IMG/VR virus record: IMGVR_UViG_3300047560_001719 | Coordinates: 1-57,799 of that record | Reading direction: 5' to 3' (one strand) | Source: a virus | Taxonomy: Duplodnaviria > Caudoviricetes | Length of the DNA: 57,799 nt | Part shown: one piece after another, positions 1 to 57,799 of the stretch | How positions within the stretch are numbered: the stretch's first letter is position 1 | Layout of the letters: every line of letters starts with the position of its first letter | Position numbers and translations under genes: made by a program | Notes under the pieces: generated by a model | What the model was told of the DNA's origin: nothing | Database searches by the model: none | What the model saw: the letters and a program-made list of their open reading frames with translations, nothing else

Positions 1-1311
1 GTAGTCTATATTCCTGAAGTTCCTAACCTGCTCTGCAGTTCAGATGGAAAGATATCTTTCCGTCAGATGGAAGATTACTTTGTAGGCATTTCGAAGATCG
101 TTTCTCAGCTCAAACTTCAGGCTAAGTTCATCAAGGACGAGTGCGCCAAAGAACTCATCGAAGCTATTAAGAAAATTGAAAAGCTGATCGACGATATCAC
201 TGGTATCCTCATGACTGATGTGATGAAGAAGATTAAGTCAAAAGAAGAGGAGTTGAAGTACAAGGTCCGTGAGTTCTTCAAAGAGATCGATGTCTGGTTT
301 CAGAAGAAGATCGTAGAAGCTTTGCTAAAGATCATTAAGATCCTAGGAATTCCTGATATCCTAGCGATGCCGATTCCCTTTATCAGCGCGGTTACGCTTG
401 CTGATGCTAATGGAAACCCCGTTCGTTATCAGCCAGTGATCAGAGACTTCTTTACAAAAGAAGGTAAAGTCAAGATCAAAGCAGCTATCGCAGAAGATAT
501 CGAATCGATCAAGAAGTTCTTCGGTGGTGACAAGTATGATGGTACACTTGGCATCAAGAGCCCAGAACATGAAGCTGAAGAGTTCTGGCAAAAGGCTATG
601 AGATGGATGAAGGAGATGCTGAGCGACTTCATCGGTAAGTGTATCAATGCTATGATCAAACTTCTCACAAAGATCCCGATCATCGGCCCGCTGATCAAGA
701 AGCTCGGTCTGTTCATCGATCCTACGAAGCCTATCAAAGAACAGCTCAAGAAGATGTACGAAGAGCTGAAAGCCAAGATCAAGAAAGCGAAAGAAGACGT
801 CTTATCGGGTAAAGCACTGAAGGATCTTGGAGAGAAGATCCTTCAAGAACTGATAGACTTTGTATTGAATCTGCCGATCCCGCTGTTCGGAACTCTCGGT
901 AAACTAATTGGGTTTGTAGAGAAAGAGAGAAAGAAGAAGGAAACTGTACACTCGAAAGTAGGGTTGTGGCATCGAATCGAAGATGCGTTCGAAGATGCCA
1001 TGGAAAAGATCAAGCGATTCTTTCAAGGTGAGTTCATTGGTAAGATCTATGACATCCTTCTAAAGGCACCAGGTTGGTTGCTGAAGCAGTTCCCTATCAT
1101 CGGTAAGATCATCAGAACTATTGAGTTGATCATCAATATCATTCGCGGCAAGGTTCCAGTTTGCTTTGTAATCAGTATCATCTTAAAACCAATCTTTGAT
1201 ATCCCTGAGCAGATCTTGAAGTTCCTTCCAGATTGCATCGAGATCAAGCGAACGAAGTACGGGTTAGAACCAAACCCTGCAGTATCTCCGGAGTGGGCGA
1301 GACCAGTATGA
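1..1311 (+). CDS. Hypothetical Lys/Ile/Leu-rich, mostly alpha-helical protein, 5'-truncated
   Basis: Frame 1 is open from base 1 (VVYIPEVPNLLCSSDGKISFRQ-MEDY), so the true start probably lies upstream of the window rather than at ATG 67. Recurring IP(I/L/F)(I/F)G-type motifs. Stop overlaps the next ATG (ATGA 1308-1311). Confidence 0.75.
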   Translation, partial: VVYIPEVPNLLCSSDGKISFRQMEDYFVGISKIVSQLKLQAKFIKDECAKELIEAIKKIEKLIDDITGILMTDVMKKIKSKEEELKYKVREFFKEIDVWFQKKIVEALLKIIKILGIPDILAMPIPFISAVTLADANGNPVRYQPVIRDFFTKEGKVKIKAAIAEDIESIKKFFGGDKYDGTLGIKSPEHEAEEFWQKAMRWMKEMLSDFIGKCINAMIKLLTKIPIIGPLIKKLGLFIDPTKPIKEQLKKMYEELKAKIKKAKEDVLSGKALKDLGEKILQELIDFVLNLPIPLFGTLGKLIGFVEKERKKKETVHSKVGLWHRIEDAFEDAMEKIKRFFQGEFIGKIYDILLKAPGWLLKQFPIIGKIIRTIELIINIIRGKVPVCFVISIILKPIFDIPEQILKFLPDCIEIKRTKYGLEPNPAVSPEWARPV

Positions 1312-1763
1312 CAGATGATTACATGATCAATGAGAACGGGTTCTTCTTTACTGATATCAATGCTCCGAGTTTTCCGGACACATCTTATGGTGACTTAAGT
1401 CCTCCTGGAAATCCACCTACTACTCAACCGGAACCCGGAACGACTACTCTTACAGACGGAAAAGTAACGAAATACGAAGACGACGATATGATTATGGATC
1501 ACTTCACGTATGATGGAGAGAAGATGGTATCGTATCTCGAAACGAACAAGTCCACTGGTAAGATGATCTTGTTTACGGTCGTTCGTACACCGGGACCAAA
1601 GCTTGATCCAGTAGGGACCAACGAAGATTATCAAAACTTTGCAGATACTGGAACGGTTGGCAACTTAGCTGATGATATTCCGGATGCTGATATCGAAAAT
1701 TATGACTTTACAGAGACAGAGATTGCATCTATCGGTCCGCACGGCGAACTGATTCCAGCATAA
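1308..1763 (+). CDS. Hypothetical acidic protein (151 aa)
   Basis: ATG at 1308 overlaps the upstream TGA (ATGA coupling), which is more plausible than the TTG at 1233 in the ORF track. No recognisable family. Confidence 0.7.
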   Translation: MTDDYMINENGFFFTDINAPSFPDTSYGDLSPPGNPPTTQPEPGTTTLTDGKVTKYEDDDMIMDHFTYDGEKMVSYLETNKSTGKMILFTVVRTPGPKLDPVGTNEDYQNFADTGTVGNLADDIPDADIENYDFTETEIASIGPHGELIPA

Positions 1764-1766
1764 ATA
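1759..1766 (+). promoter_or_regulatory. T4-type late promoter variant CATAAATA
   Basis: One mismatch to the gp55 consensus TATAAATA, 20 nt upstream of the gp25 ATG. Confidence 0.6.
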
Positions 1767-1785
1767 AAATAAAAGCAGGGTATCC

Positions 1786-2214
1786 ATGACAGACAGAATA
1801 GACGCTCTTACGACTCGGAAAACAGTACAAAAAGATCCGGTCTTTACAGATTTTTATAACAACTTTAACGTGCATCCGCAGACCAAAAACCTTGTTCTTC
1901 ACACAGACGAACAAGCGGTAAGAAGATCGCTGCGTAATATTTTGTCGACCAACAAAAAAGAAAGACTCTTTAATCCGGATTTTGGTAGCGGATTAAGAAG
2001 ATTTTTGTTCGAAGATATTTCTGTACTTACAACTGATCTCATGAAAGATGCTATTCAGGATGCTATCAAGAAGTATGAACCACGAGTAAGAGTAACAGAC
2101 GTGTTGATTATTACCAATGAGTTCGCTCATTCGTACGATGTATCAGTCTATTACGAGATCATAAATAATATTAATCCTCAAACACTTCAATTAACCCTTT
2201 ATAGAGTAAGATAA
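1786..2214 (+). CDS. gp25: Baseplate wedge subunit gp25 (GPW/gp25 family)
   Basis: Motifs AVRRSLRNILST-KKERLFNPDFGS-LRRFLFE and I-KYEPRV; lies directly upstream of gp6 as in non-enteric T4-like phages. Confidence 0.93.
   Translation: MTDRIDALTTRKTVQKDPVFTDFYNNFNVHPQTKNLVLHTDEQAVRRSLRNILSTNKKERLFNPDFGSGLRRFLFEDISVLTTDLMKDAIQDAIKKYEPRVRVTDVLIITNEFAHSYDVSVYYEIINNINPQTLQLTLYRVR
2160..2167 (+). promoter_or_regulatory. Probable late promoter CATAAATA inside the 3' end of gp25, serving gp6
   Basis: NATAAATA match about 50 nt before the gp6 start. Confidence 0.5.
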
Positions 2215-4091
2215 TGGCAGATTCCAGCATAGTCCTTACACAACTAGACTTCGATTCCTATAAGGACTCGCTCAAGACCTTCTTGAAATCTCAAGATCGA
2301 TTCAAGGACTATGACTTCGAAGCAAGTAACATGTCAGTGTTGCTCGATCTGTTGTCATACAACACATATCAGAACGCGTTCTATCTGAACATGGTCAGCA
2401 ACGAGATGTTCCTTGACTCAGCCAAAATGCGTGACAGCGTTATCTCGCATGCCAAGGAACTGAATTATCTTCCGCGTTCTTTCCGTTCTTCAAAAGCTGT
2501 GATCAAACTCACTATCACTTCAGCTGACTCAGCCAAGAGATCCATCGTGGTTCCAAAAGGAACCATCTTTAGCACAAGAATAGACGACTCTACCTATAAC
2601 TTTAGCACGGTAGAAAACATCGTTATCACGAATCGTTCACCTTCTGGTTCGAACTTCATTTATACTAGCGATGCTATCGATATCTACGAGGGAAGCTACC
2701 TAAGCGATACTTACAACGTCAACTATAATAATCCGCTAGTATTCAAGATCAGCAACAAAAGAGTCGACCTTGAAAGTCTGCTCGTAACCGTATTCGAAGA
2801 CAACGGCACGACCACTCATACTTACACTCGCGCGACTTCTCTGTTCGGACATGATCTGAACTCGAAGGTATTCTTCCTACAACCAGGAATTGGTGATACT
2901 TACGAAGTAGTGTTCGGAGATGGAGTCGTAGGTCGTAAGCCAAAAAACAACTCGGTTGTGATCATGGAATATCGCTCGTGCGCTGGTGAACTTCCAAACG
3001 GTGCATATCGCTTTCTGAATACTGCTCGTATCGATAACGAATCGAACATCGCTATTGAAGTCATAAGCGCTGCCGCAGACGGTGCGGTTGCCGAAGACAT
3101 GAACTCGATTAAGTACAACGCTCCTCGTGCTTTCACTACACAAGAACGTGCTGTCACTTCAGAAGATTACGAGAACCTACTCAAAGCAAATTTCCCTGAG
3201 ATCAACGCTGTCGTAGCATACGGTGGTGAAGAAGCTACTCCTCCGCAGTATGGCAGAATCTTCTTGTCGATCGATCTTCAAGACGTAGACGGTCTACCAA
3301 AGATCAAAGAGAACGAGTACAAGAGATTCCTTCGTTCACGTTCTTCTGTGGCTATCGAACCGCTTTTCGTATCTCCCGACTACACATATCTGTACGTCAA
3401 GACAAACATCAAGTACAACATCAACAGAACTGGTCTGAACCCAGAAGATATTCGTACTTACGTTATCGATGCTATCTTAAACTACGCTTCTGCTAACCTG
3501 AACAACTTCGGTCGTACTCTACGTTACTCGCGTTTCGTTCGTAACATCGACACTGCTGAGAACAGTATCATCAGCAACGAGACAGAGATCGAGCTAGTCA
3601 AGTATCTCACACCGATCTTGAGTACTACAGTGACAGGCACCTCTACTGCTACTTCTGGTTCTCTTGTAGCATTGGCTTCTTCAGGTGTAACTACATCTGG
3701 CCAGAACGTAACGATCGACTTTAAGAATCCTCTGCGTGACGATATTCCTGGAAAAGGAACAGAACACGTCATCGGAGATATTCATATCGTGAGCTCTTCG
3801 AACTTTACTTACAACGGGTTACCTAACTGCCGTCTCGAAGACGACGGTGATGGCATCATGAGAATCGTAAACAGTCAAGGCACTCAGCATAGAACTATCA
3901 CTAATATTGGTACAGTCGATTATAGTACTGGTATTGTCAATATCACTAACTTCAATATCACCAATTTTGTCGGTACATCTCTCAAGATCTATGCCAAACC
4001 GCGTACTCTGGACATCACGTCGTCCCAGAACGTCATACTAAATATCCTTGAAAACGACGTCGACGTCACAATCGAACAGATCAGAGAATAA
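2214..4091 (+). CDS. gp6: Baseplate wedge subunit gp6
   Basis: LDFD..K..LK.FLKSQ..FKDYDFE.SN.SVLLDLL.YNT, FGDGVVG.KP, RAVT..DY and PPQYGRIF motifs typical of T4 gp6. Confidence 0.95.
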   Translation: MADSSIVLTQLDFDSYKDSLKTFLKSQDRFKDYDFEASNMSVLLDLLSYNTYQNAFYLNMVSNEMFLDSAKMRDSVISHAKELNYLPRSFRSSKAVIKLTITSADSAKRSIVVPKGTIFSTRIDDSTYNFSTVENIVITNRSPSGSNFIYTSDAIDIYEGSYLSDTYNVNYNNPLVFKISNKRVDLESLLVTVFEDNGTTTHTYTRATSLFGHDLNSKVFFLQPGIGDTYEVVFGDGVVGRKPKNNSVVIMEYRSCAGELPNGAYRFLNTARIDNESNIAIEVISAAADGAVAEDMNSIKYNAPRAFTTQERAVTSEDYENLLKANFPEINAVVAYGGEEATPPQYGRIFLSIDLQDVDGLPKIKENEYKRFLRSRSSVAIEPLFVSPDYTYLYVKTNIKYNINRTGLNPEDIRTYVIDAILNYASANLNNFGRTLRYSRFVRNIDTAENSIISNETEIELVKYLTPILSTTVTGTSTATSGSLVALASSGVTTSGQNVTIDFKNPLRDDIPGKGTEHVIGDIHIVSSSNFTYNGLPNCRLEDDGDGIMRIVNSQGTQHRTITNIGTVDYSTGIVNITNFNITNFVGTSLKIYAKPRTLDITSSQNVILNILENDVDVTIEQIRE

Positions 4092-7000
4092 TGAAGAACA
4101 TCGAAAAGAGAATCTCTCCGTTAATCGAAAGTCAGTTCCCTTCTTTTTATCAAGAAGAGGGAGAGAACTTCATTGCGTTCGTGAAAGCATACTACGAGTG
4201 GCTAGAAAATACTAATAATCCTCTCTACCATACTCGTCGTCTTCCGAACTATCGTGATATCGATGAGACGACTGACGACTTCATCGTTCACTTCAAAGAA
4301 AAGTATCTGAAGAACATTCAGTTCGATACTGCTACCAACAAGAAACTACTCGTCAAGAACTCGCTCGACCTGTATCGTTCGAAGGGTACAGAGCAATCGA
4401 TCGACCTGTTCTTTAAACTTGTATACGGTACATCTGCAGAAGTTCGTTATCCTGCTGATAAAATCTTTCGTCTGTCAGACGGGATCTACGAGCGTCCAGA
4501 ATACCTCGAGATCGGATACTCGATCTACAACATCGACTACGTCGGTAAGCAGATCGTCGGTCAGCTTTCTGGTGCCAAGGCATTCGTCGAGAAGTACATT
4601 CGCCGTCGCGCTGGTAAAGGCTATGTCAATCTTCTGTACATCTCTGGTCGAGAAGGTGAGTTTCAAAACGGTGAAGTTATCGGTCTGAACGTAAACAATC
4701 AACCAGTCTTTAACATCAAGAAAAGATCAAAGCTCGTAGGTTCTGTCAAGCGTGTAACAGTTCAGACTCGCGGCCGTGATTTCAACGTAGGTGATATCGT
4801 AAAGTTTGTTAACAGCGACAGAGGTCTAGGTGGACTGGCACGAGTCGAATCGATCGACTCAGAAGCAGGTCTTGTCGACTTCATCTTCGTCGACGGCGGT
4901 TACGGATATACTCTCAACTCTGAATCGATCATCTCTGAAAAAGTATTGAACCTTGACTACGTCACTGCAGACTACACGAGCGGGCAATACTATCGCCTGT
5001 TCGAGAGAGGTATTCAGCCGGTAGTCAACATCGGTTACAGCACTGCTACTTCGAACGTATCTGTCGGTAATACAGTCTATCGTTATGCTGCCAACGGGCA
5101 ACTCGCTGCCGAAGGTAGAGTTCTCGAAGTATCTGCTTCTTCGAATACAAACGGTTACATTTCTGTTTCTCATACTGCAGGTGTCTTCGTACCCAACGCT
5201 ACTTACGGTACGGCTAGCAACGTCATCACTTTCAAAGCTGAGACGGTAGAAGATAAGTCGATGTCGGGCAAGTTCATGAACACGCCGACCGACTACTTCG
5301 TAACCATCACGTCTCCATCACAGCCTTTCATGGTAGGCGATGTGATCATGCAGGTGAACAGCTCTGCTGCCATCGGTACTGCCACGGTAGCCAATGTCGT
5401 GGTAGTAGGAGACGGTACTATTCTGTCTGTGACAGATGCTCGCGGTGTATTCAAAAACAGTAAGAGAATGGCTGACTGGGACTATAAGGTCGGTTCGGGA
5501 ACTATTACATCGTCGAACACAAGCAACGTGGTAACGGGTACATCTACATCTTTTAGCAACAACTACCTGAACGCTACTCTCTACACTACAGGAAACGTTG
5601 TAGTAGGAAACGTGGCCACAGTAATCAACTCAACGTCTCTGACTCTTTCATCGAACGCTGCCGTAAGCGTCTCGACCAACGCTCATAGTTACGGTCTGAC
5701 TTATCGTATTGTTAATCAAAACAATACTCAGATCTATGCAAACGTCAGCCACGTTAACCTCGATGCTGGTCTGTACGACATCAAGAAACAAGTACATACT
5801 ATTCAGTTCAACAGCTGTTCATCGAACAACGTCACGTTCGCGAACAACATCTATATCTACAATACTTCTGGAAACCTTGTTTCAGAAGGTCAGGTCATCA
5901 CTGTCAACTACAGTGCCGCTTCGAATAGCGGAAACCTAACGTTCGTATCTCGTAAGGGTTACTGGAACGAGACGGACACAGTATACACTGCATCGAATGC
6001 CGTCAACTTTAAGATCGTTTCATACTCTCTCGATATTGAGGGTGGAGACTACGTCAGATCGTATCCAGCTCGAATCATCGCTCCTCTATCTAACACTGGA
6101 GCTAATATAGCTTCTATTAGTTATGGATCTGGTGCAGGGTTTGGTGTAGGGACGATCGGCGAAACAGAAGTAATCTTTGTTGGTACAGACATTGTTTCGG
6201 CCAACAGCCAAGACACACTCGACTATAGCAGAAAGCAACTATCTGTTACATCTAACTCGGGTTTTGCTGTAGGTCAAAGAGTTTATCAACAAGTTCGAAA
6301 GAGCTCATTTAACCCTTCGACTGCAGTCAACGCTACGAGCGGGTTTATCACCATCACGAACGCCAACACTTACTACATTGCTGGTGATCAGGTAACATAT
6401 GAAGTTGCTGCAGGTAACACAGCTGTCACCACTCTCGAGAGTGGAAAAACATATCATGTCGTGTTCTCAAATACATCTGGTCTGATACTGTCTCAGACTG
6501 CCAACAAGTACGTGCATATCAACAGCACAAGTTATCCTGGTGAAACGTTTGCTAACACGTCATTTAATGTTCCTGCTTTCGCGGCTACACGAGCGAACCA
6601 AACTGGACATTACATCTATAAGAAAGCATATGGAACAGTATACGATGTTGCAGGAACTACTCTGAAGATCAAAGATCCGATCAGAAGTTTTGGTTTCACT
6701 AATACATCTTCGACTCCGTCAAACAGTAATATAATTGTCTATAGTAATACTCTCGTAAACACGGCTATTACAGCAGTGTCTACTCTGGCTACTCTTACTC
6801 AAGCCAATCAGGTATTTGCATCTGAACTGATCTCGAGTGACGCTTATGGTTTTCCGAAGAATCCAGAAGGCAACTTCCTGGATAATCTCTATGCATGTCT
6901 GACGTTCGGTAGATTTGAGATTGGTATCATCGGTTCTCTCAATCAAGTCAACCCAGGTACAGACTACAACATCGACCCGTTCGTGTTGGCCTATCAGCCT

Positions 7001-9352
7001 TATATCTCGGCATTCGATCGAAAAGATCTTGTGATCTCTTACGAGAACGCTACGCGTAATTTCGTTACAGGTGAAATCGTTAATCAGTCACAAGCAAACC
7101 TAAAGTTCTACGATCTGAAGGTTTCTTCTGGTGCATACAGCAACACATACGATGCCAAGACTTTCACAGTTCAGACTCAGTACGAAGTCAACAGCACATC
7201 GAACGCTATCTTCTATCGTAACATCACCTCGACGTTTAATCCAACCGACGAAGTCAACTCTAACACAGACTTTATTACGATCACCGGTAACGAGTTTGCA
7301 GCTAACGATCTCGTTCGTTACTTCACCGATACTGGCAACACCGCTGTCACTGGCATGTCGAACAACTCTTACTACTACATCTTGTCATCGAACTCGACTG
7401 GCGTGATCCTTACTACTGATGCAGGTAACACTGCAGCCAAGGTCAACATCACTCAGAGCTCGAACGTTGCAGAGTTCAACTCAAATACGAGTGTGGACAA
7501 CAGTAACAACTTTATCTCGATCGCATCGGCAAACAGTCTGTTCGCGAACGGATCTCAGGTACGTTACGTAGTAACTCCTGGAACTACTGCTCTTTCTGGT
7601 CTGACTGAAGAATCTCTGTATTACGTTCGTTACGCTAACAGCACTGGCTTAGCTCTTTCTACGACAGCAAGCGGATCGAACGTCGACATCACTGCTCTGG
7701 CTCCTGGTGCAAACGGTCACTTCCTAAGATACTATAACCCTGATATTTCTGGACATCAACTCCGTAGCTATACCAACGAGTTTGCAAACGGACAGATCGT
7801 TCAGTATAGAATCCCGACAGGAAACACTGCTATCGGCGGGTTGACAGCAAACGCCACGTACTACGTCGTAGAAGCTAACACAGTGGCGTTTAAGCTTTCA
7901 TCGACTCTTGGTGGTACATCGATCAACATCACAGCCAACTCGACGGGCGGCGAATCGCATACTATCGCCACTCTTCCTGGTTATCTTCCAAAGGATCGTC
8001 TGTTCCAGAACGTAGGCGGTAACATCGTCAACGCCACGGTCTCTTCGATCTTCTCGAATACTACAGGAGACTACGTTCGAATCACAGCAAACACCGCGGC
8101 CATTACGAACAACGCTATCATCTATTCTTACACTGTTCCAACTGCCAACGGTCTGATCTCAAGCGTATCGCTGTTCGAGATCGTTTCGACTGCCAAGGCG
8201 ATCGTCAAGTCAAGTAATGGTACTCATATCTTCGCGAAGAGAATCACCTTCGAGAATACATGGCAAGCAAACGGAACTATGATAGGTGAAGTCAGCGGTG
8301 CAGAAGCAGACGTGACGGGTGTGACAGAAGACGATTCGGTCTTGTACCCAATCGGCCTCAATGCAGATATCACTGCAAACGTTGTGACGGCAAACGGAGA
8401 AGTTACATCTCTACAAGTTATCGACTCTGGATTCGCTTACTCGAACTCTGAGATCGTTGACTTCGTGTCAGAAGATAATCTTCGTGCTGGTACGGCGAAG
8501 ATGATCCTTGATGGTCATGGTATCGGTAAAGGTTACTATCGCAGCTCGAAGGGATTCTTGTCTGACGATATCTACGTCCACGACGGTGACTACTACCAAG
8601 AATACTCTTACGAGATCCTATCGAAGATCTCGGTAGATAGATATGCAGACATGTTCAAGAAGGTCATGCACATGGCCGGAACGAAGTTCTTCGGCTCTGC
8701 ACAGGTAATCGAAGAGTCGAACGTCGCGCTCTCTGTCTCGAGCATCTCGACTGGTCAAGAAGTACAGTTCAATTCAGTAGACGACGTCTCGACCGTCAAC
8801 GATACTATTCAGACAGACATCGAAGATGCGCAGTATACCTTCCAAGTGAAGGATGTGAACAATGATACAGACTTTATATCACTCACGGTTAATCCCTATT
8901 ATAACAGTCAGGTATATAATGTACATGATTATTTACAGTATACTACGCTAGAAACGCAAACTATTCCTACTGGCGATGGAAGTTCTGGTTTGTCGAACAA
9001 TAGTTATTACTACGTGGTGTTTGCTAACACGACCGGCATCAAGATCTCCGAGACAAGAGGAGGAGATGCTCTTAACCTGAACACCGCCGCGATTAGTAAT
9101 ACTCTTGCTCTTCATAATCTTACGAGAGTCATCAACCCGTTTGCAAACGGCGATCTTGTACTGTACACGACTTCGAACACTGTGGTTCAGGGTTTGACGA
9201 ATGCCACTTCATACTACGTGGTTAACACGACTCCGAATACGGTAAAACTATCGTTGACAGCCAACGGAAGTCCTATAAATATAACAGCGAATGGTAGCAT
9301 CAGCGGTAGCGCGACTGCTGGTCACTTCTTGACAAAGACGGTAGAGGAATAA
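4091..9352 (+). CDS. gp7: Baseplate wedge initiator gp7, enlarged by inserted beta-rich domains (1753 aa)
   Basis: N-terminal I..QFP.F..E....FI.F.KAYYEWLE and LYRSKGT..S..LFFK.VYG; late YYQEYSYEI...S...Y....KK..H.AGTKFFG; position between gp6 and gp8. Confidence 0.88.
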   Translation: MKNIEKRISPLIESQFPSFYQEEGENFIAFVKAYYEWLENTNNPLYHTRRLPNYRDIDETTDDFIVHFKEKYLKNIQFDTATNKKLLVKNSLDLYRSKGTEQSIDLFFKLVYGTSAEVRYPADKIFRLSDGIYERPEYLEIGYSIYNIDYVGKQIVGQLSGAKAFVEKYIRRRAGKGYVNLLYISGREGEFQNGEVIGLNVNNQPVFNIKKRSKLVGSVKRVTVQTRGRDFNVGDIVKFVNSDRGLGGLARVESIDSEAGLVDFIFVDGGYGYTLNSESIISEKVLNLDYVTADYTSGQYYRLFERGIQPVVNIGYSTATSNVSVGNTVYRYAANGQLAAEGRVLEVSASSNTNGYISVSHTAGVFVPNATYGTASNVITFKAETVEDKSMSGKFMNTPTDYFVTITSPSQPFMVGDVIMQVNSSAAIGTATVANVVVVGDGTILSVTDARGVFKNSKRMADWDYKVGSGTITSSNTSNVVTGTSTSFSNNYLNATLYTTGNVVVGNVATVINSTSLTLSSNAAVSVSTNAHSYGLTYRIVNQNNTQIYANVSHVNLDAGLYDIKKQVHTIQFNSCSSNNVTFANNIYIYNTSGNLVSEGQVITVNYSAASNSGNLTFVSRKGYWNETDTVYTASNAVNFKIVSYSLDIEGGDYVRSYPARIIAPLSNTGANIASISYGSGAGFGVGTIGETEVIFVGTDIVSANSQDTLDYSRKQLSVTSNSGFAVGQRVYQQVRKSSFNPSTAVNATSGFITITNANTYYIAGDQVTYEVAAGNTAVTTLESGKTYHVVFSNTSGLILSQTANKYVHINSTSYPGETFANTSFNVPAFAATRANQTGHYIYKKAYGTVYDVAGTTLKIKDPIRSFGFTNTSSTPSNSNIIVYSNTLVNTAITAVSTLATLTQANQVFASELISSDAYGFPKNPEGNFLDNLYACLTFGRFEIGIIGSLNQVNPGTDYNIDPFVLAYQPYISAFDRKDLVISYENATRNFVTGEIVNQSQANLKFYDLKVSSGAYSNTYDAKTFTVQTQYEVNSTSNAIFYRNITSTFNPTDEVNSNTDFITITGNEFAANDLVRYFTDTGNTAVTGMSNNSYYYILSSNSTGVILTTDAGNTAAKVNITQSSNVAEFNSNTSVDNSNNFISIASANSLFANGSQVRYVVTPGTTALSGLTEESLYYVRYANSTGLALSTTASGSNVDITALAPGANGHFLRYYNPDISGHQLRSYTNEFANGQIVQYRIPTGNTAIGGLTANATYYVVEANTVAFKLSSTLGGTSINITANSTGGESHTIATLPGYLPKDRLFQNVGGNIVNATVSSIFSNTTGDYVRITANTAAITNNAIIYSYTVPTANGLISSVSLFEIVSTAKAIVKSSNGTHIFAKRITFENTWQANGTMIGEVSGAEADVTGVTEDDSVLYPIGLNADITANVVTANGEVTSLQVIDSGFAYSNSEIVDFVSEDNLRAGTAKMILDGHGIGKGYYRSSKGFLSDDIYVHDGDYYQEYSYEILSKISVDRYADMFKKVMHMAGTKFFGSAQVIEESNVALSVSSISTGQEVQFNSVDDVSTVNDTIQTDIEDAQYTFQVKDVNNDTDFISLTVNPYYNSQVYNVHDYLQYTTLETQTIPTGDGSSGLSNNSYYYVVFANTTGIKISETRGGDALNLNTAAISNTLALHNLTRVINPFANGDLVLYTTSNTVVQGLTNATSYYVVNTTPNTVKLSLTANGSPINITANGSISGSATAGHFLTKTVEE
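9274..9281 (+). promoter_or_regulatory. T4-type late promoter TATAAATA
   Basis: Exact consensus inside the 3' end of gp7, about 70 nt before gp8. Confidence 0.7.
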
Positions 9353-11776
9353 ATGTCAGTAACTCAGAAACTCGTTACGAGTAACTTCAACGTAGCCGCC
9401 GCGGCAAACTTCGTTAGCAGCTTTGCTAACAACGATTACTTCGTGTATGCAGCTCGACATATTCCTTATGCTGGCAGCGATACTTCTATTCCTGTTCCGA
9501 ACAACAGTATTCATACCACCGACATCGACGTATACGATAACATGATCTTTGCCAAGAGAGTCACGTCTTCTGATGTGGTTCATATGGCTGTCAAGAACCT
9601 ATGGACATCGAATACATACTACGATATGTACGATAATCTCGACGGAGATCTAGAAACAAAAGCTTTCTTTATCACAGTCGATGACGATACAGAATACAAT
9701 GTCTGGAAGTGTTTGTTCAACAACAGCACGAATACTGTACTGACCAACTCTACGGTGGCTCCATCGAGAGTAGGCAGTGCTGCTGACCTGAATCCGGTCG
9801 AGACTGGAGACGGTTATGTGTGGAAATATATGTACACCATTACCAAGACACAGTACGAAAAGTTTGCTACTTCTCAGTATATTCCTGTCATCGCCAACAA
9901 CGACGTGGTCGAAGGCGCTACTCGTGGCACGATCGAAGTTATCAAGGTAGAAGATGCTGGTGCTGGCTACGACAACTACATTGCAGACGGCACGTTCCTT
10001 TCAGGAGACATCACAGTCGGTGGTATCCCTACATTCTACGGTGCACCTGCCACTGCTGTATCGATCGACGATTACTATCAAGGTTGCGTCATCAAGATTA
10101 CATCTGGATTGGCCATCGGCGAGTATCGTAGAATCGTCAACTATGAAGGTACTGCGGCACAAAAGAAGTTCATTCTCGATCGTGCTTTCTTGATCACTCC
10201 ATCAGCAGGTGATACCTACGAAGTATACCCTTACGCTTTTGTTTGGGGAGACGGCGAAGAATCGACACCGGCTGAAGGCATCGTGTACATCGATTCTGCA
10301 TCGACCAACTCTATCAGTCGAGTAGAACTGCTCAATGTCGGTGAGAACTATCGTAAAGCCGAATCTTATGTTTCAGAGCAGCCTATTACGATCCCTCCAT
10401 CGATCTTTGACGAGACATACATTCAACTTCCGGAAGTTATCACCAGCGCTACTTACTTCTCTCCTGCATCTCTTCGACCGATTATCTCTCCTCGTGGTGG
10501 CCATGGATCAGATCCAAAGAACGAGCTGTTTGCGAAGAGAGTATGTCTCAGCGCAAAGTTCGTCAACAGCGAGAGCGGTATTATCCCGACAGAGAACGAC
10601 TTCCGTCAAGTCGGTCTAATCAAGAATGCCAGGTTTACACAGGTCGATATCAACATCACCAACTCAGTTGGTCCAGGTTTTTCTGTTGGAGAAAAAGTAT
10701 ACCAGTACAGAAAGCTGAAGCTTCACGGTAACGTAAGCATCAACGTTGACAGCACGACCATCGAAAAGACAAACTTCGGAGTCATCTCTACCAGCGCAAA
10801 CATCGTTAGCGGTGGTACAGGATATAATAGCACTGCCAACAACCAACTGGTCTTTAACAACAGCGGAACAGGCGGTTCAGGTGCAGCCGGCACGTTCTCG
10901 AACAACGGTTCAGGTGTTATCACATCAGTAACCATCACTTCGAACGGTTCTGGCTATGAGACAGCTCCGCTTGTTACTATCAACGGAGATGCCGGTGGAT
11001 CAAACGGCGTGATCACGGTTTCTCTTGCAAACCCTGATGCTCCTACGTATCAAGACGCATTCGCTGTAGGAGACTATGTACTCGTAACAGACGGATCGAA
11101 CAACTACATCTCGACAGTCGCTAACGTGCCTACAGACTATCGAATCACTACTGCTAATACAGACAGTTCGTTCACTGCAGACGACTGCGAAATCTCTGCT
11201 CTTGTTCTCGAAGCGAGCGGTATTGTTACCTACTCTGGTGTAAGTCAGATATCTCTTTCGAACGTGGCAGGAGTGTTCACTACTGGAAGTCGAATCTTTG
11301 GAACTGGTGGCATGTCAGGTGATACTGTAGTCAAGGTTTCTGGATCGACTGCAGAGATCACTGGTACTATCGAGATCAACGACAGAAACGCCAGCTCGTT
11401 CAACTACTCTCGTCAGCTAACTCGCCTAGTAGGAACCTTCAGTTCTGGTGGTGTTCCATTCCTTGAAGATGAAGAGATTACACAAGAAAGCTTGATCGCC
11501 TACGCTACTCCTCGCGGCAAGGTTCATCACCTTGAGACAACAGTCGGAGATGATATTCTTTGGATCAGTAACAAGTCAGGTATCTTTAATCTTGATCCTC
11601 GCGGCGTAAGAGATATCGCTGGCGCTGTATCGAGCGCAGAGCTTTCTCCGTTATTGAATAAATACTCTGGAGACTTTGTAGTAGGAAGCGGCGAAGTACT
11701 TTACTTGGAAAACCTAGATCCTATTACGCGAAACGATAACAAATCAGAAATTATAAAGATAGTATTGGAGTTTTAA
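9353..11776 (+). CDS. gp8: Baseplate wedge subunit gp8 with internal insertions (807 aa)
   Basis: YDMYD, YNVWKCLFNN, TGDGYVWKYMYTI, GGHGSDP..EL, NDFRQVGLIKN and the C-terminal SGEVLYLEN..PITR...SE.IKIVLEF are gp8 hallmarks. Confidence 0.9.
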   Translation: MSVTQKLVTSNFNVAAAANFVSSFANNDYFVYAARHIPYAGSDTSIPVPNNSIHTTDIDVYDNMIFAKRVTSSDVVHMAVKNLWTSNTYYDMYDNLDGDLETKAFFITVDDDTEYNVWKCLFNNSTNTVLTNSTVAPSRVGSAADLNPVETGDGYVWKYMYTITKTQYEKFATSQYIPVIANNDVVEGATRGTIEVIKVEDAGAGYDNYIADGTFLSGDITVGGIPTFYGAPATAVSIDDYYQGCVIKITSGLAIGEYRRIVNYEGTAAQKKFILDRAFLITPSAGDTYEVYPYAFVWGDGEESTPAEGIVYIDSASTNSISRVELLNVGENYRKAESYVSEQPITIPPSIFDETYIQLPEVITSATYFSPASLRPIISPRGGHGSDPKNELFAKRVCLSAKFVNSESGIIPTENDFRQVGLIKNARFTQVDINITNSVGPGFSVGEKVYQYRKLKLHGNVSINVDSTTIEKTNFGVISTSANIVSGGTGYNSTANNQLVFNNSGTGGSGAAGTFSNNGSGVITSVTITSNGSGYETAPLVTINGDAGGSNGVITVSLANPDAPTYQDAFAVGDYVLVTDGSNNYISTVANVPTDYRITTANTDSSFTADDCEISALVLEASGIVTYSGVSQISLSNVAGVFTTGSRIFGTGGMSGDTVVKVSGSTAEITGTIEINDRNASSFNYSRQLTRLVGTFSSGGVPFLEDEEITQESLIAYATPRGKVHHLETTVGDDILWISNKSGIFNLDPRGVRDIAGAVSSAELSPLLNKYSGDFVVGSGEVLYLENLDPITRNDNKSEIIKIVLEF
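11657..11664 (+). promoter_or_regulatory. Possible late promoter AATAAATA
   Basis: NATAAATA in the 3' end of gp8, about 120 nt before the next gene. Confidence 0.4.
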
Positions 11777-11780
11777 TTAA

Positions 11781-14700
11781 ATGGCTCTGAAAACAGACCT
11801 AAACGTATCTCCTTATTACGACGACTTCAGCGTATCGAAGGACTTCTATCGAGTTCTCTTCCAGCCAGGTGTCGCCGTTCAGGCTCGTGAGCTTAACCAA
11901 CTCCAGTCGATTCTGCAGAACCAGATCGAGAAGTTTGGTGACAACGTCTTCAAGCGTGGCACGATCATTGACGGATGTACCATTACTAAGCACGACATGG
12001 TGCCATACATCAAGATCAACGACCTTGCTACAGACGGTCTGCAGGTAGACGTTTCTCTTTATAATAACCTGTACGTTCGTAATACCAGCAACGTAGAAGC
12101 ATACGTTATCAAGACTGTAGCCGGTCTTCAATCACAGTCTCCTGACCTCAATACTCTTTATGTTCGTTACATTAACTCAGGTGCAGATGGCAACACTGAC
12201 TCGTTCTCAGCCGGCGAAACCCTGACAGTCTTCGATAAGTCTTATCCGATCTTTAACATTCGTGTGAACGACGGTGCATCGAAGTTCGGTAACAGCGACA
12301 CGGTCGTGGTGATGTCTTCTCTCGCAGTTCAGAACTCGACAGGCGGAGCAGCTGCAGCCGGTAGCTTTACTGCAGGTTCTGTCATTCAGAATGGTGTTGC
12401 TAACGCAGTCATCATCGAAGCTAACACAACTGCCAACAGCGAAGCTCTGATCCTGAAGGTTCGTCCTGAATGGGTCGATCTACAGTCTGCTAACACCATC
12501 AAGTGGAGATTCTCTGCTGGTGAATCGATTCGTAACGTCACTTCGGGTGTATCAGCAAATGTAGTTGCCATTATCGGTTCTGGTGCAGTCGGTTCTATTA
12601 CTACCGACTCTCTTGGTAAAGTCACAGATATTCAGGTTGTCGGTCAAGGTTCTGGATACTACGTTGAGCCTTACGTTACCATTGCTAACAACACCACAGG
12701 TTCTACTTTCACCTCGACAGAACTTCAAGAACTACAGCTAGCCGGTGAAACCTTCCTTACCAACATTCAGGTGGCCAATGCGGCTGCTCTTCCTATCGGT
12801 ACAGGATACGGTATCACGATCAGCGAAGGCACGATCTATCAGAAGGGATTCTTCTCTCGTGTCGAGTCTCAGTTCGAGATCGTCAATAAGTACTCGAACA
12901 CTGGTTTCGATAAGTCTGTAGGTTTTCATACAGAAGAAAGCATCATCAACTCGAGTCAAGATCAGACTCTTCTCGACAACGCAACAGGAACGTTTAACTA
13001 CGCTGCTCCTGGTGCAGATCGCCTGAAACTAACTCCTGTCATCAAAGTCTTTGACAAGACTGTTGCCGATGCCAACACCGAGTTCCTTCCGATCATCGAG
13101 TTCACAGACGGTAGAGCATACCGTGTCAACCAAGATACGGTTTACAACGTTATCAATCGCCAGCTTGCAAAGAGAACATACGAAGAGTCAGGTAACTACG
13201 TTATCGATCAGTTCCTTACTCTGTCAAAGGATTCTACGACTTTCTCTGAAACGAGTGATTCGTTCAAGCTTACTATCGATCCAGGTAAAGCTTACATCAA
13301 CGGTATTCGTATCGAAACTATCGACAACTACAAGCAAAGCGTCGATAAGGGTACAACGAAGCTGAATGAACCGGCCGCGCAGACACGTCTCGGTTACGGT
13401 AACTTTGTAGTCGTCGACGAACTTGCAGGTTCGTTTAACTTCGACTTTGGTTCTCAAGTAGATCTATACGATACTGCTGCAAACTACATCAGCACCGGTG
13501 CGTCGACTATCACAGCTTCGGGAACGAAGATCGGTACTGCTCGTATCCGTACTTTTGCATGGCAAGACGGAGACATCGGTAGCAGCACATGTAAGTATCG
13601 CATGTATCTGTTCGATATCAACATGAATGCAGGTCAAACGTTCAGCAACGTAAAGAGCATCTACTACGGAAGCGGCAACAAAGCTATCGCCGATGTGGTG
13701 CTCGATGTTAATCTGAACATCGCTGTTCTACAAGATACACGCGACTCTTCGCTTCTCTTCAAGATGAAGAATGCTACGTCTAACGTATCGAACATGACTT
13801 ATCAGTTCAGAACAGTCGACACCGCAGAGACTTCAAACTCTGCGGGTTATGTTGTTCTAAATCTTCCATCAGGCCAATACTTCCCTTACTCTGAAGATTT
13901 GAGCACTTCAGAGAAGCGTGATATTCTGGTTATTCCAAACGGAAACTTCAAGTCGCAGACTACCGGAACCGGTTCTATCTCGACCGCAAACAACACAACT
14001 CTGACCGTAACTGGTTCAGGTACGCTGTTTGCTACGCAGTTTGCTCCTGGAGATTGGGTTCTACTCGCCAACTCCACTGGAGGTAACACTTCATACGGTC
14101 AGATCTCATCGATCACGAACAGCACATCGATGTCGCTAGTATCGACTCCTGGTAAAACATACAGCGGTGGTAGCATCACTCTTTACTATCCACAGAACGT
14201 TCCTATCTCTCTAACAAACAAGGCCAGCAGATGGGCCAACGTCAGCAGCTCGAACAGTCAGGTCATGACAATCTACTTTGGTAACACCGTTGCCAACGCT
14301 ACGTCGAACGCTGCAGCTTCGATGCCAGTCTCTGTAGTATACAACGCTCAGCGAAACAACGTCAGCTCTGCTGCCAAGACATCGAATCGTGGTAACTATG
14401 CTCGTATCGTGATCGCGAACAACAACAGCGCAGGAATTCGCGGGCCATGGCCACTCGGTGTATCAGACGTATACCGCCTTCGTGGAGTGTGGAAGAAAGA
14501 CGGAGCTTCGCAAGAAGTCACATTCAACGTCTCGACTAATATCACCGGCTCTGGTACAGCGAACGCTTTCATCACCGTATCTAACAACCCGTTTGCAAAC
14601 GGTGATTCGCTAGTATACTCGAACACTGCAGGCACCGGTGTAGTAGGCGGACTGACCAATGCCAGCACTTACTACGTAGTGTATGCCAACACCTCTGGCT

Positions 14701-17195
14701 TTGCTCTCGCATCGACAAGAGGAGGTGCAAACCTCACTCTGTACTCGAACTCTTCGTCGACTCATAAGTTTACTGGCAACGCAGTCTTCTTTACAGAGAA
14801 CACATACGGCGTGACAGACGTAACAGGCGATTTCTTCATTGACAGCCGTCAGAACGAAGATTTCCTTGACATCTCTCGCCTTGCTAGAAAGCCGCGTGCA
14901 GATAGTCTAGCAGCTACAGACGTGCTTCTTGTCAAGTTTGATGCGTTCACATCTGCATCTGGTGTCAAGACGATCTCGTCATACAATATCACTGATACTG
15001 CAAACCTCACTTCGCTGGTCAGCGATACAGGAGTGCACACTCTTGAAATCCCAGAATTTGTAGGAAAGAACGGCACGTACTACGATCTTCGTGACTATGC
15101 CGATATGCGTCCGGCGGCTGCTAACACGATCAACTATATCACGAACATCTCTGCTACAGCAGCAGGTGCAAACGCTGCATCGATCATCAACCCAACTCTT
15201 CCATCGAACACCAACTACTTTGCTTCTGCGAGCTCGTACTTCCCAGTACCGAACTCGACCATGACAGCAAACGTTAGCTCTTATCTCGGAAGAATGGATC
15301 GTGTGATCATCAACTCCGTTGGAGCTTTTGAAATCAGATCGGGTGAACCGGGTACTGATCCTGTTGTTCCACAAGAACAAGACAACTCTCTGACTCTACA
15401 GATCTATAACATTCCTCCTTATCCTTCACTGCCAGAATCTCTGTCTGCAGACATGATCAGCATCGCTGATACGAAGGTGCAGAGCGAAGCTACAGGTAAG
15501 AGAAAGCGTAACTACACCGTCAAGCCATTGATCAGCGCTTCTGAACGCACAAGAATTCAGCAGCGTCGCTACACGATGGCAGACATCGGTAGCCTTGATA
15601 AGAGAATCAAGGATCTCGAGTACTACGTATCGTTCACTCTCGCAGAAGCTCTTGCAAAGGCTCGCTTCATTCCGAGCGGTCTCGATGCAGCGGTCGATCG
15701 CTTTAAGTTTGGATTCTTCGTCGATCCGTTCACAGACTACAACTACTCTGAAGTTGGCCACGCAGAGTTCTACGCTTCTATCAGAGACGATCAACTCGGT
15801 CCGTTCCTGAAAGAACTGAACCTGCAGTTTATGCCTGATGGTGGTGGAGAGTTCGAAGGTATCCTGACTCTTCCATATGTGGAAGTTACCATCGGTGAAC
15901 AGAATGCTATCACCAATGGACCTATCCCAGCTGCTCCTGTTGCTAACACTGCTACACCTACTCCTGTTGCAAACACCACAGGTGATGTCACTGTAACCAC
16001 AGTAACTCAGCGTATCGAGACCATCATTCAGTCTCAGCGTTCAACAAGCCACAGCGACAGCGGCTCGGTGTACGAAGAGTTTACATACACCTTCAGCAGC
16101 TTCTCTGGCCCAGTCGAGTTCTACATCAACTCTCAAGACAACGTGATGTCTGCATCTGTCTATCAGAGTACTACACCAAACGGTCCATGGTCTCTGACTA
16201 CAAACTCGTTGACAGCTCAATCTATCACTGACGCAGACGTTGCTCGAATCTATCAGATCAGCAGCCTAAACGAGGGCAAGCCGATCGAGCATAAGGGTTC
16301 ACTCGACTATAAGTCGTATCCGTCGGGTATCGATTCTGGCCACTTCTGGGAAGATCAGTTCAAGATGCTTTGGACGCATGATCCGGCTGCAGGTCAGTAT
16401 GTAAAGATTCGTATCTACAAGGGTGATCACCACAGCGGATTCCTTGGTGGTGGCGGAAGCAACAGCGGTAAGTACGGATTCTTGATGAAGTATCCTACAG
16501 ACACTGTTACTACCGAGATCAGAACTGTTCCGAACCCAGCGACGTTCCAGTATACTGGCATCGTACACAGTATTTCTCCAGATTCGTTCACAGTATCTGA
16601 AGGATTGCAGACCATCGGAGATTATTACTACGGATTTGCTTATACGTATCCGTACATCGCAGATGCTCAACGCTTCACGATCTCGGTATCTGGCCTGAAG
16701 CCAAATACAAACCATACGTTCAACTTCGACAGCGAAGATAGAACTTCGAAGTGTTCGCAGATAAGAACATCGACTACGAATACCACTGGTCTAAAATCAG
16801 ATGCTAACGGTGTTCTTACGTTCGACTTCTACTACGATGCGGGACTCGATGAAGCCGGAACAGATGTTGAAGCTCGCAACCGTGCGATCGCAAGCATCGC
16901 CGGTCAGAAGCGCTTCTCGATCGACAACAATGACGGTACTTCGAGAGCTGCCGGCGTGATCACGATGGCTTACTACACCAACAATCCGACAGGATATGAT
17001 TACCTGAACGTTTCGCCGACAACGACTGGTGCAGCTACATCTACTACCGGCACTACCACTGCTCCAGTAGATACTGCAACAGCTGCATACAGCGATACGA
17101 CTGCTGCGACCGGATCTTATAACGTGGTGACTCTCGATATCAATAAACAGCTTGAGATCGAAATTGCAAGAGCGATGAACGGCATCTACTACTAA
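11781..17195 (+). CDS. Large virion structural protein, VrlC/DUF4815-like (N-terminal and central part)
   Basis: LNVSPYYDDF..K.FYRVLF.PG.AVQARELNQLQSILQNQIE.FG; APGADRLK; LAKRTYEESG.Y; RRYTM.DIG.L.KRI..LEYY; RFK.GFFVD.F. Follows gp8 as in marine and alphaproteobacterial T4-like phages. Confidence 0.85.
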   Translation: MALKTDLNVSPYYDDFSVSKDFYRVLFQPGVAVQARELNQLQSILQNQIEKFGDNVFKRGTIIDGCTITKHDMVPYIKINDLATDGLQVDVSLYNNLYVRNTSNVEAYVIKTVAGLQSQSPDLNTLYVRYINSGADGNTDSFSAGETLTVFDKSYPIFNIRVNDGASKFGNSDTVVVMSSLAVQNSTGGAAAAGSFTAGSVIQNGVANAVIIEANTTANSEALILKVRPEWVDLQSANTIKWRFSAGESIRNVTSGVSANVVAIIGSGAVGSITTDSLGKVTDIQVVGQGSGYYVEPYVTIANNTTGSTFTSTELQELQLAGETFLTNIQVANAAALPIGTGYGITISEGTIYQKGFFSRVESQFEIVNKYSNTGFDKSVGFHTEESIINSSQDQTLLDNATGTFNYAAPGADRLKLTPVIKVFDKTVADANTEFLPIIEFTDGRAYRVNQDTVYNVINRQLAKRTYEESGNYVIDQFLTLSKDSTTFSETSDSFKLTIDPGKAYINGIRIETIDNYKQSVDKGTTKLNEPAAQTRLGYGNFVVVDELAGSFNFDFGSQVDLYDTAANYISTGASTITASGTKIGTARIRTFAWQDGDIGSSTCKYRMYLFDINMNAGQTFSNVKSIYYGSGNKAIADVVLDVNLNIAVLQDTRDSSLLFKMKNATSNVSNMTYQFRTVDTAETSNSAGYVVLNLPSGQYFPYSEDLSTSEKRDILVIPNGNFKSQTTGTGSISTANNTTLTVTGSGTLFATQFAPGDWVLLANSTGGNTSYGQISSITNSTSMSLVSTPGKTYSGGSITLYYPQNVPISLTNKASRWANVSSSNSQVMTIYFGNTVANATSNAAASMPVSVVYNAQRNNVSSAAKTSNRGNYARIVIANNNSAGIRGPWPLGVSDVYRLRGVWKKDGASQEVTFNVSTNITGSGTANAFITVSNNPFANGDSLVYSNTAGTGVVGGLTNASTYYVVYANTSGFALASTRGGANLTLYSNSSSTHKFTGNAVFFTENTYGVTDVTGDFFIDSRQNEDFLDISRLARKPRADSLAATDVLLVKFDAFTSASGVKTISSYNITDTANLTSLVSDTGVHTLEIPEFVGKNGTYYDLRDYADMRPAAANTINYITNISATAAGANAASIINPTLPSNTNYFASASSYFPVPNSTMTANVSSYLGRMDRVIINSVGAFEIRSGEPGTDPVVPQEQDNSLTLQIYNIPPYPSLPESLSADMISIADTKVQSEATGKRKRNYTVKPLISASERTRIQQRRYTMADIGSLDKRIKDLEYYVSFTLAEALAKARFIPSGLDAAVDRFKFGFFVDPFTDYNYSEVGHAEFYASIRDDQLGPFLKELNLQFMPDGGGEFEGILTLPYVEVTIGEQNAITNGPIPAAPVANTATPTPVANTTGDVTVTTVTQRIETIIQSQRSTSHSDSGSVYEEFTYTFSSFSGPVEFYINSQDNVMSASVYQSTTPNGPWSLTTNSLTAQSITDADVARIYQISSLNEGKPIEHKGSLDYKSYPSGIDSGHFWEDQFKMLWTHDPAAGQYVKIRIYKGDHHSGFLGGGGSNSGKYGFLMKYPTDTVTTEIRTVPNPATFQYTGIVHSISPDSFTVSEGLQTIGDYYYGFAYTYPYIADAQRFTISVSGLKPNTNHTFNFDSEDRTSKCSQIRTSTTNTTGLKSDANGVLTFDFYYDAGLDEAGTDVEARNRAIASIAGQKRFSIDNNDGTSRAAGVITMAYYTNNPTGYDYLNVSPTTTGAATSTTGTTTAPVDTATAAYSDTTAATGSYNVVTLDINKQLEIEIARAMNGIYY

Positions 17196-17199
17196 GCAG

Positions 17200-17207
17200 C
17201 ATAAATA
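17200..17207 (+). promoter_or_regulatory. Late promoter variant CATAAATA
   Basis: Intergenic, followed by a GAGG Shine-Dalgarno and ATG 17227. Confidence 0.65.
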
Positions 17208-17226
17208 AAGATAAACGAGGAACTGC

Positions 17227-19338
17227 ATGTCTTTCAATTATATTCAAACATTTTATGTGAACCCTGAAAGAGTCGCGAACGCGGCTGAAGTCATGCTGAC
17301 TTCTGTCGAAGTAAGTTTTAAGTCTAAACCTGAAAGAGGCAGAGCAACTTCAGGCGCTATCGCTCCTGGTATCAACGCATGGATCTGTGAAGTAGAGAAC
17401 GATTCTCCTATCGAAAGTAGAGTGATCAAGAATTCTCTTGTATACGTAGAGTACGATCAAGTCCCTACTTCAAACGACGGTTCGGCTGCCACTGTTGTTG
17501 GTTTCAGAACACCAGTAAGACTGGCTACTGGCCGTTACTACGGTCTTGTTCTCAAGTTTAACGATCCTGCATACGATGTATGGACCAATATTCTTGGAGA
17601 AAGACTCGTAAAAGACGGTGTGACGACAAACGATCTTTCAACTGGTATTCGCGGAACGCATGGCGGGAAGCTTTATACTTGCACGAATACAAACTCGCAT
17701 CGCGAGATGCCAGATCGTGATATCAAGATCAAGATCAAGGTTGCTAAGTTTACAGCAAACAATGTCTCTGTCAACCTCGTCAACAGAGACTATGAGTTCT
17801 TCACCATCGACAACACCAACACGGGTGCATTCATCGGTGGAGAGTATGTTTATCAAAACATTGCAAACCAAACAGGTACGGTTACAGTATCTTCTTCAAG
17901 CCAGAACGTTGTCGGTGTAGGCACTACATTTACGAGCCATGCCACCGGAGATAAGATCGTCGTGGCTAGCGGAGGTTCTACAGAAGTACTCAAGATCACA
18001 AACATCACTAACACTACACACATGACTGTAGACCGTTCTCCTCCGTTCTCAGCAACGGGTATCGGATACAAGCTTCCTCCACTCGCGTTGGTTTATAAAG
18101 TAGACTATCCAAAAAATCTGGTTATACTTGTAGACTCGACCGCAAACTCATCCGTCAAGTATGCAGTAGGAGGAGGTAGACTCGTAGGTGTTCGCTCTGG
18201 AGGTACTGCTAACATCGCATCGATCGATCGTTATCCAGTCGATAACTTCAAGCCTTCGTTCCTGATCGGCAACCCTACCGGTTCTACGTACACTCTGAAC
18301 TATCAGATCGCCAACTCATCGAACCAGCTTTCTTCGTCTTCTACCAACATCAACCTTCTGCAGATGAACAAGTCTGCAACGACTGGTTATGTTCTATCGA
18401 GATCGGTAGAGGTGGATACTTCGAAGAGCTCGAATCTTTTTGGAACTCTGAGAAAGTCAGTAGTAGCCAACCTAAACATCACAGTATCGACTGACGAAAA
18501 AGATCGATTCTCGGTGCCGTACGCTACGAGCCGAGAGATGGACTTTTACTTCTATCAGAACGACATCAACAACACTTATACCGAGACTCGTACGGTCGGC
18601 CTTTCTTCTATCGCAGAGTATGACACCGAAACAGGCCCGAACGGTCTTGCCAAGTCGAAGTACATCTCGAAGGTGATCAACTTCGCTCAAGACAAGTACG
18701 CCGAAGATATCGTTGTCTATCTGACTGGATATCGCCCAGCTGGAACTCAGATCAAGGTATATGCCAAGATCCATAACGCTGCGGACAGAGAATCTTTTGG
18801 CAGCAAGGCGTGGACTCCTCTAATCCTGAAGGACAACGTCGATCGTTACAGTTCTACAGATCCTCGCGATATGTACGAGTACACATACGGGTTCGACGTC
18901 AATCCAGAAGTTCAAACCGAACTGAGCGGTACAGCTACTATTACATACAACTCGAACACGATCACTACCACTGCAGACCAATCGGCTATCTTGACAGCAG
19001 GTGATCTCATTCGAGTTCGTGATGCCGACTTCGGTAATCAAGAAGTGTACGTAGTATCTTCTGCTAACACCACGGCTATCAGCACATATCGTAAGATCAC
19101 CACTTCTAGCCTCGTATCATCAGGAGTTACTCGTTCAGACATCGTGATCGATAAGCTGAAGTACAGAAACACTGCATGGAACAACGTAGAGAACGATAAT
19201 CAAGTTCGTTACGTTAACAGTGAGTATGCGGAGTTCGATCGTTACACATCGATGCAGATTAAGGTGGTCTTGCTGGCTGAACAAACACATGTAGTTCCGA
19301 AGGTAGAGCAGATTCAAGTCATCGGAGCTTCTGCATAA
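17227..19338 (+). CDS. Virion structural protein resembling the C-terminal part of VrlC-like proteins (703 aa)
   Basis: IQTFYV...LTSVEV.F.SKP, SKYISKVI.......D..VYL..YRP.GT.IKVYAK and F.....IKVVLL......VP motifs recalled from the C-termini of VrlC-like proteins. Confidence 0.7.
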   Translation: MSFNYIQTFYVNPERVANAAEVMLTSVEVSFKSKPERGRATSGAIAPGINAWICEVENDSPIESRVIKNSLVYVEYDQVPTSNDGSAATVVGFRTPVRLATGRYYGLVLKFNDPAYDVWTNILGERLVKDGVTTNDLSTGIRGTHGGKLYTCTNTNSHREMPDRDIKIKIKVAKFTANNVSVNLVNRDYEFFTIDNTNTGAFIGGEYVYQNIANQTGTVTVSSSSQNVVGVGTTFTSHATGDKIVVASGGSTEVLKITNITNTTHMTVDRSPPFSATGIGYKLPPLALVYKVDYPKNLVILVDSTANSSVKYAVGGGRLVGVRSGGTANIASIDRYPVDNFKPSFLIGNPTGSTYTLNYQIANSSNQLSSSSTNINLLQMNKSATTGYVLSRSVEVDTSKSSNLFGTLRKSVVANLNITVSTDEKDRFSVPYATSREMDFYFYQNDINNTYTETRTVGLSSIAEYDTETGPNGLAKSKYISKVINFAQDKYAEDIVVYLTGYRPAGTQIKVYAKIHNAADRESFGSKAWTPLILKDNVDRYSSTDPRDMYEYTYGFDVNPEVQTELSGTATITYNSNTITTTADQSAILTAGDLIRVRDADFGNQEVYVVSSANTTAISTYRKITTSSLVSSGVTRSDIVIDKLKYRNTAWNNVENDNQVRYVNSEYAEFDRYTSMQIKVVLLAEQTHVVPKVEQIQVIGASA

Positions 19339-19547
19339 TGTTAGTAAAAACTGAAACAGAAGGCTACATGAAGGACACCACGTCTGGAGCTTTCATAAAT
19401 ACAGATGACGCATCGTATGCCCGATTTCTGGCACAAAGATCGAATATCAAGAAGAACAACGATCTTTGCAAAAGAATCGACGCGGTGGAAGATGATCTAA
19501 GAGAGATTAAGAACCTACTCTTACAAGTAGTTAACGGAAGAAATTAA
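19338..19547 (+). CDS. Small conserved hypothetical protein with C-terminal coiled coil
   Basis: KD..SGA.INTD...Y..F pattern and a heptad C-terminus (DLREIKNLLLQ); TAATG coupling on both sides. Confidence 0.75.
   Translation: MLVKTETEGYMKDTTSGAFINTDDASYARFLAQRSNIKKNNDLCKRIDAVEDDLREIKNLLLQVVNGRN
19394..19401 (+). promoter_or_regulatory. Possible late promoter CATAAATA
   Basis: NATAAATA inside the 69-aa gene, upstream of the first fibre gene. Confidence 0.4.
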
Positions 19548-21556
19548 TGGCAAGACAAGTAGCTAACGTAGATGTCATCACTGATACATTCGAGATTTGG
19601 CTCTTAGAGACCAACGAGCTGCTGAATGCTCTCTCGACAGAGATCATCACTGCCAACAGCACGTATGCCAATACTGGTAACAGCACCTTCTCGAGAACAG
19701 CTCAGCTGTATGGAACGTTCGGTGCAAACAACCTTGTCGTATCCAACTGGATGAAGGGCGGAAACGTCAACGGCCAGTTTGCAAACCTATACATCAGCAC
19801 CAACACAGTACTCAGCAACGTCAACTCTACTGAGATTCGTCTCGAAGTCGCCAACGGCTCTTCGAACACATTCATGTGGCAGTACGGTCTCCATGCTGGT
19901 CTGACAGGTGCAAACCTTGTAGCTAACACCACCAAACTTACGGTTCAATCGAACTCTACGACCAACTCTACTGCAAATGCCACGCTGATCTCTGTTCAGA
20001 ACAGTACGATCTCGGCGAACATGACATCGAACAGCTTCGCTGTCGGTATCTCGAAAGTCAGCAACGTAGAGATCAACGTCGGTGCAAACCTGATCGCCAA
20101 CTCGACTGCTCTATATGTTGGTAACTCAACGATCAACTCTGTGCACTCACAAGCACAGAGCCTTCTACAAAACTCGATTCACTCGACTACTGTTACACAA
20201 GAAAAAGTGTTGATCGGTAACAGCACCATCAATGCTCTTGCTAACTCGACGATCATCACTATCGCTAACAGCACGTCGTCTGCCAACATCAACCCGATTA
20301 GTTTCAAGACCGGTATCTTCCAAGCTAACACGATCGAAGTTCAAGTCGGCGCGAACGTCATCGCTAACTCGACAGCTCTGTATCTGGGCAACAGCACGAT
20401 CAATGCCATTCATAACCAGACTACTACGTTACTTCAGAACAGCACTCACTCTTCGACTCTGACTCTGACGAAGCTTGAAGTAGGCAACAGCACTATCAAC
20501 ACTGTAGCCAACTCGACGATCATCAAGATCGCGAACAGCACCTCTTCTGCTAACGTAGATCCTATCAGCTTTAAGACCGGTATCTTTACTGGTAATACAA
20601 CTGCAGTCTCGGTCGGAGCGAACGTGATCGCGAACAGCTCTGCTCTGTATATCGGCAACAGCACTGTTAACACGATCGCTACTCAGACGAGTACAGTTAT
20701 CGCTAACTCGACTCAGAATACTACGATCGGTATCAACAGCGTAACTCTTGGCAACACAACTGTCAACACACAGATTACACAGGCTCTGTTTAGAGTAGCT
20801 AACTCAACGGTCAGTGTAAATGCAACTACCGCTGGATTCGTAACGGGCATCTTCAATGCAAACCAGACGATGGTTTCAGTAGGTGCAAACGTATACGGTA
20901 ATGCAACTTCAGTCTTTGTAGGCAACTCTACGTTCAATACGGTGGTCGGTAACGGATCTATTACAGCTTCGGCAAACTTGACGATCACTCCTACAAGTTA
21001 CCTTAATATCGTCGGTGCTGTAACGGTCAGTTCGAACGTTGCTCTATCGAATACGCTTTCAGTAGCAGGTGCTGCGAATCTAGCTAGCACTCTGGGTGTT
21101 ACAGGAGCCGCAACTCTTTCGAATACGGTTACTGTAACAGGTGCAGCTACATTCTCGAATACTCTTGCAGTAACAGGAACATCTTCGTTCGGCGGAGCGA
21201 TGACGATCGAGACTGATCACGTTGTCGACGTCTTTGCAAACAGCAACCTCGGTGCTACGACCGGTTCGGATGTTCTTGTGTTCCAGTTTGCGAAAGCCGA
21301 TTACAGCAGTGCGAAGCTTCTCATTCAACTGAAGAATGCAGGCAATACACAGATCTCAGAGGCCCTGGTAGCTCATGACACCACAGATGCATACCTCACG
21401 ACATACGGCACTGTATCTTCTCCTGCATCGGCTAACGTCGGAGTAAGCTTACTCGGTACATTCTCTGCAAACGCAGATACGACTAACGTAAGAGTATACG
21501 TAAAACAAACAAGAGCGAGCTCGGCTGCAAAAGTCGTGGCGCAGTTCATCAAGTAA
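19547..21556 (+). CDS. Fibre-like virion protein with N-S-T-rich beta repeats (669 aa)
   Basis: N-terminal TDTFE.W...TNEL motif seen in T4-like fibre proteins; internal repeats (VGANVIANSTALY.GNSTIN); 12-aa GAATLSNTL.VT repeats; C-terminal Y.SAK.LIQ...Q.SE.LV.HD...Y.T.YG domain. Confidence 0.7.
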   Translation: MARQVANVDVITDTFEIWLLETNELLNALSTEIITANSTYANTGNSTFSRTAQLYGTFGANNLVVSNWMKGGNVNGQFANLYISTNTVLSNVNSTEIRLEVANGSSNTFMWQYGLHAGLTGANLVANTTKLTVQSNSTTNSTANATLISVQNSTISANMTSNSFAVGISKVSNVEINVGANLIANSTALYVGNSTINSVHSQAQSLLQNSIHSTTVTQEKVLIGNSTINALANSTIITIANSTSSANINPISFKTGIFQANTIEVQVGANVIANSTALYLGNSTINAIHNQTTTLLQNSTHSSTLTLTKLEVGNSTINTVANSTIIKIANSTSSANVDPISFKTGIFTGNTTAVSVGANVIANSSALYIGNSTVNTIATQTSTVIANSTQNTTIGINSVTLGNTTVNTQITQALFRVANSTVSVNATTAGFVTGIFNANQTMVSVGANVYGNATSVFVGNSTFNTVVGNGSITASANLTITPTSYLNIVGAVTVSSNVALSNTLSVAGAANLASTLGVTGAATLSNTVTVTGAATFSNTLAVTGTSSFGGAMTIETDHVVDVFANSNLGATTGSDVLVFQFAKADYSSAKLLIQLKNAGNTQISEALVAHDTTDAYLTTYGTVSSPASANVGVSLLGTFSANADTTNVRVYVKQTRASSAAKVVAQFIK

Positions 21557-21564
21557 GGTAAGAC

Positions 21565-23295
21565 ATGGCAGGCGCAAACAGTAGATTTAAAGTTGATAAC
21601 GGTCTAGTTGCTTCTGGTAACGCCATCTTCTATGATCGTGTCGATGTCGAGGCTAACGCTCACTTCAAGAACGACTTGTTCGTTGTATCTGGTAACCTAG
21701 TCGTTAACGGATCGCTAGTATACGCTAACGTGACAGTAGGCAACGGCGGTATCCTTCTGATCGCGGATCAGCAACCGCTCGGTAACACATCGAATCGTTT
21801 CAACGGTTTCCTTTACGATACCATCTCATACGGAACTCTTCGTCCGAACTCCAACGGTGGTGCTCTCGGTACTACGACTGCACGTTTTGATGTTTTTGCA
21901 AACAACATCACTCTCACAAACTCTCTGCAGTTGACAGGCGGTGGTGGAGTCAACTCATCCCTCTATACGGGTACAGCGAGCAACGCAAATACTGTTTACA
22001 ATATCTCGGCAAACGGTATAGTAGTTCGTACAGGTACAGGAACTGGTGAAGCAAGAACTATCGTCGGTTCAAATGCCGTTACAGTTACCAACGGTGATGG
22101 TGTATCTGGTAATCCAACTTTGACGTTTGCCAATGGTACGGGTCTTACCGTCAACTCGACTGGTGTACACGTCGATCTTTCTGCTGTCACGACTGGTACT
22201 CTTGCAGTGGCTCGTGGTGGTACAGCAGGTAACGTAAACAACCTTCTACCTACTCAATCGGCCGGTGTAGCAGGATACGTTCTGTCTACTAACGGTGCTG
22301 GCGGTGGTCTATATTGGTCTGCTCTTGCTGGACCACAAGGACCACAAGGTGCGACAGGTGCAACTGGGGCCACAGGATCTACAGGTGCACAAGGACCACA
22401 GGGACCACAGGGACCGCAGGGAGCTGCATCGACAGTTGCAGGTCCACAAGGTGCTACAGGGGCAACTGGAGCGACTGGACTTACAGGACCGCAGGGACCT
22501 ACTGGACCACAAGGGCCACAAGGTGCTCAAGGTTTACAAGGTGCTACTGGATCTACTGGAGCTACAGGTGCACAAGGACCACAAGGACCACAAGGTGCTA
22601 CTGGTGCAGCTTCGACTGTTGCAGGTCCACAAGGACCACAGGGACCGACAGGAGCTACAGGATCAACTGGTCTTACCGGGGCCCAAGGACCACAAGGACC
22701 AACTGGGGCACAAGGTGCTACTGGGGCGCAAGGATTACAGGGCGCGCAGGGATTACAGGGTGCAGCTGGTGCTACAGGTGCGCAGGGACCGACGGGTGCA
22801 CAGGGACCTGCAGGATCGAATGGTTCGACAGGTGCTACGGGGGCACAGGGTCCACAGGGACCACAAGGAAGTGCAGCTTCAGCAGCTGCACCTATTCTCA
22901 GACACGTTACATCTGGTTACACATCAGGCGGTCAAGTCTTCGTAACGGGAACTACACCGACTGCATCGGCCGCTGGTGATATCTGGATCGATACTTCTGG
23001 TTCTTCAGGGTTTACGCAGTCTCTCTCTTCGAGCGGTTATACTAAACTACCGAACGGTGTGTACATTCAATGGGGTTCGATATATACATCTCCAAACTCG
23101 AATGGGTCAGGATCATGGCCTATCACTTTCCCGAATGCATGTTTTGCTGGTGTGATGAACGGTGTCGGTGAAACAAGTACATTCGGCGGTCAAGGTGGCG
23201 ACCCGACGATCTATAGTGTAAGTACTTCTGGATTTAGTTATCACTCTGGTGATGATGTTGGATGTACAGCATGGTTCATAGCAGTAGGATACTAA
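21565..23295 (+). CDS. Collagen-like tail fibre (576 aa)
   Basis: N-terminal FKVDNGL motif; [10 protein letters not shown]; long Gly-X-Y tract; C-terminal [13 protein letters not shown]...WPITFPNAC...W.AVGY domain typical of fibre tips; followed by a chaperone-like gene. Confidence 0.85.
22330..22875 (+). repeat. Collagen Gly-X-Y coding repeat ([12 protein letters not shown]), about 55 triplets with two AASTVA interruptions
   Basis: 9-bp periodicity (ggaccacaa/ggtgctact) in the DNA and in the translation. Confidence 0.92.
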
Positions 23296-23296
23296 G

Positions 23297-23671
23297 ATGA
23301 CAATTTACTATAGTCTTTCAACAAACGGATTTTATGACTCTGCTTTAGGTTATAATACGTATCCTGACGATATCATCGAGATTACCTCTGCACAACACAA
23401 CTCGTTTCTTGACGGAATCAACCGTCTTGGTAAAGAGGTGTATCTGAACGAATCGAACCAGCTCGCTCTGAGAACAAAAGTAGTCGTGATTACATGGGAT
23501 GATATCAGAGGAAAAAGAGACAAGTTGCTGCTACAGAGCGACTACACTCAAGTTGCAGATTGGCCTGGAGATAAAGCAGCATGGGCGACGTATCGTCAAG
23601 TTCTTCGCGACATCACCACTACGTTCTCTGATCCAGCAAGCGTTGTTTGGCCTACACCTCCTGGAGAGTAA
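23297..23671 (+). CDS. Tail fibre assembly chaperone-like protein
   Basis: N-terminal YYS..TNGFY...P.D..EIT...H..L and C-terminal IR.KRD.LL..SDYTQ..D.P....W..YRQ.LRDIT....P..V.WP..P. Confidence 0.85.
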   Translation: MTIYYSLSTNGFYDSALGYNTYPDDIIEITSAQHNSFLDGINRLGKEVYLNESNQLALRTKVVVITWDDIRGKRDKLLLQSDYTQVADWPGDKAAWATYRQVLRDITTTFSDPASVVWPTPPGE

Positions 23672-23674
23672 TAG

Positions 23675-24187
23675 ATGCCTAATGCAGTAAAATACTGGAA
23701 TGGTTCTTCTTGGCAATCTCCAGGCTACTTTGGCCAAGTACGTATGTGGAACGGTTCTGAATGGAGAATGGTCGAAGTCAAGTATGCAGGAGGATCAGGC
23801 AGTGGATCGTGGAACGTTCCTGCTGGTCTACTCGACTATCAGACAGTCACCGTTGGTGCTTATGAGGTAGTAGACTACGAATTTGGTTACTATAATTATG
23901 AATATGGATATGGTAACTATACTGGTGGAAGTATCTCTGATGGAACTTCTAACATATATAGTGGTGCTGCAATCAATGGAATATACTATGATGAATCTGG
24001 TTCAGGAGCATATATTATTTTAGATATAACTGGAGCTACTAACAGCGGTTGGACTACAATGAACATCAATGGAACCAACTACTCAAGATCTTCTGCATCA
24101 TTTAGTAGTGGTCAGTGGACGTGGTCAGTAGCTATAGGATCAAACCCGTTCGGAACAAGTGGATCGAAAGCCGTTTATTGGTCTTAA
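23675..24187 (+). CDS. Trp/Tyr/Gly-rich small virion protein, possible fibre-tip adhesin
   Basis: Two (Y/M)WNGS.W motifs, Tyr-rich segment, beta-rich C-terminus; located in the fibre cluster. Confidence 0.55.
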   Translation: MPNAVKYWNGSSWQSPGYFGQVRMWNGSEWRMVEVKYAGGSGSGSWNVPAGLLDYQTVTVGAYEVVDYEFGYYNYEYGYGNYTGGSISDGTSNIYSGAAINGIYYDESGSGAYIILDITGATNSGWTTMNINGTNYSRSSASFSSGQWTWSVAIGSNPFGTSGSKAVYWS

Positions 24188-24193
24188 TAAATA
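24186..24193 (+). promoter_or_regulatory. Late promoter variant AATAAATA
   Basis: Overlaps the stop codon, followed by a GAGG SD and GTG 24216. Confidence 0.6.
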
Positions 24194-24215
24194 ATGATAA
24201 ACAAGAGGAAGTAAA

Positions 24216-24545
24216 GTGGCACTCAAGGCTAACATCACGATCGATCAAGGCACATCGTTTGCTACTACTATCGACGTGACAGACGAAGAAGGTAACGTAG
24301 TCGATCTCACTGGTTTTACCGGTGCTGCACAGATGCGTAAGCACTACACTTCAGGAACTGCCTTTACTTTTACGGTAGGGATCACTGCAGGAACTGGAGA
24401 AGTTACATTGTCGATGACCGCGAACACCACGAGTAACATGGCTCCTGGTAGATACGTGTACGACTGTGAACTCACTGATGCAAGCGGCACTGTTTCTCGT
24501 CTGGTTGAAGGCATAGTTACGGTTACACCAGGAGTTACTCGATAA
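24216..24545 (+). CDS. Conserved hypothetical beta-sandwich virion protein
   Basis: ANITIDQGT.F....DLTG.T..AQMRK.Y....G.V.LS.TA..T....PGRYVYD.E......V.RLVEG.VTVTPGVT, a family common in T4-like fibre regions; GTG start with GAGG SD. Confidence 0.8.
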   Translation: MALKANITIDQGTSFATTIDVTDEEGNVVDLTGFTGAAQMRKHYTSGTAFTFTVGITAGTGEVTLSMTANTTSNMAPGRYVYDCELTDASGTVSRLVEGIVTVTPGVTR

Positions 24546-24793
24546 TGGTAGGAACTACTCGTTTAGTTGCCAAGATTACCAACAACAGCGGTAGATTATC
24601 GTCTGCTGCTCCTGTTACTTTGAAGAATCAGATTCAAGAGATCAGAAGCATCGAAGATATCTTCGACGTATCAGAGGTCGACGTGTCTGCTGGAGCTACG
24701 CTTGTGTACAATCCTACAAATGATAAATATGAAGTGAGACCTCTACAATCAGAAGACTTCGAGACGCTAAATCTTGACGGCGGATCATTTTAA
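24545..24793 (+). CDS. Small hypothetical protein ending in LDGGSF
   Basis: DV......GATLVYN....KY and a terminal LDGG.F motif shared with the next gene (LDGGTF). Confidence 0.7.
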   Translation: MVGTTRLVAKITNNSGRLSSAAPVTLKNQIQEIRSIEDIFDVSEVDVSAGATLVYNPTNDKYEVRPLQSEDFETLNLDGGSF

Positions 24794-24807
24794 ACTAAGG
24801 AACAAAG

Positions 24808-26247
24808 ATGGCTAACTTAATTCAGATCAAAAGATCGTTAACGACAGCCACCGCTCCGTCATTAGCTAATGGTGAATTGGCCTTTACTGCAAACGGTGAT
24901 CATTTATTCATCGGATCGAACGGTGCTTCGATCACAATCGCAGGTAAGTTCAATCCCGGTGTGCTCACTGCAAACCAAGCTCTTGTAGCTAACGGTACTG
25001 GTTACCTCGACGCAGTAAAAGCTGACGCTCTTACAGTACGTACTATCACTGCCAACGGAGTATCTACACCAGGTGCAGGGTATATTCTTGCAGTCGACGG
25101 TGGCGGTAATACTTATTGGCTTGCTCAGTCGTCTGTTAGCATCAACACCGCCGCTCAGTTTTCATGGACGAACACTCACTCGTTCGCTGCCAACGTAACA
25201 GTCAACGGCACTCTTGTCGCTAACGGAATTCTGGCAAACGGTTCTCTCGGTACTGCCAACCAAGTACTTCGTACAGACGGTACAAAGGTTTACTGGGACA
25301 CAGATGCAGGTGATATCTCTGGTATCACAGCTGGTTCTGGTCTTACAGGTGGAGGCACTTCAGGAGCCATCACTCTTGACGTAGGTGCTGCTAACGGTAT
25401 TACGGTTTCTGCTGATGCGATCGCGGTCACAGCAGCTAATGGTATCAGCGTAACTGCTGCCGGTGTTAACGTACTTGCAAACTCTGGTGTAGTTTCAAAT
25501 ACATCTGGAGTATTTGTCAATGCTGGCGATGGTCTTGTAGCTAACGCTACAGGTGTACACGTTGTAGCAGGAAACGGCATCTCTACTTCTGCAGATGCGA
25601 TCGCTGTCAATGCTGGTTCTACCCTTACTGTAAACACAGCTGGTGTGCATGTCAATACAAACCTAGCACTTACGTCTCTGTCTCTGACAGGAGACCTTAC
25701 GGTTGCTGGTAACCTGACGACTACCAACGTAAACTCGGTTATTGTTTCCGACCCGTTGATCTATCTTGCTGGTAATAACTACACATCAGATCTTGTCGAC
25801 ATCGGTTTTGCTGGTAACTATAATAACGGTACGAACCGTCACACTGGTCTTTTCCGTGATGCTACAGACGGCATCTATAAGCTGTTCTATAACCTTACAC
25901 AAGAACTCGATGCTGCCACAACGGTAAACACAGCGGATCCTACGTTCGCTACTGCTACTCTGCAAGCATACCTCAACTCTGGTGGTCTTGTATCGAACAG
26001 CACCGCAGTTACTCTCACCGCTAACTCTACGCTCAACGTTAACCTGACAGCTAACAGCTTGACACTAACGACTCCGCTGGCAGTATCTTCAGGTGGTATC
26101 GGCCGCGCTAGCATCACTGCAGGTGCTATCTTGGTAGGTAACGGTGCAGGTGCAACGACTGTACTCGCTGCAGCGACAGACGGTTATGTCTTACAATCAA
26201 ACGGCACATCAGTCGTTTACGGAACACTTGACGGAGGCACGTTCTAA
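24808..26247 (+). CDS. Tail fibre protein with Mtd_N-like N-terminus (479 aa)
   Basis: IQIKRS....APSLANGELA.......LFIG N-terminus; AG.GI.V...G..V repeats; G.VL.SNGT...Y..LDGGTF end. Confidence 0.8.
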   Translation: MANLIQIKRSLTTATAPSLANGELAFTANGDHLFIGSNGASITIAGKFNPGVLTANQALVANGTGYLDAVKADALTVRTITANGVSTPGAGYILAVDGGGNTYWLAQSSVSINTAAQFSWTNTHSFAANVTVNGTLVANGILANGSLGTANQVLRTDGTKVYWDTDAGDISGITAGSGLTGGGTSGAITLDVGAANGITVSADAIAVTAANGISVTAAGVNVLANSGVVSNTSGVFVNAGDGLVANATGVHVVAGNGISTSADAIAVNAGSTLTVNTAGVHVNTNLALTSLSLTGDLTVAGNLTTTNVNSVIVSDPLIYLAGNNYTSDLVDIGFAGNYNNGTNRHTGLFRDATDGIYKLFYNLTQELDAATTVNTADPTFATATLQAYLNSGGLVSNSTAVTLTANSTLNVNLTANSLTLTTPLAVSSGGIGRASITAGAILVGNGAGATTVLAAATDGYVLQSNGTSVVYGTLDGGTF

Positions 26248-26249
26248 GC

Positions 26250-26435
26250 ATGGAAGCTGAATTTGTTAATGAATATATCAATCGACTGATTGCAAACGTT
26301 CATGATCTTACAAGCAAGAACATTCTACTCGAAACAAGGCTGGCTATCGCTGAGAAGTTGGTAGCCAGCCTTCAGATCGAAAAGCAAGAAGCCAAAGTTT
26401 CTAAAACTAAAAAAGCTGAAGATCCGACGGTATAA
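26250..26435 (+). CDS. Small coiled-coil hypothetical protein
   Basis: 61 aa with a heptad pattern; GGAGG SD upstream. Confidence 0.65.
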   Translation: MEAEFVNEYINRLIANVHDLTSKNILLETRLAIAEKLVASLQIEKQEAKVSKTKKAEDPTV

Positions 26436-26438
26436 ATA
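26431..26438 (+). promoter_or_regulatory. T4-type late promoter TATAAATA
   Basis: Exact consensus overlapping the stop codon, 50 nt before ATG 26488. Confidence 0.8.
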
Positions 26439-26487
26439 GAGTATTAGGGGTTCATATAACCCATACTCACTCTACATAGAGGTTGGA

Positions 26488-27996
26488 ATGGCAAATAAGT
26501 TTCAGTTAAAGCGCACGACCGTATCTGGTCGTACAGCGAACACCACCGATAGTGGTAATACATCCTTCATCGATAAAGGCGAACTCGCCGTCAACTTGGC
26601 CGACAGAAAAGTCTTCTCGTCGGACTCGTCGAATGTCATCTTCGAAGTCGGTTCCAACCTCTCATCTCTTTCAGTAGGATCTATCGTAGCCAACGGGTCG
26701 TTGGGTACTAGCGGCCAGGTACTTACTACCAATAGTAGCGGAGTATACTGGGCTACTGCGGGTGGTGGAGTAAACGCGGATCAAGTCACTTACACCTATA
26801 CGATCGCTGCTAACACCACTGTTATCACCGGTGCAGACGATGCCACTCGAACTCTGACTTATACCTCCGGACTCGAAAGCGTGTTCATCAATGGATCTCG
26901 TCAGATTTCAGGAGTTGATTATAACACTACCAACTCTGCTGCTATCACTCTTACTTCGAACGTAATAGCCGGAGAAGTCGTACAGGTCATTACATGGCAA
27001 GGTGCAGTCAACAGCGCTAACGTCGATGCTCAGTATACTTGGACTAACACTCATACTTTTAATAGTCTACTCACAGCGGCAAACAGCATATACCTCACCG
27101 GAGGAGGTGATGTTATTATTTCTTCGGCAGGAGTCGGAGGAGCTAACGCTAATACATCTTTCTATAACGATGCATCTGATCTTTATATTAACGTAAACAA
27201 TGCGATTCGTGCTTATATTGCAAGTAATGGCAACTTCGGTGTAGGCAATACTTCTCCTGCTCATAAGTTTAGAGTAGATGGGAATGTATCTTATTCTGGC
27301 ACTCTCTTTACGGCAGGCATTTCAGCGAACGGATCAGTAGGTTCTTCTGGACAGATTCTTACATCGAACGGGTCACAAGCCTACTGGCAAACACAACAGT
27401 TTCGCACTGCCGGCCAAACAGTTATTTCCGCTAACACGACTCTTGATTCGACTTATCTCGGCGAAAACATTCTTGTTGTTACAGCTGATATTACTATCAC
27501 ACTGCCATCCAGCGGTTTCGATTCAGGCACTTTGGCTTTTATCTCAAACGTCTCGGGTGGTAAAGTCAACCTATCATATGCATATGCTGGTGACGGTCCT
27601 ACTGTTCTTTATCCAAACGATAGCGTTATTCTCTGTACTGATGGTAACGGATCCTCTCTTTATTGGCGCCAGTATTCTTATACTAATACGTTACAGTTAG
27701 AACCAATAGTAGCGGTTTCTGCATTAGACGTAGACTGCTCTAAAGGAACATATTTTACTAAGACTATCGCTGCTAATAGCACGTTTACATTCTCAAACGT
27801 ACCGACGAGTGTTGCGTATAGTTTCACTCTTGAAGTAACTCATACAAGCGGTACTATTACCTGGCCTGCTGCAGTGAAATGGCCATCAGATACAGCTCCT
27901 ACTCTCACAACTGGCAAAACTCACCTGTTCATGTTTACTACTGCTAATGGTGGTACGCGTTGGAGAGGTTCAGCTCTCGTGGACTATGTAAACTAA
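26488..27996 (+). CDS. Tail fibre protein (502 aa)
   Basis: FQLKRT.V.GR.....GELAVN.AD.K.F N-terminus; ANGS.G.SGQ.LT.N....YW modules; GNFGVGNTSPAHK; C-terminal ITWP..VKWP..TAPTLT domain. Confidence 0.82.
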   Translation: MANKFQLKRTTVSGRTANTTDSGNTSFIDKGELAVNLADRKVFSSDSSNVIFEVGSNLSSLSVGSIVANGSLGTSGQVLTTNSSGVYWATAGGGVNADQVTYTYTIAANTTVITGADDATRTLTYTSGLESVFINGSRQISGVDYNTTNSAAITLTSNVIAGEVVQVITWQGAVNSANVDAQYTWTNTHTFNSLLTAANSIYLTGGGDVIISSAGVGGANANTSFYNDASDLYINVNNAIRAYIASNGNFGVGNTSPAHKFRVDGNVSYSGTLFTAGISANGSVGSSGQILTSNGSQAYWQTQQFRTAGQTVISANTTLDSTYLGENILVVTADITITLPSSGFDSGTLAFISNVSGGKVNLSYAYAGDGPTVLYPNDSVILCTDGNGSSLYWRQYSYTNTLQLEPIVAVSALDVDCSKGTYFTKTIAANSTFTFSNVPTSVAYSFTLEVTHTSGTITWPAAVKWPSDTAPTLTTGKTHLFMFTTANGGTRWRGSALVDYVN

Positions 27997-28817
27997 TGGG
28001 TAGACTCGGTAGAATGCTTATGCGAGGAGCTGCTGGTAGGCGTGGAGGTCCTGGTCAGATAGCATATACGGTTCCCGGTACATATACTTGGGTAGCTCCG
28101 GCCGGCGTGACAAGTGTATGTGTTGTCTGCGTAGGTGGTGGAAGTTCGCAAGGTGGAGGCGGGGCTCTTGCATACGGTAATGATATTGCGGTCACAGCTG
28201 GTGCATCATATACTGTTGTAGTTGGTGGCACAGACACCAATACTGGAGGACAATCGTACTTTAGTTCAACATCTCTACTTTATGCGAATGGCGGAAATAG
28301 CAATGGATCAGGTGGCACCGGGGGAGGTACAGCAAGAAATGGAGGAGGTAGCGGCGGGAATCGTGGCGCTTCTGCAAGTGCCCCAGGTGGAGGTGGAGGA
28401 GCAGGTGGTTACAGCGGTAACGGTGGAGATGGCGGGTCTGGTACCAATCCTCCGGGACTTGGAGATATCAATTGGGGTGGTGGTAGTACAGGCGGTTCTG
28501 GAGGTGCAGGAGGTGGTGGAGCCGGAGGTACTTCCCTCACTAGCGTTTCTGGAGAGTCATCATATCCAGGTGGTGCCGGTGGTGGAGTAGGGTTATTGGG
28601 TCAAGGTTCATCGGGTGCCGGTATTGCAAGCGCATATAATCAGGGTGATGGGAACCCTGGCTCGGGAGGAAGTGGTAAACTCTATGGAGGTGGAGCCGGC
28701 GGATGGGCTTATGATTATGCTGGGCGTGAGGCCTACAACGGAGGTGGTAAAGGCGCAGTTCGTATCATATGGGGTACAAACAGATCGTTTCCTTCTACAA
28801 ATACAGGTGATGTATAA
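27996..28817 (+). CDS. Glycine-rich adhesin-like protein (gp38-like polyglycine architecture, 273 aa)
   Basis: ATG 27996 is coupled to the upstream TAA (TAATG); YT.PGTYTW.APAGVTSV.VVCVGGG ... many GGGGGAGG runs ... GG.GAVRIIWG. Confidence 0.75.
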   Translation: MGRLGRMLMRGAAGRRGGPGQIAYTVPGTYTWVAPAGVTSVCVVCVGGGSSQGGGGALAYGNDIAVTAGASYTVVVGGTDTNTGGQSYFSSTSLLYANGGNSNGSGGTGGGTARNGGGSGGNRGASASAPGGGGGAGGYSGNGGDGGSGTNPPGLGDINWGGGSTGGSGGAGGGGAGGTSLTSVSGESSYPGGAGGGVGLLGQGSSGAGIASAYNQGDGNPGSGGSGKLYGGGAGGWAYDYAGREAYNGGGKGAVRIIWGTNRSFPSTNTGDV

Positions 28818-29083
28818 TGAGACTATTCATACGACTACAAGATGGTCAGCCTGTTGATCATCCCATTTATGAAGAGAATATGAGACAGGCTTATCCAGGT
28901 ATTGATTTGGATAATTTACCTGAAACTTTTGCAGAGTTTGAGCGCATAGATGTTCCTGCTCTTCAAAAGTATGAAATATACGAAGGCGTTACATATCAAT
29001 GGGTTGATGGTATTGTTAAAGATGTGCACAGTGTACGCCCTATGACAGATGAAGAAAAAGCTGAACTCGAAGAATTATTATAA
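28817..29083 (+). CDS. Hypothetical protein, possibly fibre chaperone-like (88 aa)
   Basis: TAATG coupling; ends VRPMTDEEKAE, resembling the N-terminal half of tail-assembly chaperones. Confidence 0.65.
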   Translation: MRLFIRLQDGQPVDHPIYEENMRQAYPGIDLDNLPETFAEFERIDVPALQKYEIYEGVTYQWVDGIVKDVHSVRPMTDEEKAELEELL

Positions 29084-32000
29084 ATAATAAAAACAATTTT
29101 AGAGTCAAGAACGGGCTCACAGTAAGTAACGGGATCGTAGTAGAAGCCGGAGTTATTTCTGGTAACGGCTCTTCGATCACATCGGTCAACGCAGCTACTC
29201 TTAACGGTAACACCGCTGCTCAGCTTCGAGCTTATACTGACTCATCTATCGGTACATCCAACACTGCTATCGTAGCGAATGCTTCTGCGGCTTACACGAA
29301 CGCTGTAAGCTATACAGATACTAAAATTGGAACTGCCAACTCTGCCATCACTGGTAACGCTGCTACTGCTTATACGAACGCCACTTCGTTTGCATCGAAC
29401 GGTTCGAACATCTCGACAGGAACTGTAGCTTTCGCTCGCCTTCCTACTGTCGACTCGGTAGCTAATACATCAGTTGCATTAATCCCGACAGCCAACAACG
29501 TCAAGACTGCATACGATGCTGCTATCACAGCCAACAACAATGCTGCGTCTGCACTCACTGCGGCCGGTACAGCATACAGTAACGCTGTAACCTACACCGA
29601 CACCAAGATCGGTACGGCCAACTCTGCTATCGTAGCTAATGCATCGGCTGCTTATACTAACGCAGTTTCTTATACAGATGGCAAGATCCTAACTGCAAAC
29701 TCTGCTATTACAGGCAATGCTGCCACCGCCTACTCTAACGCGACTAGCTACACTGACACGAAGATCGGTACTGCAAACTCTGCGATGATCGCGAACGCCA
29801 GTGCAGCTTATACCAATGCTACAACCTATGCATCGAACGCTTCGAACATCTCGACAGGAACTCTTGCTTTCGCGAGACTTCCTACTGTAGACTCTGTAGC
29901 GAATACATCAGTAGCTTTGGTTCCTACTGCCAACAACGTCAAGACGGCATACGATGCAGCTATCACCGCAAATACCAATGCGCAGACAGCTTTGACTGCA
30001 GCGGGTGCAGCTTATACCAATGCAGTGAGCTACACAGATACGAAGATCGGTACTGCAAATACGGCCATGGCTGCTAACGCTGCAGCTGCTTATACAAATG
30101 CTGTCAGTTACACAGACGGTAAGATTCTAACTGCGAACTCTGCTATTACAGGCAACGCAGCTACGGCATATACCAATGCGACGACATACGCTTCGAATGC
30201 CAGCAATCTTTCTACCGGAACAGTAGCAGAAGCTCGGCTTCCATATCGTATGAACCAAAACGTTCGTACTACAGATTCTGTAGAATTTGCTGGTATCACT
30301 CTCACAGGAAACCTTGTTGTTTCAGGTAACGTGAACGTTGTCGGCGCAAATAACCTGATCGTGTCCGATAACATGATCTATCTGAACAGCAACAACGACG
30401 TCACGAACCCGGATATCGGTATCGCTGGTAACTACAACGACGGCGTGTATCACCACACGGGTATCTTCAGAGATGCCACTGACGGGTTCTGGAAAGTTTT
30501 TGATAACTATGATCCAGAACCAGACGCGAACGTGTACATCGATACTACTAACACGTCGTTCCATATCGCTGATTTCTGGGCAAATACAGCACGTATCGGT
30601 AACACATCAGTATACGCCACCATTAATACCACGACGTTTACTGGCACCGCGAACAACTCTACGTATCTTAATGGTCAACTAGCAGCTTACTATACGAATG
30701 CCACGAATATTAGTACAGGTACACTCGCAGCAGCTCGTTTACCTTCACTGTATCTCGGCACTACGACTATTCAGTCTACCAGCGCCGCGCAGGCTGTTAG
30801 CGGTATCACGACTCTTGCTGCAGGTAATACTACGATTACCGGTTTTGCAAACGTATCGGTGTCTGTTAACTCTGCTGCTCTTTCTGTCGGATCAAGCTTT
30901 GTAGCCAACACTACACAAGTAACTTATGGTATTCCACAGCTGATCAATAATAATCAGCATCTAAGATTCCAGACAGTCAACACTTCTGCATACGCATACT
31001 TTACACAGCAGAACGACGATAACTTTGTATTCTATACATCGAACACCACTTATGGCGCTCGTGCAGTATTCTCGATCTTTGCCAACAGCGTCACGAGTAC
31101 TTTTAACATCTCTCCAGGTGTTGTATTCAACGGCGGTATCTATGCTAACGGTTCGTACGGTACTTCTGGTCAAGTCCTAACAACGAATGGAACCGGAGTC
31201 TACTGGTCAACTGCATCAGCAGGTGTGAACGTCAACTCTACGTATGCTTGGACTAACACACACTCGTTTGCCGCCAACGTTACTTTTGCAAACAACATCT
31301 CTATCACTTCAGGAAACTCTTCTGTTGCTGGTGGGTTCTTGCTATTCAACGGTATAGCAGACGCTAACTGGAAGATCGGCAGAAATACCAACGGTACAAC
31401 CAAGTGGTACTACACAAACAACTCTCTTGATATCTTAGTAGCCAACTCGAACCTCGAAGGTATCGTTCTCGGTAACCCGCTCGTTAGCGGACAATCTTAC
31501 CTCGAAACTGGCCATGCCGGAACTTACATCGCAGGTAACGTAACTATCGGTAACACTTCGTCTAAATCTACCATCAACTCGACTGCGTTCTCAGGCTCTG
31601 CTAACAACTCTACATACTTTGACACAGCAACATGGGCAGCACCGAAAGCTATCGGTGGAGGCACTGCCAACTCGGGTGCTTTCACTACGGTAACTGCTAC
31701 GAGCGTTTCTGCTACTACAAACATCACCGCTACAGCAAACGTTTCGGGTGATATGGTTATCACAGCCAATAACGGTAACGGTACAAACTTCAAGGTCGGA
31801 GACGATGCTTGGATCGGAGACGTCAACCAGGCAGATACTCTTCGTATTCAAGGTCAACAGAGCGCAAACAACGCATACATCGTATTCGGCAATGCCGATA
31901 ACTCGATTAAGCTTGGCCGTGCAGGAACAGGAGCACTAACTTGGAACAGTAACTTTGCTGTTACAGGTAACGTTAACGTCAGCACTATTAATGCCACATC

Positions 32001-33918
32001 GTTCGGAGCTACGATCACGTCGAACGCTTCTGTAGCAGTCATGACGATCGGTAACTCTTCAGTGAGCTCAACCGTAAACAGCACGACGTTTACCGGCACC
32101 GCCAACAACGCTACGTATCTTAATGGTCAACTTGCTGCATACTATACCAATGCCACGAACATCACTACCGGTACTTTACCTTACGCTCAGATCCCAGCAA
32201 ACGTAATCAATACGACAGCGAACTTTACTATCTCTGGCCAGCATACCTATAATGTTGCAACGTGGGGAGTAATATTTAGAGCATCGAATACTACAAACTT
32301 CTCTGGAGCTAGATGGGAAGACACCGGTGGTACGGTTAGAGCAGGTTGGTATCGTTACGATAATTCTGATCTAACGCTGTCGACATACTATGCGAACGGT
32401 ACATATCAAGCTTCTCCTATTATTGTTTCATCAGCAACGGGAGCAGTTTCTCTTACATCGCTGTCAACGACAACCGGTACTTTCTCCGGCGCGGTTTCAG
32501 GTATTACTACTCTTGCAGCCGGTAACACTACTATTACTGGCTTTGCGAACGTATCTACTTCAGTCAACTCTGCACTGTTGACGGTTGGATCTAGCTTCAT
32601 TGCAAATACCACAGGTGCATATCATACAGGAACAGTCAACGCTGCATCTTATACAGTCGGAACAACGTTCGTTGCGAACAGTACATTCCTAACAGTAGGT
32701 ACAGCAACTCCATACAACAGCGGACTCGTTACATCATCTGCTCCCGATGGAAAACAAGCATATACTGCGCAAGTAGCCAACAATGTTTATTCACTATTCC
32801 AAGGATTCAACTCAAGCGGCGGTCTTGCTTTCCAAGTAACTGGTTCTGGATCTGTTACCGCAAACGGGTCATTGTCAGGAGTTACCACTCTTGCAGCTGG
32901 TAATACAACTATCACCGGATTCGCTAACGTTAGTGGTACCGGTGGAACGCAGCCTGCAATCGCTCTTAGAAGTGGTGTTTATGGAGCATTTGTTGTACCA
33001 CAAGCCAGTCCAGGCGCGTATAATAACTTAGTAGCTAATAATGACAATTTATTGTACTTCTCGAATGGCACTATAAACGGTGGAAATCTTGTCATTGGAT
33101 CATGGTCAGATCGTGCATCAGGCTATGGCATTAAATTTACCGGCAGTACATACGATTTAGCAGTTACTGCTAATACCCTCACTATTACTGGTAACACGAC
33201 TATTACCGGTTTCGCCAACGTAACTACTACTCTCCAGGTCGGAGGAGGCACTGCAGGTTCTCCAGCAATCACCGCTGCTACATCTACTGGCGGTGTTTCC
33301 CTGTCTCTTACAGATAGTGTTACGAGTACTCTTATCGTAAGGCATGATTCTGGATCAGGTCATCCTATTATTGGTACAAATGGTTCTGGTTTGAGACTTG
33401 CGGCTGGAGGTTCACAGTCAGGTCAAACTGCTATCACTATCATCAACAGTGGTAATACCGGTATCGGTAACACCTCTCCAGCACATAAGTTTTCAGTTAA
33501 CGGAACAACATACCTTGGAGGTATCACGACAGCTGCAGCTAACGTGGCGATGGCTAACAACTATATCGTTGCTCCTGCATTCCAAGCATACTCTGAATAC
33601 GTGTCGACGAATGCCACTGCAACTGGTGCTATCACTCTCGACCTGTCGACTTCGAACTTCTTCAACCTGACTCTGACAGGTAACATCACTCCGACGTTTA
33701 GCAACGCTCCTTCTGGTAGAATGTTCTCGTTCACGTTCGTTGCCAAGCAAGACGCGACAGGTGGTAGAACGATCACATGGCCGACAGGAACGAAATGGCC
33801 AGGCGGTGTTGCACCTCCTGCAACGACTACGGCAAACGCCATAGATATATGGTCAGTCATGACATACGACGGCGGTACTACATGGATCGCTTCACTCTCA
33901 GTTAAAAATGCGAGCTAA
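29065..33918 (+). CDS. Long tail fibre protein; reading frame open from 29065, true start codon unresolved
   Basis: Translated by hand, frame 1 is stop-free from 29065 (TRRIIINNKNNFRVKNGLTVSNG...) into the annotated ATG 29785 and carries the same repeats on both sides of that ATG. Contains YTD coiled-coil repeats, SGITTLAAGNTTITGFANVS repeats and a C-terminal ITWP...KWPGG.AP domain. Confidence 0.8.
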   Translation, partial: TRRIIINNKNNFRVKNGLTVSNGIVVEAGVISGNGSSITSVNAATLNGNTAAQLRAYTDSSIGTSNTAIVANASAAYTNAVSYTDTKIGTANSAITGNAATAYTNATSFASNGSNISTGTVAFARLPTVDSVANTSVALIPTANNVKTAYDAAITANNNAASALTAAGTAYSNAVTYTDTKIGTANSAIVANASAAYTNAVSYTDGKILTANSAITGNAATAYSNATSYTDTKIGTANSAMIANASAAYTNATTYASNASNISTGTLAFARLPTVDSVANTSVALVPTANNVKTAYDAAITANTNAQTALTAAGAAYTNAVSYTDTKIGTANTAMAANAAAAYTNAVSYTDGKILTANSAITGNAATAYTNATTYASNASNLSTGTVAEARLPYRMNQNVRTTDSVEFAGITLTGNLVVSGNVNVVGANNLIVSDNMIYLNSNNDVTNPDIGIAGNYNDGVYHHTGIFRDATDGFWKVFDNYDPEPDANVYIDTTNTSFHIADFWANTARIGNTSVYATINTTTFTGTANNSTYLNGQLAAYYTNATNISTGTLAAARLPSLYLGTTTIQSTSAAQAVSGITTLAAGNTTITGFANVSVSVNSAALSVGSSFVANTTQVTYGIPQLINNNQHLRFQTVNTSAYAYFTQQNDDNFVFYTSNTTYGARAVFSIFANSVTSTFNISPGVVFNGGIYANGSYGTSGQVLTTNGTGVYWSTASAGVNVNSTYAWTNTHSFAANVTFANNISITSGNSSVAGGFLLFNGIADANWKIGRNTNGTTKWYYTNNSLDILVANSNLEGIVLGNPLVSGQSYLETGHAGTYIAGNVTIGNTSSKSTINSTAFSGSANNSTYFDTATWAAPKAIGGGTANSGAFTTVTATSVSATTNITATANVSGDMVITANNGNGTNFKVGDDAWIGDVNQADTLRIQGQQSANNAYIVFGNADNSIKLGRAGTGALTWNSNFAVTGNVNVSTINATSFGATITSNASVAVMTIGNSSVSSTVNSTTFTGTANNATYLNGQLAAYYTNATNITTGTLPYAQIPANVINTTANFTISGQHTYNVATWGVIFRASNTTNFSGARWEDTGGTVRAGWYRYDNSDLTLSTYYANGTYQASPIIVSSATGAVSLTSLSTTTGTFSGAVSGITTLAAGNTTITGFANVSTSVNSALLTVGSSFIANTTGAYHTGTVNAASYTVGTTFVANSTFLTVGTATPYNSGLVTSSAPDGKQAYTAQVANNVYSLFQGFNSSGGLAFQVTGSGSVTANGSLSGVTTLAAGNTTITGFANVSGTGGTQPAIALRSGVYGAFVVPQASPGAYNNLVANNDNLLYFSNGTINGGNLVIGSWSDRASGYGIKFTGSTYDLAVTANTLTITGNTTITGFANVTTTLQVGGGTAGSPAITAATSTGGVSLSLTDSVTSTLIVRHDSGSGHPIIGTNGSGLRLAAGGSQSGQTAITIINSGNTGIGNTSPAHKFSVNGTTYLGGITTAAANVAMANNYIVAPAFQAYSEYVSTNATATGAITLDLSTSNFFNLTLTGNITPTFSNAPSGRMFSFTFVAKQDATGGRTITWPTGTKWPGGVAPPATTTANAIDIWSVMTYDGGTTWIASLSVKNAS
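29079..29086 (+). promoter_or_regulatory. T4-type late promoter TATAAATA
   Basis: Exact consensus overlapping the TAA at 29081-29083. Confidence 0.75.
29230..30240 (+). repeat. 26-aa Ala/Thr/Asn coiled-coil repeats (AYTNAVSYTDTKIGTANSAITGNAAT) within a larger 438-bp-spaced duplication
   Basis: Six full 26-aa units plus a partial one; the block starting AYTNAT(S/T)(F/Y)ASN..NISTGT.AFARLPTVDSVANTSVAL occurs at 29368 and 29806. Confidence 0.85.
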
Positions 33919-33921
33919 TCG

Positions 33922-35601
33922 ATGGGTATTGGTGGCGGTTCTAAATTTACATTAGAAAAAACATGGCGTGGATCTGGAACGGGAACTACTAAGTTCAACT
34001 CTCCGGGTAACATCGCTATTCCTTATGGTCGTAACAGCATCTACGTTTCAGGGCAGGGTGGTTCTGGGAACGCGCTCGTTCCAGGACCAGGAACTGGTAC
34101 TTACAACGTTATTCCTGGTAATGCGACCGGTACTTACAACATTATTCCAGGAAATGCTACTGGAACCTACAACATCGTTCCTGGTAACATCTCGACTTAC
34201 AATATCATTCCTGGTCCAGTGGCTACGTACAACATCATCTATCCAGTAGCTACATACAACATCATCTATCCAGGAACTGGTACATACAACATTATCTATC
34301 CAGGAACTGGAACCTATAATATCGTTCCAGGTAATGCTACTGGTGCTTATAACATTATTCCAGGAAATGCTACTGGCATCTACAACAAAATTGCCGGTAA
34401 TATAGCTACATACAACATCATCTATCCAGGAACCGGCACGTACAATATCGTTCCAGGTAATGCTACTGGAACCTACAATATCATTCCAGGCAATGCTACT
34501 GGTATCTACAACAAGATTCCCGGTAATATAGCTACATACAATATCATCTATCCAGGAACTGGTACATATAACATCGTTCCGGGTAATGTCGTTTCTTACA
34601 ACGTCACATATCCAGGAACCGGTACTTACAATAAGATCCCAGGTAACGTAGTAAGTTACAACATCGTTCCCGGTAATGTCTCTACGTATAACGTCATTCC
34701 GGGTAACGGTACTTACTACCCTCCGTATCCTGGATTTCAAAATTACTATTATTCTCCGAAGTACGGTGGTCCTGTACTAGACTTCTTTTATAATGCCCCA
34801 ACGCCCGGTTTTGTAGGTGCACCTTATAACGCTCCGACCGGTGGTCCTGCAAACTACAACGCTGCAACAAACGGGCCCGCGAACTACAACGCTGCAACAA
34901 ATGGTCCTCAGAACTACAACGTAGCGAACGGACCTGCAAACTACAACGCTGCAACAAATGGTCCTCAAAACTACAACGTAGCCAATGGTCCGGCTAACTA
35001 CAATGCGCCTACTAACGGCCCGACTAACTATAATGCTGCGACAAATGGTCCGCAGAACTACAATGCACCTACCAACGGTCCTCAAAACTACAACGTAGCC
35101 AATGGTCCGGCTAACTACAATGCACCTACCAATGGTCCGACTAACTACAATGCGCCTACTAACGGTCCTCAAAACTACAACCCTGCTACCAATGGTCCGC
35201 AGAACTATAACGTAGCGAACGGTCCTCAAAACTATAACGTAGCCAATGGTCCTGCAAACTATAATGTAGCGAACGGCCCTGCGAACTACAATGCTCCGAC
35301 GAACGGCCCTGCGAACTACAATCCAGCTACCAACGGTCCACAGAACTACAATCCAGCTACCAACGGTCCTCAGAACTATAACCCAGCAACAGCTGGTCCG
35401 CAGAACTATAATACTCCTACTCCAGCAGTTGCAGGTAACCCATCTTCTGCTCTTGGAATCACTTTCCCTGGGTCAAACGTCGGAGGTACACCTGCTCCTG
35501 TTATAAGTAATCAGCTGGCAAGCTACTACTCATACCCAGATGGTCAAACGCATTCGGTAACGGTAGCTCCCGGAGGTTATATCGACATTACCATTCAATA
35601 A
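33922..35601 (+). CDS. Pro/Asn/Tyr/Gly-rich two-arm repeat protein (559 aa), probable fibre-associated adhesin or spike
   Basis: 20 TYN(I/V)(I/V)(PGN/YP)-type repeats, an aromatic centre, then 20 NGP(Q/A/T)NYN-type repeats. The flanks (KFNSPGNIAIPYGRNSIYVSGQGGSG ... GGYIDITI) resemble the ends of the Gly-rich adhesin at 27996. Confidence 0.8.
   Translation: MGIGGGSKFTLEKTWRGSGTGTTKFNSPGNIAIPYGRNSIYVSGQGGSGNALVPGPGTGTYNVIPGNATGTYNIIPGNATGTYNIVPGNISTYNIIPGPVATYNIIYPVATYNIIYPGTGTYNIIYPGTGTYNIVPGNATGAYNIIPGNATGIYNKIAGNIATYNIIYPGTGTYNIVPGNATGTYNIIPGNATGIYNKIPGNIATYNIIYPGTGTYNIVPGNVVSYNVTYPGTGTYNKIPGNVVSYNIVPGNVSTYNVIPGNGTYYPPYPGFQNYYYSPKYGGPVLDFFYNAPTPGFVGAPYNAPTGGPANYNAATNGPANYNAATNGPQNYNVANGPANYNAATNGPQNYNVANGPANYNAPTNGPTNYNAATNGPQNYNAPTNGPQNYNVANGPANYNAPTNGPTNYNAPTNGPQNYNPATNGPQNYNVANGPQNYNVANGPANYNVANGPANYNAPTNGPANYNPATNGPQNYNPATNGPQNYNPATAGPQNYNTPTPAVAGNPSSALGITFPGSNVGGTPAPVISNQLASYYSYPDGQTHSVTVAPGGYIDITIQ
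34072..34692 (+). repeat. N-arm: 20 coding repeats of about 27-33 bp ending in Tyr-Asn
   Basis: Counted by splitting the translation at each YN. Confidence 0.92.
34831..35412 (+). repeat. C-arm: 20 coding repeats of 27-30 bp ending in Asn-Tyr-Asn
   Basis: Counted by splitting the translation at each YN; includes a 47-bp exact DNA repeat at 34960 and 35077. Confidence 0.92.
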
Positions 35602-35623
35602 GTGAATTGATAAAGGATTTAAT

Positions 35624-36217
35624 ATGCCATATAATATTCCTAAGTACGGGAAACAACTGAATTGTTTTGCGGTGTGGTCCGGAGGATTTACTTCAGAAGA
35701 AGTCGATAAGATCATTGATCTCGAACGACTTCAAACATTTGAAAAAGGAAAAGTTGGTTTTGATAAGAATGCTGCTGCGCCCGCTGAGACACGAGACTCA
35801 GACGTATCCTGGATTCATCACGATCAACACAGCGACTGGCTTTTCAATCGTATGGCCGGTATCACGTCTATCGTCAACTACGATAACTTCATGTACAACA
35901 TCGATGGAGTCGATGCGTTTCAGTACACGAAGTATGGACCAAACCAGCACTATACTTGGCACTGGGATGTAGAGTTCGGCTGGCAAAAATGGGTTCGAAA
36001 GATCTCGGCTGTTCTGTTACTCTCTGATCCTGATGAGTATGAAGGTGGAGAACTTGAGATCGTTAACACTGGAAACCTCGAAGACAAAGTTTCCTTTAAA
36101 CCGAACAAAGGTGATATCGTATACTTCGCTTCGTGGATGCCGCATCGTGTTGCTCCGGTAACTTCTGGTCTTCGTAGAAGTCTTGTAGCATGGATAATGG
36201 GTGAAAGAGAATGTTGA
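35624..36217 (+). CDS. 2OG-Fe(II) oxygenase, prolyl-4-hydroxylase/PKHD-like
   Basis: HxD (WHWD), RKIS..LLLSDP.EYEGGEL, distal His in F.SW.PHRV.PVT.G.R.SLV.W. Confidence 0.9.
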   Translation: MPYNIPKYGKQLNCFAVWSGGFTSEEVDKIIDLERLQTFEKGKVGFDKNAAAPAETRDSDVSWIHHDQHSDWLFNRMAGITSIVNYDNFMYNIDGVDAFQYTKYGPNQHYTWHWDVEFGWQKWVRKISAVLLLSDPDEYEGGELEIVNTGNLEDKVSFKPNKGDIVYFASWMPHRVAPVTSGLRRSLVAWIMGEREC

Positions 36218-36948
36218 GTTGGAATCCTTTTAAGAAAAAGCCTATCATCGAGTTTTATTGTCATCGAGACGATGTAGCCACTCTTCCTCAGCCTCGACCG
36301 GCAGCAAAGTACATACCGGAATGGTACAAGAGAATTCCACCTGTGATCAATGATGGTAATAACGACCGCGATCAATACGGAGCTCGAACCTTTACAGCCA
36401 AGAAGTGCATGCCAATGTTGGATGCGATGTCTCTTGGATATGTTATTCCCTTGATATCAGATCTTTCAGTTAGGTCAAATCATGATTGTAGCACGATCGA
36501 AGTCACATCTTCTCCACATATCAACGTTTGCGAGTTCCATGACATTCGCCAACTCGGAGAGAGAACTGCTCCTGGATTCCCAGCTCCTCCTCTTAAATTC
36601 ATCAATCCGTGGATCGTGAAGACCGCTCCGGGTTGGTCGACGCTGTTTATGCCGCTTATTAACAATATGGAAAGCCACTTTACTTGTCTTTCTGGTCTGG
36701 TTGATACAGATACCTATCCAAAGGAAGTTAACTTCCCGGCTGTTTGGCACACACCAAACTTTGATGATTTGCTTCCAGCTGGTACTCCCCTTGTAGTAGC
36801 TATTCCGGTCAAGAGAGATGCAATTCCGACAAAACCGGTAGTACGTGACATGACAGATAAAGAATTTGATAAAGTCAATCTTATTACGAAGATGCAGAAC
36901 ACACGTAGAAAAGTTTATACTGATGAATTGAGAGCACCTAGAAAATGA
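36211..36948 (+). CDS. Conserved phage protein of unknown function (DUF6065-like), paralog 1
   Basis: PEWYK, T.KKC.P.LDAM..GY.IP, KF.NPW.VKT.PG.S.LF, G.VDTD.Y...VNFP, GTPL...IP.KR; family name recalled, not searched. Confidence 0.6.
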   Translation: MLSWNPFKKKPIIEFYCHRDDVATLPQPRPAAKYIPEWYKRIPPVINDGNNDRDQYGARTFTAKKCMPMLDAMSLGYVIPLISDLSVRSNHDCSTIEVTSSPHINVCEFHDIRQLGERTAPGFPAPPLKFINPWIVKTAPGWSTLFMPLINNMESHFTCLSGLVDTDTYPKEVNFPAVWHTPNFDDLLPAGTPLVVAIPVKRDAIPTKPVVRDMTDKEFDKVNLITKMQNTRRKVYTDELRAPRK

Positions 36949-37685
36949 AGAATCCATTTACATCATGGTTTAAACCGCAAAAAGATCTCGAATTTGTAGA
37001 TACTACTCGCCTTACGTATCATAACTTTACGGTCGAAAGAGCGTGCGATGTCAAAGCAAACACGTATCGCCATCAACTTGATACGTATGGAAAACATATG
37101 ATGCCGGGTTGTCCAGGAATCCTCGACTACTCTCAGTATGGGTATATTATTCCTGCATGGGTAGACATCCATATTTTTGCAAACAAAGCAGGAGTTTCCT
37201 GGCGCATAGGAGATGGTGCAGCTCGTGGAGATAGAGGGTTTGCAAACGGAAATCCTATGGATTATAGGTTGATAGACGGAGCCTTCGAAGTCGAAGATGT
37301 TCCTCCTACGGCTATTCTATTTCCATCTCCTTGGAAAATCTTTGCACATAAAAATATCAGTGCAATGGTAATGCCTGCAACGTATCATGGTTCTCATTTT
37401 GAAGATTTACATGTTATTCCAGGAATAGTTGACTACAACAAGTTTCATGCAGTCAATTTTATTTGTATGCCGCGACGATCTTGCGAAGTTCATATTAAAG
37501 CCGGAGAACCGCTTCTTCATGTCATGCCGTTTTTAAATAAGTCTATTACAGCGTCGGTCGGTCCAGGCACAGAAGAGCAGGTAGATAAAGCAAAGAACAT
37601 GATTCCGGGTGATGACGAGCAATACTATCGAAAGTTCATGAGAACAAAAAAGATTTTTAAGATAAACAAAGAGAGTGAGCAATGA
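36945..37685 (+). CDS. Conserved phage protein of unknown function, paralog 2 of the preceding gene
   Basis: CPGILDY..YGYIIPAW.D, F.SPW.I, PGIVDY..F..VNF and IKAGEPL..V.P align by eye with 36211-36948; ATGA coupling. Confidence 0.6.
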   Translation: MKNPFTSWFKPQKDLEFVDTTRLTYHNFTVERACDVKANTYRHQLDTYGKHMMPGCPGILDYSQYGYIIPAWVDIHIFANKAGVSWRIGDGAARGDRGFANGNPMDYRLIDGAFEVEDVPPTAILFPSPWKIFAHKNISAMVMPATYHGSHFEDLHVIPGIVDYNKFHAVNFICMPRRSCEVHIKAGEPLLHVMPFLNKSITASVGPGTEEQVDKAKNMIPGDDEQYYRKFMRTKKIFKINKESEQ

Positions 37686-38698
37686 ATATTTTTGTTTCGA
37701 TCTGTTCTTACCAAGATCCATTACTGCCACATACTATCAAGAGTATGATGCAGACCAAATCTAATAGAAACAACGTCGTGTACTCGATCTTCGAACAGAC
37801 TCGTTATGAGGATTCTCTTGCATGCACAGAACCTGTATTAGTAGGTCGTGAAGACGTTATCTACAAAAGAATTGATCCTGAGTATTCGGACGGATGTGTG
37901 TGGGCAAGATACGTCAACATGTTGAACGTTACTGACGAGTTCGATTTCATCTATCAGATCGATTCGCATATTCTGCACGATCAGCATTGGGATCGCGCGC
38001 TGATCGAAGATTATAAGAGAGCGTTGGATATATCTGGAACAAACAAGATCATCATCACGGGATCGTGTAAAGGTTTCAACATCTCTGAAGAAGATGACGA
38101 GATAAAGACTTATTTGATTGAACAAGAAGATCTATCTTGTAAAGTAGGGTACTACACAATCGATCCTGAAACTCTCATTCCAGTAGTGCACGGAGATTCT
38201 TTTCCTGCAACCGAAATGCCTCAGCCGGCATTTCATATCATGGCAGGCAACTTCTTTACTCACAAAGATTGGGTAGATAATGTCGGCTTAAATCCAAAAA
38301 TCTTCTTCGAAGGCGAAGAAGTAATGATGGCAATGATGTCGTATGCAGCTGGCTATAAGATGTTCCATCACAGTAAGATGGTTTCTTATCACCTAGCTGA
38401 TACAAAGACTTGGCATACAAAGAACAATGTAGTCGAACCAGCAGGTGCACGCCGTAGGCAAAGACTTTCTGAGATCGGTCGACTTGAATGGAGGAAATAC
38501 TTAGATACATGTCGTGAAGATATGCTAGAAGCTTTCCATCAAGAGTTCGGAATCGATTTTATTAATCTTGAAATCGCAGAGAGTGCCCGAACATACAGCT
38601 TAGACACTCCAGGTAAAGCAAATCATTTTACTGAATTCAAGAAGGTTCCAGAAGAAAACCAACTTCCTCCTGCTCTGTTTATGAAAGACGATGAATGA
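37682..38698 (+). CDS. Glycosyltransferase resembling Skp1-hydroxyproline GlcNAc-transferase (GT60 / Pfam GlcNAc)
   Basis: IFVSI.SY.D..L..TI, G..WAR, QIDSH.....WD..LI (DSH metal motif), AGNFF and FFEGEE match the GT60 pattern. Confidence 0.8.
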   Translation: MNIFVSICSYQDPLLPHTIKSMMQTKSNRNNVVYSIFEQTRYEDSLACTEPVLVGREDVIYKRIDPEYSDGCVWARYVNMLNVTDEFDFIYQIDSHILHDQHWDRALIEDYKRALDISGTNKIIITGSCKGFNISEEDDEIKTYLIEQEDLSCKVGYYTIDPETLIPVVHGDSFPATEMPQPAFHIMAGNFFTHKDWVDNVGLNPKIFFEGEEVMMAMMSYAAGYKMFHHSKMVSYHLADTKTWHTKNNVVEPAGARRRQRLSEIGRLEWRKYLDTCREDMLEAFHQEFGIDFINLEIAESARTYSLDTPGKANHFTEFKKVPEENQLPPALFMKDDE

Positions 38699-39228
38699 TC
38701 GTTTGTTCTATTCCTCGGTGCGGAGCTACTCGGTTCTGTCTTGATTTGCAAGATCAGACCGATATTCCATTCATCGGAGAACTGAACCCGCTTTACATGT
38801 TCGAGAACAAGAAGGTGGATCATCACGAGACAAAGTTTCAGAAAGATTTTACTCCTGATCGGTTTGCCGATCTTATCTACGATAAGAAAAGCAGCATCGT
38901 CATGATAAATAAATCATCGTATCTGATAGCTGACAAAGCTGACTATGTGATCTTGAGAAAGAATATGATAGACGCTTTCATGAGCTACGCTAACTTCATG
39001 CTGAAGTTGTACCCAGATATCGATACGAAGGTGCTCTTAAAAGAGATACAGTTTACTGTCTACGACTACTTTGGTTTAAAGTCTTACGTTGATAAGTATG
39101 TATGTAATATCGTGTGGTATGAAGACTATTTTGGAAAGAGTGGAACACAGACTCCTTTATTGGATAGTCATAGGCATGGATCGGTAATAAAGAAAGCAAT
39201 TCAGGATGTTTTTAAGGAATGTAGATAG
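38695..39228 (+). CDS. Sulfotransferase-like P-loop protein
   Basis: N-terminal IVCSIPRCGATRF resembles the 5'-PSB loop (PRSGST), followed by GE.NP, ILRKN..D...S (3'-PB-like) and V.YED. Confidence 0.55.
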   Translation: MIVCSIPRCGATRFCLDLQDQTDIPFIGELNPLYMFENKKVDHHETKFQKDFTPDRFADLIYDKKSSIVMINKSSYLIADKADYVILRKNMIDAFMSYANFMLKLYPDIDTKVLLKEIQFTVYDYFGLKSYVDKYVCNIVWYEDYFGKSGTQTPLLDSHRHGSVIKKAIQDVFKECR

Positions 39229-39931
39229 AACATATCACTTGTTTGCTCTACAACTTATTATGCCCGTCATCGCAGTATGGGCAATGATAACATACTTTTC
39301 ATGGCCATGGGTCTTAGCATCCTTGGTCATGTTTTTCCTTATGCGGTGTGTAGGAGCAGTGGTCACGTATCACCGTATTCATGGTCATCGTACACATACT
39401 ATGCATCCTGTAGTCGAGTTTATATGTACAGGCCTCGGTTTTTATGGTAGCATATCATCGCCGATCGACTTCTGTGCAGCGCACGTCAACCATCACAAGT
39501 ACATGGACACGGAAAAGGATCCTCACTCTCCGAAGTACCTCGGTTGGAAAGCTATGTTCCCTCTCTTTTGGGTAGATCGACAAGCAGGAGATCTTCGAAC
39601 GATAGTAAGATTAGGTAAGAACAAGATCACGAGATTTTATCATGACTACTACTGGCCGTTGCTTCTCGTTCCGTTCTTGTTACTCTTCGTTTCTTTGAAC
39701 GCGTTCTTGTTTTTGTTCGTAGTACCGACCGGTCTTTCGTTGTTTACGCTTTCGATATCAACTCTCAATCATGATAAGAACGGACCAAAAAAGATGCCAT
39801 GGTGGTACGGAATTTTGACCGGTGGAGAACACCATCATAAATGGCATCACGAACATGCAACAGACACGAGCGGAGAAGGATGGCTCGACTACGTTGCCAA
39901 TGCAGTAGGCACAAAAAGGGTTAAGAAATGA
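39206..39931 (+). CDS. Membrane fatty-acid desaturase family protein (delta-9-like)
   Basis: Three His boxes YHRIHGH, HVNHHKY.DTEKDPHSP and GEHHHKWHH, with hydrophobic transmembrane segments. Confidence 0.9.
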   Translation: MFLRNVDRTYHLFALQLIMPVIAVWAMITYFSWPWVLASLVMFFLMRCVGAVVTYHRIHGHRTHTMHPVVEFICTGLGFYGSISSPIDFCAAHVNHHKYMDTEKDPHSPKYLGWKAMFPLFWVDRQAGDLRTIVRLGKNKITRFYHDYYWPLLLVPFLLLFVSLNAFLFLFVVPTGLSLFTLSISTLNHDKNGPKKMPWWYGILTGGEHHHKWHHEHATDTSGEGWLDYVANAVGTKRVKK

Positions 39932-40470
39932 ATATCGTACACTCTATAATCAACGATCTATCAGAGATCGACTTCGATGATCTCTACGAAAGAGCGAAGG
40001 ATGCAGTTGAGGCTAGTTGGCCAGCACATTCTCCGTATACTGACGCAGAAAGAAAAACAAAGTTGCTTGAGATGATTGAGAGCGGTATTAACAACGAATG
40101 GCCAGGGACGAACGTACGTGGTGAAGATGACGTATGGTTTATGGCAAAGTCAGTCGATACTGATACAGGAATAGTCATGAGTCTTGGATGTGGTTACATT
40201 ATCGATGGAGACACACACGATGGTAGAATCTCGCTTGTTGCTCCAGACGAAACAGGATCTCGGAACTATCTGTACAACGAGCAGACTCGTTTAGATAGAA
40301 ATCGATTTTATACGGAAAACGGTATATCCAAAATCCTTTATAGAATGATCCCTACTAACTCTGTGATGCATAGGTTCATTAGATACAGAGCGAATGCTGG
40401 TTATTATAGTGTTATAGAAGAAACACCGAGAGGTGATGTAACAGATATTATGGTATCTCTCAACTTATAA
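39928..40470 (+). CDS. Hypothetical protein (possible GNAT-like fold, weak)
   Basis: ATGA-coupled to the desaturase; no confident motif. Confidence 0.6.
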   Translation: MNIVHSIINDLSEIDFDDLYERAKDAVEASWPAHSPYTDAERKTKLLEMIESGINNEWPGTNVRGEDDVWFMAKSVDTDTGIVMSLGCGYIIDGDTHDGRISLVAPDETGSRNYLYNEQTRLDRNRFYTENGISKILYRMIPTNSVMHRFIRYRANAGYYSVIEETPRGDVTDIMVSLNL

Positions 40471-41241
40471 TTACCACTTTGTTCCGTGTCTTGAACTATA
40501 CTTCTTCTCGGGATGAAACGCAGCAAAGTCTTCATAGCGTGGATCTCCAGGTTCGGCTCTCTTGCCGATGCTGTACTCTCCGATATGAGTAACGAGGTTC
40601 TTTCCTTCTGAACTCTTTAGCTTGCATGTCTTCATTTCCATTTGTTTCAACGATGCTGCCACCACATACTCGCTGAGATTCTTCTCTCCAGTCATCTCAC
40701 GATGCGGGATATCTGCCATGCTTCTTGGAAAGAAGCTCGCTAGACTCCAGAAATACTGATCAGAGAGCTCTACTCGATATTGCGTACTAAGATTTTGAGC
40801 TTTGTCTAGAATGATGTCCGACTCGAGTGGTTGTGTCTCTTCTTCGAAGTCATACCACTTCTGACGCGTCAAGCATACTTGAGAGAACGTTTTGTTGTCA
40901 TGTAAAATCTGAGCGAGATCGAGAACCTTCACCGGTTGGTTGAATGTAACGTCGTCTTCTGACAAGTAAACATAATCGTAATCTCTCTGTCTCAATAGCT
41001 CGAACGTGGCGTTCCATACATATGGAAGTCCCATGTTCTGTTGATGCAGAATTACTTCAGTGTAACCAAAGTTCTTGGCCAACTCATACATCGTTCCGTC
41101 ATGCCGACCTTTTGGCATGTCATCGATAAAGATGCCTTCGACTTCACAGTGACTAAAGTCAAGCATATCTCTCTGAGACTTGAGAGTCGGGATCAGGTAC
41201 TCGAGTCTATTCGTCGACCAGATGATCTTACATACTTTCAT
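40471..41241 (-). CDS. GT-A fold glycosyltransferase (GT2-like)
   Basis: I.STNRLEYL..TL.S, FIDD, H.QN.G....WN, YDYVYLSEDD (DxD-like) and V.HIG. Confidence 0.8.
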   Translation of the reverse strand: MKVCKIIWSTNRLEYLIPTLKSQRDMLDFSHCEVEGIFIDDMPKGRHDGTMYELAKNFGYTEVILHQQNMGLPYVWNATFELLRQRDYDYVYLSEDDVTFNQPVKVLDLAQILHDNKTFSQVCLTRQKWYDFEEETQPLESDIILDKAQNLSTQYRVELSDQYFWSLASFFPRSMADIPHREMTGEKNLSEYVVAASLKQMEMKTCKLKSSEGKNLVTHIGEYSIGKRAEPGDPRYEDFAAFHPEKKYSSRHGTKW

Positions 41242-41807
41242 CAGTAAGTCTCCGTATCAAAGAAGAACGTTTGGAAAAGACGACCGTCGTATAGATCCTT
41301 GCCGAAGTAATCGAGGCTGGCATGGAACAGGTCACCGCGATAGATCACAAGTCGATTGTACTTGTTGCCTACAACGTCGATTCGATCCCATTTAGTATAG
41401 TCGTATCCTTCATGTATGTTCTCAGTAGAACGATACTCTCCTGATTCTTTGTGACGATAGATGGCAGTGCCTGCGGTAGGAGGAGCATCAGGAGTCAAGT
41501 AGCATACTGCTGCCCACATACTCGTATGATCGCTGTGGATCCATGTACGATCGAACGCAGTTGCATACTGAAAAGCTCCAGTATAACCAGAGTCTTCATG
41601 CCAATTGGTCACAGGACCAGCAAACCACATCCAGTTCTGAATGCACTGTTTGACGTCGTCTGTGAGAAATGATTTTGTTCTTTTACCTGGATAGTTTCCA
41701 GCGACATCGAATTCTTGGGTCAGAGCGTATGCTCTCACAGCATCAGGATTTATGTAAAAGTTATCGATGATCATCAAGTCTAGATTCATGTCAAGTCGCC
41801 CGTTCAT
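41241..41807 (-). CDS. 2OG-Fe(II) oxygenase-like protein (DUF6445-like)
   Basis: IIDNFY.NPD.VR..AL...F...YPG.R, WIHSD (HxD), WAAV.YL.P, YNRLVIYRG..FH.S and R..Q.FF. Confidence 0.82.
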   Translation of the reverse strand: MNGRLDMNLDLMIIDNFYINPDAVRAYALTQEFDVAGNYPGKRTKSFLTDDVKQCIQNWMWFAGPVTNWHEDSGYTGAFQYATAFDRTWIHSDHTSMWAAVCYLTPDAPPTAGTAIYRHKESGEYRSTENIHEGYDYTKWDRIDVVGNKYNRLVIYRGDLFHASLDYFGKDLYDGRLFQTFFFDTETY

Positions 41808-41821
41808 AGTGTTACTGACTG

Positions 41822-41829
41822 TATTTATG
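41822..41829 (-). promoter_or_regulatory. Minus-strand late promoter CATAAATA (TATTTATG on +)
   Basis: 15 nt upstream of the minus-strand ORF start at 41807. Confidence 0.6.
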
Positions 41830-41834
41830 CGCCT

Positions 41835-41857
41835 TATAAATAGCTAGTGGATAAATA
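41835..41857 (+). promoter_or_regulatory. Tandem late promoters TATAAATA (41835-41842) and GATAAATA (41850-41857)
   Basis: Upstream of the GAGG SD and gp13 ATG. Confidence 0.75.
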
Positions 41858-41875
41858 TACTAAAAGAGGGATTAC

Positions 41876-42619
41876 ATGGCAACTCCTACATCAAAAGCCG
41901 AGTTTAAAGAATACTGTCTTCGTAAGCTAGGCAAGCCAGTAATCGAGATCAACGTAGACGACGATCAGGTCGACGATCGCGTTGACGAGGCCATCCGTTA
42001 TTGGTATGACTATCACTTCGATGGTTCAGACAAGGTCTACTACAAGCATGCTATCACCGAAACCGATGTAGCTAACAAGTACATCACTCTTCCAGAGAAT
42101 ATCCTCGGTGCTGTCAGCGTATTCTCGATGGGTGATCCTTCGATTCGCTCAGACGACCTCTTCAATATCCGTTATCAGATCGCGCTGAACGACCTCTACA
42201 CTCTCACTAACGTATCGCTCGTTCCGTACTACATGGTCATGGAACACCTTGGTCTCATGACAGAGTTGCTCGTCGGTAAGCAACCTATTCGCTACTCGCG
42301 TCATAAAGATCGTCTGTACGTTGACATGGACTGGAACACGGTGGCTGTCGGCGAGTTCTTGCTCGTAGAAGCTTATGAAGTCGTGGATCCAGAAACATGG
42401 ACGGATGCATGGAACGATCGCTGGCTTCAGAACTATGCCACGACTCTGATCAAAGAACAGTGGGGTTCCAATCTGACCAAGTTTACTGGCATGACTCTTC
42501 CAGGTGGCGTTCAGTTCAATGGAGAGAAGATCTACGACGATGCTGTCGCCGAGAGGAGAAAGTTGGAAGATGAGATGATCACTTCGTACTCACTTCCGGT
42601 CCTCGATATGATTGGATAA
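41876..42619 (+). CDS. gp13: Neck protein gp13
   Basis: YCLRKLGKPVIEINVDDDQ..DR.DEA......YHFDG; WL..YAT.LIK.QWG.NL.KF.GM.LPGGV..NG. Confidence 0.96.
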   Translation: MATPTSKAEFKEYCLRKLGKPVIEINVDDDQVDDRVDEAIRYWYDYHFDGSDKVYYKHAITETDVANKYITLPENILGAVSVFSMGDPSIRSDDLFNIRYQIALNDLYTLTNVSLVPYYMVMEHLGLMTELLVGKQPIRYSRHKDRLYVDMDWNTVAVGEFLLVEAYEVVDPETWTDAWNDRWLQNYATTLIKEQWGSNLTKFTGMTLPGGVQFNGEKIYDDAVAERRKLEDEMITSYSLPVLDMIG

Positions 42620-42622
42620 TAG

Positions 42623-43351
42623 ATGTCGACTAATTTTTATTTCAACAACTTTACGAACAGTCAAGAACAGATCTTGATCGAGAACCTTGTTCTTGAGTCT
42701 ATCAAGATGTATGGTCATGATGTGTTCTATTGTCCAAGAACGCTGAAGGCCAAAGACGATATTTACGAAGAAGATACGGTTTCAGAGTACAATATGGCTT
42801 ATGAGATCGATATGTACATTCGCAGCTACGAAAGCTATGAAGGAGACGGTCAGTTCCTCTCGAAGTTTGGTCTTGAAATCAGAGATCAGGTTACGTTTAC
42901 GGTTTCAGTTCGAAACTTTATGGATGAAATTGGCCAGTTAGAGATGATCGATCGTCCTCAAGAAGGCGATCTCATCTACTTGCCGATGGCAGATCGTTTG
43001 ATGTACATCAAGTACGTGAACAAGACTCCGGTCTTCTATCAGATGGGTGCAATCCAAATGTACGATCTTGTTTGTGAAATGTTCGAGTACAGCAGCGAAC
43101 ACCTCAACACGGGTATCAAGGCCATCGACGATCTTGAGCGCAAGCTTGGTCTCAGCCTTGATATGTACAGCATCACGACTTCTGATGGTGGCTTCCTTCT
43201 TACTCAAGACGGAAACCCAATCATTCAGGCCGGATACGACTTCGAGACTCAAGCTGGAGACTACTTCGAAGATAATACAGAGATCCAGCAAGAAGCAGAA
43301 GGTGTTCTCGATTGGACACAACGAGATCCATTCAGTGAAGGAGTGATTTAA
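42623..43351 (+). CDS. gp14: Neck protein gp14
   Basis: EQ.L.E.LV.ESI.MYG.DV.Y.PR; FLSKFGLEIRD; RP.EGDLIY.P; FYQ.G....Y.L.CE.FEYS. Confidence 0.96.
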   Translation: MSTNFYFNNFTNSQEQILIENLVLESIKMYGHDVFYCPRTLKAKDDIYEEDTVSEYNMAYEIDMYIRSYESYEGDGQFLSKFGLEIRDQVTFTVSVRNFMDEIGQLEMIDRPQEGDLIYLPMADRLMYIKYVNKTPVFYQMGAIQMYDLVCEMFEYSSEHLNTGIKAIDDLERKLGLSLDMYSITTSDGGFLLTQDGNPIIQAGYDFETQAGDYFEDNTEIQQEAEGVLDWTQRDPFSEGVI

Positions 43352-44181
43352 TGTTTGGAAGAACCTGGAATCACGACTCGCTTCGTAAGTACATCATCGT
43401 CTTCGGAACTCTGTTTAACGATATCTATCTCAATCGTTCTGACATAAACGGTAAGACTATCCAGACTCTGAAGGTTCCTTTGACATATGGTCCAAAGGAC
43501 AAAGTTCTTACGAGATTGGATCAAAACCCAAGACTCGATAACCAAGTAGCTATCGTACTGCCGAGAATCTCGTTCGAGATGTTATCGATGGACTATGATC
43601 CTACTCGTAAGCTGAATACCCTTAATAAGTTGACTAAACAATCTACCACGATGGGAACTGACGACGAAGTCAAGTATCAGTACCAACCCGTTCCGTATGA
43701 CATGATATTCGAGATGAACATCATGGTCAAGAACTCTGAAGACGGCACACGAATCGTAGAGCAGATTGTTCCTTACTTTACACCTGACTTCACGGTCAGC
43801 GTGAACATCGTTCCTGAAGTTGACAATGCTCGTGATATCCCTGTTATCCTAAACAGTATCACTCACCAAGACGAGTACGAAGGCAGCTTCGAGCAAAGAA
43901 GAGCCAGCGTGTGGACTCTCAACTTTACCATGAAGGGATGGCTGTACGGACCTACGAAGAAGTCGAAGCTGATCAAGTTTGCTGAGACTACATTTAGGTT
44001 GACAGAAGACGTTACGATCGCCAACACTACTAATACAACTGATACGATCGTAGTATCTTCTCAGCCAGGATTGACTGTAAGCGGTCAACCTACAAGCAAT
44101 GTTGCTGAAAGTATCGATTATCAAGAAATCATAAGTACAGATGATTACGCAATCATCAATACAATTACAGAGAATCTATAA
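43351..44181 (+). CDS. gp15: Tail sheath stabiliser/terminator gp15
   Basis: RKYI..FGTLFNDI; KVPL.YGPK.K; LPRISFE....YDP.RK; QI.PYF.P; WTL.FT.KGWLYGP. Confidence 0.95.
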   Translation: MFGRTWNHDSLRKYIIVFGTLFNDIYLNRSDINGKTIQTLKVPLTYGPKDKVLTRLDQNPRLDNQVAIVLPRISFEMLSMDYDPTRKLNTLNKLTKQSTTMGTDDEVKYQYQPVPYDMIFEMNIMVKNSEDGTRIVEQIVPYFTPDFTVSVNIVPEVDNARDIPVILNSITHQDEYEGSFEQRRASVWTLNFTMKGWLYGPTKKSKLIKFAETTFRLTEDVTIANTTNTTDTIVVSSQPGLTVSGQPTSNVAESIDYQEIISTDDYAIINTITENL

Positions 44182-44570
44182 TGAGTAATGAACTTGATAA
44201 GTTTTTGAACATCGCTCCCGGCGAAAACCTACCAGCGGTGGTGGAGAAGAAGATGACGACACAGGTAGACGCTGACTTCGAGTATGCTCGTGAGAACATG
44301 ATGGAAGTCATCAATAAGGGACAAGAAGCTTTGTTCGATCTGATGGATGTGGCTCGTCAGAGTCAGCATCCGCGAGCATACGAAGTTCTTGCTACCATGA
44401 TGAACACGATGGTCGGAGCCAGCAAAGATTTGCTCGACCTTCAGGCAAAAAAGAAAAAGATCATGGAAGAAGATCCTACTGCTTCTCCTCAGCAAGTCAC
44501 GAACAACCTGTTCGTAGGCTCGACTGCCGAACTTCAAAAGTATTTAAAGCAAAACAGAGATGGCGAGTGA
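44181..44570 (+). CDS. gp16: Terminase small subunit gp16
   Basis: DFEYAR.N...I.KG; A..S.HPRAYEV; TNNLFVGSTAELQK. Confidence 0.95.
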   Translation: MSNELDKFLNIAPGENLPAVVEKKMTTQVDADFEYARENMMEVINKGQEALFDLMDVARQSQHPRAYEVLATMMNTMVGASKDLLDLQAKKKKIMEEDPTASPQQVTNNLFVGSTAELQKYLKQNRDGE

Positions 44571-46233
44571 AAACTATCTAGGTAATCCTAGACTCAAACG
44601 CGCAGATACCAAAGTAGAGTATACTCCCGAACAGGTTCAGGAGTACATCAAGTGTTCTGAGGATCCGATCTACTTTATCTTGAACTACTGTAAGATCGTC
44701 AACATCGATAAGGGTCTGATCATGTTCCCTCTCTGGGAATTCCAGAAGGAAATGATCCTATCCTTTGAAGAGAATCGCTTCGTTATCTGTAAGATGCCTC
44801 GTCAGGTGGGTAAGACGACTACCGTTGCTGCTTACCTGCTATGGAAGATCCTCTTCAACGAAGAGTACTCGATCGCCATTCTCGCTAACAAGGACAGACA
44901 GGCCCGTGAAATTCTTGGTCGTATCCAGCTCATGTTCGAACACCTTCCAAAGTGGCTCCAGATGGGAGTTACAGAATGGAACAAAGGTAACATTAAGCTC
45001 GAGAACGGGTCTGAAATCCTTGCGTCTGCTACGTCTTCTTCCGCCATCCGTGGTACTTCTCAGAACATGGTCTACCTAGACGAGTTCGCGTTCGTACCTA
45101 CAAATATTCAAGACGAGTTCTTCGCATCGGTATATCCTACCATTTCATCGGGTCAGAGTTCTAAGGTTCTGATCACATCGACGCCGAACGGCATGAACAT
45201 GTTCTACCGTATTTGGACAGAGTCTGAAGAAGGTCGTAACGCTTACGCTCGAGTCGACGTTCACTGGTCACAGATTCCTGGTCGCGATGAGGCTTGGAAA
45301 GAAGAAACGATCTCGAACACCTCTGAAGATCAGTTCAGACAGGAATACGAGTGCGAGTTCCTCGGTTCATCGAACACACTCATTCACCCAAGCAAACTTC
45401 GTAATATGGTCTACAAACAACCTATCGCACAGGATGTGGGTGGGTTGAAGGTATACGAGGAACCAGAAGAAGATACCATCTATGCTATCGTTGTCGATAC
45501 CTCTCGAGGAGCAGGAGCCGACTACTCTGCCTTCATTGTCGTCAACGTATCTACGATGCCGTATCGACAGGTGGCCACGTATCGAAATAACTTGATCTCT
45601 CCGATGGTATACCCGAACATCATCTACGGAGCTGCGATCAAGTACAACAACGCTTTGGTACTTGTCGAAACAAACGATATCGGCCAACAGGTAGCAGACA
45701 TTCTTCACTATGATCTTGAATATGACGGAGTTCTGGTGACTGCCAACAACGGTCGTACTGGTCAGAGTCTGTCAGGTGGCTTCGCTACCACCACTCACTA
45801 TGGTGTCAAGACTACCAAGCAGGTGAAGAGAATCGGTTGTGCTACTCTCAAGACGTTGGTCGAGTCAGATAAGTTCATCATCGTCGACTATGATACCATT
45901 TATGAACTGTATAGGTTCTCTTTGAAAAACAGTCTCAAAGGCAACCAGTCTTACGAAGCCGAAGAAGGCAACGACGACATGGCTATGTGCTGTGTTCTGT
46001 TTGCATGGTTGACGACTCAGCCATACTTGAAAGAGATCACGAACCTTGACATTCGTATGCAGATCTACGAGCAGAACGAGAAGATGCTCGAGCAAGCTAT
46101 GCTGCCCTTTGGTCTGATGAGCACAGGCGACGATGCATACGATGATGAAGTCAACGAACCACTCTTTGACGGCGGTCAGAAAGACGAGTTCTGGGCGGAT
46201 CGTAAGAGAGGATTCTTTGAAGGAAACTTTTGA
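44560..46233 (+). CDS. gp17: Terminase large subunit gp17
   Basis: YLGNP.LK; Walker A PRQVGKTT; Walker B VYLDEFAF; ITSTPNG.N.FY; nuclease VDTSRG.G.DYS and DD.AM. Confidence 0.98.
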   Translation: MASENYLGNPRLKRADTKVEYTPEQVQEYIKCSEDPIYFILNYCKIVNIDKGLIMFPLWEFQKEMILSFEENRFVICKMPRQVGKTTTVAAYLLWKILFNEEYSIAILANKDRQAREILGRIQLMFEHLPKWLQMGVTEWNKGNIKLENGSEILASATSSSAIRGTSQNMVYLDEFAFVPTNIQDEFFASVYPTISSGQSSKVLITSTPNGMNMFYRIWTESEEGRNAYARVDVHWSQIPGRDEAWKEETISNTSEDQFRQEYECEFLGSSNTLIHPSKLRNMVYKQPIAQDVGGLKVYEEPEEDTIYAIVVDTSRGAGADYSAFIVVNVSTMPYRQVATYRNNLISPMVYPNIIYGAAIKYNNALVLVETNDIGQQVADILHYDLEYDGVLVTANNGRTGQSLSGGFATTTHYGVKTTKQVKRIGCATLKTLVESDKFIIVDYDTIYELYRFSLKNSLKGNQSYEAEEGNDDMAMCCVLFAWLTTQPYLKEITNLDIRMQIYEQNEKMLEQAMLPFGLMSTGDDAYDDEVNEPLFDGGQKDEFWADRKRGFFEGNF

Positions 46234-46234
46234 T

Positions 46235-46945
46235 ATGAAAGACGAATATAGATTAGATCTTAAGAGACTATTCAAAGCTCTGAAACATACGCTGTATCAC
46301 CCTACTAACGCTTTGATATTTCTTTCTCAGATCGTTAGACATGGCAGTGGACCTTCTCTTAAGTATACTTACAAGAAGATGCTTGAGACTCGTATTGGTG
46401 GTCAAATGGCGTTCAAGAGCGAGGAGATTTTACACTATATTCCCACACTCAAAGATCGACCTGTTGGTTCGGTCGGTCATATTTCATACGAAAAGTTTAA
46501 ACAAGCACAGTTGAAAGTAGTAAAGATTAGTCGAAGACAAGCTAATGATAAATGGATAGATGCTGAGCATCCATATAGTTGGATGGCTCGAAGATATCGT
46601 GATACTCATGATTTTTGGCACGTATTAACTGGTTACCCTACGACTATCGATGGAGAGATGTGCCTTGCTATGTTCTCGTTCGCACAAACGAGATCGCTGA
46701 GTTGGCTAATTATAGCTCTTACTATTTTGTTCGACCTCGGCCGACCATTTCGAGAAAGGGACTTCACTCTTACAAGATTAAGAATGGCATACGAAGCCTA
46801 CAAGAATGGTAAGAAGGCAAAGTTTCTACTCGCCGAGGACTATGATAAATTATTATCAGAGAACTTACAAGATGCTAGGGAACGATTGGGCGTAAGAAGG
46901 CCGAGCTTCTTCGTCGATAGATCTCCCGAATTGCTGAAGTTATAA
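46235..46945 (+). CDS. Coq4-like protein (ubiquinone biosynthesis COQ4 family)
   Basis: L...P.GS.G..Y, RRYRDTHDFWHVLTGY.T...GE..L..F..AQ (HDxxH...E motif), G..A..LL...Y...L...L..AR..LG. ATG 46235 directly after the gp17 stop, with AAGGA upstream, is preferred over 46133. Confidence 0.82.
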   Translation: MKDEYRLDLKRLFKALKHTLYHPTNALIFLSQIVRHGSGPSLKYTYKKMLETRIGGQMAFKSEEILHYIPTLKDRPVGSVGHISYEKFKQAQLKVVKISRRQANDKWIDAEHPYSWMARRYRDTHDFWHVLTGYPTTIDGEMCLAMFSFAQTRSLSWLIIALTILFDLGRPFRERDFTLTRLRMAYEAYKNGKKAKFLLAEDYDKLLSENLQDARERLGVRRPSFFVDRSPELLKL

Positions 46946-46948
46946 ATA
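46941..46948 (+). promoter_or_regulatory. T4-type late promoter TATAAATA
   Basis: Exact consensus upstream of the gp18 SD (GGGAG). Confidence 0.85.
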
Positions 46949-46995
46949 AAGAAAAACATAACTTATATGACTAAACCTTCAAAAGGGAGATAACA

Positions 46996-49635
46996 ATGGC
47001 GTTTCAAGTCAGCCCGGGAATCAACGTTTCCGAAATTGATCTTACAACTTCCGTACCAGCACTAGCGACTACTGTCGGTGGTATTGGTGGCGTGTTTCGT
47101 TGGGGTCCGATCGGAAAGTTTGTCCTCGTAGATTCAGAAAATACACTCGTAAATCGCTTCGGTAAGCCGACTGCCGACAACTACGAAACCTTCTTCACAG
47201 CAGCTAACTTCCTTTCGTATGGAAACGCCCTGTATGTTTCGCGTGCTGGTACCACGACAGCGTCTTTTGCTAATACGGTTGCATCTTCGAACGTTAACCT
47301 ACAGAGCAATACTACTGTCGTTCTTTCAGACAATACAAACCCATACGGTGTTACTGCTGGTCAAAGAGTAATCGGTGACGGTATCGCAGAAGGAACATAT
47401 GTTACTTCGGTTACAGCAAACTCTTCTGCTCTTGCAGTCGTTCTTAATCGCGCTGCAACTTCAAGCACAGACGCTGCGCTTACGTTCCTTTCGAACAACG
47501 TAGCTCTTTCTGCTTATGCGGGCGACACATCAGTTGCAAACAGTCTTGCGACAATCGTCAAGAACACTGAGCAGTTCGAAAACATGGGTGCAACTAACAC
47601 TGCCTTCACTGGTACAGAGTTTATTGCTCGTTATCCTGGTGAACTTGGTAACTCTCTCAAGGTTTCGATGTGCTCTACTGCGCAGCAATACAGCGAGACT
47701 GTTACATTCGAAACTAATACCTCATGGGGTTACACCGCTGCAAACACATACGCTCTTGCAGATCTTACATCTGCAACGATGTCGATCAACGTTGCTAGCA
47801 ACACTGCTAACGTCGTGTTCGTATGGTCGGGAGACGACTTTGCGGATCGTGTAGCTGCTTCTGCAACCGCTCGTACACTCGGATCGAACAACGTTTCAGC
47901 CAACTTCATCACTCTATCGACAGCTAACACTCTGTTCACTAACGGTGATACAGTATGGTTTGCAAAGGGTGCAGCTTCTTCAGCGAACAGTATTCAAGGC
48001 CTTTCAGAAGGTACAACTTACTACGTTATCGGAGCGAATACAACAGGTCTATCTCTGTCGCTGACACTTAACGGTGCAGCCGTTTCGATCTCGAACGGTG
48101 CTGCTAACTCGGTTAACTACATCGTCAAGCAATCGGCTACTGACCTTGGTCTTACTCTTGCTCAGGCTCGTCTGGCTGTTACAGCCCTTCGCGATAAGAT
48201 CACTGTCGGTGACTACGTTGAAGTTGGTAACACAACTGTCGGCAAGCAGAACCTGAAGGTAACTTCGAAGGGTTCACAGCTCGACGACGGTACAAACATC
48301 TACTTCAACATCGGCTTCGATACAACTTGGAACAAGTCAACTAACTACAGCGCTTCGGCACTGACTCGTAAGTGGGAATACTTCAACGTTGTCGAGTCTG
48401 CTCCAGGTACATCTTCGGCGATGGCTGCAGCAGGTCGTGCTATCACTGACGAAGTATCGGTTGTAGTTGTCGACGAAGACGGTCTGATCTCGGGTACACC
48501 CGGTCAAGTTCTTGAAATCTACCAGAACCTTTCGCGCGCGACAAACGCCAAGAAGGACGACGGTACAACGAACTACTACAAGACTATCATCAACGACTTC
48601 TCACGTTACGTATGGGCAACCAACGATCGTTCAGCAGCCGCATCGGATACTCTTGGAGACCTTTCTGATTCGACCAATACTGTTCCTTACACCAAGTCGT
48701 TCGTACGCGGTGCAGATGGTGCTACAGAGAATACGATCTCGATGGCTGCTCTCGGCGCTGCTTACGATCTGTTCGCAGATGCAAGCACTGTTGATCTTTC
48801 GCTGCTTCTACAGGGTAAGGCAACAGGAACAAACGACGTTCAGCTAGCCAACTATCTGATCGACAACGTCGCTGAAGTTCGCAAGGATTGCGTAGTGTTC
48901 ATCTCTCCTGCTAAGTCAGACGTCGTAGGTGTTGGTCTTGAAAATCTTCAAGCACAAAACATCGTCGACTTCAGAAACGCACTGCATAACACATCTTATG
49001 CATTCCTCGATTCTGGTTACAAGTATCAGTACGACAAGTACGCTGACGTTTACCGCTATATTCCACTGAACGGTGACATCGCCGGTATCACTGCTCGCAG
49101 CGATAGCGTAAGAGATCCTTGGTTCTCACCAGCTGGCTTCACACGCGGTCAAGTCAAGAACCTTGTAAAGCTTGCCTTCAGCCCGAACAAGACTGAAAGA
49201 GATCTTCTGTACAAGAACGATGTCAACCCAGTCGTTACGTTCCCAGGTCAAGGTACAGTACTTTACGGAGACAAGACACTTCTTGGACGTTCAAGCGCAT
49301 TCGATCGTATCAACGTTCGTCGCCTGTTCATCGTTCTTGAAAAGGCGATCGCCACTGCTTCTAACTCGGCACTGTTTGAGTTCAACGATGAGTTCACAAG
49401 AGCTCAGTTCAGAAACCTCGTAGAACCTTACCTACGTGACGTACAAGGTCGCCGCGGTATCTACGACTTCCGTGTGGTTTGCGATGAAACGAACAACACT
49501 GCTGAAGTAATCGACAGCAACCGCTTTGTTGGAGATATCTACATCAAGCCTGCTAAGTCGATCAACTTCATTCAGCTGAACTTCGTTGCCGTAAGATCTG
49601 GTGTCGAATTCAACGAAATCGCTGGCCAGTTCTAA
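46996..49635 (+). CDS. gp18: Tail sheath protein gp18 with inserted domains (879 aa)
   Basis: FQVSPG..V.EIDLT; F.WGP; ARYPG.LGN.L.V; PWFSPAG..RG; FDRINVRRLF; FEFND.FTR..F; IKPA.SINFI.LNFVA. Confidence 0.98.
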   Translation: MAFQVSPGINVSEIDLTTSVPALATTVGGIGGVFRWGPIGKFVLVDSENTLVNRFGKPTADNYETFFTAANFLSYGNALYVSRAGTTTASFANTVASSNVNLQSNTTVVLSDNTNPYGVTAGQRVIGDGIAEGTYVTSVTANSSALAVVLNRAATSSTDAALTFLSNNVALSAYAGDTSVANSLATIVKNTEQFENMGATNTAFTGTEFIARYPGELGNSLKVSMCSTAQQYSETVTFETNTSWGYTAANTYALADLTSATMSINVASNTANVVFVWSGDDFADRVAASATARTLGSNNVSANFITLSTANTLFTNGDTVWFAKGAASSANSIQGLSEGTTYYVIGANTTGLSLSLTLNGAAVSISNGAANSVNYIVKQSATDLGLTLAQARLAVTALRDKITVGDYVEVGNTTVGKQNLKVTSKGSQLDDGTNIYFNIGFDTTWNKSTNYSASALTRKWEYFNVVESAPGTSSAMAAAGRAITDEVSVVVVDEDGLISGTPGQVLEIYQNLSRATNAKKDDGTTNYYKTIINDFSRYVWATNDRSAAASDTLGDLSDSTNTVPYTKSFVRGADGATENTISMAALGAAYDLFADASTVDLSLLLQGKATGTNDVQLANYLIDNVAEVRKDCVVFISPAKSDVVGVGLENLQAQNIVDFRNALHNTSYAFLDSGYKYQYDKYADVYRYIPLNGDIAGITARSDSVRDPWFSPAGFTRGQVKNLVKLAFSPNKTERDLLYKNDVNPVVTFPGQGTVLYGDKTLLGRSSAFDRINVRRLFIVLEKAIATASNSALFEFNDEFTRAQFRNLVEPYLRDVQGRRGIYDFRVVCDETNNTAEVIDSNRFVGDIYIKPAKSINFIQLNFVAVRSGVEFNEIAGQF

Positions 49636-49641
49636 TAAATA
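49634..49641 (+). promoter_or_regulatory. Late promoter variant AATAAATA
   Basis: Between gp18 and the gp19 SD (AGGAGG). Confidence 0.7.
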
Positions 49642-49664
49642 AGACAAACCTAGGAGGAAAGTAA

Positions 49665-50201
49665 ATGGCTTTTAATATCAATGAAATGAGAAGCCAACTA
49701 ACTTACGGCGGTGCAAGACAAAACCTGTTCCAAGTGCAGATCAATAACCCTGCAAACGGAGCTGGCGACGCGAAAACCCGATTCATGTGTCAGGCAGCTC
49801 AGCTGCCTGGCTCTGACCTCGGAGTCATTCCAGTCTATTACTTTGGCCGTCAGATGAAGTTAGCTGGTGACAGAACGTTCGCAGAATGGACAGTCACGAT
49901 CATCAACGACGAAGACTTCCTAATCCGTAACGCCATGGAAGAATGGTCGAACGCGATCAATCGTCTACAGCGTAACGTCAGAGAAATCAACCGTTACAAG
50001 TCACAAGCTCAGGTAACTCAGTTTGGTAAAGACGGTTCGAAGCTGCGTACGTATGAATTCAACGGGATCTTCCCGAGCAATATCAGCCCAATCGAGCTGG
50101 ATTGGTCCACGACCGACCAGATCGAACTGTTCCAGGTTACCTTCCAGTATGACTACTGGACAATCGGTAACAGTGTAACAGGCGACGCCGGCGGTGATTA
50201 A
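49665..50201 (+). CDS. gp19: Tail tube protein gp19
   Basis: GGAR.NLF.V; AQLPGS..G.I.V...GR..KLAGDRTF.EWT.TI.NDEDF.IR.A.E.W; FP..IS.IELDW; F.VTF.YDYW. Confidence 0.97.
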   Translation: MAFNINEMRSQLTYGGARQNLFQVQINNPANGAGDAKTRFMCQAAQLPGSDLGVIPVYYFGRQMKLAGDRTFAEWTVTIINDEDFLIRNAMEEWSNAINRLQRNVREINRYKSQAQVTQFGKDGSKLRTYEFNGIFPSNISPIELDWSTTDQIELFQVTFQYDYWTIGNSVTGDAGGD

Positions 50202-50202
50202 T

Positions 50203-50235
50203 AAGTAAGGGGTAGCCATTCCCCTTACTTTTTTT
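50203..50235 (+). terminator. Rho-independent terminator after gp19
   Basis: Perfect 10-bp stem AAGTAAGGGG / CCCCTTACTT, 8-nt loop, then a T run. Confidence 0.85.
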
Positions 50236-50256
50236 GTTAGTTAAATTGGAGATCAC

Positions 50257-51888
50257 ATGGCCGAGTTATTTGGTTTTGAAATCAAGAGAAAGCAAGAGGA
50301 AAAAGAGCTCCCTTCGTTTGTCCCTAAACCGGACGATGAGGGATCTCTTGTTCTTGCCGAAGGTGGAGCGTACGGCCAATACGTTGATATGGAAGGTGCT
50401 ATTCGCACCGAATCAGAGCTCGTCAGCAAGTATCGCGAGATGGCTCAACACCCAGATATCGAGCTTGCACTCGACGATATCCTCAACGAAGCTGTAGTCC
50501 TGGATCCGAAGAAAGAGGTCGTCTCTCTTAATCTCGACGACCTCGAACAGCCAGACAAGATTAAGAAGTTGATTCTTGCAGAGTTCGACAACGTAGTCGA
50601 GCTACTCGAGTTCAATCAACATGCATACGAAATCTTTAAGAAGTGGTACGTAGACGGTCGCTTGTTCTATCACGTCATGATCGACGAGAAAAAGCCACAA
50701 GAAGGTATCAAAGAACTTCGTTACATCGATCCTCGTAAGATTCGCAAGATCAAGACTCAGAAGAAGAGAAAAGCCTCGAAGGACTCGAACGTTATCATTC
50801 CTACCAAGGGTGAAGAGTTCTACATCTACAACGAGAATGGCTTCGGTAAAGTACCGACTCAGCCGAACTATCAAGATCCTACAACACAAGGTATCAAGAT
50901 CGCTGTCGACTCGATCGTCAACGTTGCTTCAGGCATCGTCAACGTCAAGGGTGACATGGTTCTCGGTTACCTTCAGAAGGCTATTAAGCCTCTCAACCAG
51001 TTAAAGGCGATGGAAGACTCGCTGGTCATCTATCGTATCTCTCGTGCACCTGAACGTCGTATCTTCTACATCGACGTTGGTAACCTACCGAAGATGAAAG
51101 CTGAGCAGTATCTCCGTGATATCATGACTCGCTTCAAGAACAAGGTAGTCTACGATGCCGGAACAGGCGAGATCAGAGACGATCGCAAGCACATGACGAT
51201 GCTCGAAGATTTCTGGCTACCACGTCGTGAAGGCGGTAAGGGTACGGAAATCACCACTCTGCCAGGTGGACAGAACCTCGGTCAGATGGACGACGTCGTG
51301 TACTTCCAACGTAAGCTGTACAAAGCGCTCAACGTTCCTATCTCACGTCTCGATCCTGAAGTTGCGTTCAACTTTGGTCGTGCTACCGAGATCACTCGCG
51401 ACGAAGTCAAGTTCGCGAAGTTCATCACTCGCCTTCGTGCAAAGTTCTCTGAACTCTTCAGCAAGATCCTTGAAAAGCAACTGATCCTCAAGGGTATCAT
51501 TACCTCTGATGATTGGGCCGAGTTCAAGTCAAACTTCAAGTACGAGTACTCCGAAGATAATCACTTCGCTGAGCTGAAGAACACTGAGATTCTTCGTGAT
51601 CGCATCTCGATGCTTCGTGATATCGACGACTATGCAGGCAAATACTACTCGCATGAATGGATTCGTCGTAACGTTCTGTATCAGACAGAAGAAGACATGA
51701 AGGAAATCGACGAGCAGATTGTCGAAGAACAAGACAATCCTCAATATGCCGAACCGGTAGTTGGTCCAGACGGACAACCGATTCCTGGTGGTGACGCTGC
51801 TCCAGTAGCAGACGCTACTCCACCTTCACCACCAGCTAAACCTAAATCCACTTCTCTACCAAATGTGCCCGATTTGGTAGGAAAGTAA
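50257..51888 (+). CDS. gp20: Portal protein gp20
   Basis: LFGF.I; WYVDGR..YH; ELRYIDPRKI; EDSLVIYRISRAPERRIFYIDVGNLPK.KAEQYL; EDFWLPRREGGKGTEITTLPGGQNLG. Confidence 0.98.
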   Translation: MAELFGFEIKRKQEEKELPSFVPKPDDEGSLVLAEGGAYGQYVDMEGAIRTESELVSKYREMAQHPDIELALDDILNEAVVLDPKKEVVSLNLDDLEQPDKIKKLILAEFDNVVELLEFNQHAYEIFKKWYVDGRLFYHVMIDEKKPQEGIKELRYIDPRKIRKIKTQKKRKASKDSNVIIPTKGEEFYIYNENGFGKVPTQPNYQDPTTQGIKIAVDSIVNVASGIVNVKGDMVLGYLQKAIKPLNQLKAMEDSLVIYRISRAPERRIFYIDVGNLPKMKAEQYLRDIMTRFKNKVVYDAGTGEIRDDRKHMTMLEDFWLPRREGGKGTEITTLPGGQNLGQMDDVVYFQRKLYKALNVPISRLDPEVAFNFGRATEITRDEVKFAKFITRLRAKFSELFSKILEKQLILKGIITSDDWAEFKSNFKYEYSEDNHFAELKNTEILRDRISMLRDIDDYAGKYYSHEWIRRNVLYQTEEDMKEIDEQIVEEQDNPQYAEPVVGPDGQPIPGGDAAPVADATPPSPPAKPKSTSLPNVPDLVGK

Positions 51889-51895
51889 GACACAT

Positions 51896-51903
51896 TATAA
51901 ATA
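51896..51903 (+). promoter_or_regulatory. T4-type late promoter TATAAATA
   Basis: Exact consensus, intergenic, before a GGAG SD. Confidence 0.85.
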
Positions 51904-51928
51904 ATAAAAAGACTTTTGGAGAATCTAT

Positions 51929-52234
51929 ATGGATATTGACGAACTGATCGGCGCAGCTGTAGATCAACAACCAACGCGGTTCGCTTCGGTTTTCGACGAA
52001 CTGATGGGTCAGAAGATCGCTGCACGTCTTGAAGACGAGAGAATCTCGTATGCACAGCAGATGTTCGCAGAGCCAGCTGAAGACGATGAAAACGAAGACG
52101 AAGACTACGACGACTATGAAGATAACGTAGACTTTGATATCGATGACGACGAGTTCGAAGATATTGATCTAGATGATCTGGATCTAGAAGACATCAACAC
52201 AGAGGAAGAAGACGACGATGGCGAAGACGCTTAA
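51929..52234 (+). CDS. Prohead core protein, gp67-like
   Basis: Directly after gp20; helical N-half (F...M..KI...LE......A..MF) and an extremely acidic tail, as in T4 gp67. Confidence 0.7.
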   Translation: MDIDELIGAAVDQQPTRFASVFDELMGQKIAARLEDERISYAQQMFAEPAEDDENEDEDYDDYEDNVDFDIDDDEFEDIDLDDLDLEDINTEEEDDDGEDA

Positions 52235-53687
52235 AGATTTCTTAAACGAAAGACAGCTTGGGCCGATGGTCGTCAAGAACCCTGACGAGCAGAAGTTCAT
52301 TGACAAGCATGTCGTTGCAAAGGTTGCTGACCGCAACGGTAACGACGACGAGCTTTTCAAAGGCTCGAAGGTCAAGATGGCTGATCGTAAGAAAGAAGGC
52401 CATGGATATAATCCTGGCGAAGACGAAGAAGTATACGAAGAGCTGAAGGGCAATCAGCACAAGATCGATGCCAACAAGAATGGCAAGGTCGACGCTCAAG
52501 ACTTTAAGCTTCTGCGCAAGAAGAAGAAAGTTGCTGAAGAAGCAGAGCAGATCGACGAGCTTTCAACTGCAACACTTCAGAGTTATCGTAAGAAGGCTCG
52601 TGCACAGGGCAATGACATCGTCGATAAGATGAAAGTGGGCGGCGGTGACTGGTCAAAGGATCAGAAGGACACCAAGACTCTTCGTAAGAGATCAGCTGGC
52701 GCACAGATGTCAGGTAAGACTCTTCGTAAGCGTGGTGAAAGCCTAAAGACTGAAGAAGCAGAACAGATCGATGAGATTTCAAAGAAGACTCTTGGTTCAT
52801 ACCTTAAGAAAGCAACTGCGGACGGCGCAGGTCGACCCGGCATGCCATTCCATGATCGTGCAAAGGGCAGAGGATTAGCCGCACGGAAACTTCATGGTGG
52901 TAAGGGTATGGTAGCTCCCGCCCGTGTACCTGCTAATGAAGAAGCCGAACAGATCGACGAGCTATCACATGATACGCTTCGTAGCTACAGAATGAAGGCA
53001 AAGTCTATTGCTGATCATGGTGATGATCCATTTTATCGCGAAAAAGGTCGGGCTCTAGCCGGACGTAAGTCATACGGTGGCAGAATGGCTGGTATTGAAA
53101 AAGCCAAGGTCATGGCCAAAGAAGAAGCTGAACAGATCGACGAACTGTCAAAGGCAACTCTAAGATCATATGCACAGAATGCTAAGGATCAGATGAGTCG
53201 CTCAGATACCGTGGCTGGTAGAGAAATGGGTGCTCGCGCTGCAGGAGCTAAGCCATCTGCAAGAGAACGTATGCACAACCGCAGAGCTGATAAGCGTCAT
53301 GCCGGTCTTGGTCTAGCCATCGATAAGTTGGCTCGCGAGGAAGTCGAGATCGAAGAAAAGCTGGATATGAAGAAAGCTTCGATGGGAACCGTAGTCAAGG
53401 ATTTCCAAAAGTCAGACGCTCCTCAGTTCAAAGGTAAGTCGCAGAAGAAGCGTCAGGTAATGGCGATCGCTGCTAAGCTTTCTGCAGAACGCGGTGGTAA
53501 GCCACTCAACAAAGAAGAAAGACTGCTTGCAAACCTTGGCGATCTCGCTGAGTCGCACAAGCGTACACTTCTCAACGTGTTCTCAAAGCTAAACGAAGAC
53601 AATCAAAGAAAGTTCATGGCAACTTGCGAGACACCTGAAGGTATCGAGCAGATGCTAAACTTCGCTATTCAAAACAGAGGTGAATAA
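52218..53687 (+). CDS. Head-internal/prohead core-like protein with EEAEQIDE(L/I)S repeats (489 aa)
   Basis: Lies between the gp67-like gene and gp21; four EEAEQIDE(L/I)S..TL.SY repeats separating basic segments; DANKNGKVDAQD EF-hand-like loop. Confidence 0.7.
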   Translation: MAKTLKDFLNERQLGPMVVKNPDEQKFIDKHVVAKVADRNGNDDELFKGSKVKMADRKKEGHGYNPGEDEEVYEELKGNQHKIDANKNGKVDAQDFKLLRKKKKVAEEAEQIDELSTATLQSYRKKARAQGNDIVDKMKVGGGDWSKDQKDTKTLRKRSAGAQMSGKTLRKRGESLKTEEAEQIDEISKKTLGSYLKKATADGAGRPGMPFHDRAKGRGLAARKLHGGKGMVAPARVPANEEAEQIDELSHDTLRSYRMKAKSIADHGDDPFYREKGRALAGRKSYGGRMAGIEKAKVMAKEEAEQIDELSKATLRSYAQNAKDQMSRSDTVAGREMGARAAGAKPSARERMHNRRADKRHAGLGLAIDKLAREEVEIEEKLDMKKASMGTVVKDFQKSDAPQFKGKSQKKRQVMAIAAKLSAERGGKPLNKEERLLANLGDLAESHKRTLLNVFSKLNEDNQRKFMATCETPEGIEQMLNFAIQNRGE

Positions 53688-54079
53688 TGGCTGTAACTAT
53701 TTCTAACAGAAAGAACACATCGTTCGTTATTCATGTCTCGGCTGCTAACACAGGTAACGTCGTCGTTTCTGGTAACAGCACGACGACCAACGTCAATGGA
53801 ACTACTACGTGTATCGCAGTAGGCAACGAAGTCATGACGGGTGCTTACATCACACAAGCAGTGTGGGGAACAGACGGTGTCGGTTCGATTCAGGTTCTCA
53901 GAGGTGGTACACTCGTAGCAGTATACGACTCGACTGGCCAGAAGGATTATGCTGGTTGTGGTATCCCTCTGAACGTCAACCCTTCTGCTAACCTCGTCGT
54001 TAACTTCGTAGGTTCGGCAAACGGTTATTGCCTACTCGAACTACAGAAGCTCGGCACAACTTCAGAATACTACTCGTAA
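53687..54079 (+). CDS. Hypothetical beta-rich protein in the head module
   Basis: TAATG coupling, GAGG SD, host-gene-like codon use matching neighbours. Confidence 0.7.
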   Translation: MAVTISNRKNTSFVIHVSAANTGNVVVSGNSTTTNVNGTTTCIAVGNEVMTGAYITQAVWGTDGVGSIQVLRGGTLVAVYDSTGQKDYAGCGIPLNVNPSANLVVNFVGSANGYCLLELQKLGTTSEYYS

Positions 54080-54088
54080 GGTAAAGAC

Positions 54089-54760
54089 ATGAAGCTAATC
54101 ACAGAAGTCATCGAAGATCTCAGATGTATCACTGAAGCCCGTGAAGACGGGAAGAAGAACGTGTTCATCGAAGGCATCTTCCTACAAGGTGGTATCAAGA
54201 ACCGTAACGGTCGTATGTATCCGGTAGAGACACTCGAGAAAGAAGTCAAGCGCTACGACGAGACTTACATTCAGAAGGGTAGAGCTCTCGGAGAACTCGG
54301 CCATCCAGAAGGTCCTTCGATTAACCTTGACCGTGTTTCACACATGATCACCTCGCTGAGAAAAGAAGGCAACAACTTCATCGGTAAAGCAAAGCTGATG
54401 GACACTCCTTTCGGTAACATCGCAAAGGGTCTGATCGGCGAAGGCGTAAAGCTCGGTGTGTCTTCAAGAGGTATGGGTTCGCTGAAGCTAAATAGAGAAG
54501 GCATCAACGAAGTACAAGACGATTTCTACCTCGCTACAGCGGCAGACATCGTTGCGGATCCGTCTGCTCCGGATGCGTTCGTAAACGGTATCATGGAAGG
54601 TGTAGAGTGGGTATGGCAAGACGATCTACTCGTCGCAAAGAAAGCACGTGTTGTCGAAGAGACAGTACAGACCATCGAAAAGGCGGTTTCATCAAGAGAA
54701 CTTGAAGCAAAGAAGTTTCAGATTTTCGAGAACTTCCTGAACAAAATTTCTAAAATCTAA
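54089..54760 (+). CDS. gp21: Prohead protease gp21
   Basis: IEGIFLQ...KNRNGR.YP; ALGELGHP; INLDRVSH; LGVSSRGMGSL; DIVADPSAPDAFV. Confidence 0.98.
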   Translation: MKLITEVIEDLRCITEAREDGKKNVFIEGIFLQGGIKNRNGRMYPVETLEKEVKRYDETYIQKGRALGELGHPEGPSINLDRVSHMITSLRKEGNNFIGKAKLMDTPFGNIAKGLIGEGVKLGVSSRGMGSLKLNREGINEVQDDFYLATAADIVADPSAPDAFVNGIMEGVEWVWQDDLLVAKKARVVEETVQTIEKAVSSRELEAKKFQIFENFLNKISKI

Positions 54761-54765
54761 CTTAG

Positions 54766-54777
54766 AATAAATAAATA
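54766..54777 (+). promoter_or_regulatory. Overlapping late promoter variants AATAAATA(AATA)
   Basis: Intergenic between gp21 and the gp22 SD (AAGGAG). Confidence 0.7.
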
Positions 54778-54797
54778 AAATTCACAAGGAGCCAAAA

Positions 54798-55796
54798 ATG
54801 TCAGATAAAGAAACCAATGAAATCGTCCAGGACGAAATCCTTGACGAAGGTCTCGATGAGTCTGCTGGATCGGAAACACTGAAGCCGAACCCGACTCGTG
54901 CGGAAATGCTTGCAACCTTTAGCTCGCTGCTTTCGCAACTTAAGGGCGAGGACCTTTCACACTTCTTCAACGATTCGATTAAGAAGTATAGCCCAGATGC
55001 AGTTCCATCTTCTCCGGTTCCTGGTGGTGCACCTGGTATCGGTAAGATGCCTATGCCAACTCTTAACGCTGTCAAGGAAGACATCAACGAAGTGTTCGCT
55101 GGTGAGGACCTTACAGAAGAAGCAAAAGACAAGTTTGCAACTATCTTCGAAGCTGCAGTATCAGCTCGCGTTTCTCTCGAAGAAGCTCGCCTAGCGGAAG
55201 AGTTTGAAACACAACTCGCTGAAGCAGTAGAAGAAGTCAAAGAAGAAATGACGACTAAGATCGATCAGTATCTTGACTACGTCGTTGAATCGTGGATGGA
55301 AGACAACAAGCTTGCTATCGAGTCTACACTCCGCGCAGATATTGCTGAGAACTTCATGGAAGGTCTCTACAATCTGTTCGCCGAATCGTACATCACGGTT
55401 CCAGAAGAAAAGCTAGATGTTATCGGCGAAATGAAGGCACAGATCGAAGAGCTTGAATCAAAGCTTGACGAATCTGTCAATAAGCAACTTGAACTTCAGA
55501 ACACTATCGACGAAGCTACAATGGAAGCTACGTTCGATGAAGTTTCAGAAGGTCTTGCTGCTACTCAAGTAGAGAAGCTTCGTACACTTGCAGAAGGTAT
55601 CGAGTTCACTGACGTTGAGACTTACACAAAGAAGCTCAACATCATCAAGGACAAGTACTTCTCTGAAAAGAAGGAAGTCAACACAGGTGTTATCACTGAA
55701 GAAGCGACCGAAGGTCTTGCTGAAGCAGATAAGCCTGTAGCAGTCGGTGACATGGCAAACTATGTTAGCGCCATTTCAAGAACTCAAAAGTTTTAA
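54798..55796 (+). CDS. gp22: Prohead scaffolding (core) protein gp22
   Basis: L.EE.K.K..TIFEAAV; D.YLDYVVE.WM..N.LA.E..LR..IAE.FM.GL..LF.E.YI.VPEEK; EKL..LAEG.EF. Confidence 0.95.
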   Translation: MSDKETNEIVQDEILDEGLDESAGSETLKPNPTRAEMLATFSSLLSQLKGEDLSHFFNDSIKKYSPDAVPSSPVPGGAPGIGKMPMPTLNAVKEDINEVFAGEDLTEEAKDKFATIFEAAVSARVSLEEARLAEEFETQLAEAVEEVKEEMTTKIDQYLDYVVESWMEDNKLAIESTLRADIAENFMEGLYNLFAESYITVPEEKLDVIGEMKAQIEELESKLDESVNKQLELQNTIDEATMEATFDEVSEGLAATQVEKLRTLAEGIEFTDVETYTKKLNIIKDKYFSEKKEVNTGVITEEATEGLAEADKPVAVGDMANYVSAISRTQKF

Positions 55797-55799
55797 TTT

Positions 55800-55807
55800 G
55801 ATAAATA
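55800..55807 (+). promoter_or_regulatory. Late promoter variant GATAAATA
   Basis: Intergenic upstream of the gp23 SD (GGGAG). Confidence 0.7.
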
Positions 55808-55845
55808 GATTATAACAAAAAATCCTTAGGTAAAGGGAGAATAAA

Positions 55846-57213
55846 ATGTTAGCTGAGGAACTAAACAACAAGTGGAAGCCAGTGCTCGAGCACGCAGATC
55901 TTCCAGAGATTAAAGATAGACATCGTCGTCTCGTTACGGCTACTGTCCTAGAAAACACCGAGAATGCTCTGCGTGAAGCAGCTGCTCAAGGTGGCGTTCA
56001 ACAAATGCTTGGTGAAGCTGACGGTCACGTCAACTCAGTAGGCAGCGGCCAGGTTGCAAACTTCGACCCAGTACTTATTTCGCTGGTTCGCCGTTCGATG
56101 CCAAACCTGATCGCTTACGACGTTTGCGGCGTTCAGCCGATGAACGGTCCAACCGGTCTTATCTTCGCGATGCGTTCACAGTACGCTAACTCGACAGACT
56201 CGACTGTTTCGGAAGCTTTCTACAACGAAGCTAACACAGGTCACTCGTCACGCCTTGGTGCAGGTCTTACCTTCGCTAACACTGGTGCCGCTTCTGCAAC
56301 TGCAGTCGGTGCTAACACAGCTGGTACAGCTCCTGACACTTCGAACAACGCTGGTAACGCATACTACAACTACACCATGGGTCTGCTAGTTGGTTCTGGC
56401 GAACTTCTTGGTGCTAACAGCACATACATCTTCCCGGAAATGGGCTTCTCGATCGAGAAGGTTACAGTTTCGGCTAAGACACGCGCGCTGAAGGCTGAAT
56501 ACACCCTTGAACTCGCACAAGATCTCAAGGCAATTCACGGTCTTGACGCAGAAGCCGAACTTTCGAACATTCTTTCAGGTGAAATCCTTGCGGAAATCAA
56601 CCGTGAAGTTGTTCGTTCGATCATCATCACCGCTGAAAAGGGTGCAGCTGAAGGAACCACAACTGCTGGTATCTTCGACCTCGACACCGACTCAAACGGT
56701 CGTTGGATGGTTGAAAAGTTCAAGGGTCTTCTGTTCCAGATCGAACGCGAATGCAACAAGATCGCAAAAGAAACCCGTCGCGGTAAGGGTAACGTAATCA
56801 TCTGTTCTTCTGACGTTGCTTCGGCTCTTCAGATGGCAGGCGTTCTTGATTACGCTCCAGCGATGAACACATCTTCACTGAACATCGACGACACAGGCAA
56901 CACATTTGCTGGTGTTATCAATGGTCGCATTAAGGTCTACATCGATCCTTATGCTGGTACAAACTTCCTGGTAGTTGGCTATAAGGGTTCGAATCCGTTC
57001 GACGCTGGTCTGTTCTACTGCCCATACGTTCCGCTACAAATGGTTCGTGCGGTTGATCCAGGTTCGTTCCAGCCAAAGATCGGCTTCAAGACTCGTTACG
57101 GTATGGCACCGAATCCGTTCGCTAAGGGTACAACTGCTGCTAACGCAACAGCTACTCTCGAGCAGGACTCGAACAAGTACTACCGTCGCGTTCTTATCAA
57201 CAACCTTATGTAA
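55846..57213 (+). CDS. gp23: Major capsid protein gp23
   Basis: KW.PVL; FDPVLISLVRRSMPNLIAYDVCGVQPM.GPTGLIFAMRS; RALKAEYT.ELAQDLKAIHGLDAE.EL; FQPKIGFKTRYG. Confidence 0.99.
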   Translation: MLAEELNNKWKPVLEHADLPEIKDRHRRLVTATVLENTENALREAAAQGGVQQMLGEADGHVNSVGSGQVANFDPVLISLVRRSMPNLIAYDVCGVQPMNGPTGLIFAMRSQYANSTDSTVSEAFYNEANTGHSSRLGAGLTFANTGAASATAVGANTAGTAPDTSNNAGNAYYNYTMGLLVGSGELLGANSTYIFPEMGFSIEKVTVSAKTRALKAEYTLELAQDLKAIHGLDAEAELSNILSGEILAEINREVVRSIIITAEKGAAEGTTTAGIFDLDTDSNGRWMVEKFKGLLFQIERECNKIAKETRRGKGNVIICSSDVASALQMAGVLDYAPAMNTSSLNIDDTGNTFAGVINGRIKVYIDPYAGTNFLVVGYKGSNPFDAGLFYCPYVPLQMVRAVDPGSFQPKIGFKTRYGMAPNPFAKGTTAANATATLEQDSNKYYRRVLINNLM

Positions 57214-57246
57214 TCATAAGAGTTGGGTACAACCAACCGGTAACTG

Positions 57247-57277
57247 GAAGGGGAGTCGAAAGGCTCCCCTTCTTTTT
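57247..57277 (+). terminator. Rho-independent terminator after gp23
   Basis: Stem GAAGGGGAGTC / GGCTCCCCTTC (one G-T pair), GAAA tetraloop, then TTTTT. Confidence 0.92.
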
Positions 57278-57288
57278 GGCATGTACAA

Positions 57289-57296
57289 TATAAATA
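57289..57296 (+). promoter_or_regulatory. T4-type late promoter TATAAATA
   Basis: Exact consensus after the terminator, upstream of a GAGG SD and ATG 57334. Confidence 0.85.
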
Positions 57297-57333
57297 GAAT
57301 GTGTATAATGCCTATTAAGGCCGAGGATAAGAT

Positions 57334-57799
57334 ATGGCTGCCGTTAACGATATCAACAAGAATTTTCTGTCACCGCTAGGTTATAAGCTGACATTGGCTC
57401 GAGCTCCTGCGGTCGTTTACAACGTGCAGAACATTCGTTTTCCTGGTGTACAGATGAGTAACGGAGAAAGCCCGACACCGTTTGTGCCGATTCCTACGAC
57501 TGGCAAGCTTACTTATAGTCCGCTCGACGTATCGTTTCGTCTGAACGAGGACATGACAGACTATCTCGAGCTTTACAACTGGATGGTCGCGTTGGCATCT
57601 CCTGTAAGTTTCGATGCATACAAAAGTTTACAAGACTCTGGTCCAGGTGCAATCGAATCATTGTATTCAGACGTAAGCTTGCAGATCATGAACAGTAGCA
57701 TGAACTCAAATATTTTGATTACTTTCTACGATGCTTTTCCGATCTCTCTGGCAGATATTGAGTTTAATAGTACAGATACCAGTGTCAATTATATAGAAT
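57334..57799 (+). CDS. gp3: Tail tube terminator/completion protein gp3, 3'-truncated (absent from the ORF track)
   Basis: Hand translation MAAVNDINKNFLSPLGYKLTL...FPGV...LTYSPLDVSFRLNEDMTDYLELYNWM...YSDVSLQIMNS...FYDAFPISL matches gp3; position after gp23. Confidence 0.9.
   Translation, partial: MAAVNDINKNFLSPLGYKLTLARAPAVVYNVQNIRFPGVQMSNGESPTPFVPIPTTGKLTYSPLDVSFRLNEDMTDYLELYNWMVALASPVSFDAYKSLQDSGPGAIESLYSDVSLQIMNSSMNSNILITFYDAFPISLADIEFNSTDTSVNYIE

Follow-up and report, generated by a model that had tools for sequence, protein, structure and literature searches.

An 88-aa ORF, a T4-type late-promoter box and a long tail-fibre gene follow one another on the plus strand of the window, by which we mean the whole stretch of 57,799 nt that was analysed (Table 1). 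The record is a 57.8-kb IMG/VR virus fragment with an estimated completeness of 34%. A T4-type gene set (Gp23 major capsid, Gp18-type sheath, Gp8, baseplate wedge and T4-type large terminase), together with seven TATAAATA late-promoter boxes on the plus strand, identifies the window as a fragment of a T4-like myovirus. All 24 runs that contain parts of the window are labelled as water metagenomes, 18 of the 24 as freshwater, and X1 and X2 are the only runs that contain more than half of the window.

Table 1. Features at the fibre locus, with positions counted from the first letter of the window
Feature	Coordinates	Strand	Remarks
88-aa ORF	28817..29083	+	stop TAA 29081-83 falls within TATAAATA; in frame +1 with respect to the fibre
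T4-type late-promoter box TATAAATA of the fibre gene	29079..29086	+	
Junction, very probably with about 30-40 nt missing	29087..29096	+	alignment with relatives; X1, X2 and X7 contigs
Near-cognate codons ATT, ATT, ATA	29074..29082	+	ATA 29080 overlaps the upstream stop as A-TAA
Retained fibre coding region, from N of NNFRVKNGL to the stop	29092..33918	+	open frame
First canonical start, internal Met of the repeat region	29785..29787	+	gene caller's start (1377 aa)

The identity of the long gene as a tail fibre is supported by a match of residues 1515-1611 to PHROG 9017 'tail fiber protein' (E 1.9e-15), by its repeat architecture and by an N-terminal motif common to the fibre at 21565 and to 24 loci described below; no Pfam family was matched. 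The fibre at 21565 (21565-23295, 576 aa) has an N-terminal FKVDNGL motif related to the NNFRVKNGL motif and, at residues about 255-445, a collagen-like G-x-Q/G-P-Q/G-A-T block. A sequence-only reading of the window had described the gene under study as its longest tail-fibre gene. This holds among the fibre-like ORFs, but two other ORFs are longer (1753 and 1804 aa; baseplate wedge and DUF4815 models).

The fibre frame is closed upstream by an in-frame TGA (29062-64) and is open from 29065. When the sequence was rechecked, the 240 codons from 29065 to 29784 were indeed without any ATG, GTG or TTG, the earliest ATG being that at 29785. The remaining gene holds 26 such codons in 1377; at this rate, 240 codons should contain about 4.5, and the probability of finding none is about 0.01. 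Within the first 20 codons, the near-cognate codons in frame are solely ATT 29074, ATT 29077 and ATA 29080, all three at the overlap with the end of the 88-aa ORF and the TATAAATA box. They lack a clear SD, with duplex energies of -0.6, -1.0 and -1.0 kcal/mol, respectively, as compared with a median of -5.4 kcal/mol for the 39 called genes; an SD as weak is found in 1-4 of the 39. The earlier reading was correct on the lack of canonical starts and on the near-cognate codons, and also in that the frame encodes ..NNKNNFRVKNGLTVSNG.., which resembles the motif of the fibre at 21565. The open stretch reads ..NNKNNFRVKNGLTVSNGIVVEAG.. and continues into AAYTNAVSYTDTKIGTANSAI-type repeats, the same as those after 29785. 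Judged by its sequence, the stretch of the first 240 codons is clearly fibre-coding. The N-terminal third of the fibre (29230-30200) is made up of large internal repeats, with 75% DNA identity between 29608-29745 and 29248-29385, and contigs jump back 333-360 nt in the repeat region.

The 88-aa ORF matched no Pfam or PHROG family. Its homologues were found at 13 viral loci (at most 56% identity) and 8 metagenome loci (at most 58%), the lowest identity being 37%, and they are free-standing in all inspected loci. A near-identical 89-aa protein from another assembly (P0024, on a 2.6-kb contig) is also separate, with its own stop. Among the relatives of the 88-aa ORF, none was sufficiently similar to reveal the ancestral junction, and the genes that follow downstream vary. 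No relative was found with the 88-aa gene and the fibre together on one visible DNA stretch, and therefore the exact ancestral junction of this lineage is one that we infer. Members of the 88-aa family (L001-L013 and L077-L084) either end soon after a conserved WVDGIVKDV.. core or have a longer C-terminal extension (L001-L004 and L012), and in L005-L009 the family member lies directly upstream of another gene, with a TAAATG stop-start overlap. The preceding ORF of the window (27960-28817) is listed with a TTG start and a 37-nt overlap with a fibre-like gene before it. Since its match to PHROG 4474 starts at residue 19, an internal ATG is probably its true start.

The start region in related fibre genes

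When viral contigs were scanned with the 146 N-terminal residues of the fibre frame, 61 loci were obtained. The motif N-N-F-R-V/I-K-N/S-G-L is contained in the fetched DNA of 24 of them; the other 37 have a match to the repeat region only, another N-terminus (e.g. MANTTFQLRRS) or a gene start outside the fetched DNA. All 24 motif-bearing loci have an ATG 3-4 codons before the motif, which results in MTP, MATP or MTTP, and all 24 have a TATAAATA box 28-36 nt upstream of this ATG. A strikingly conserved leader, ..AAAATCTGNGGGATAGGGAACCAG, with a purine-rich ribosome-binding site, directly precedes the ATG. The sequence-only reading had proposed that relatives be aligned for an SD-ATG segment missing from the window. 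The alignment places leader, SD and ATG between TATAAATA and AAC AAT TTT AGA. The same reading had held that an ATG here in close relatives would speak against a gene without a canonical start, and close relatives do have an ATG at this position.

The box and the first Asn codon of the motif are separated by 37-48 nt in the relatives and by 5 nt in the window (29087-29091). Because only 5 nt are left between TATAAATA and the first conserved codon, the record very probably lacks about 30-40 nt between the box and codon 4 of the fibre gene. By comparison with the related sequences, the lacking part would comprise most of the leader, the ribosome-binding site, the ATG and two codons. The five other TATAAATA boxes of the window that have a called downstream start are 25-71 nt away from the ATG. 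The fibre gene has the box, but no ATG, GTG or TTG occurs for 698 nt after it. The leader motif GGGATAGGGAACC was not found anywhere in the window with up to two mismatches allowed.

The N-terminal 62 residues, when searched among longer proteins, recovered P0017 (620 aa), P0018 (836 aa, on a 91-kb contig) and P0019 (938 aa), which come from other assemblies. All three start with MTPNNFRVKNGLTVSNGIVVEAG.., i.e. MTP-NNFRVKNGL, and from NNF onwards they are identical to the window frame over 97, 97 and 64 residues, respectively. A protein search restricted to 128-410 aa returned matches in the repeat region only, or none. Neither the region nor the 88-aa ORF had a DNA or protein BLAST match in the GenBank phage collection, and the N-terminal 100 aa recovered no relative from genome contigs. 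Exact scans of viral contigs were also negative, both for the initial 23 nt of the conserved coding sequence and for a pattern of both flanks separated by a gap of 15-45 nt, a gap that may be too short for the intact form.

Independent contigs at the junction

The junction was compared with Logan contigs, which are assembled sequence and not raw reads. Five contigs reach the junction of the window and none of the five bridges it. Three of them carry other sequence at this point, which in X7 contains a canonical start. In X1, where 0.93 of the sampled words occur, an 8487-nt contig with a depth of 15.3 stops at 29086 (record 1) and a 3067-nt contig with a depth of 17.7 begins at 29102 (record 5). 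The uncovered positions 29087-29101 are a hole in contig cover and not a proof of absence. X2 is derived from the same sample as X1, with a depth of 2-3. Its 151-nt contig (record 10) matches 28979-29096 and then has 33 unmatched letters, and its 364-nt contig (record 11) matches 29095-29428 without difference and has 30 unmatched letters on the left. From these coordinates and from X7, we infer that the overhangs of X2 correspond to the leader.

X7 comes from another study. Its 749-nt contig matches 29095-29304 with 5 differences in 210 nt (97.6%) and reads ..TGAGGGATAGGGAACCGGATGACACCGAAT directly upstream of 29095. The leader ..GGGATAGGGAACCGG is followed by ATG ACA CCG AAT, which leads straight into the AAT TTT AGA of the window. 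The contigs of X3 gave diverged repeat matches that are uninformative on the junction; X3 and X7 hold small parts of the window only. The contig ends in X1 (29086 and 29102) differ from the points of divergence in X2 (29096 and 29095), and more than two alleles may therefore be present.

Origin of the junction and alternative readings

We attribute the missing start of the fibre gene, with a probability of roughly 0.85, to sequence lost from the record through a small deletion or an assembly fault, and not to a new mode of initiation. The intact gene would consist of TATAAATA, a leader of about 30 nt with a purine-rich ribosome-binding site, ATG ACA CCN (Met-Thr-Pro) and NNFRVKNGL. The loss would join the promoter and the first few leader bases directly to codon 4. 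That the frame remains open over a further nine codons upstream, reaching into the 3' end of the 88-aa ORF, would be due to chance. No decay is seen in the 4.8-kb frame, the N-terminal part of which matches intact relatives exactly, and this suggests that the loss is either very recent or not biological. Four causes had been offered by the sequence-only reading. Of these, the deletion of SD and start and the assembly error stand, and non-AUG initiation or re-initiation and a -1 fusion with the 88-aa ORF do not, as evolved mechanisms.

Between an assembly artefact and a recent deletion allele we see roughly even odds, leaning slightly to an artefact or a minor allele. In favour of an assembly fault, the leader and the N-terminal module are common to fibres with different bodies, so that assembly graphs branch here. 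In favour of a real allele, junctions are rarely invented by assemblers, and reads bearing the deletion probably exist somewhere. The flanks of the junction share a 2-nt overlap only (AA), which is compatible with a microhomology deletion. The case resembles known metagenome-assembly errors and minor-allele paths in two respects, both drawn from contigs: independent contigs stop or depart from the window no more than 10 nt away from the junction, and the leader and N-terminal module are shared by fibres with differing bodies. The startless fibre gene is present in the record, and it most likely does not represent a biological feature.

In comparison with the T4-type late signal, the window has the TATAAATA box in a T4-like gene set, and the related fibre genes have the full signal; the window fibre differs in that leader, SD and ATG are lacking. 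In T4, late transcription begins some 6 nt downstream of the box. Given a real deletion, a transcript from the fibre's own promoter would begin near 29092, without a start codon, and read-through transcripts would offer just ATT, ATT and ATA without an SD. The fibre would then be silenced or strongly under-expressed.

A real deletion could still permit a low level of fibre synthesis by re-initiation at AUA 29080 (or AUU 29077 or 29074) after the UAA of the 88-aa ORF. Such re-initiation would use read-through late transcripts from an upstream promoter, for example that with the box at 26431. The A-TAA geometry is the same as in the ATGA overlaps of the window (e.g. 36945, 37682, 38695 and 39928), and a start at ATA places the F of the motif at residue 7, where the fibre at 21565 has it at residue 8. 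For initiation at AUA and AUU in E. coli, bioRxiv 10.1101/063800 gives values of 1-2% of AUG in one reporter and 0.02-3% in another. We nevertheless consider re-initiation unlikely, given that SD pairing at these codons is nearly absent (-0.6 to -1.0 kcal/mol) and that the relatives have an ATG with its own promoter and leader. Under T4 geometry, the fibre's own promoter would start transcription downstream of the near-cognate codons, and the junction of the window occurs in no independent contig. Little credence is likewise given to the idea that a deletion allele persists through a small fibre output. The fibre would then be a natural example of a structural phage gene that depends entirely on termination-reinitiation, at a near-cognate codon and without an SD. 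The geometry itself recalls stop-start coupling (ATGA, TAATG), as ATA 29080 overlaps TAA 29081-83 in the way that ATG overlaps TGA in ATGA. The codon here is ATA, however, and the arrangement would arise from sequence loss and is not seen in relatives.

The infC and pcnB genes of E. coli have AUU starts, and in the account of bioRxiv 10.1101/063800 they have retained an SD, with conservation of the unusual codon. The window fibre is similar in that its possible starts are limited to AUU, AUU and AUA. It differs in having no SD, and the ATG of its relatives is at a different position that is now missing. As to a conserved non-canonical start, neither a position shared with relatives nor an SD at functional spacing was found.

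The lambda G/GT pair represents the programmed -1 frameshift type in phage tail genes, and the window likewise has two overlapping tail-region ORFs in a -1 relation, with a 19-nt overlap (29065-29083). If ribosomes underwent a programmed -1 frameshift shortly before the stop of the 88-aa ORF, this ORF would be fused to the fibre in a product of about 1700 aa. Unlike in lambda, the final 60 nt of the 88-aa ORF contain no slippery heptamer (X XXY YYZ), and in relatives the downstream gene is equipped with a promoter and a start of its own. The near-identical fibres begin with Met-Thr-Pro, P0024 is separate with its own stop, and the homologues of the 88-aa ORF are free-standing. These observations make a fusion extremely improbable.

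It has also to be considered that the true product begins at ATG 29785 (1377 aa) and that the upstream 720 nt are a non-coding remnant. This ATG is the first canonical start and the choice of the gene caller. The 240 codons upstream of it, however, are open, and the first 97 of them counted from NNF are identical to intact relatives. Met 29785 lies within a repeat unit, sister units of which have Ile at this place, and its SD energy is a mediocre -3.0 (weaker or equal in 9 of the 39 genes). The product would be without the conserved N-terminal motif of related fibres, and it is recorded for the window's own contig only. We therefore judge a start at 29785 to be very improbable. A gene-60-type bypass, an intron and a split gene were dropped, as no upstream piece encodes the missing Met-Thr-Pro.

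If sequence has been lost from the record, as we believe, the 1377-aa product called from 29785 is a wrong annotation, and the natural fibre protein would be about 1611 aa with the N-terminus Met-Thr-Pro-Asn-Asn-Phe. Positions 29087-29096 deserve a flag in the record. If the deletion is real, one of the several fibres of a freshwater T4-like phage would have a naturally occurring knock-out or knock-down allele. Such an allele would be of modest value for the population genetics of host range and would still not be a new initiation mechanism.

The conserved leader and the fibre modules

The leader (about 24 nt; ..AAAATCTGNGGGATAGGGAACCAG-ATG) hardly varies over the 24 loci, whereas the proteins are only 40-72% identical to the query in their matched parts. 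The loci with the almost invariant leader are L017, L033-L048, L051, L063, L064, L066 and L069-L071, and in each of them it is located about 30 nt before the fibre ATG. Two copies of the leader are present on one contig (the L016/L069 record). A search of Rfam returned no family in four loci bearing the conserved leader. A role of the leader as a translation signal, or as a recombination handle by which fibre modules are swapped, is conceivable.

The last 50 or so residues of P0017 and P0018 are almost exactly those of the window fibre, and the middle parts differ (33-44% identity). Such a pattern in the protein sequences suggests that the fibres are modular and that their central parts are exchangeable or duplicated.

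The promoter of the gene at 51929 (51896-51928) shares TATAAATAATAAAAA with the fibre promoter (29079-29104). After TATAAATAATAAAAA, the promoter of the 51929 gene continues with TTTTGGAG and that of the fibre with TTTTAGAG. The likeness of the two promoters is probably due to chance in AT-rich leaders.

What the first reader, a model, noticed from the sequence alone, without database searches (positions are those of the whole stretch)
33922..35601. A protein 'palindrome': two different 20-unit repeat arms ordered as an exact mirror-image complementary code
Seen in sequence: splitting at YN gives 20 N-arm units (N1-N20) and 20 C-arm units (C1-C20) around a non-repetitive centre. Pairing Ni with C(21-i), the unit endings correspond 20 out of 20. 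Every 3-residue ending (IST, VAT, IAT, VVS, VST: N4,5,6,11,15,17,19,20) faces GPAN. Every xTG(T/A) ending (N1,2,3,7,8,9,12,13,16,18) faces GPQN. The only two ATGI endings (N10, N14) face the only two GPTN. Unit beginnings correspond too, pairing Ni with C(22-i): all six short xxYP starts (N6,7,8,12,16,18) match all six short VAN starts (C16,15,14,10,6,4), and all other starts (xx(P/A)G(N/P)) match APT/AAT/PAT starts. The arms are neither similar to each other nor reverse-complementary in DNA. Inference: the chain runs out about 200 residues and returns antiparallel in strict register, forming a long zipper or needle whose pairing rules act like base-pairing. I do not know of a described phage protein with this architecture.
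Basis: partly seen in the sequence, partly recalled or inferred. Interest (0 to 1): 0.97.

Follow-up and report, generated by a model that had tools for sequence, protein, structure and literature searches.

The report
Fold-back phage fibre with pairing code
A tail-fibre-module protein of an uncultured T4-like phage has two different repeat arms whose unit variants match in exact mirror order, and its relatives show the same thing with other motifs, so the chain very probably doubles back on itself in strict register to form a rod of adjustable length.

Summary
ORF 33922-35601 (559 aa) splits at YN into 20 + 20 units. The unit endings correspond 20 of 20 in mirror order; every other register or orientation gives 10 of 20 or fewer (exact p 1.2e-7, or 1e-5 after collapsing a duplicated block).

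It is not a DNA inverted repeat. It belongs to a family without Pfam, PHROG, PDB or cultured-phage match: 217 cluster representatives, 121 full-length proteins and 42 further cores from viral contigs. All members share conserved N- and C-terminal segments around a variable core of 56-790 aa.

Relatives carry the same mirror complementarity in other alphabets:
- L004: 31 of 31 (p 4e-9).
- xNYN blocks never face each other in 32 of 34 proteins.
- 11-mer units face 10-mer units.
- P0056 has 3+3 units and P0044 has 6+6.
- The non-repeat knob sits at the core midpoint.

Best reading: a fold-back needle or adhesin, architecturally like the T4 gp37 tip. It would be attached by its joined termini to the upstream fibre, with the variable tip distal and the irregular unit order fixing the register.

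No structure supports this yet. An intermolecular antiparallel pairing cannot be excluded.

The parts
33922..35601 (+). ORF of 559 aa (P0001), a member of an undescribed family defined by conserved N- and C-terminal segments around a variable repeat core
   Evidence: family; no Pfam, PHROG or NCBIfam family
33922..34074 (+). conserved N-terminal segment (aa 1-51), proposed to form half of the base domain
   Evidence: HMM hit E 1.5e-24; AlphaFold2 pLDDT 83-96 for about aa 20-55, three strands
34075..34692 (+). N arm: 20 units of 9-11 aa ending in YN (aa 52-257), rich in Ile and Val
   Evidence: period-126 tandem block at 34281-34588
34693..34830 (+). non-repeat aromatic centre (aa 258-303), the proposed distal tip
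   Evidence: the knob lies at the core midpoint across the family
34831..35412 (+). C arm: 20 units of 9-10 aa ending in YN (aa 304-497), Asn/Ala/Pro-rich with no Ile, Leu or Phe
   Evidence: period-117 tandem block at 34927-35225
35413..35598 (+). conserved C-terminal segment (aa 498-559), proposed to form the other half of the base domain
   Evidence: HMM hit E 1.2e-23; AlphaFold2 pLDDT 91-95 over most of it, dipping to 66 at aa 531-540, five strands
29785..33918 (+). upstream fibre protein of 1377 aa whose C-terminal domain (phrog_9017) ends 3 nt before the ORF; proposed attachment partner
   Evidence: a homologous C-terminal domain ORF ends directly upstream in 31 of 43 viral loci with room
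35624..36217 (+). 2OG-Fe(II) oxygenase (PF13640; PKHD-type hydroxylase-like), conserved neighbour and possible modifier of the arms
   Evidence: a homologue lies directly downstream in 39 of 40 loci with room
37682..38698 (+). PF11397 'Glycosyltransferase (GlcNAc)' protein of the same conserved cassette
   Evidence: E 3.7e-24; present within 6 kb in 24 of 31 loci with room

Best explanation
P0001 is a structural protein of the tail-fibre module that folds back on itself. The conserved N- and C-terminal segments come together as one base domain. The N arm runs out, the non-repeat centre forms the distal tip, and the C arm returns antiparallel. Unit Ni then lies against unit C(21-i) along the whole length.

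The arms are built from a few unit variants that fit only particular partners: a one-residue Gly bulge opposite Gln or Thr, no bulge opposite Ala, and a short start opposite a short start. Because these variants come in an irregular order, only one register satisfies all pairs. The order therefore acts as a vernier that sets the register and lets the rod's length change only by paired gain or loss of units.

The rod most probably works as a needle or adhesin. It would be docked by its base to the C-terminal domain of the upstream fibre protein and present the hypervariable tip to the host.

Shown: the mirror complementarity, its generality in the family, the equal arms and the synteny.
Inferred: pairing within one chain, the oligomer state (probably a trimer, with the Ile/Val-rich N arms inside and the Asn-rich C arms outside), the geometry, the attachment and the receptor-binding role.
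For: 1. Window gene: the endings match 20 of 20 only in the mirror register, and the starts match 19 of 19. Exact p is 1.2e-7; block-aware p is 9.7e-6.

2. Matched duplications. The N8-11/N12-15 block (110 of 126 nt identical) has a counterpart at exactly the mirror position, C6-9/C10-13 (97 of 117 nt).

3. It is not a DNA inverted repeat, either in the window gene or in L004.

4. Family architecture. Of 178 proteins held, 121 carry both terminal domains around cores of 56-550 aa. Adding the viral contigs gives 162 distinct cores of 56-790 aa.

5. The knob is centred. The N/(N+C) flank ratio lies within 0.4-0.6 in 51 of 75 representatives with a knob call, against 15 expected if the position were uniform (KS p 4e-5).

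6. Paired unit numbers with unlike arms. P0056 has 3+3 and P0044 has 6+6. P0057 has the two unit types swapped between the arms.

7. Other alphabets:
- L004 (33% identical) shows S/P mirror complementarity in 31 of 31. The parallel reading gives 7 of 31, other registers at most 15 of 30, and 0 of 5000 shuffles reach it (exact p 3.8e-9).
- P0073 shows 4 of 4.
- 11-mer against 10-mer units in mixed-arm proteins: 128 of 165 complementary in mirror reading, 103 of 165 in parallel, shuffles 107 +/- 4.8 (0 of 5000). Examples are P0042 9 of 9, P0057 6 of 6 and P0103 5 of 5.
- xNYN blocks in 34 proteins: 10 facing positions in mirror reading, 231 in parallel, 285 expected from shuffles; exactly 0 in 32 of 34.
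- A 4-mer faces a 4-mer in 3 of 531 cases in mirror reading and 76 of 539 in parallel. Double blocks face 19-mers in 207 of 250.
- In the 7/8/8-mer subfamily, mirror mutual information exceeds parallel clearly in 3 of 6 proteins, slightly in 2 more, and marginally not in 1 (L011, 0.33 against 0.34).

8. AlphaFold2 is confident only for about aa 20-55 and 495-559, all beta strands.

9. Context. The gene lies in a baseplate and fibre module. The cassette order is fixed: fibre, then 1-4 family genes, then the oxygenase.

10. The N arm has 32 Ile and 15 Val, whereas the C arm has 6 Val and no Ile, Leu or Phe. That fits an inside/outside arrangement in an oligomer.
Against: - There is no structural evidence. 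AlphaFold2 with a 37-row alignment gave pLDDT 30-40 and no secondary structure in the arms. Foldseek found nothing (best E 3.7).
- Whether the two termini touch in the model could not be read from the output.
- The start classes also fit a parallel reading at 16 of 18.
- A test on the order of unit lengths did not favour mirror over forward: mirror better in 29, forward better in 38, equal in 25 of 92. In many members the arms are direct repeats of each other; in L004 the forward DNA score is 212 against 19.
- Restricted to 50%-cluster representatives, the 11-mer/10-mer test is weak: 57 of 76 against 53 of 76, with 220 of 5000 shuffles as good.
- Exceptions exist: P0029 1 of 4, P0030 0 of 3, P0041 0 of 3 and P0040 2 of 4; P0043 and P0051 have non-zero xNYN overlap; single xNYN blocks face 18-20-mers in 94 of 276 cases; 24 of 75 flank ratios lie outside 0.4-0.6 (with a crude knob caller).
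- Many of the viral-contig proteins are related, so counts per protein are not independent.
- The split forms in L010 and L043 have unequal halves.
Confidence: 0.7

Rival explanations
1. The arms pair antiparallel, but between chains. The N arm of one chain lies on the C arm of another chain running the other way. This gives a two-fold symmetric rod with a base domain (N of one chain plus C of the other) at each end and the knobs in the middle.
For: This arrangement predicts exactly the same covariation as a hairpin: Ni with C(21-i), equal arms and a centred knob. Members without any knob exist, such as P0073 and P0056. In L010 and L043 the protein is encoded as two ORFs, so arms on separate chains are possible.
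Against: A bipolar rod would bury the hypervariable part in its middle and show the same conserved domain at both ends. That does not fit a fibre that must bind the virion at one end and the host at the other (inference). AlphaFold2, run on a single chain, is confident for both terminal segments, which suggests that they fold together within one chain, though the contact was not seen.
Confidence: 0.12
2. Each arm folds on its own, as a solenoid or triple beta-helix along a linear fibre. The mirror order is then a by-product of how the repeats were duplicated, or chance.
For: Short Asn/Tyr/Pro/Gly repeats are typical of solenoids. In many relatives the arms are direct repeats of each other. The start classes nearly fit a parallel reading, 16 of 18. 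tblastn found a weak likeness of the C arm to pentapeptide-repeat proteins of Caulobacter phages (26% identity, E 1e-11).
Against: Chance is excluded. No single duplication mechanism yields mirror-ordered, non-homologous arms, and no inverted DNA repeat is present. Matching duplications occur at mirror positions. Unit numbers are equal in arms of different unit type across relatives. Units of 7-8 aa are too short for a coil of their own (inference). The Caulobacter proteins sit among small early genes, not in a fibre module.
Confidence: 0.06
3. The core is an extended, largely unstructured Pro/Asn-rich stalk. It would be hydroxylated and glycosylated by the neighbouring enzymes, like an extensin or mucin, with no specific pairing between the arms.
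For: The oxygenase and the GlcNAc-type glycosyltransferase are conserved next to the gene. The arms are rich in X-Pro-Gly motifs. AlphaFold2 and the ESM Atlas give low confidence. There is a weak Extensin_1 hit, 26 bits against a cut-off of 105.
Against: An unstructured stalk gives no reason for mirror complementarity, equal arms or register-keeping insertions. Modification and pairing are not exclusive.
Confidence: 0.05
4. The repeat arrays are an assembly artefact of a metagenomic contig.
For: Logan contigs of run X1 cover the gene only in 8 pieces that break at repeats, so the copy number is not independently bridged. X1 and X2 may also be the source sample.
Against: All 8 pieces fit with 0 differences and at even depth, apart from two short pieces (31 and 47 nt) at repeat junctions that stand at about twice the depth. 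A mis-joined array would destroy a 20 of 20 mirror code, not create one. The same architecture recurs on dozens of independent contigs.
Confidence: 0.02

Closest known systems
Receptor-binding tip of the T4 long tail fibre protein gp37 (needle, head and collar; Bartual et al. 2010, seen only through the description in PMC9659904, and a passage in PMC6957217)
   Same: The chain runs out to a distal head and returns, so that a trimer gives a six-stranded antiparallel needle. The variable receptor-binding part is at the far end. The gene lies in the fibre module of a T4-like phage.
   Different: No sequence relation: a PDB profile search found nothing at E up to 1. The gp37 needle is held by iron ions bound by histidines, whereas P0001 has a single His and no HxH motif. 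The gp37 needle is short and is not built of repeat units with a complementary order. Here the arms range from about 20 to about 360 residues and change by paired units.
gp38 adhesins of T2- and S16-type phages (passage in PMC6851490)
   Same: A separate small protein encoded next to the distal fibre gene that caps the fibre. It is built of Gly-rich motifs interspersed with variable segments, and host range is set by the variable parts.
   Different: gp38 is a single chain with a polyglycine sandwich, not two mirror-ordered arms. No Pfam or sequence hit links the two. Whether P0001 caps the upstream fibre has not been tested.
Fold-back arms of SMC, Rad50 and MukB proteins (recalled, from no call)
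   Same: The N- and C-terminal segments join into one head. A long intramolecular antiparallel arm of matched length carries a distinct domain at the far end, and interruptions in one strand are matched in the other.
   Different: Those arms are alpha-helical coiled coils in ATPases that act on DNA. Here the arms are Pro/Gly/Asn/Tyr repeats with no predicted helices, in a virion fibre module.
Beta-solenoid and pentapeptide-repeat proteins
   Same: Short tandem units with regularly spaced Asn and aromatic residues. tblastn shows a weak likeness of the C arm to annotated pentapeptide-repeat proteins of Caulobacter phages.
   Different: No Pfam pentapeptide hit. The C arm has no Leu, Phe, Ile or Met for the central position of that repeat. 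Units of 7-11 aa occur in two complementary arrays, and the genomic context differs.
Collagen-like and hydroxyproline-rich structural proteins with their prolyl 4-hydroxylases (passage in PMC9301287)
   Same: X-Pro-Gly motifs lie next to a 2OG-Fe(II) hydroxylase gene. The role of viral P4H-like genes is described there as cryptic.
   Different: There are no Gly-X-Y triplets. Hydroxylation is only a hypothesis here.

Membership tests
The undescribed family itself (conserved N- and C-terminal segments around a repeat core) | Both terminal segments are present and match profiles built from relatives | tested here: met
   The window ORF matches the N profile at E 1.5e-24 and the C profile at E 1.2e-23, and is the only such ORF in the window. 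121 of 178 held proteins have both segments.
The undescribed family itself | Two arms of about equal length with mirror-ordered complementary unit variants | tested here: met
   20 of 20 in the window gene. Equal flanks in 51 of 75 representatives. 31 of 31 in L004. 32 of 34 xNYN proteins have zero overlap. Exceptions are listed.
T4 gp37-type needle tip | Detectable sequence relation to gp37 tips or any solved chain | tested here: not met
   A profile of 121 members against 177,635 PDB sequences gave no hit at E up to 1. Foldseek on the model gave a best E of 3.7 (the model has low confidence).
T4 gp37-type needle tip | Histidine motifs that bind iron along the needle axis | tested here: not met
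   P0001 has one His (in ..GQTHSV..) and none in the arms. The role of His and iron is taken from the passage in PMC6957217.
T4 gp37-type needle tip | Homotrimer with three outgoing and three returning strands | not testable with these tools
Pentapeptide repeat proteins (Pfam Pentapeptide families) | Pfam match and a central hydrophobic residue (Leu or Phe) in each pentapeptide | tested here: not met
   A Pfam scan at E up to 0.1 lists only Extensin_1 (26 bits, cut-off 105) and DUF2793. The C arm is composed only of N, A, P, G, Y, T, Q and V. The consensus itself is recalled.
gp38-type adhesins | Polyglycine-II sandwich built from Gly-rich motifs, and an N-terminal domain that binds the gp37 tip | not tested
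   No family or sequence hit. The fold could not be modelled.
Collagen-like proteins | Uninterrupted Gly-X-Y triplets | tested here: not met
   The units are 9-11 aa long with Gly at irregular spacing.

The most novel reading that the evidence does not exclude
This may be a natural protein-level pairing code. A widespread family of phage fibre proteins would build a fold-back rod from two arrays of short units that recognise each other pairwise, with at least four interchangeable alphabets:
- bulged or unbulged YN units opposite Q/T or A;
- ..SYN opposite ..YPY;
- GGNxAGxN 11-mers opposite PGNAxYN 10-mers;
- xNYN blocks opposite 14- or 19-mers.

The irregular order of the variants would program a unique register. 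Rod length would be tuned from a few nanometres to roughly 100 nm by paired insertion of units. The fixed neighbouring hydroxylase and GlcNAc-type transferase would modify the X-Pro-Gly arms, which would give the abundant and so far unexplained P4H-like genes of aquatic phages a structural substrate.
Probability: 0.4. Interest if true: 0.93.

Novelty: new variant of a known kind. Interest (0 to 1): 0.86.

Why it matters
If the arms pair as the sequences indicate, this is a rare case in which the three-dimensional register of a long repetitive protein can be read directly from its sequence, and in which evolution must change two distant parts of a gene together.

- It offers a natural, modular design for rods of programmable length and register.
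- It predicts how fibre length and the host-binding tip vary in a large group of uncultured T4-like phages from aquatic metagenomes.
- It defines a family that no database names.
- It makes a concrete proposal for the substrate of phage-encoded 2OG-Fe(II) hydroxylases, whose role one paper calls cryptic (PMC9301287).
- It raises an evolutionary question: how do paired duplications at mirror positions arise and become fixed?

Tried and rejected
DNA-level origin. An inverted duplication read in another frame was tested and rejected for the window gene and for L004. The 16-21 nt inverted matches follow from Gly/Pro and Val/Ala/Thr codons being each other's reverse complements (my own derivation).

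Unit-length order test. Smith-Waterman alignment of the N arm against the reversed or the forward C arm did not discriminate: 29, 38 and 25 of 92. Many arms are periodic or are direct repeats of each other.

Second null. The version with permuted partners had a coding slip: numerator and denominator were permuted separately. I do not use it.

Structure.
- AlphaFold2 of P0001 left the arms unmodelled.
- Foldseek against the PDB found nothing.
- The ESM Atlas returned only low scores: features at most 0.80, TM at most 0.23.
- A trimer job and a second fold of the minimal member P0056 (alignment A2) could not be run.

Searches without result.
- tblastn of P0001, P0005, P0034 and P0073 against 50,697 GenBank phage records found no family member. 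The only hits were pentapeptide-repeat proteins of Caulobacter phages in an unrelated context.
- Pfam and PHROGs gave nothing for six further members.
- Literature searches turned up no description of such a protein. A search for tyrosine-asparagine + repeat + phage + fiber returned 0 papers.
Tail-fibre atlases such as PMC12143355 may list related models there that I could not see.

Reads. Contigs of X1 and X2 tile the gene without differences but do not bridge the repeats, and they may come from the source sample. In X4, which is 90-95% alike, short low-depth contigs skip 260 nt in the N arm and 267 or 181 nt in the C arm. In repeats these may be mapping artefacts, and I draw nothing from them. 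The promoter and terminator scan was below the chance level.
Full report
WHAT IS THERE

The window is a whole viral record of 57,799 bases, estimated 34% complete. It carries the baseplate and fibre module of a T4-like myovirus. The module includes gp6-, gp7- and gp8-like wedge proteins and several fibre proteins. The gp6-like protein is closest to those of Caulobacter phage Cr30 (38%), Sinorhizobium phage phiM12 and Methylophilales phage Melnitz, so the host is unknown.

ORF 33922-35601 encodes 559 residues. It starts 3 nt after a 1377-aa fibre protein whose C-terminal domain matches phrog_9017. A 2OG-Fe(II) oxygenase follows it.

THE OBSERVATION

The three ending classes of the N arm correspond to the three classes of the C arm in 20 of 20 pairs Ni/C(21-i). 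No other antiparallel offset exceeds 8 of 19, and no parallel reading exceeds 10 of 20.

- The exact probability of that order is 1.2e-7.
- 5,000,000 numpy shuffles gave 1 full match against 0.6 expected.
- An earlier 1,000,000 Python shuffles gave 3, more than expected. I note this without an explanation.

The start classes match 19 of 19 at Ni/C(22-i), including all six short units. A parallel reading at offset -2 also reaches 16 of 18, so this second feature is less decisive.

The shift by one between endings and starts means that the contiguous N segment ending(i-1)-YN-start(i) lies opposite one whole C unit. That is what an antiparallel pairing with staggered YN motifs would give (my reading).

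The units are not all independent. N8-11 and N12-15 are a duplicate (110 of 126 nt), and so are C6-9 and C10-13 (97 of 117 nt), at exactly the mirror position. With that block collapsed, p is 9.7e-6 for the endings and 2.3e-4 for the starts. The matched duplication is itself evidence that the arms are coupled.

NOT A DNA EFFECT

The N arm and the reverse complement of the C arm align no better than shuffled controls. Only 16-21 nt GPVAT/VANGP inverted matches exist.

Independent contigs of one run cover the gene in 8 pieces without a single difference. They break at the repeats, and the run may be the source sample. A mis-assembly would not create a perfect mirror code.

A FAMILY

No Pfam, PHROG or NCBIfam model fits, and no PDB sequence does. 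tblastn with four members found no relative in 50,697 GenBank phage records.

In metagenomic protein collections the family is large:
- 36 relatives in the word-indexed search.
- 217 cluster representatives at E up to 0.001 in the exhaustive profile search.
- Of the 178 proteins held, 121 have both the conserved N-terminal segment (..LEKTW..GT.TFN.PGN..PYG..) and the conserved C-terminal segment (..LGV.FPGG...YPD...V.VP.GG.V.I), around a core of 56 to 550 residues.
- 49 viral-contig loci added 42 further distinct cores of up to 790 residues.

The cores are 15% Asn, 12% Tyr, 12% Pro, 11% Ala and 11% Thr.

DO RELATIVES KEEP EQUAL, MIRROR-ORDERED ARMS?

(a) The knob is centred. The non-repeat, knob-like residues lie at the midpoint of the core. 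Their centre of mass deviates by a median of 0.042 core lengths in 99 proteins. The flank ratio N/(N+C) is within 0.4-0.6 in 51 of 75 representatives with a knob call, against 15 expected for a random position (KS p 4e-5).

(b) Unit numbers are paired. In the subfamily closest to P0001 by its termini, the arms are built of two unit types, an 11-mer (..GGNxAGxN) and a 10-mer (..PGNAxYN). P0056 has 3 + 3 units and P0044 has 6 + 6. P0057 has the types on the opposite arms, and P0075 has 4 + 4. Where an arm is mixed, the odd unit faces the odd unit of the other arm in mirror order: P0042 9 of 9, P0057 6 of 6, P0103 5 of 5.
- Over 35 mixed-arm proteins, complementarity is 128 of 165 in mirror reading and 103 of 165 in parallel, with shuffles at 107 +/- 4.8 (0 of 5000).
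- With cluster representatives only, the effect is weak: 57 of 76 against 53 of 76, and 220 of 5000 shuffles are as good.
- P0029, P0030, P0041 and P0040 go against it.

(c) L004 has a two-letter code. The gene at L004:7998-9839, 33% identical to P0001, has 7-residue units of two kinds..SYN and ..YPY. Read from the two bases, all 31 of 31 pairs are of unlike kind. The parallel reading gives 7 of 31, any other register at most 15 of 30, and none of 5000 shuffles reaches it (exact p 3.8e-9). The minimal member P0073 shows 4 of 4.

(d) xNYN blocks never face each other. In 34 proteins with xNYN 4-mer blocks and long units, the blocks of the two arms face each other at 10 positions in all in the mirror reading. 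The figure is 231 in the parallel reading and 285 expected after shuffling word order; 32 of the 34 have exactly zero. Double blocks face 19-mers in 207 of 250 cases. Single blocks face 13-16-mers in 149 of 276 cases and 18-20-mers in 94. A 4-mer faces a 4-mer in 3 of 531 cases, against 76 of 539 in parallel. An extra xNYN in one arm is thus answered by about five extra residues in the other, over arms of up to 360 residues.

(e) The 7/8/8-mer subfamily. The mutual information between facing unit classes is clearly higher in mirror than in parallel reading in 3 of 6 proteins and slightly higher in 2 more. In 1 (L011) it is marginally lower, 0.33 against 0.34.

(f) One test failed to discriminate. 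Aligning the orders of unit lengths gave mirror better in 29, forward better in 38 and equal in 25 of 92. Many arms are periodic or are direct repeats of each other. In L004 the arms also share direct DNA repeats. That is compatible with pairing only because words such as S-P are their own mirror complement.

Many of the contig proteins are related, so these counts overstate the independent evidence. The alphabets and the orders differ between them, however.

STRUCTURE

AlphaFold2 on P0001 with 37 sequences gave a mean pLDDT of 47. Only residues of about 20-55 and 495-559 are confident (pLDDT above 90 for most, dipping to 66 at 531-540), with three and five beta strands. The arms stay at 30-40 with no secondary structure.

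- Foldseek found nothing, and the ESM Atlas nothing useful.
- The output does not tell whether the two termini touch.
- A trimer job was not available.

The geometry is therefore open. If the strands are extended, 200-residue arms would make a rod of roughly 60 nm. If the two arms wind together as a helix, the rod would be far shorter. Both figures are inference.

The N arm carries 32 Ile and 15 Val, while the C arm has 6 Val and no other large hydrophobic residue. This suggests an oligomer with the N arms inside and the C arms outside (inference).

MOST LIKELY MECHANISM

The best-supported reading is a fold-back rod.
- The joined termini form the base.
- The variable centre forms the distal tip.
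- The arms are zipped in a register that the irregular order of complementary unit variants fixes. Slipping by one unit drops the matches from 20 of 20 to 8 of 19 in P0001, and from 31 of 31 to 12-13 of about 30 in L004.

The conserved position directly after a fibre protein with a conserved C-terminal domain (31 of 43 loci), the one to four tandem copies, and the hypervariable cores fit a distal adhesin or needle that docks on that fibre.

The closest described architecture is the T4 gp37 tip, a six-stranded antiparallel needle with a head at the end (passage in PMC9659904; iron and histidines in PMC6957217). It shares neither sequence nor the histidine motifs. The gp38 adhesins (PMC6851490) are a functional analogue. 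The fold-back arms of SMC and Rad50 are a recalled architectural analogue.

An antiparallel pairing between chains gives the same covariation and remains the main rival.

NOVELTY

The out-and-back needle is a known kind. What I found described nowhere (searches; supplements not seen) is:
- a family-wide, alphabet-changing mirror complementarity between two repeat arrays;
- rods that lengthen by paired units;
- the family as such.

I rate it a new variant of a known kind. There is a substantial chance that the pairing code is something new in its own right.

SEEN IN PASSING

The gene is part of a fixed cassette: fibre, then 1-4 family genes, then a 2OG-Fe(II) oxygenase (39 of 40 loci), then DUF6065 and a paralogue, then a PF11397 GlcNAc-type glycosyltransferase (24 of 31 loci). 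The oxygenase is closest to PKHD-type hydroxylases.

From memory, PF13640 includes prolyl 4-hydroxylases, and PF11397 is the family of the transferase that puts GlcNAc on the hydroxyproline of Skp1. The arms are full of X-Pro-Gly motifs. A paper on aquatic viruses calls the role of their P4H genes cryptic (PMC9301287). Hydroxylation and glycosylation of these arms is an untested but concrete hypothesis.

Noticed in passing
window 35624-38698; loci L002-L047: There is a fixed cassette downstream of the family gene. It runs: 2OG-Fe(II) oxygenase (PF13640, PKHD-hydroxylase-like), DUF6065, a paralogous 246-aa protein, then a PF11397 'Glycosyltransferase (GlcNAc)' protein. The oxygenase lies directly downstream in 39 of 40 viral loci with room, and the transferase within 6 kb in 24 of 31. 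Idea: the X-Pro-Gly-rich arms are hydroxylated and glycosylated. The family functions are recalled, not tested.
   Followed up: partly
L010:7980-11581 and L043:6256-10202 (similar N-only and C-only ORF pairs in L009, L011, L012, L017): In several viral contigs a family member is encoded as two abutting ORFs. The first ends in a Hint/intein-like domain (PF01079 E 4e-7, PF14890 E 7e-7), and the second starts at the overlapping TAATG and carries the C-terminal segment. This could be an autoprocessing or split form, and the two halves are unequal in length.
   Followed up: partly
L013, L018, L022, L007, L008, L016, L020, L024, L028, L031 (two copies); L027:6736-11650 (four copies): Family genes occur as tandem paralogues with different cores between the same fibre gene and the same oxygenase gene. 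This is the pattern expected of exchangeable host-range cassettes.
   Followed up: no
window 26488-27996 and 29785-33918: Two fibre proteins of the window share the phrog_9017-like C-terminal domain. Only the second is followed by a family gene. The first is followed by a phrog_4474 protein of unknown function (27960-28817).
   Followed up: no
window 29785-33918: The 1377-aa fibre protein itself carries repeated ..AAYTNA(T/V)(T/S)Y(A/T).. and ..TGTL..ARLP.. motifs and several repeated ..LAAGNTTITGFANVS.. blocks. This is another repetitive fibre, and I did not analyse it.
   Followed up: no
window 34038-34299, 34992-35260, 35189-35371 (run X4): Short low-depth contigs of a 90-95% similar relative from another study skip about 260 nt in the N arm and 267 or 181 nt in the C arm. 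This could be a natural variant with both arms shortened, or a mapping artefact in repeats.
   Followed up: no
window 34208-34228 with 34976-34991, 35093-35108 and 35237-35257: There are 16-21 nt inverted matches between the GPVAT codons of unit N5 and the VANGP codons of C units. They are explained by Gly/Pro and Val/Ala/Thr codons being reverse complements of each other, and there is no wider inverted repeat.
   Followed up: yes
(script): One million Python shuffles gave 3 full matches where 0.12 were expected. Five million numpy shuffles gave 1 where 0.6 were expected. The excess in the first run is unexplained, and the exact combinatorial value is used instead.
   Followed up: partly

Follow-up and report, generated by a model that had tools for sequence, protein, structure and literature searches.

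The repeat protein encoded at positions 33922-35601 of the window (the whole 57,799-nucleotide stretch of DNA from an uncultured T4-like phage that was analyzed) contains two different tandem-repeat arrays, about 600 bp apart in one gene, that mirror each other unit by unit. Each of these arms carries a higher-order repeat of a four-unit block, and the repeated region of the N arm (units 7-16) lies opposite units 35-26, that is, exactly opposite the repeated region of the C arm. The mirror code between the arms is real, and the matched block repeats are probably the product of slippage or unequal recombination acting on each arm independently and filtered by selection for folded-back antiparallel pairing.

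The two arms and the code between them

The gene is located in the structural module, directly downstream of a 1377-aa tail-fibre gene, and a 2OG oxygenase and a GlcNAc transferase are encoded in its neighbourhood. Its 559-aa product has intact orthologs at 29 viral loci and at some 20 loci from metagenomes. Its features, all on the plus strand, are the following.

33922-35601, plus strand: ORF of the repeat protein ('needle'), 559 aa
33922-34101, plus strand: N-terminal base-domain half, aa 1-60; contains 'N0' (next row)
34072-34101, plus strand: degenerate unit 'N0', ALVPGPGTGT, within the N-terminal base half
34102-34686, plus strand: N arm, units 1-19, 9-11 aa each
34285-34596, plus strand: higher-order repeat of the N arm, about 2.4 copies of a four-unit, 126-bp period over units 7-16
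34315-34566, plus strand: N block in two complete copies, 34315-34440 and 34441-34566, 88.1% identity
34687-34824, plus strand: tip/turn, unit 20 with the irregular tail YYPPYPGFQNYYYSPKYGGPVLDFF, then irregular unit 21
34825-35406, plus strand: C arm, units 22-41
34942-35232, plus strand: higher-order repeat of the C arm, about 2.6 copies of a four-unit, 117-bp period over units 26-35
34942-35175, plus strand: C block in two complete copies, 34942-35058 and 35059-35175, 84.6% identity
34960-35123, plus strand: 47-nt exact repeat, copies 34960-35006 and 35077-35123
35407-35601, plus strand: C-terminal half of the base domain, conserved family-wide

Splitting the protein on 'YN' yields 42 units, with 20 'YN' units in the N arm and about 21 in the C arm. 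The N-arm unit types are YNIIPGNATGT, YNIVPGNIST, and YNIIYPGTGT, and those of the C arm are YNAPTNGPQN (10 aa) and YNVANGPAN (9 aa). The orthologs contain turn motifs of the K[YF]G type, and their N-terminal base half (33922-34101) is 83-91% identical. Our numbering differs from that of the first-pass annotation, whose N9-12 are units 8-11 here and whose C1 is unit 21; the shift of one arises because the degenerate unit before the first YN was counted there.

In the window, the tail class of the N units corresponds perfectly to the residue in the 'GPxN' motif of the C units (19/19 rungs) in one mirror register, N unit i opposite unit 42-i, which was derived independently. The mutual information at this register is 1.378 bits, and 0.67 at the next-best one. 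The observed 38/38 was never reached in 100,000 shuffles of the C units, and neither was the 30/30 obtained after one block copy had been dropped from each arm. The same rules were found in a base-anchored register in 17 orthologs with 12-27 units per arm. The N units with 'YP/FP' are opposite 9-aa 'VANGP' units at 357/357 rungs (the body rule), and I, V, or L at the N key position is opposite Ala, any other residue being opposite Gln, at 342 of 350 rungs (the key-residue rule). With the contig-end join VFQSj added, the two counts become 380/381 and 365/374, respectively, whereas at eight other offsets in the first 11 orthologs the rules hold for 58-75% and 56-73% of rungs. When each ortholog was shuffled 20,000 times, the observed score was reached 0 times in 12 of 18 cases, 72 and 96 times in two and 3031 times in one, the other three being uninformative because their arms are monotone. 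The N key residue is coupled to the C 'x' residue by 0.89 bits and N positions 5-7 to C positions 3-5 by 0.57-0.72 bits, against at most 0.28 in neighbouring registers, and the coupled positions within each rung also run in antiparallel order.

The numbers of units in the two arms correlate among the 17 orthologs (r = 0.94). In monotone arms the counts differ by up to 3 (22/20 in L043 and 17/14 in L045), and therefore the matching is not absolute where the code carries no information.

This covariation suggests antiparallel pairing of two chain segments, with the arms touching either within one chain or between the chains of an oligomer. Only the base domain is usable in the AlphaFold2 models, and the proposed arm pairing rests on the covariation. 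For the window protein, modelled with a 60-row alignment, the mean pLDDT is 56.7, with 91-97 for residues 21-50 and 93-97 for residues 501-559 of the base, 57-72 for the N arm, and 29-43 for the C arm. In the 187-aa homolog P0078 (mean pLDDT 72.5, pTM 0.56) both arms are below 50. Both termini exceed pLDDT 90 in two family members. The ESM Atlas gives a poor model of the protein (pTM 0.37) with unrelated neighbours.

The repeated four-unit blocks

The first-pass annotation had described a four-unit duplication in each arm and regarded the two as mirror-matched. Both are present. In the N arm, units 8-11 and 12-15 (126 nt) have 15 differences, 13 of them at third codon positions, so that 2/42 residues are changed; the 20-mer reported at 34396 and 34522 occurs at both places. 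In the C arm, units 26-29 and 30-33 (117 nt) have 18 differences, 16 of them at third codon positions, with 2/39 residues changed. Tandem Repeats Finder (TRF) recovers the same periods, 126 (2.4 copies, 34281-34588, 87% matches) in the N arm and 117 (2.6 copies, 34927-35225) in the C arm, and besides these the multi-unit periods of 60/57 bp. Four units is the best block-level offset in both arms, with 0.881 against 0.778 for the runner-up in the N arm and 0.846/0.838 against 0.803 in the C arm. The 47-nt repeat at 34960 and 35077 is the longest exact repeat of the C arm. The longest one in the N arm (31 nt) is at offset 156, not 126, and 26-nt exact repeats occur there at offsets 126, 213, and 282.

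The repeated order of unit types is solid; that the two events were recent or simultaneous is not demonstrated. At sites with the same residue, identical codons are found in 28/40 cases between N block partners and in 59/89 cases between units of the same type elsewhere; the corresponding counts for the C arm are 22/36 and 244/444 (Fisher p 0.84 and 0.49). Block partners are barely above other same-type units at these synonymous sites, and therefore the duplications are either old or blurred by homogenisation, and the order of the two events is unreadable. Dating them by the similarity of block copies was dropped after this control. Codon identity between same-type units is 0.66/0.55, versus 0.44/0.47 expected from codon usage.

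The VFQS relative has the same AABC-AABC order. Block copies within a genome are 0.83-0.88 alike, versus 0.73-0.81 across genomes, which is the signature of duplication followed by concerted evolution. The arms also behave as tandem arrays in having a higher-order period, copy numbers that vary among relatives, and homogenisation within the array.

Agreement with reads was assessed through Logan contigs, in which rare length variants are invisible. Contigs of run X1 cover the gene end to end with 0 differences. The depth of the 47-mer in this run is 44.8 against 17-20 in the flanks, about double, as two copies predict, and the repeated 31-mer also has double depth. Run X1 is probably the source sample, and its agreement is for this reason not independent support. 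Runs X4 and X6 contain relatives at 90-95% in short contigs with uninterpretable joints. Mis-assembly of the repeats is conceivable in a repeat-rich gene from a metagenome assembly, the more so as one related contig breaks within the N arm, and two structurally independent arrays might resemble mirror images by chance. Such readings are extremely improbable and for practical purposes refuted: the separate k-mer assembly of X1 tiles the gene, the block copies differ at 12-15% of sites and are therefore resolvable, and the code is kept in 17 orthologs from many samples.

Length changes among relatives and their possible mechanism

The number of rungs turns over fast among close relatives: ten orthologs whose flanking proteins have end branches of 0.005-0.04 range from 12 to 27 rungs. 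Fixed length differences between relatives are matched in both arms. For instance, a basal six-rung module is gone from both arms of L040 compared with L005, and in a second subfamily L059 differs from L029 by loss of 90 nt (3 units) in the N arm and of 108 nt (3 units) in the C arm. In the same subfamily, the number of 'LN'-ending N units equals the basal C-unit run (12-aa 'xSTGx' units plus the terminal unit) in 6/7 members. In addition, (BC)n is opposite (Vq)n with n = 1-4, and class changes at a rung are two-sided in 21/26 cases from eight overlapping ortholog pairs.

The first-pass annotation had asked whether one-arm-only variants exist. Three were found, all of them deletions, and one-arm-only differences are confined to these three otherwise near-identical pairs of contigs, which derive from short-read assemblies: L045 lacks 90 nt of the L021 C arm (0 mismatches), L042 lacks 30 nt of the L011 N arm (1 mismatch), and L057 lacks 150 nt of the L050 N arm (0 mismatches over 1380 nt). 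Two of the three could be repeat collapse, as their deletions coincide with 47 nt of homology at the junction or with a series of identical units. The junction homology of L057, a singleton, is only 11 nt, and its junction has 0 matches in the viral contigs.

The history of copies within one arm is not reflected in the other. Copy similarity in one arm and that of the partners in the other are uncorrelated (r = -0.004, 59 copy pairs). For instance, a pair of N copies with 98% identity in L002 has C partners with 75%, and a pair of C copies with 96% in L001 has N partners with 65%. Inverted DNA symmetry between the arms amounts to just ten matches of 12-22 nt, by which a DNA-level palindrome joining the arms is ruled out.

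We suggest the following course of events. The conserved base would be formed by both chain ends together, and the middle of the chain by the N arm, the tip, and the C arm. The arms would run antiparallel and touch at every rung, with N unit i opposite C unit n+1-i. An N unit one residue short ('YP/FP' for 'PGN') would pair with a C unit one short ('VANGP' for 'APTNGP'), and a bulky I, V, or L at the N key position with the Ala of C 'GPxN', a small G or A there pairing with Gln. Slippage, unequal recombination, and gene conversion between similar units would alter each array separately. Variants with unmatched arms would appear and then disappear, fixation being possible only once the other arm gains or loses the cognate units. 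Selection would thus act as a filter of arm variants, and the 126-bp and 117-bp four-unit blocks of the window may be one matched pair of this kind. The code imposes one unit order on both arms, which would therefore carry higher-order repeats of equal unit number, and so the commonest slip may be of the size that the other arm most easily compensates.

Of the two explanations offered by the first-pass annotation, selection on sequential slippage or recombination events agrees with the code in 17 orthologs, the matched lengths, the one-arm variants, and the decoupled copies. The other, a coupled mutational mechanism, is not supported. In one form of it, a single recombination or repair tract across the tip would alter both arms together, either because both ends of a break invade a sister copy during repair, displaced by four units, or because a double crossover brings in the distal N arm, the tip, and the distal C arm of a longer allele. 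Such an event is unlikely. It would explain the exactly mirrored limits of the repeated regions, but selection alone would also leave these; and module exchange is conceivable, as L005 and L040 have common tips and distal rungs and different bases. Against it are the uncorrelated genealogies of the two arms, the strong homogenisation of one arm alone in L002 and L001, the one-arm deletions, and arms without inverted symmetry that could guide it. The similar divergence of the two block pairs (15/126 versus 18/117, p = 0.46; 88.1% and 84.6% identity) would also fit a single event.

Alternatively, no block was ever duplicated, and the AABC/AABC pattern and its C-arm counterpart were built unit by unit under selection for a periodic surface pattern, in arrays whose units all share ancestry. 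The likeness of block partners at synonymous sites, which does not exceed that of other same-type units, and the position of the longest N-arm exact repeat away from offset 126 agree with such a history. We find it improbable, since block-level matching is best at offset 4 in either arm, identity over 47 nt at offset 117 would arise by chance with a probability of about 0.002-0.006 for this offset, and the AABC-AABC order recurs in the VFQS relative with copies closer within than across genomes.

Independent slips filtered by selection remain our preferred explanation for the two blocks. As to function, we propose tentatively that the arms form a protein 'zipper' with a discrete code, consisting of unit length and a knob-or-hole residue at each rung, in a length-tunable fibre that reaches the receptor. 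The 'needle' reaching through capsule or S-layer, as suggested in the first-pass annotation, is a putative role of this kind. Such a fibre would grow or shrink quickly and by whole rungs, with one-arm slips as the raw material and compensating slips as the fix, and the equal unit count of the two higher-order repeats would bias the second slip to the compensating size.

Relation to known systems

The family has no Pfam model, solved relative, or cultured representative in the collections searched. A profile of 49 members had 0 matches among all PDB chains at E up to 1, no homologs were found among 50,697 phage records, and blastn of 4 kb against phages gave nothing. In tblastn with the whole protein, the C arm alone matches pentapeptide-repeat proteins of Caulobacter phages at 26% identity, and the N-terminal 60 aa and C-terminal 65 aa have no match. 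Pfam gave sub-threshold low-complexity matches only, and PHROGs one weak match (E 6e-4) to a family of unknown function. Assignment to the pentapeptide-repeat proteins was rejected: the units are 9, 10, or 11 aa long, the window protein has no Pfam pentapeptide match, and the homolog P0099 scores 20.4 bits with that model at a cut-off of 26.4. The extensin-like family (PF02095) was also rejected, with 26.4 bits against a gathering threshold of 105.

Among the closest known systems is the needle (domains D10/D11) of gp37, the tip protein of the T4 long tail fibre. By the segment boundaries given for it, the gp37 base domain consists of two separated segments, 811-881 and 1010-1026, and the insertion between them forms an ascending stem, 882-931, a tip, and a descending stem, 960-1009 (PMC6957217). 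The repeat protein likewise has conserved termini on either side of an up arm, a tip, and a down arm, and its gene is part of the fibre module in a T4-like phage. Unlike gp37, it is made as a product of its own with 559 aa and not as the end of a fibre protein, has no sequence similarity to any solved chain, and lacks an HxH iron motif, because residues 61-495 contain no His; its arms consist of 9-11-aa tandem units of two different families and are about 200 residues each, as compared with 50 in the gp37 boundaries. The adhesins of the gp38 type in T2/S16-like phages have a Gly/Pro-rich hypervariable middle between conserved parts. Both this middle and a gene position immediately after a large fibre gene are shared by the repeat protein, which has no sequence match to any solved chain. 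To our knowledge, a repeat architecture and a mirror code are not among the features of gp38.

In the coiled-coil arms of SMC/Rad50 proteins, indels generally have to match in both helices. There, as proposed here, the chain folds back and N- and C-terminal stretches run antiparallel from a terminal domain to a distal tip; their arms, however, are alpha-helical heptads of conserved length, whereas here the repeats are non-helical, follow a two-feature rung code, and vary from 12 to 27 rungs among close relatives. The length of the SMC/Rad50 arms is described as functionally important (PMC5344682). Multi-unit periods, variable copy number, and within-genome homogenisation are common to the present arms and to higher-order tandem arrays, such as satellites, that evolve through unequal crossing-over and gene conversion. 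In RNA stems, as in the present arms, a change on one side is compensated on the other. In contrast to both, the two arrays that are kept in step here differ in sequence and lie some 600 bp from each other, and the complementarity is at the protein level, with no base pairing or DNA complementarity.

If the arms pair as the covariation suggests, the family would be a natural series of 12-27 rungs in which neighbouring genes differ by a few percent, and compensatory evolution of repeat number would be readable from sequence, which is normally possible only for RNA stems. The zipper, if true, would be a self-registering, length-tunable protein module, for which no precedent was found in a literature search. 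Questions opened by these observations are how one-arm slips originate, are tolerated, and are compensated, whether monotone low-information stretches are permissive sites of growth, and whether fibre length tracks the surface structures of the host. The rung code could help in designing rigid protein rods with a chosen length. It is also predictive, as it indicates that two units are probably missing where a contig was joined.

Unit layout and paired block duplications in the window protein

The repeat protein carries two different 'YN' tandem-repeat arrays, the N arm and the C arm, which are separated by a tip and flanked by a base domain. Split at 'YN', it falls into 42 units.

33922..35601, + (given strand): repeat protein, 559 aa, ORF call
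Units 1-19: regular N-arm units, 9-11 aa
Unit 20: leads into the irregular aromatic tip
Unit 21: irregular
Units 22-41: regular C-arm units, 9-10 aa
Unit 42: start of the C-terminal domain

The duplication of a four-unit block in each arm, described in the first-pass annotation, is confirmed; its sequence strings and coordinates are correct, and its unit numbering is the present one shifted by one. The N-arm copies, units 8-11 and 12-15, differ at 15 of their 126 nt (13 at third positions), and the C-arm copies, units 26-29 and 30-33, at 18 of their 117 nt (16 at third positions). Tandem Repeats Finder reports a 126-bp period with 2.4 copies and a 117-bp period with 2.6 copies, and by sliding identity the repeated regions extend over units 7-16 and units 26-35. 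In the best mirror register the repeated N region lies opposite units 35-26, that is, exactly the repeated C region.

All mirror and parallel registers were tried, with the tail setting the class of each N unit and the x of 'GPxN' that of each C unit. A single mirror register, with N unit i opposite unit 42-i, is perfect (19/19 rungs, that is, N units facing C units; 1.378 bits, with the runner-up at 0.67 bits). A second feature is likewise perfect one unit further, 'YP'-type N units always being opposite 9-aa 'VANGP' units. None of 100,000 shuffles of the C units matched the observed 38/38, and none attained 30/30 when one block copy per arm was taken out. That the duplications are assembly artefacts is contradicted by sequencing run X1, which is probably the source sample: its Logan contigs, though unable to reveal rare length variants, tile the repeat gene with 0 differences, and its depth is doubled at the repeated 47-mer and at a repeated 31-mer.

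The block copies diverge by 12-15%. The young age that this value suggested is undone by a control on codons for the same residue, of which 70% (N) and 61% (C) are identical between block partners, 66% and 55% between other units of the same type, and 44-47% as predicted from codon usage alone. Only the C-arm run of 47 identical nt points to a recent event; at its offset, the probability of such a run by chance is about 0.002-0.006. The order AABC-AABC, written in classes of N units and rungs, is common to the window and VFQS, a relative joined from two contig ends whose base domains are ~25% different in DNA from the window's; in both arms, the AABC copies are more alike within a genome (0.83-0.88) than across genomes (0.73-0.81). 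Because of this common order and the greater likeness of copies within a genome, the blocks probably predate the split between the window and VFQS and undergo homogenisation; less parsimoniously, they arose twice. The window sequence does not show which of the two duplications came first or when they took place.

The pairing rule and matched length change among relatives

Both ends of the family proteins are conserved (…LEKTW…FN.PGN…G in the N-terminal part, …LG[VI]…PG…YPD…GG… in the C-terminal part), and the arms and tip between them are very variable in size. The N-terminal motif was found in 57 of 177 proteins fetched (59 to 659 aa, fragments among them), and contig scans gave 32 viral and 37 metagenome loci; tblastn with the whole protein and with both terminal parts found no member among cultured phages in the searched collection. 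The ortholog set consists of 17 distinct proteins with the same unit types, the window's included, and an eighteenth made of two joined ends of one contig.

When the arms are aligned from the base, so that N unit 1 meets the last C unit, N 'YP/FP' units face 9-aa 'VANGP' C units according to the body rule in 357/357 rungs, and the key-residue rule (I/V/L/F opposite Ala at the x of 'GPxN', otherwise Gln) is obeyed in 342 of 350. Eight alternative offsets, tested in the first 11 orthologs, satisfied the rules in 56-75%. The pairs include G-Q (159), A-Q (83), V-A (61), I-A (45), and Q-Q (10), with Ser found on either side. When each protein was shuffled separately, 0/20,000 shuffles attained the observed score in 12 of 18 proteins, and three of the 18 have monotone arms, which are uninformative in this test. 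The arms have 12 to 27 units, and N and C unit numbers are correlated (r = 0.94). Over all rungs, the strongest coupling is that of the N key residue with the C 'x' (0.89 bits), and the next (0.57-0.72 bits) links N positions 5-7 to positions 3-5 of the adjacent C unit. Coupled positions inside a rung are likewise in antiparallel order. The aromatic residue is Tyr after a bulky key residue (93/96) and mostly Phe after a small one (193/244). The window block pair is one instance of a rule that is general in the family and has strong support.

Ortholog rung strings vary in the (BC) rungs facing the C-arm pair (Vq), from one to four, and in runs of A or B rungs. In addition, a basal six-rung module is absent from both arms of L040. 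Rung-class differences are two-sided in 21 of 26 cases, taken from overlapping pairs and hence not independent events; in the one-sided cases, the key position is occupied by Ser or Glu. A second subfamily is built of other unit types; in 6/7 of its members, there are as many N units with a final 'LN' as there are C units in the basal run, which comprises the 12-aa 'xSTGx' units and the terminal unit. In this subfamily, L059 and L029 differ by three units in each arm. By their flanking oxygenase and DUF6065 proteins, ten orthologs form one shallow clade (end branches 0.005-0.04) that spans 12 to 27 rungs, so that matched changes in length are both common and rapid.

The joined ortholog comes from a 163,552-bp metagenome contig whose ends, L047 and L046, overlap by 55 nt within the N arm. 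Both the only V-Q pair and the only body mismatch lie beside this join, where 'Vq' pairs in the C arm outnumber 'BC' pairs in the N arm by one. By the code, two N units (60 nt) are therefore predicted to be lacking at the join. In other subfamilies, represented by the distant members L028, L061, L062, and P0029, the unit types of the two arms are alike or identical. In L028, short 7-8-aa units are seen by eye at matching tip distances in both arms, and the C arm of P0029 repeats a long N-arm stretch in the same order, not in mirror order.

Independent slips or a coupled event

The compensated duplications had been ascribed either to selection on sequential slippage or recombination or to a coupled mechanism. 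A single event altering both arms is possible, but it finds no support and we consider it unlikely: similarity of N-arm (BC) copies is uncorrelated with that of their (Vq) partners (r = -0.004, 59 pairs), homogenisation can be strong in one arm (98% vs 75%; 96% vs 65%), and no inverted DNA symmetry able to template a joint change was found between the arms. It is further opposed by three pairs of otherwise identical contigs, each with a deletion confined to one arm.

L045 relative to L021: three C units fewer, 90 nt; junction homology 47 nt
L042 relative to L011: one N unit fewer, 30 nt
L057 relative to L050: five N units fewer, 150 nt; junction homology only 11 nt

One-arm-only variants, which the first-pass annotation proposed to seek, are present in near-identical pairs, with the reservation that all three are deletions from short-read assemblies and two could be repeat collapse. 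For L057, k-mer collapse is unlikely because of the short junction homology; this contig is a singleton, and its junction had no match in viral contigs. Fixed differences between diverged relatives are all matched in both arms. One-armed differences in near-identical pairs together with only matched ones in diverged pairs are the pattern expected if selection removes unmatched forms. Given the decoupled copies, the lack of DNA symmetry, the one-arm pairs, and the matched fixed differences, the best explanation, and probably the correct one, is that each arm slips independently and selection acts on the outcome.

Structure and genomic setting of the repeat protein

In AlphaFold2 models of the window protein and of a 187-aa family member, the two terminal parts have pLDDT >90; the window N arm has one short strand per unit (pLDDT 57-72), and the C arm gave nothing usable. 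As proposed from covariation, the arms may be in physical contact, either inside a single chain or across the subunits of an oligomer. The nearest solved analogue in topology would be the T4 gp37 needle, which has a base domain made of two separate segments, a stem that ascends and descends, and a tip (PMC6957217). In the repeat protein, conserved end segments likewise enclose two arms and a tip. A profile search of PDB chains gave no sequence match, and the arms have no His motif. A literature search found no report of compensated repeat numbers in fibres. Reach through a capsule or S-layer, as suggested in the first-pass annotation, is a putative function.

CheckV puts the completeness of the 57.8-kb record at 34%, and the only runs containing the window stretch are labelled freshwater metagenome. 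The window has a T4-like structural module, with PHROGs matches to tail sheath (E 1e-115), portal (E 6e-207), and major head protein (E 4e-163); the latter is ~60% identical to those of Stenotrophomonas phage DLP6, Pelagibacter phage Mosig, Methylophilales phages (Melnitz), and cyanomyoviruses. The repeat gene starts four bases past the gene of a 1377-aa tail-fibre protein and is closely followed by a 2OG-Fe(II) oxygenase gene. This oxygenase gene belongs to a four-gene cluster directly 3' of the repeat gene, found downstream of it in 12/13 related loci tested.

Within 35624-38698: 2OG-Fe(II) oxygenase (PF13640, E 8e-19)
Within 35624-38698: DUF6065 protein
Within 35624-38698: ORF without family
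Within 35624-38698: 'Glycosyltransferase (GlcNAc)' (PF11397, E 3.7e-24)

X-Pro-Gly, the collagen prolyl-4-hydroxylase motif, is present in N-arm units, and we take PF11397 to be the Skp1 hydroxyproline GlcNAc-transferase family. To judge from motif and gene content, the repeat protein may be hydroxylated and glycosylated. The Skp1 hydroxyproline GlcNAc pathway is treated in PMC3515798.

The fibre proteins at 29785-33918 and 26488-27996 share a C-terminal part (~90-100 aa) for which PHROGs gives phrog_9017, 'tail fiber protein' (E 1.6e-15 and 3e-13). In the larger protein, this part is 54-74% identical across 13/13 related loci tested; the repeat protein may attach there. Finally, the strand opposite the repeat arms contains open frames at 34048-34740 (-), 230 aa, and 34777-35229 (-), 150 aa, for which the simplest explanation is the repetitive make-up of the codons.

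Follow-up and report, generated by a model that had tools for sequence, protein, structure and literature searches.

Gene organisation of the locus

The DNA analysed, below called the window, is a 57,799-nt stretch from an uncultured T4-like phage of the Caudoviricetes (IMGVR_UViG_3300047560_001719, positions 1-57,799). A tail-fibre gene on the plus strand (29785..33918, 1377 aa), whose product carries the phrog_9017 C-terminal domain (1.6e-15), lies directly 5' of the gene REP (33922..35601, plus strand, 559 aa); the same domain is also encoded within 26488-27996. A fibre gene of the phrog_9017 kind precedes REP in relatives too. REP encodes the "mirror protein" of an earlier sequence-only reading, with repeats rich in Pro, Asn, Tyr and Gly. 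After a spacer of 22 nt it is followed on the same strand by genes A (35624..36217, 2OG-Fe(II) oxygenase of the P4H/PHD/PKHD superfamily), B (36211..36948, DUF6065), C (36945..37685, a divergent paralog of B), D (37682..38698, GT60-type GT-A glycosyltransferase), E (38695..39228, 177 aa), F (39206..39931, short membrane desaturase-like di-iron protein) and G (39928..40470, 180 aa). The overlaps A/B, B/C, C/D, D/E, E/F and F/G are 7, 4, 4, 4, 23 and 4 nt. The convergent minus-strand pair H (40471..41241) and I (41241..41807) abuts G with zero spacer. gp13 (phrog_211) starts at 41876 and is followed by gp14, gp15, gp16, gp17 and gp18. The gene string, including the 22-nt gap after REP, is where the sequence-only reading placed it, and the position between fibre genes and gp13 is confirmed by phrog_9017 upstream and phrog_211 downstream.

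The T4-type late-promoter motif TATAAATA occurs at 29079..29086 on the plus strand, upstream of the string running from the fibre gene through REP to G. The window contains seven exact matches to TATAAATA, all on the plus strand, versus 1.6 expected. There is no exact match between this motif and position 41835; the next one, at 41835-41842, precedes gp13. From position, strand and these motifs alone we infer that the cluster is expressed late.

The conserved core

A set of 117 IMG/VR loci and the window formed 31 lineages (clusters at 90% identity). All of them are T4-like phages, and therefore common descent accounts for some of the synteny. In all 27 lineages that hold A in the fetched DNA it is followed by two B/C genes, and in 22 of these D lies at most five genes downstream of A. 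REP is directly 5' of A in 22 of the 25 lineages with at least 1.2 kb of upstream DNA; in two lineages one or two additional genes separate them. Relatives of D are encoded in 272 IMG/VR stretches. Of 36 distant loci that were retrieved, in which D is 38-47% identical and gp13 identity falls as low as 39%, 35 contain A, B, C and D; the sole exception, L068, has DNA that ends early at its 5' side. The reciprocal search from the C-terminal domain of REP yielded 37 loci. Downstream DNA of 3.5 kb or more was available for 34 of these; every one encodes A, B and C, and 29 also encode D. In the five loci lacking D, a Sulfotransfer_2 gene (4.8e-10 and 3.2e-5) separates A from B. Thus the co-occurrence of the core enzymes with mirror-protein homologs, proposed earlier as a check, is observed in both directions.

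Rearranged variants retain the association. Three lineages have the order REP-A'-D-REP-A-B-C, with two repeat proteins and two oxygenases. L110 and L019 have an additional A'-B' pair next to collagen-like genes, and the L019 gene contains GNPG triplets. Isolates contain neither REP nor D, the REP-A-B-C-D unit was not found in them, and we found no report of such a cassette in the literature. Judged by gene order, REP-A-B-C-D is a conserved core, separate from the accessory genes of the cluster.

The oxygenase and the glycosyltransferase

A matches PF13640 (2OG-FeII_Oxy_3; 8.1e-19, 68.8 bits versus a cut-off of 27); residues H113, D115 and R184 are invariant, and H174 is almost so. Against solved structures, the profile of A matches PKHD hydroxylases (6e-12), the prolyl 4-hydroxylase 5c5t (3e-5), presumably of chlorovirus origin, and EGLN1 (5e-4). 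The earlier label of a P4H-like 2OG oxygenase is therefore correct for the superfamily; however, the nearest solved relatives are of the PKHD/PiuC type, and the matches to proven prolyl hydroxylases are weaker by a factor of 10^6 to 10^8. In all, 352 phage records, mostly of cyanophages, carry genes of the A family (33-39% identical). Some of these genes adjoin DNA helicase or UvsW/UvsY genes, and thus the family is not fibre-specific.

D matches PF11397 ("GlcNAc"; 3.7e-24, 86.3 bits versus a cut-off of 21) and has an invariant DxH motif, D94-S95-H96. For its AF2 model (pLDDT 85), the Foldseek matches listed, to rank 50, are all ppGalNAc-Ts, and VIA gave Z scores of 21.3 and 20.4 for ppGalNAc-Ts versus at most 17.4 for other GT-A enzymes. 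By its predicted fold D is closest to polypeptide GalNAc-transferases. This agrees with the cited passages of PMC8724618, which describe GT60 enzymes as polypeptide alpha-GlcNAc-transferases related to polypeptide GalNAc-transferases, and the GT60-like assignment of the sequence-only reading is upheld.

Among the best 80 bacterial D-like loci, eight non-phage loci couple a PF13640 gene to the glycosyltransferase: the two are fused, overlapping or at most 21 nt apart, except for one pair at 2.1 kb. In L122 and L151 the PF13640 and PF11397 domains share a single open frame. The bacterial couples lack B and C, and no Pro-rich neighbour was seen at these loci.

The latter observation, and the location of A-family genes elsewhere in isolates, could indicate that the cassette targets host proteins or envelope components during infection and lies next to REP only through insertion at a tolerant spot of the late region. 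Indeed, in the cited passages of PMC12801897 cyanophage glycosyltransferases are usually read as cell-surface or DNA modifiers. However, the link with REP is kept down to 39% gp13 identity, survives rearrangements and tracks the copy number of REP, and the enzymes differ according to whether the fibre gene is REP or collagen-like. We consider a host target rather unlikely.

The paralogs B and C

B belongs to DUF6065 (PF19541, 2.5e-7). Both B and C match phrog_7084 (4.5e-52 and 1.2e-20), and thus they are paralogs, 18% identical; the invariant V164-D165 of a G-x-V-D motif is common to both. The AF2 model of B (pLDDT 78) resembles dUTPases and dCTP deaminases (VIA Z 10.7); ranks 1-22 are all dUTPase, dCTP-deaminase or herpesviral dUTPase-like proteins, and Z falls below 5 beyond them. 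The sequence-only reading had listed B and C as two paralogous unknowns. They are indeed paralogs, and can now be described as the most constant partners of A with a predicted dUTPase fold, a nucleotide-enzyme type that has no obvious role in protein tailoring.

Phages are known to glycosylate hydroxylated bases. An oxygenase, a glycosyltransferase and proteins with the predicted fold of pyrimidine-nucleotide enzymes might thus act in a similar manner on nucleotides or DNA, but we regard this as very improbable. A is of the PF13640 type, and its profile gave no match at E<=1 to any TET/JBP structure in PDB, nor did Pfam report a TET/JBP-type family at E<=0.1. D is most like polypeptide transferases, the genes lie within the late structural module, the bacterial oxygenase-glycosyltransferase couples do without B and C, and Pfam found no dUTPase family in either protein.

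Accessory genes

Genes E to I appear from their distribution to be variable accessories outside the conserved core. The sequence-only reading had treated all nine genes as one pathway. The core with REP may form one, but not together with E, F and G, which are confined to a close clade, nor with H and I, a separate pair. The enzyme labels hold for seven of the nine genes, the exceptions being E and H.

E had been called sulfotransferase-like, which could not be confirmed: no Pfam or NCBIfam family was found at E<=0.1, only one of eight scanned relatives shows Sulfotransfer_1 (E 0.1), hhalign with real sulfotransferases of related loci gave a probability of at most 0.2%, and the one lead, at rank 29 in Atlas, is weak. 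Sulfation, suggested earlier as a possibility, gains from the recurrence of sulfotransferases in variant cassettes, where they are swapped in or added, but not from E.

F has three conserved DesC/SCD-like His boxes, and its only solved-structure matches are to acyl-CoA desaturase 1 (SCD1; 4ymk, E 0.0028; 4zyo, 0.0076). It has no Pfam FA_desaturase match, and it scores far under the NCBIfam DesA cut-off. The desaturase-like label stands, but this membrane protein probably acts on lipids and is probably unrelated to tailoring. In this it recalls the cyanophage lipid desaturase vFAD (cited passages of PMC5776448), and the families of A and I, common in cyanomyoviruses, recall the auxiliary 2OG-oxygenase arrays of cyanophages. 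A difference from these systems is that a tblastn search of 50,697 phage records gave no match for F, and that the core with its REP and D is missing from isolates.

G, earlier an unknown, has no Pfam match; however, Atlas's own model aligns to GNAT clusters (TM 0.60-0.68). H has conserved residues E95-D96-D97 and a GT2 match below threshold (3.5e-4, 21 bits versus 23.3), so that its GT-A label is weak. I belongs to DUF6445 (PF20043, 3.2e-15) and conserves the 2OG-oxygenase-like motifs H91-x-D93, H162 and R176, in agreement with its description as a second 2OG oxygenase. Its homologs come from 40 records, nearly all of cyanophages or uncultured marine viruses, plus two of a Pelagibacter phage. 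The H-I pair adjoins gp13 in distant lineages too.

The region could also be a hypervariable island of unrelated auxiliary genes in the cyanomyovirus style, with no common substrate. The clade restriction of E, F and G is in line with this, as are the 91% identity of F to one group in which neighbouring genes are 64-86% identical, the Sulfotransfer_1 and 2OG oxygenase genes present at the locus in close relatives and missing from the window, and the 2OG-oxygenase arrays of Syn9 with DUF6065 and DUF6445 relatives. However, this applies to the accessories and not to REP-A-B-C-D, which keeps its order and coupling in 27 lineages, and as an account of the locus the island is quite improbable.

Proposed modification of REP

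REP is composed of 13% Pro, 14% Gly, 18% Asn and 11% Tyr, with a central domain flanked by two repeat halves. Its relatives conserve the N- and C-terminal domains and have hypervariable YN/P repeats; the Thr content of REP proteins is 8-17%. No relative of REP has a known structure or location; gene order would place REP in the virion.

The best explanation, in which we place about half of our confidence, is that REP-A-B-C-D is a tailoring cassette whose enzymes hydroxylate and glycosylate the adjacent protein of the fibre module. REP would be made late together with the enzymes. A would hydroxylate residues of its repeats, most likely prolines, and D would then add a sugar from a UDP-sugar, probably HexNAc, to the new hydroxyl, or to Thr/Ser. 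B and C probably serve in substrate handling or a further catalytic step. Lineage-specific accessories (sulfotransferases, additional oxygenases, a methyltransferase, a GNAT-like protein, other glycosyltransferases), in the window E, G, H and I, may vary the decoration. The cassette thus suggests that the phage chemically decorates its own fibre. Proline hydroxylation followed by hydroxyproline glycosylation of the phage's own fibres had been proposed from the sequence; the unit of oxygenase, GT60 enzyme and REP is conserved as this proposal expects, its extension to nine genes is not, and its chemistry, substrate and residue stay conjectural. The GPQ collagen-like fibre, also named as a substrate, is not favoured, as its gene adjoins no enzyme gene in the window.

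Alternatively, A and D may share REP or other fibres as targets without acting one after the other, D glycosylating Ser/Thr directly in the mucin-type manner of GT27 and some GT60 enzymes, and A hydroxylating another residue or independently stabilising polyproline-type helices. The Ser/Thr-directed ppGalNAc-Ts nearest to D in fold, the Thr content of REP proteins and the retention of A-B-C in variants without D are all compatible with this, and GT60 also includes Thr/Ser-directed polypeptide GlcNAc-transferases (cited passages of PMC8724618). Coupled steps are favoured, however, by the fusion or adjacency of PF13640 and PF11397 in bacteria and by the variant lineages in which D directly follows A'. 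Independent action is thus unlikely, though worth keeping in mind.

The proposed tailoring of REP has several parallels. In Dictyostelium and Toxoplasma the prolyl 4-hydroxylase PhyA and then Gnt1 (CAZy GT60) modify Skp1, and further glycosyltransferases extend the glycan. The Hyp-linked glycans of Skp1 are described in the cited passages of PMC8724618. Both systems combine a cytoplasmic PF13640-type oxygenase with a PF11397/GT60 transferase and use no secretory pathway. However, no Skp1-like substrate is seen in the phage, where the proposed target is a long repetitive protein that offers many potential sites. The phage oxygenase is constantly accompanied by two dUTPase-fold proteins, no counterpart of the extending transferases is recognised in the cluster, and A is nearer to PKHD/PiuC-type hydroxylases than to PHD-type enzymes. 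With mucin-type O-glycosylation (GT27) and protist GT60 systems the phage shares the invariant DxH, a predicted fold nearest to ppGalNAc-T catalytic domains and a repetitive Pro/Thr-containing proposed acceptor, but D has neither a lectin domain nor a membrane anchor, is encoded by a phage and is coupled to an oxygenase.

Viral precedents are the chlorovirus prolyl 4-hydroxylase and the Mimivirus collagen hydroxylase-glycosyltransferase. There too one virus encodes a repeat protein and a candidate hydroxylase for it, but those are giant viruses of eukaryotes, whereas here the host is bacterial, and a GT60 enzyme and DUF6065 proteins belong to the cassette. In the mycobacteriophage study of Freeman et al. 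2023, phage-encoded glycosyltransferases reportedly decorate the phage's own virion proteins (capsid, tail-tube) with no hydroxylase step; unlike there, the present cassette includes the hydroxylase-type A, and the transferase families reportedly differ.

To our knowledge, no modification is known for gp38 of Salmonella phage S16, a separate protein encoded after the distal fibre gene. The cited passages on this adhesin of the long-tail-fibre tip (PDB 6F45; PMC6851490) describe hypervariable segments and helices of polyglycine-II/polyproline-II type. REP resembles gp38 by description: its gene also comes after a fibre gene, and a central domain lies between its two repeat halves.

Gene string and conserved cassette

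The window is a 57.8-kb piece of an uncultured T4-like myovirus, for which the IMG/VR record gives a CheckV completeness of 34%. No isolate has a large terminase with more than 57% identity to the one encoded here; the nearest is Synechococcus phage S-RIM8. The cluster lies in the late structural region, downstream of two fibre proteins with the phrog_9017 tail-fibre C-terminal domain and upstream of gp13, gp14, gp15, the small and large terminase subunits and the sheath gene. The gene of the Pro/Asn/Tyr repeat protein (REP, 33922-35601, plus strand) is followed, 22 nt on, by seven plus-strand genes with overlaps of 4 to 23 nt: A (35624-36217), B (36211-36948), C (36945-37685), D (37682-38698), E (38695-39228), F (39206-39931) and G (39928-40470). 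Genes H (40471-41241) and I (41241-41807) on the minus strand abut G and end 68 nt short of gp13. Gene calls on the window thus agree in coordinates and gene coupling with the sequence-only reading, which had likened the 35624-41807 cluster to a pathway of proline hydroxylation and subsequent hydroxyproline glycosylation. No match to the cluster was found by megablast in 50,697 phage isolate records.

Relatives of D were observed in 272 IMG/VR stretches, and 80 of these loci were retrieved for the comparison. The entire string recurs in the close clade (D identity 67-75%), with E, F and G at times absent or reshuffled. The distant loci (n=36, D identity 38-47%, gp13 identity down to 39%) retain A, B, C and D in this order in 35 cases, the remaining locus being cut at its end, and none of the 36 contains E, F or G.

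The ORFs of 117 IMG/VR loci and the window were clustered using simple, ATG-only ORF calling, and the loci were grouped by a B/C protein with an identity threshold of 90%, which gave 31 lineages of common ancestry. The fetched DNA contains A in 27 lineages; two B/C-family genes follow it in all 27, and D lies at most five genes after A in 22 of them. In 22 of the 25 lineages whose DNA extends 1.2 kb or more on the 5' side of A, a REP-type protein ends within 150 nt of A. Three lineages deviate. In L065 there are two intervening genes, in L110 the script took a second copy of A, and the miss in L096/L097 comes from the ATG-only ORF calling, as by tblastn the C-terminal domain of REP lies 34 nt 5' of A. 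A reciprocal IMG/VR search with the REP C-terminal domain alone produced 37 loci, 16 of them on contigs new relative to the D search. Where at least 3.5 kb downstream was available, A, B and C were present in 34 of 34 loci and D in 29 of 34. The proposed co-occurrence of the enzymes with homologs of the repeat protein is seen from both sides, with REP directly before A in most lineages. In the five loci lacking D, a Sulfotransfer_2 gene sits between A and B (PF03567, 4.8e-10 and 3.2e-5). The same family also adjoins the cassette in other lineages. Further accessory genes near the cassette encode a GT4 enzyme, a PrmA/lysine-methyltransferase-like protein, and oxygenases of the 2OG-FeII_Oxy_5 and PhyH families. 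On the evidence of gene neighbourhoods, the REP-A-B-C-D core behaves as one unit, whose make-up shifts with the neighbouring fibre gene.

In three lineages the gene order is REP-A'-D-REP-A-B-C, where A' is a second copy of A, so that each of the two repeat proteins has its oxygenase. In L110, a second, divergent B'-A' pair follows a collagen-like gene (1245 aa, 39% Gly). In L019, a B'-A' pair is on the other strand, next to the gene of a GNPG-triplet protein that has at least 1029 aa. The doubling of REP with its oxygenase and the pairs beside collagen-like genes link these enzymes to fibre proteins.

The window also has a collagen-like fibre gene (21565-23295, 576 aa), whose GPQ/GAT triplets give 49 overlapping windows of four G-x-x triplets. 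In L110 and L019 an oxygenase gene lies beside the collagen-like gene, but none adjoins the one of the window. In L019, L006, L013, L015, L017, L021, L022 and L044 the block from the fibre gene through REP to G has the opposite orientation to gp13, and H and I are inverted with it. In this sub-clade the inverted block is followed by a minus-strand block, which contains a collagen-like gene rich in Gly and another A'-B' pair.

The REP proteins have 350-870 aa and contain 8-19% Pro, 11-21% Asn and up to 17% Tyr. The N- and C-terminal domains are common to the family, and the repeats between them are hypervariable, always with a YN motif and prolines. The repeats often form two blocks flanking a central domain, which often contains cysteines (the window, L046, L062, L072 and others). 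A tblastn search with REP against the 50,697 phage records gave just a weak, probably compositional match to a pentapeptide-repeat protein of a Caulobacter phage. In the window, the second block is approximately the reverse of the first (PGNATGTYNII and NGPANYNAAT), with units such as NGPxNYN and YNIIPGN. Repeat units are wholly different between lineages, and there are one to three tandem REP genes. The ORF at 27960-28817 (285 aa, 33% Gly) starts with a segment of the type TYTWVAPAGVTSV...GGG, similar to the N-terminal segment of REP.

Oxygenase and transferase

The product of A belongs to PF13640 (8.1e-19, 68.8 bits with the curated cut-off 27). Across 13 aligned sequences, H113, D115 and R184 never vary, and at least 90% of the sequences have H174. 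We take H113, D115 and H174 to be the HxD...H iron triad, and R184 to be the basic residue binding 2OG. Hence the label of 2OG oxygenase, assigned earlier from the sequence alone, holds. The best matches of the A profile are PKHD/PiuC-type hydroxylases (6e-12 to 5e-11), followed by weaker matches to prolyl 4-hydroxylases (3e-5 to 1e-4) and EGLN1 (5e-4). Therefore, by profile similarity, A is assigned to the prolyl-hydroxylase superfamily, at the level of the superfamily and not of residue specificity. Among the PiuC/YbiX papers listed, none named a substrate. Members of the A family in isolates are present also far from fibre genes. The prediction of a complex of A and B (score 0.00 against the mark of 0.32) weighs neither way.

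The product of D belongs to PF11397, named GlcNAc (3.7e-24, 86.3 bits, curated cut-off 21), and this family is present in all 120 D homologs among the matches listed. The residues D94-S95-H96 are invariant and constitute the DxH metal motif of the GT-A fold, related to GT27. These two features confirm the GT60-like label of D. Foldseek matches of the D model (pLDDT 85) are exclusively polypeptide GalNAc-transferases (ppGalNAc-Ts) up to rank 50. A Foldseek-independent search gave Z 21.3 and 20.4 for ppGalNAc-Ts versus at most 17.4 for other GT-A enzymes. This fits PMC8724618, which describes GT60 as polypeptide alpha-GlcNAc-transferases related to ppGalNAc-Ts. The nearness of the predicted fold to ppGalNAc-Ts argues for a protein as the acceptor of D. 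PDB sequence searches with D, including a profile search, gave nothing. Among the 50,697 isolate records, tblastn found no relative of D other than a protein of the jumbo Xanthomonas phage Xoo-sp13 (24% identity), where the context is uninformative.

DUF6065 proteins

The products of B and C both match phrog_7084. Pfam search assigned B to DUF6065 only and C to no family; no paper on DUF6065 was found in the literature. The model of B (pLDDT 78), from which the fold was assigned, has the dUTPase/dCTP-deaminase fold (VIA Z 10.7, rmsd 3.2, 119 residues aligned). VIA ranks 1-22 are only dUTPases, dCTP deaminases or herpesviral dUTPase-like proteins, the next match having Z 4.7, and Foldseek points to the same fold class with E 5.7e-4. 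There are 43 invariant residues in B, including the three cysteines C17, C66 and C159 and the histidine H110; D165 is invariant too. A conserved G-x-V-D motif is common to B and C; in our view it resembles motif III of dUTPases.

DUF6065 proteins occur in T4-like phages, cyanophages and haloarchaeal viruses. Relatives with about 30% identity were observed in haloarchaeal tailed viruses, namely Halophage HF1 (L082) and 56 other records; in HF1, the single record looked at, the gene adjoins baseplate and minor-virion-protein (tail) genes. In cyanophage Syn9, a DUF6065 relative is located among halogenase and oxygenase genes and adjoins two tryptophan-halogenase genes.

Accessory genes

The part of the cluster beyond REP-A-B-C-D is accessory. 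A single nine-gene pathway was considered and set aside.

No family was found for E at E<=0.1 in Pfam and NCBIfam. It had been described as sulfotransferase-like, and neither of two approaches upheld this. Firstly, in a Pfam scan of eight E-family relatives and two proteins from another family, one of the eight relatives reached sulfotransferase, at E 0.1. Secondly, hhalign of E with two real sulfotransferase families of related loci gave a probability of at most 0.2%; the sensitivity of this comparison is low, because the control between those two families gave only 17%. E has a conserved N-terminal P-R-C-G-A-T, presumably resembling the PKxGTT loop (a PAPS-binding loop motif). The Atlas also gives a weak sulfotransferase lead, at rank 29.

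The desaturase label of F stands as regards the three His boxes, which are kept (H56/H61, H93/H96/H97 and H209/H211/H214/H215). Boxes 1 and 2 align to SCD1, and acyl-CoA desaturase 1 is the only match among solved structures. It fails at the profile level, with 33.7 bits for NCBIfam DesA against the cut-off of 400 and no match to Pfam FA_desaturase. The simplest reading of F is a desaturase acting on lipids, as are the cyanophage enzymes of PMC5776448, to which F is not closely related. The F protein is 91% identical to that of the L038-L041 group, whereas the flanking genes show only 64-86% identity, which suggests a recent exchange of this gene.

No family was found for G, and there is a GNAT-fold lead. 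The product of H is weakly GT-A-like (GT2, 21 bits with the cut-off 23.3) with conserved acidic E95-D96-D97. Neither F nor H has a match in the 50,697 phage records (tblastn), and the PDB sequence search with H gave chance-level matches only. The product of I belongs, as had been proposed, to DUF6445 (PF20043, 3.2e-15, 57.1 bits, cut-off 24); the PDB sequence search with it gave nothing. In close relatives (L035, 12792-14058), a Sulfotransfer_1 gene (PF00685, 3.6e-5) and a PF13640 oxygenase gene are located between G and H. In the window G and H abut (40470/40471), and therefore these two genes are absent.

Oxygenase-transferase couples in bacteria

The best 80 of 198 bacterial D-like loci were surveyed. 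All of A, B, C and D were found by tblastn in only one of them, a phage-like contig of 4.4 kb that had been binned with a MAG. Iterative profile search revealed A-like oxygenases beside the transferase in eight further loci, and Pfam recognized PF13640 in all eight. SAR86-type genomes (L124, L125, L160) have a conserved divergent PF13640 / PF11397 gene pair flanked by RpiR-type regulator and MazG-like genes. The oxygenase and transferase genes are adjacent in a Rubrivivax MAG and a Steroidobacteraceae MAG, and 2.1 kb apart in a Thermoanaerobaculia MAG. In a Burkholderiales MAG, one open frame of 641 aa contains both PF11397 and PF13640. In an alphaproteobacterial MAG (L151, 2932-10302), a stop-free frame of 2456 aa contains eight PF11397 matches (several GT60 copies), PF13640 in two stretches, PF13661, and an AhpC/TSA-like stretch with 23.9 bits, below the 26-bit cut-off. 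In similarity to the phage D, several oxygenase-coupled loci are near the top of the bacterial homologs. These gene arrangements provide independent support for a link between the oxygenase and the transferase.

In Yersinia aldovae (L129, 2665-9647), a PF11397 gene (2.3e-75) immediately follows the gene of a fimbrial-domain protein within a type VI secretion cluster (TssG, ImpA). This position hints at protein glycosylation in a type VI setting.

Possible pathway

By family assignment, the enzymes of the REP-A-B-C-D cassette belong to protein-modifying families. DNA modification was considered and set aside. The most economical reading of the cassette is modification of a protein: A would hydroxylate REP, the hydroxylated REP would then be glycosylated or, in some lineages, sulfated instead, and B and C would assist the hydroxylase as its constant partners. 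Here we infer the substrate, the residue, the sugar, the timing and the location in the virion. A plausible purpose is that the polyproline-type repeats are stabilised, shielded or diversified. By analogy, REP may cap the fibre in the same way as gp38 does in phage S16 (PMC6851490).

The proposal can be taken further. The cassette would then be a dedicated system of tailed phages for hydroxylation and subsequent O-glycosylation (or sulfation) of a hypervariable host-recognition fibre protein, and the first case of hydroxy-amino-acid-linked glycosylation in a bacterial virus. A new pair of dUTPase-fold enzymes would be the obligatory partner of the hydroxylase, and the bacterial PF13640-PF11397 genes, fused or adjacent, would be the prokaryotic kin of the Skp1 pathway in protists. 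We regard this extended version as tentative and, taken as a whole, somewhat on the improbable side. A couple of a hydroxylase and a GT60 enzyme is known from protist Skp1. A literature search, with supplementary files outside its scope, turned up neither hydroxyproline glycosylation in phages nor a P4H-GT60 couple in prokaryotes.

If true, a small, self-contained cassette would place enzyme-made hydroxyls, sugars or sulfates on receptor-binding fibres, where they are invisible in the genome sequence. This would bear on host-range prediction, fibre stability and protease resistance, and the conflict of phage and host would gain a post-translational level. DUF6065 would receive its first function, and the hydroxylase-GT60 couple of protist Skp1 would extend to bacteria and to the viruses infecting them.

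Candidate late promoters

The window contains seven exact TATAAATA motifs, all on the plus strand, versus 1.6 expected. One of them, at 29079, lies 5' of the fibre gene, and the next one, at 41835, lies 5' of gp13. These positions fit a single late transcript from the fibre gene through G. Scans of the window for sigma-70 promoters and terminators gave no excess over chance, and neither did late-promoter matches with one mismatch (45 versus 42 by chance). On the minus strand, CATAAATA was observed at 41822-41829, 14 nt 5' of the start of I; it is merely suggestive, because one-mismatch matches are not above chance. The 68-nt spacer between I and gp13 (41808-41875) thus carries TATAAATA on the plus strand (41835) and CATAAATA on the minus strand, as if it contained two divergent late promoters.
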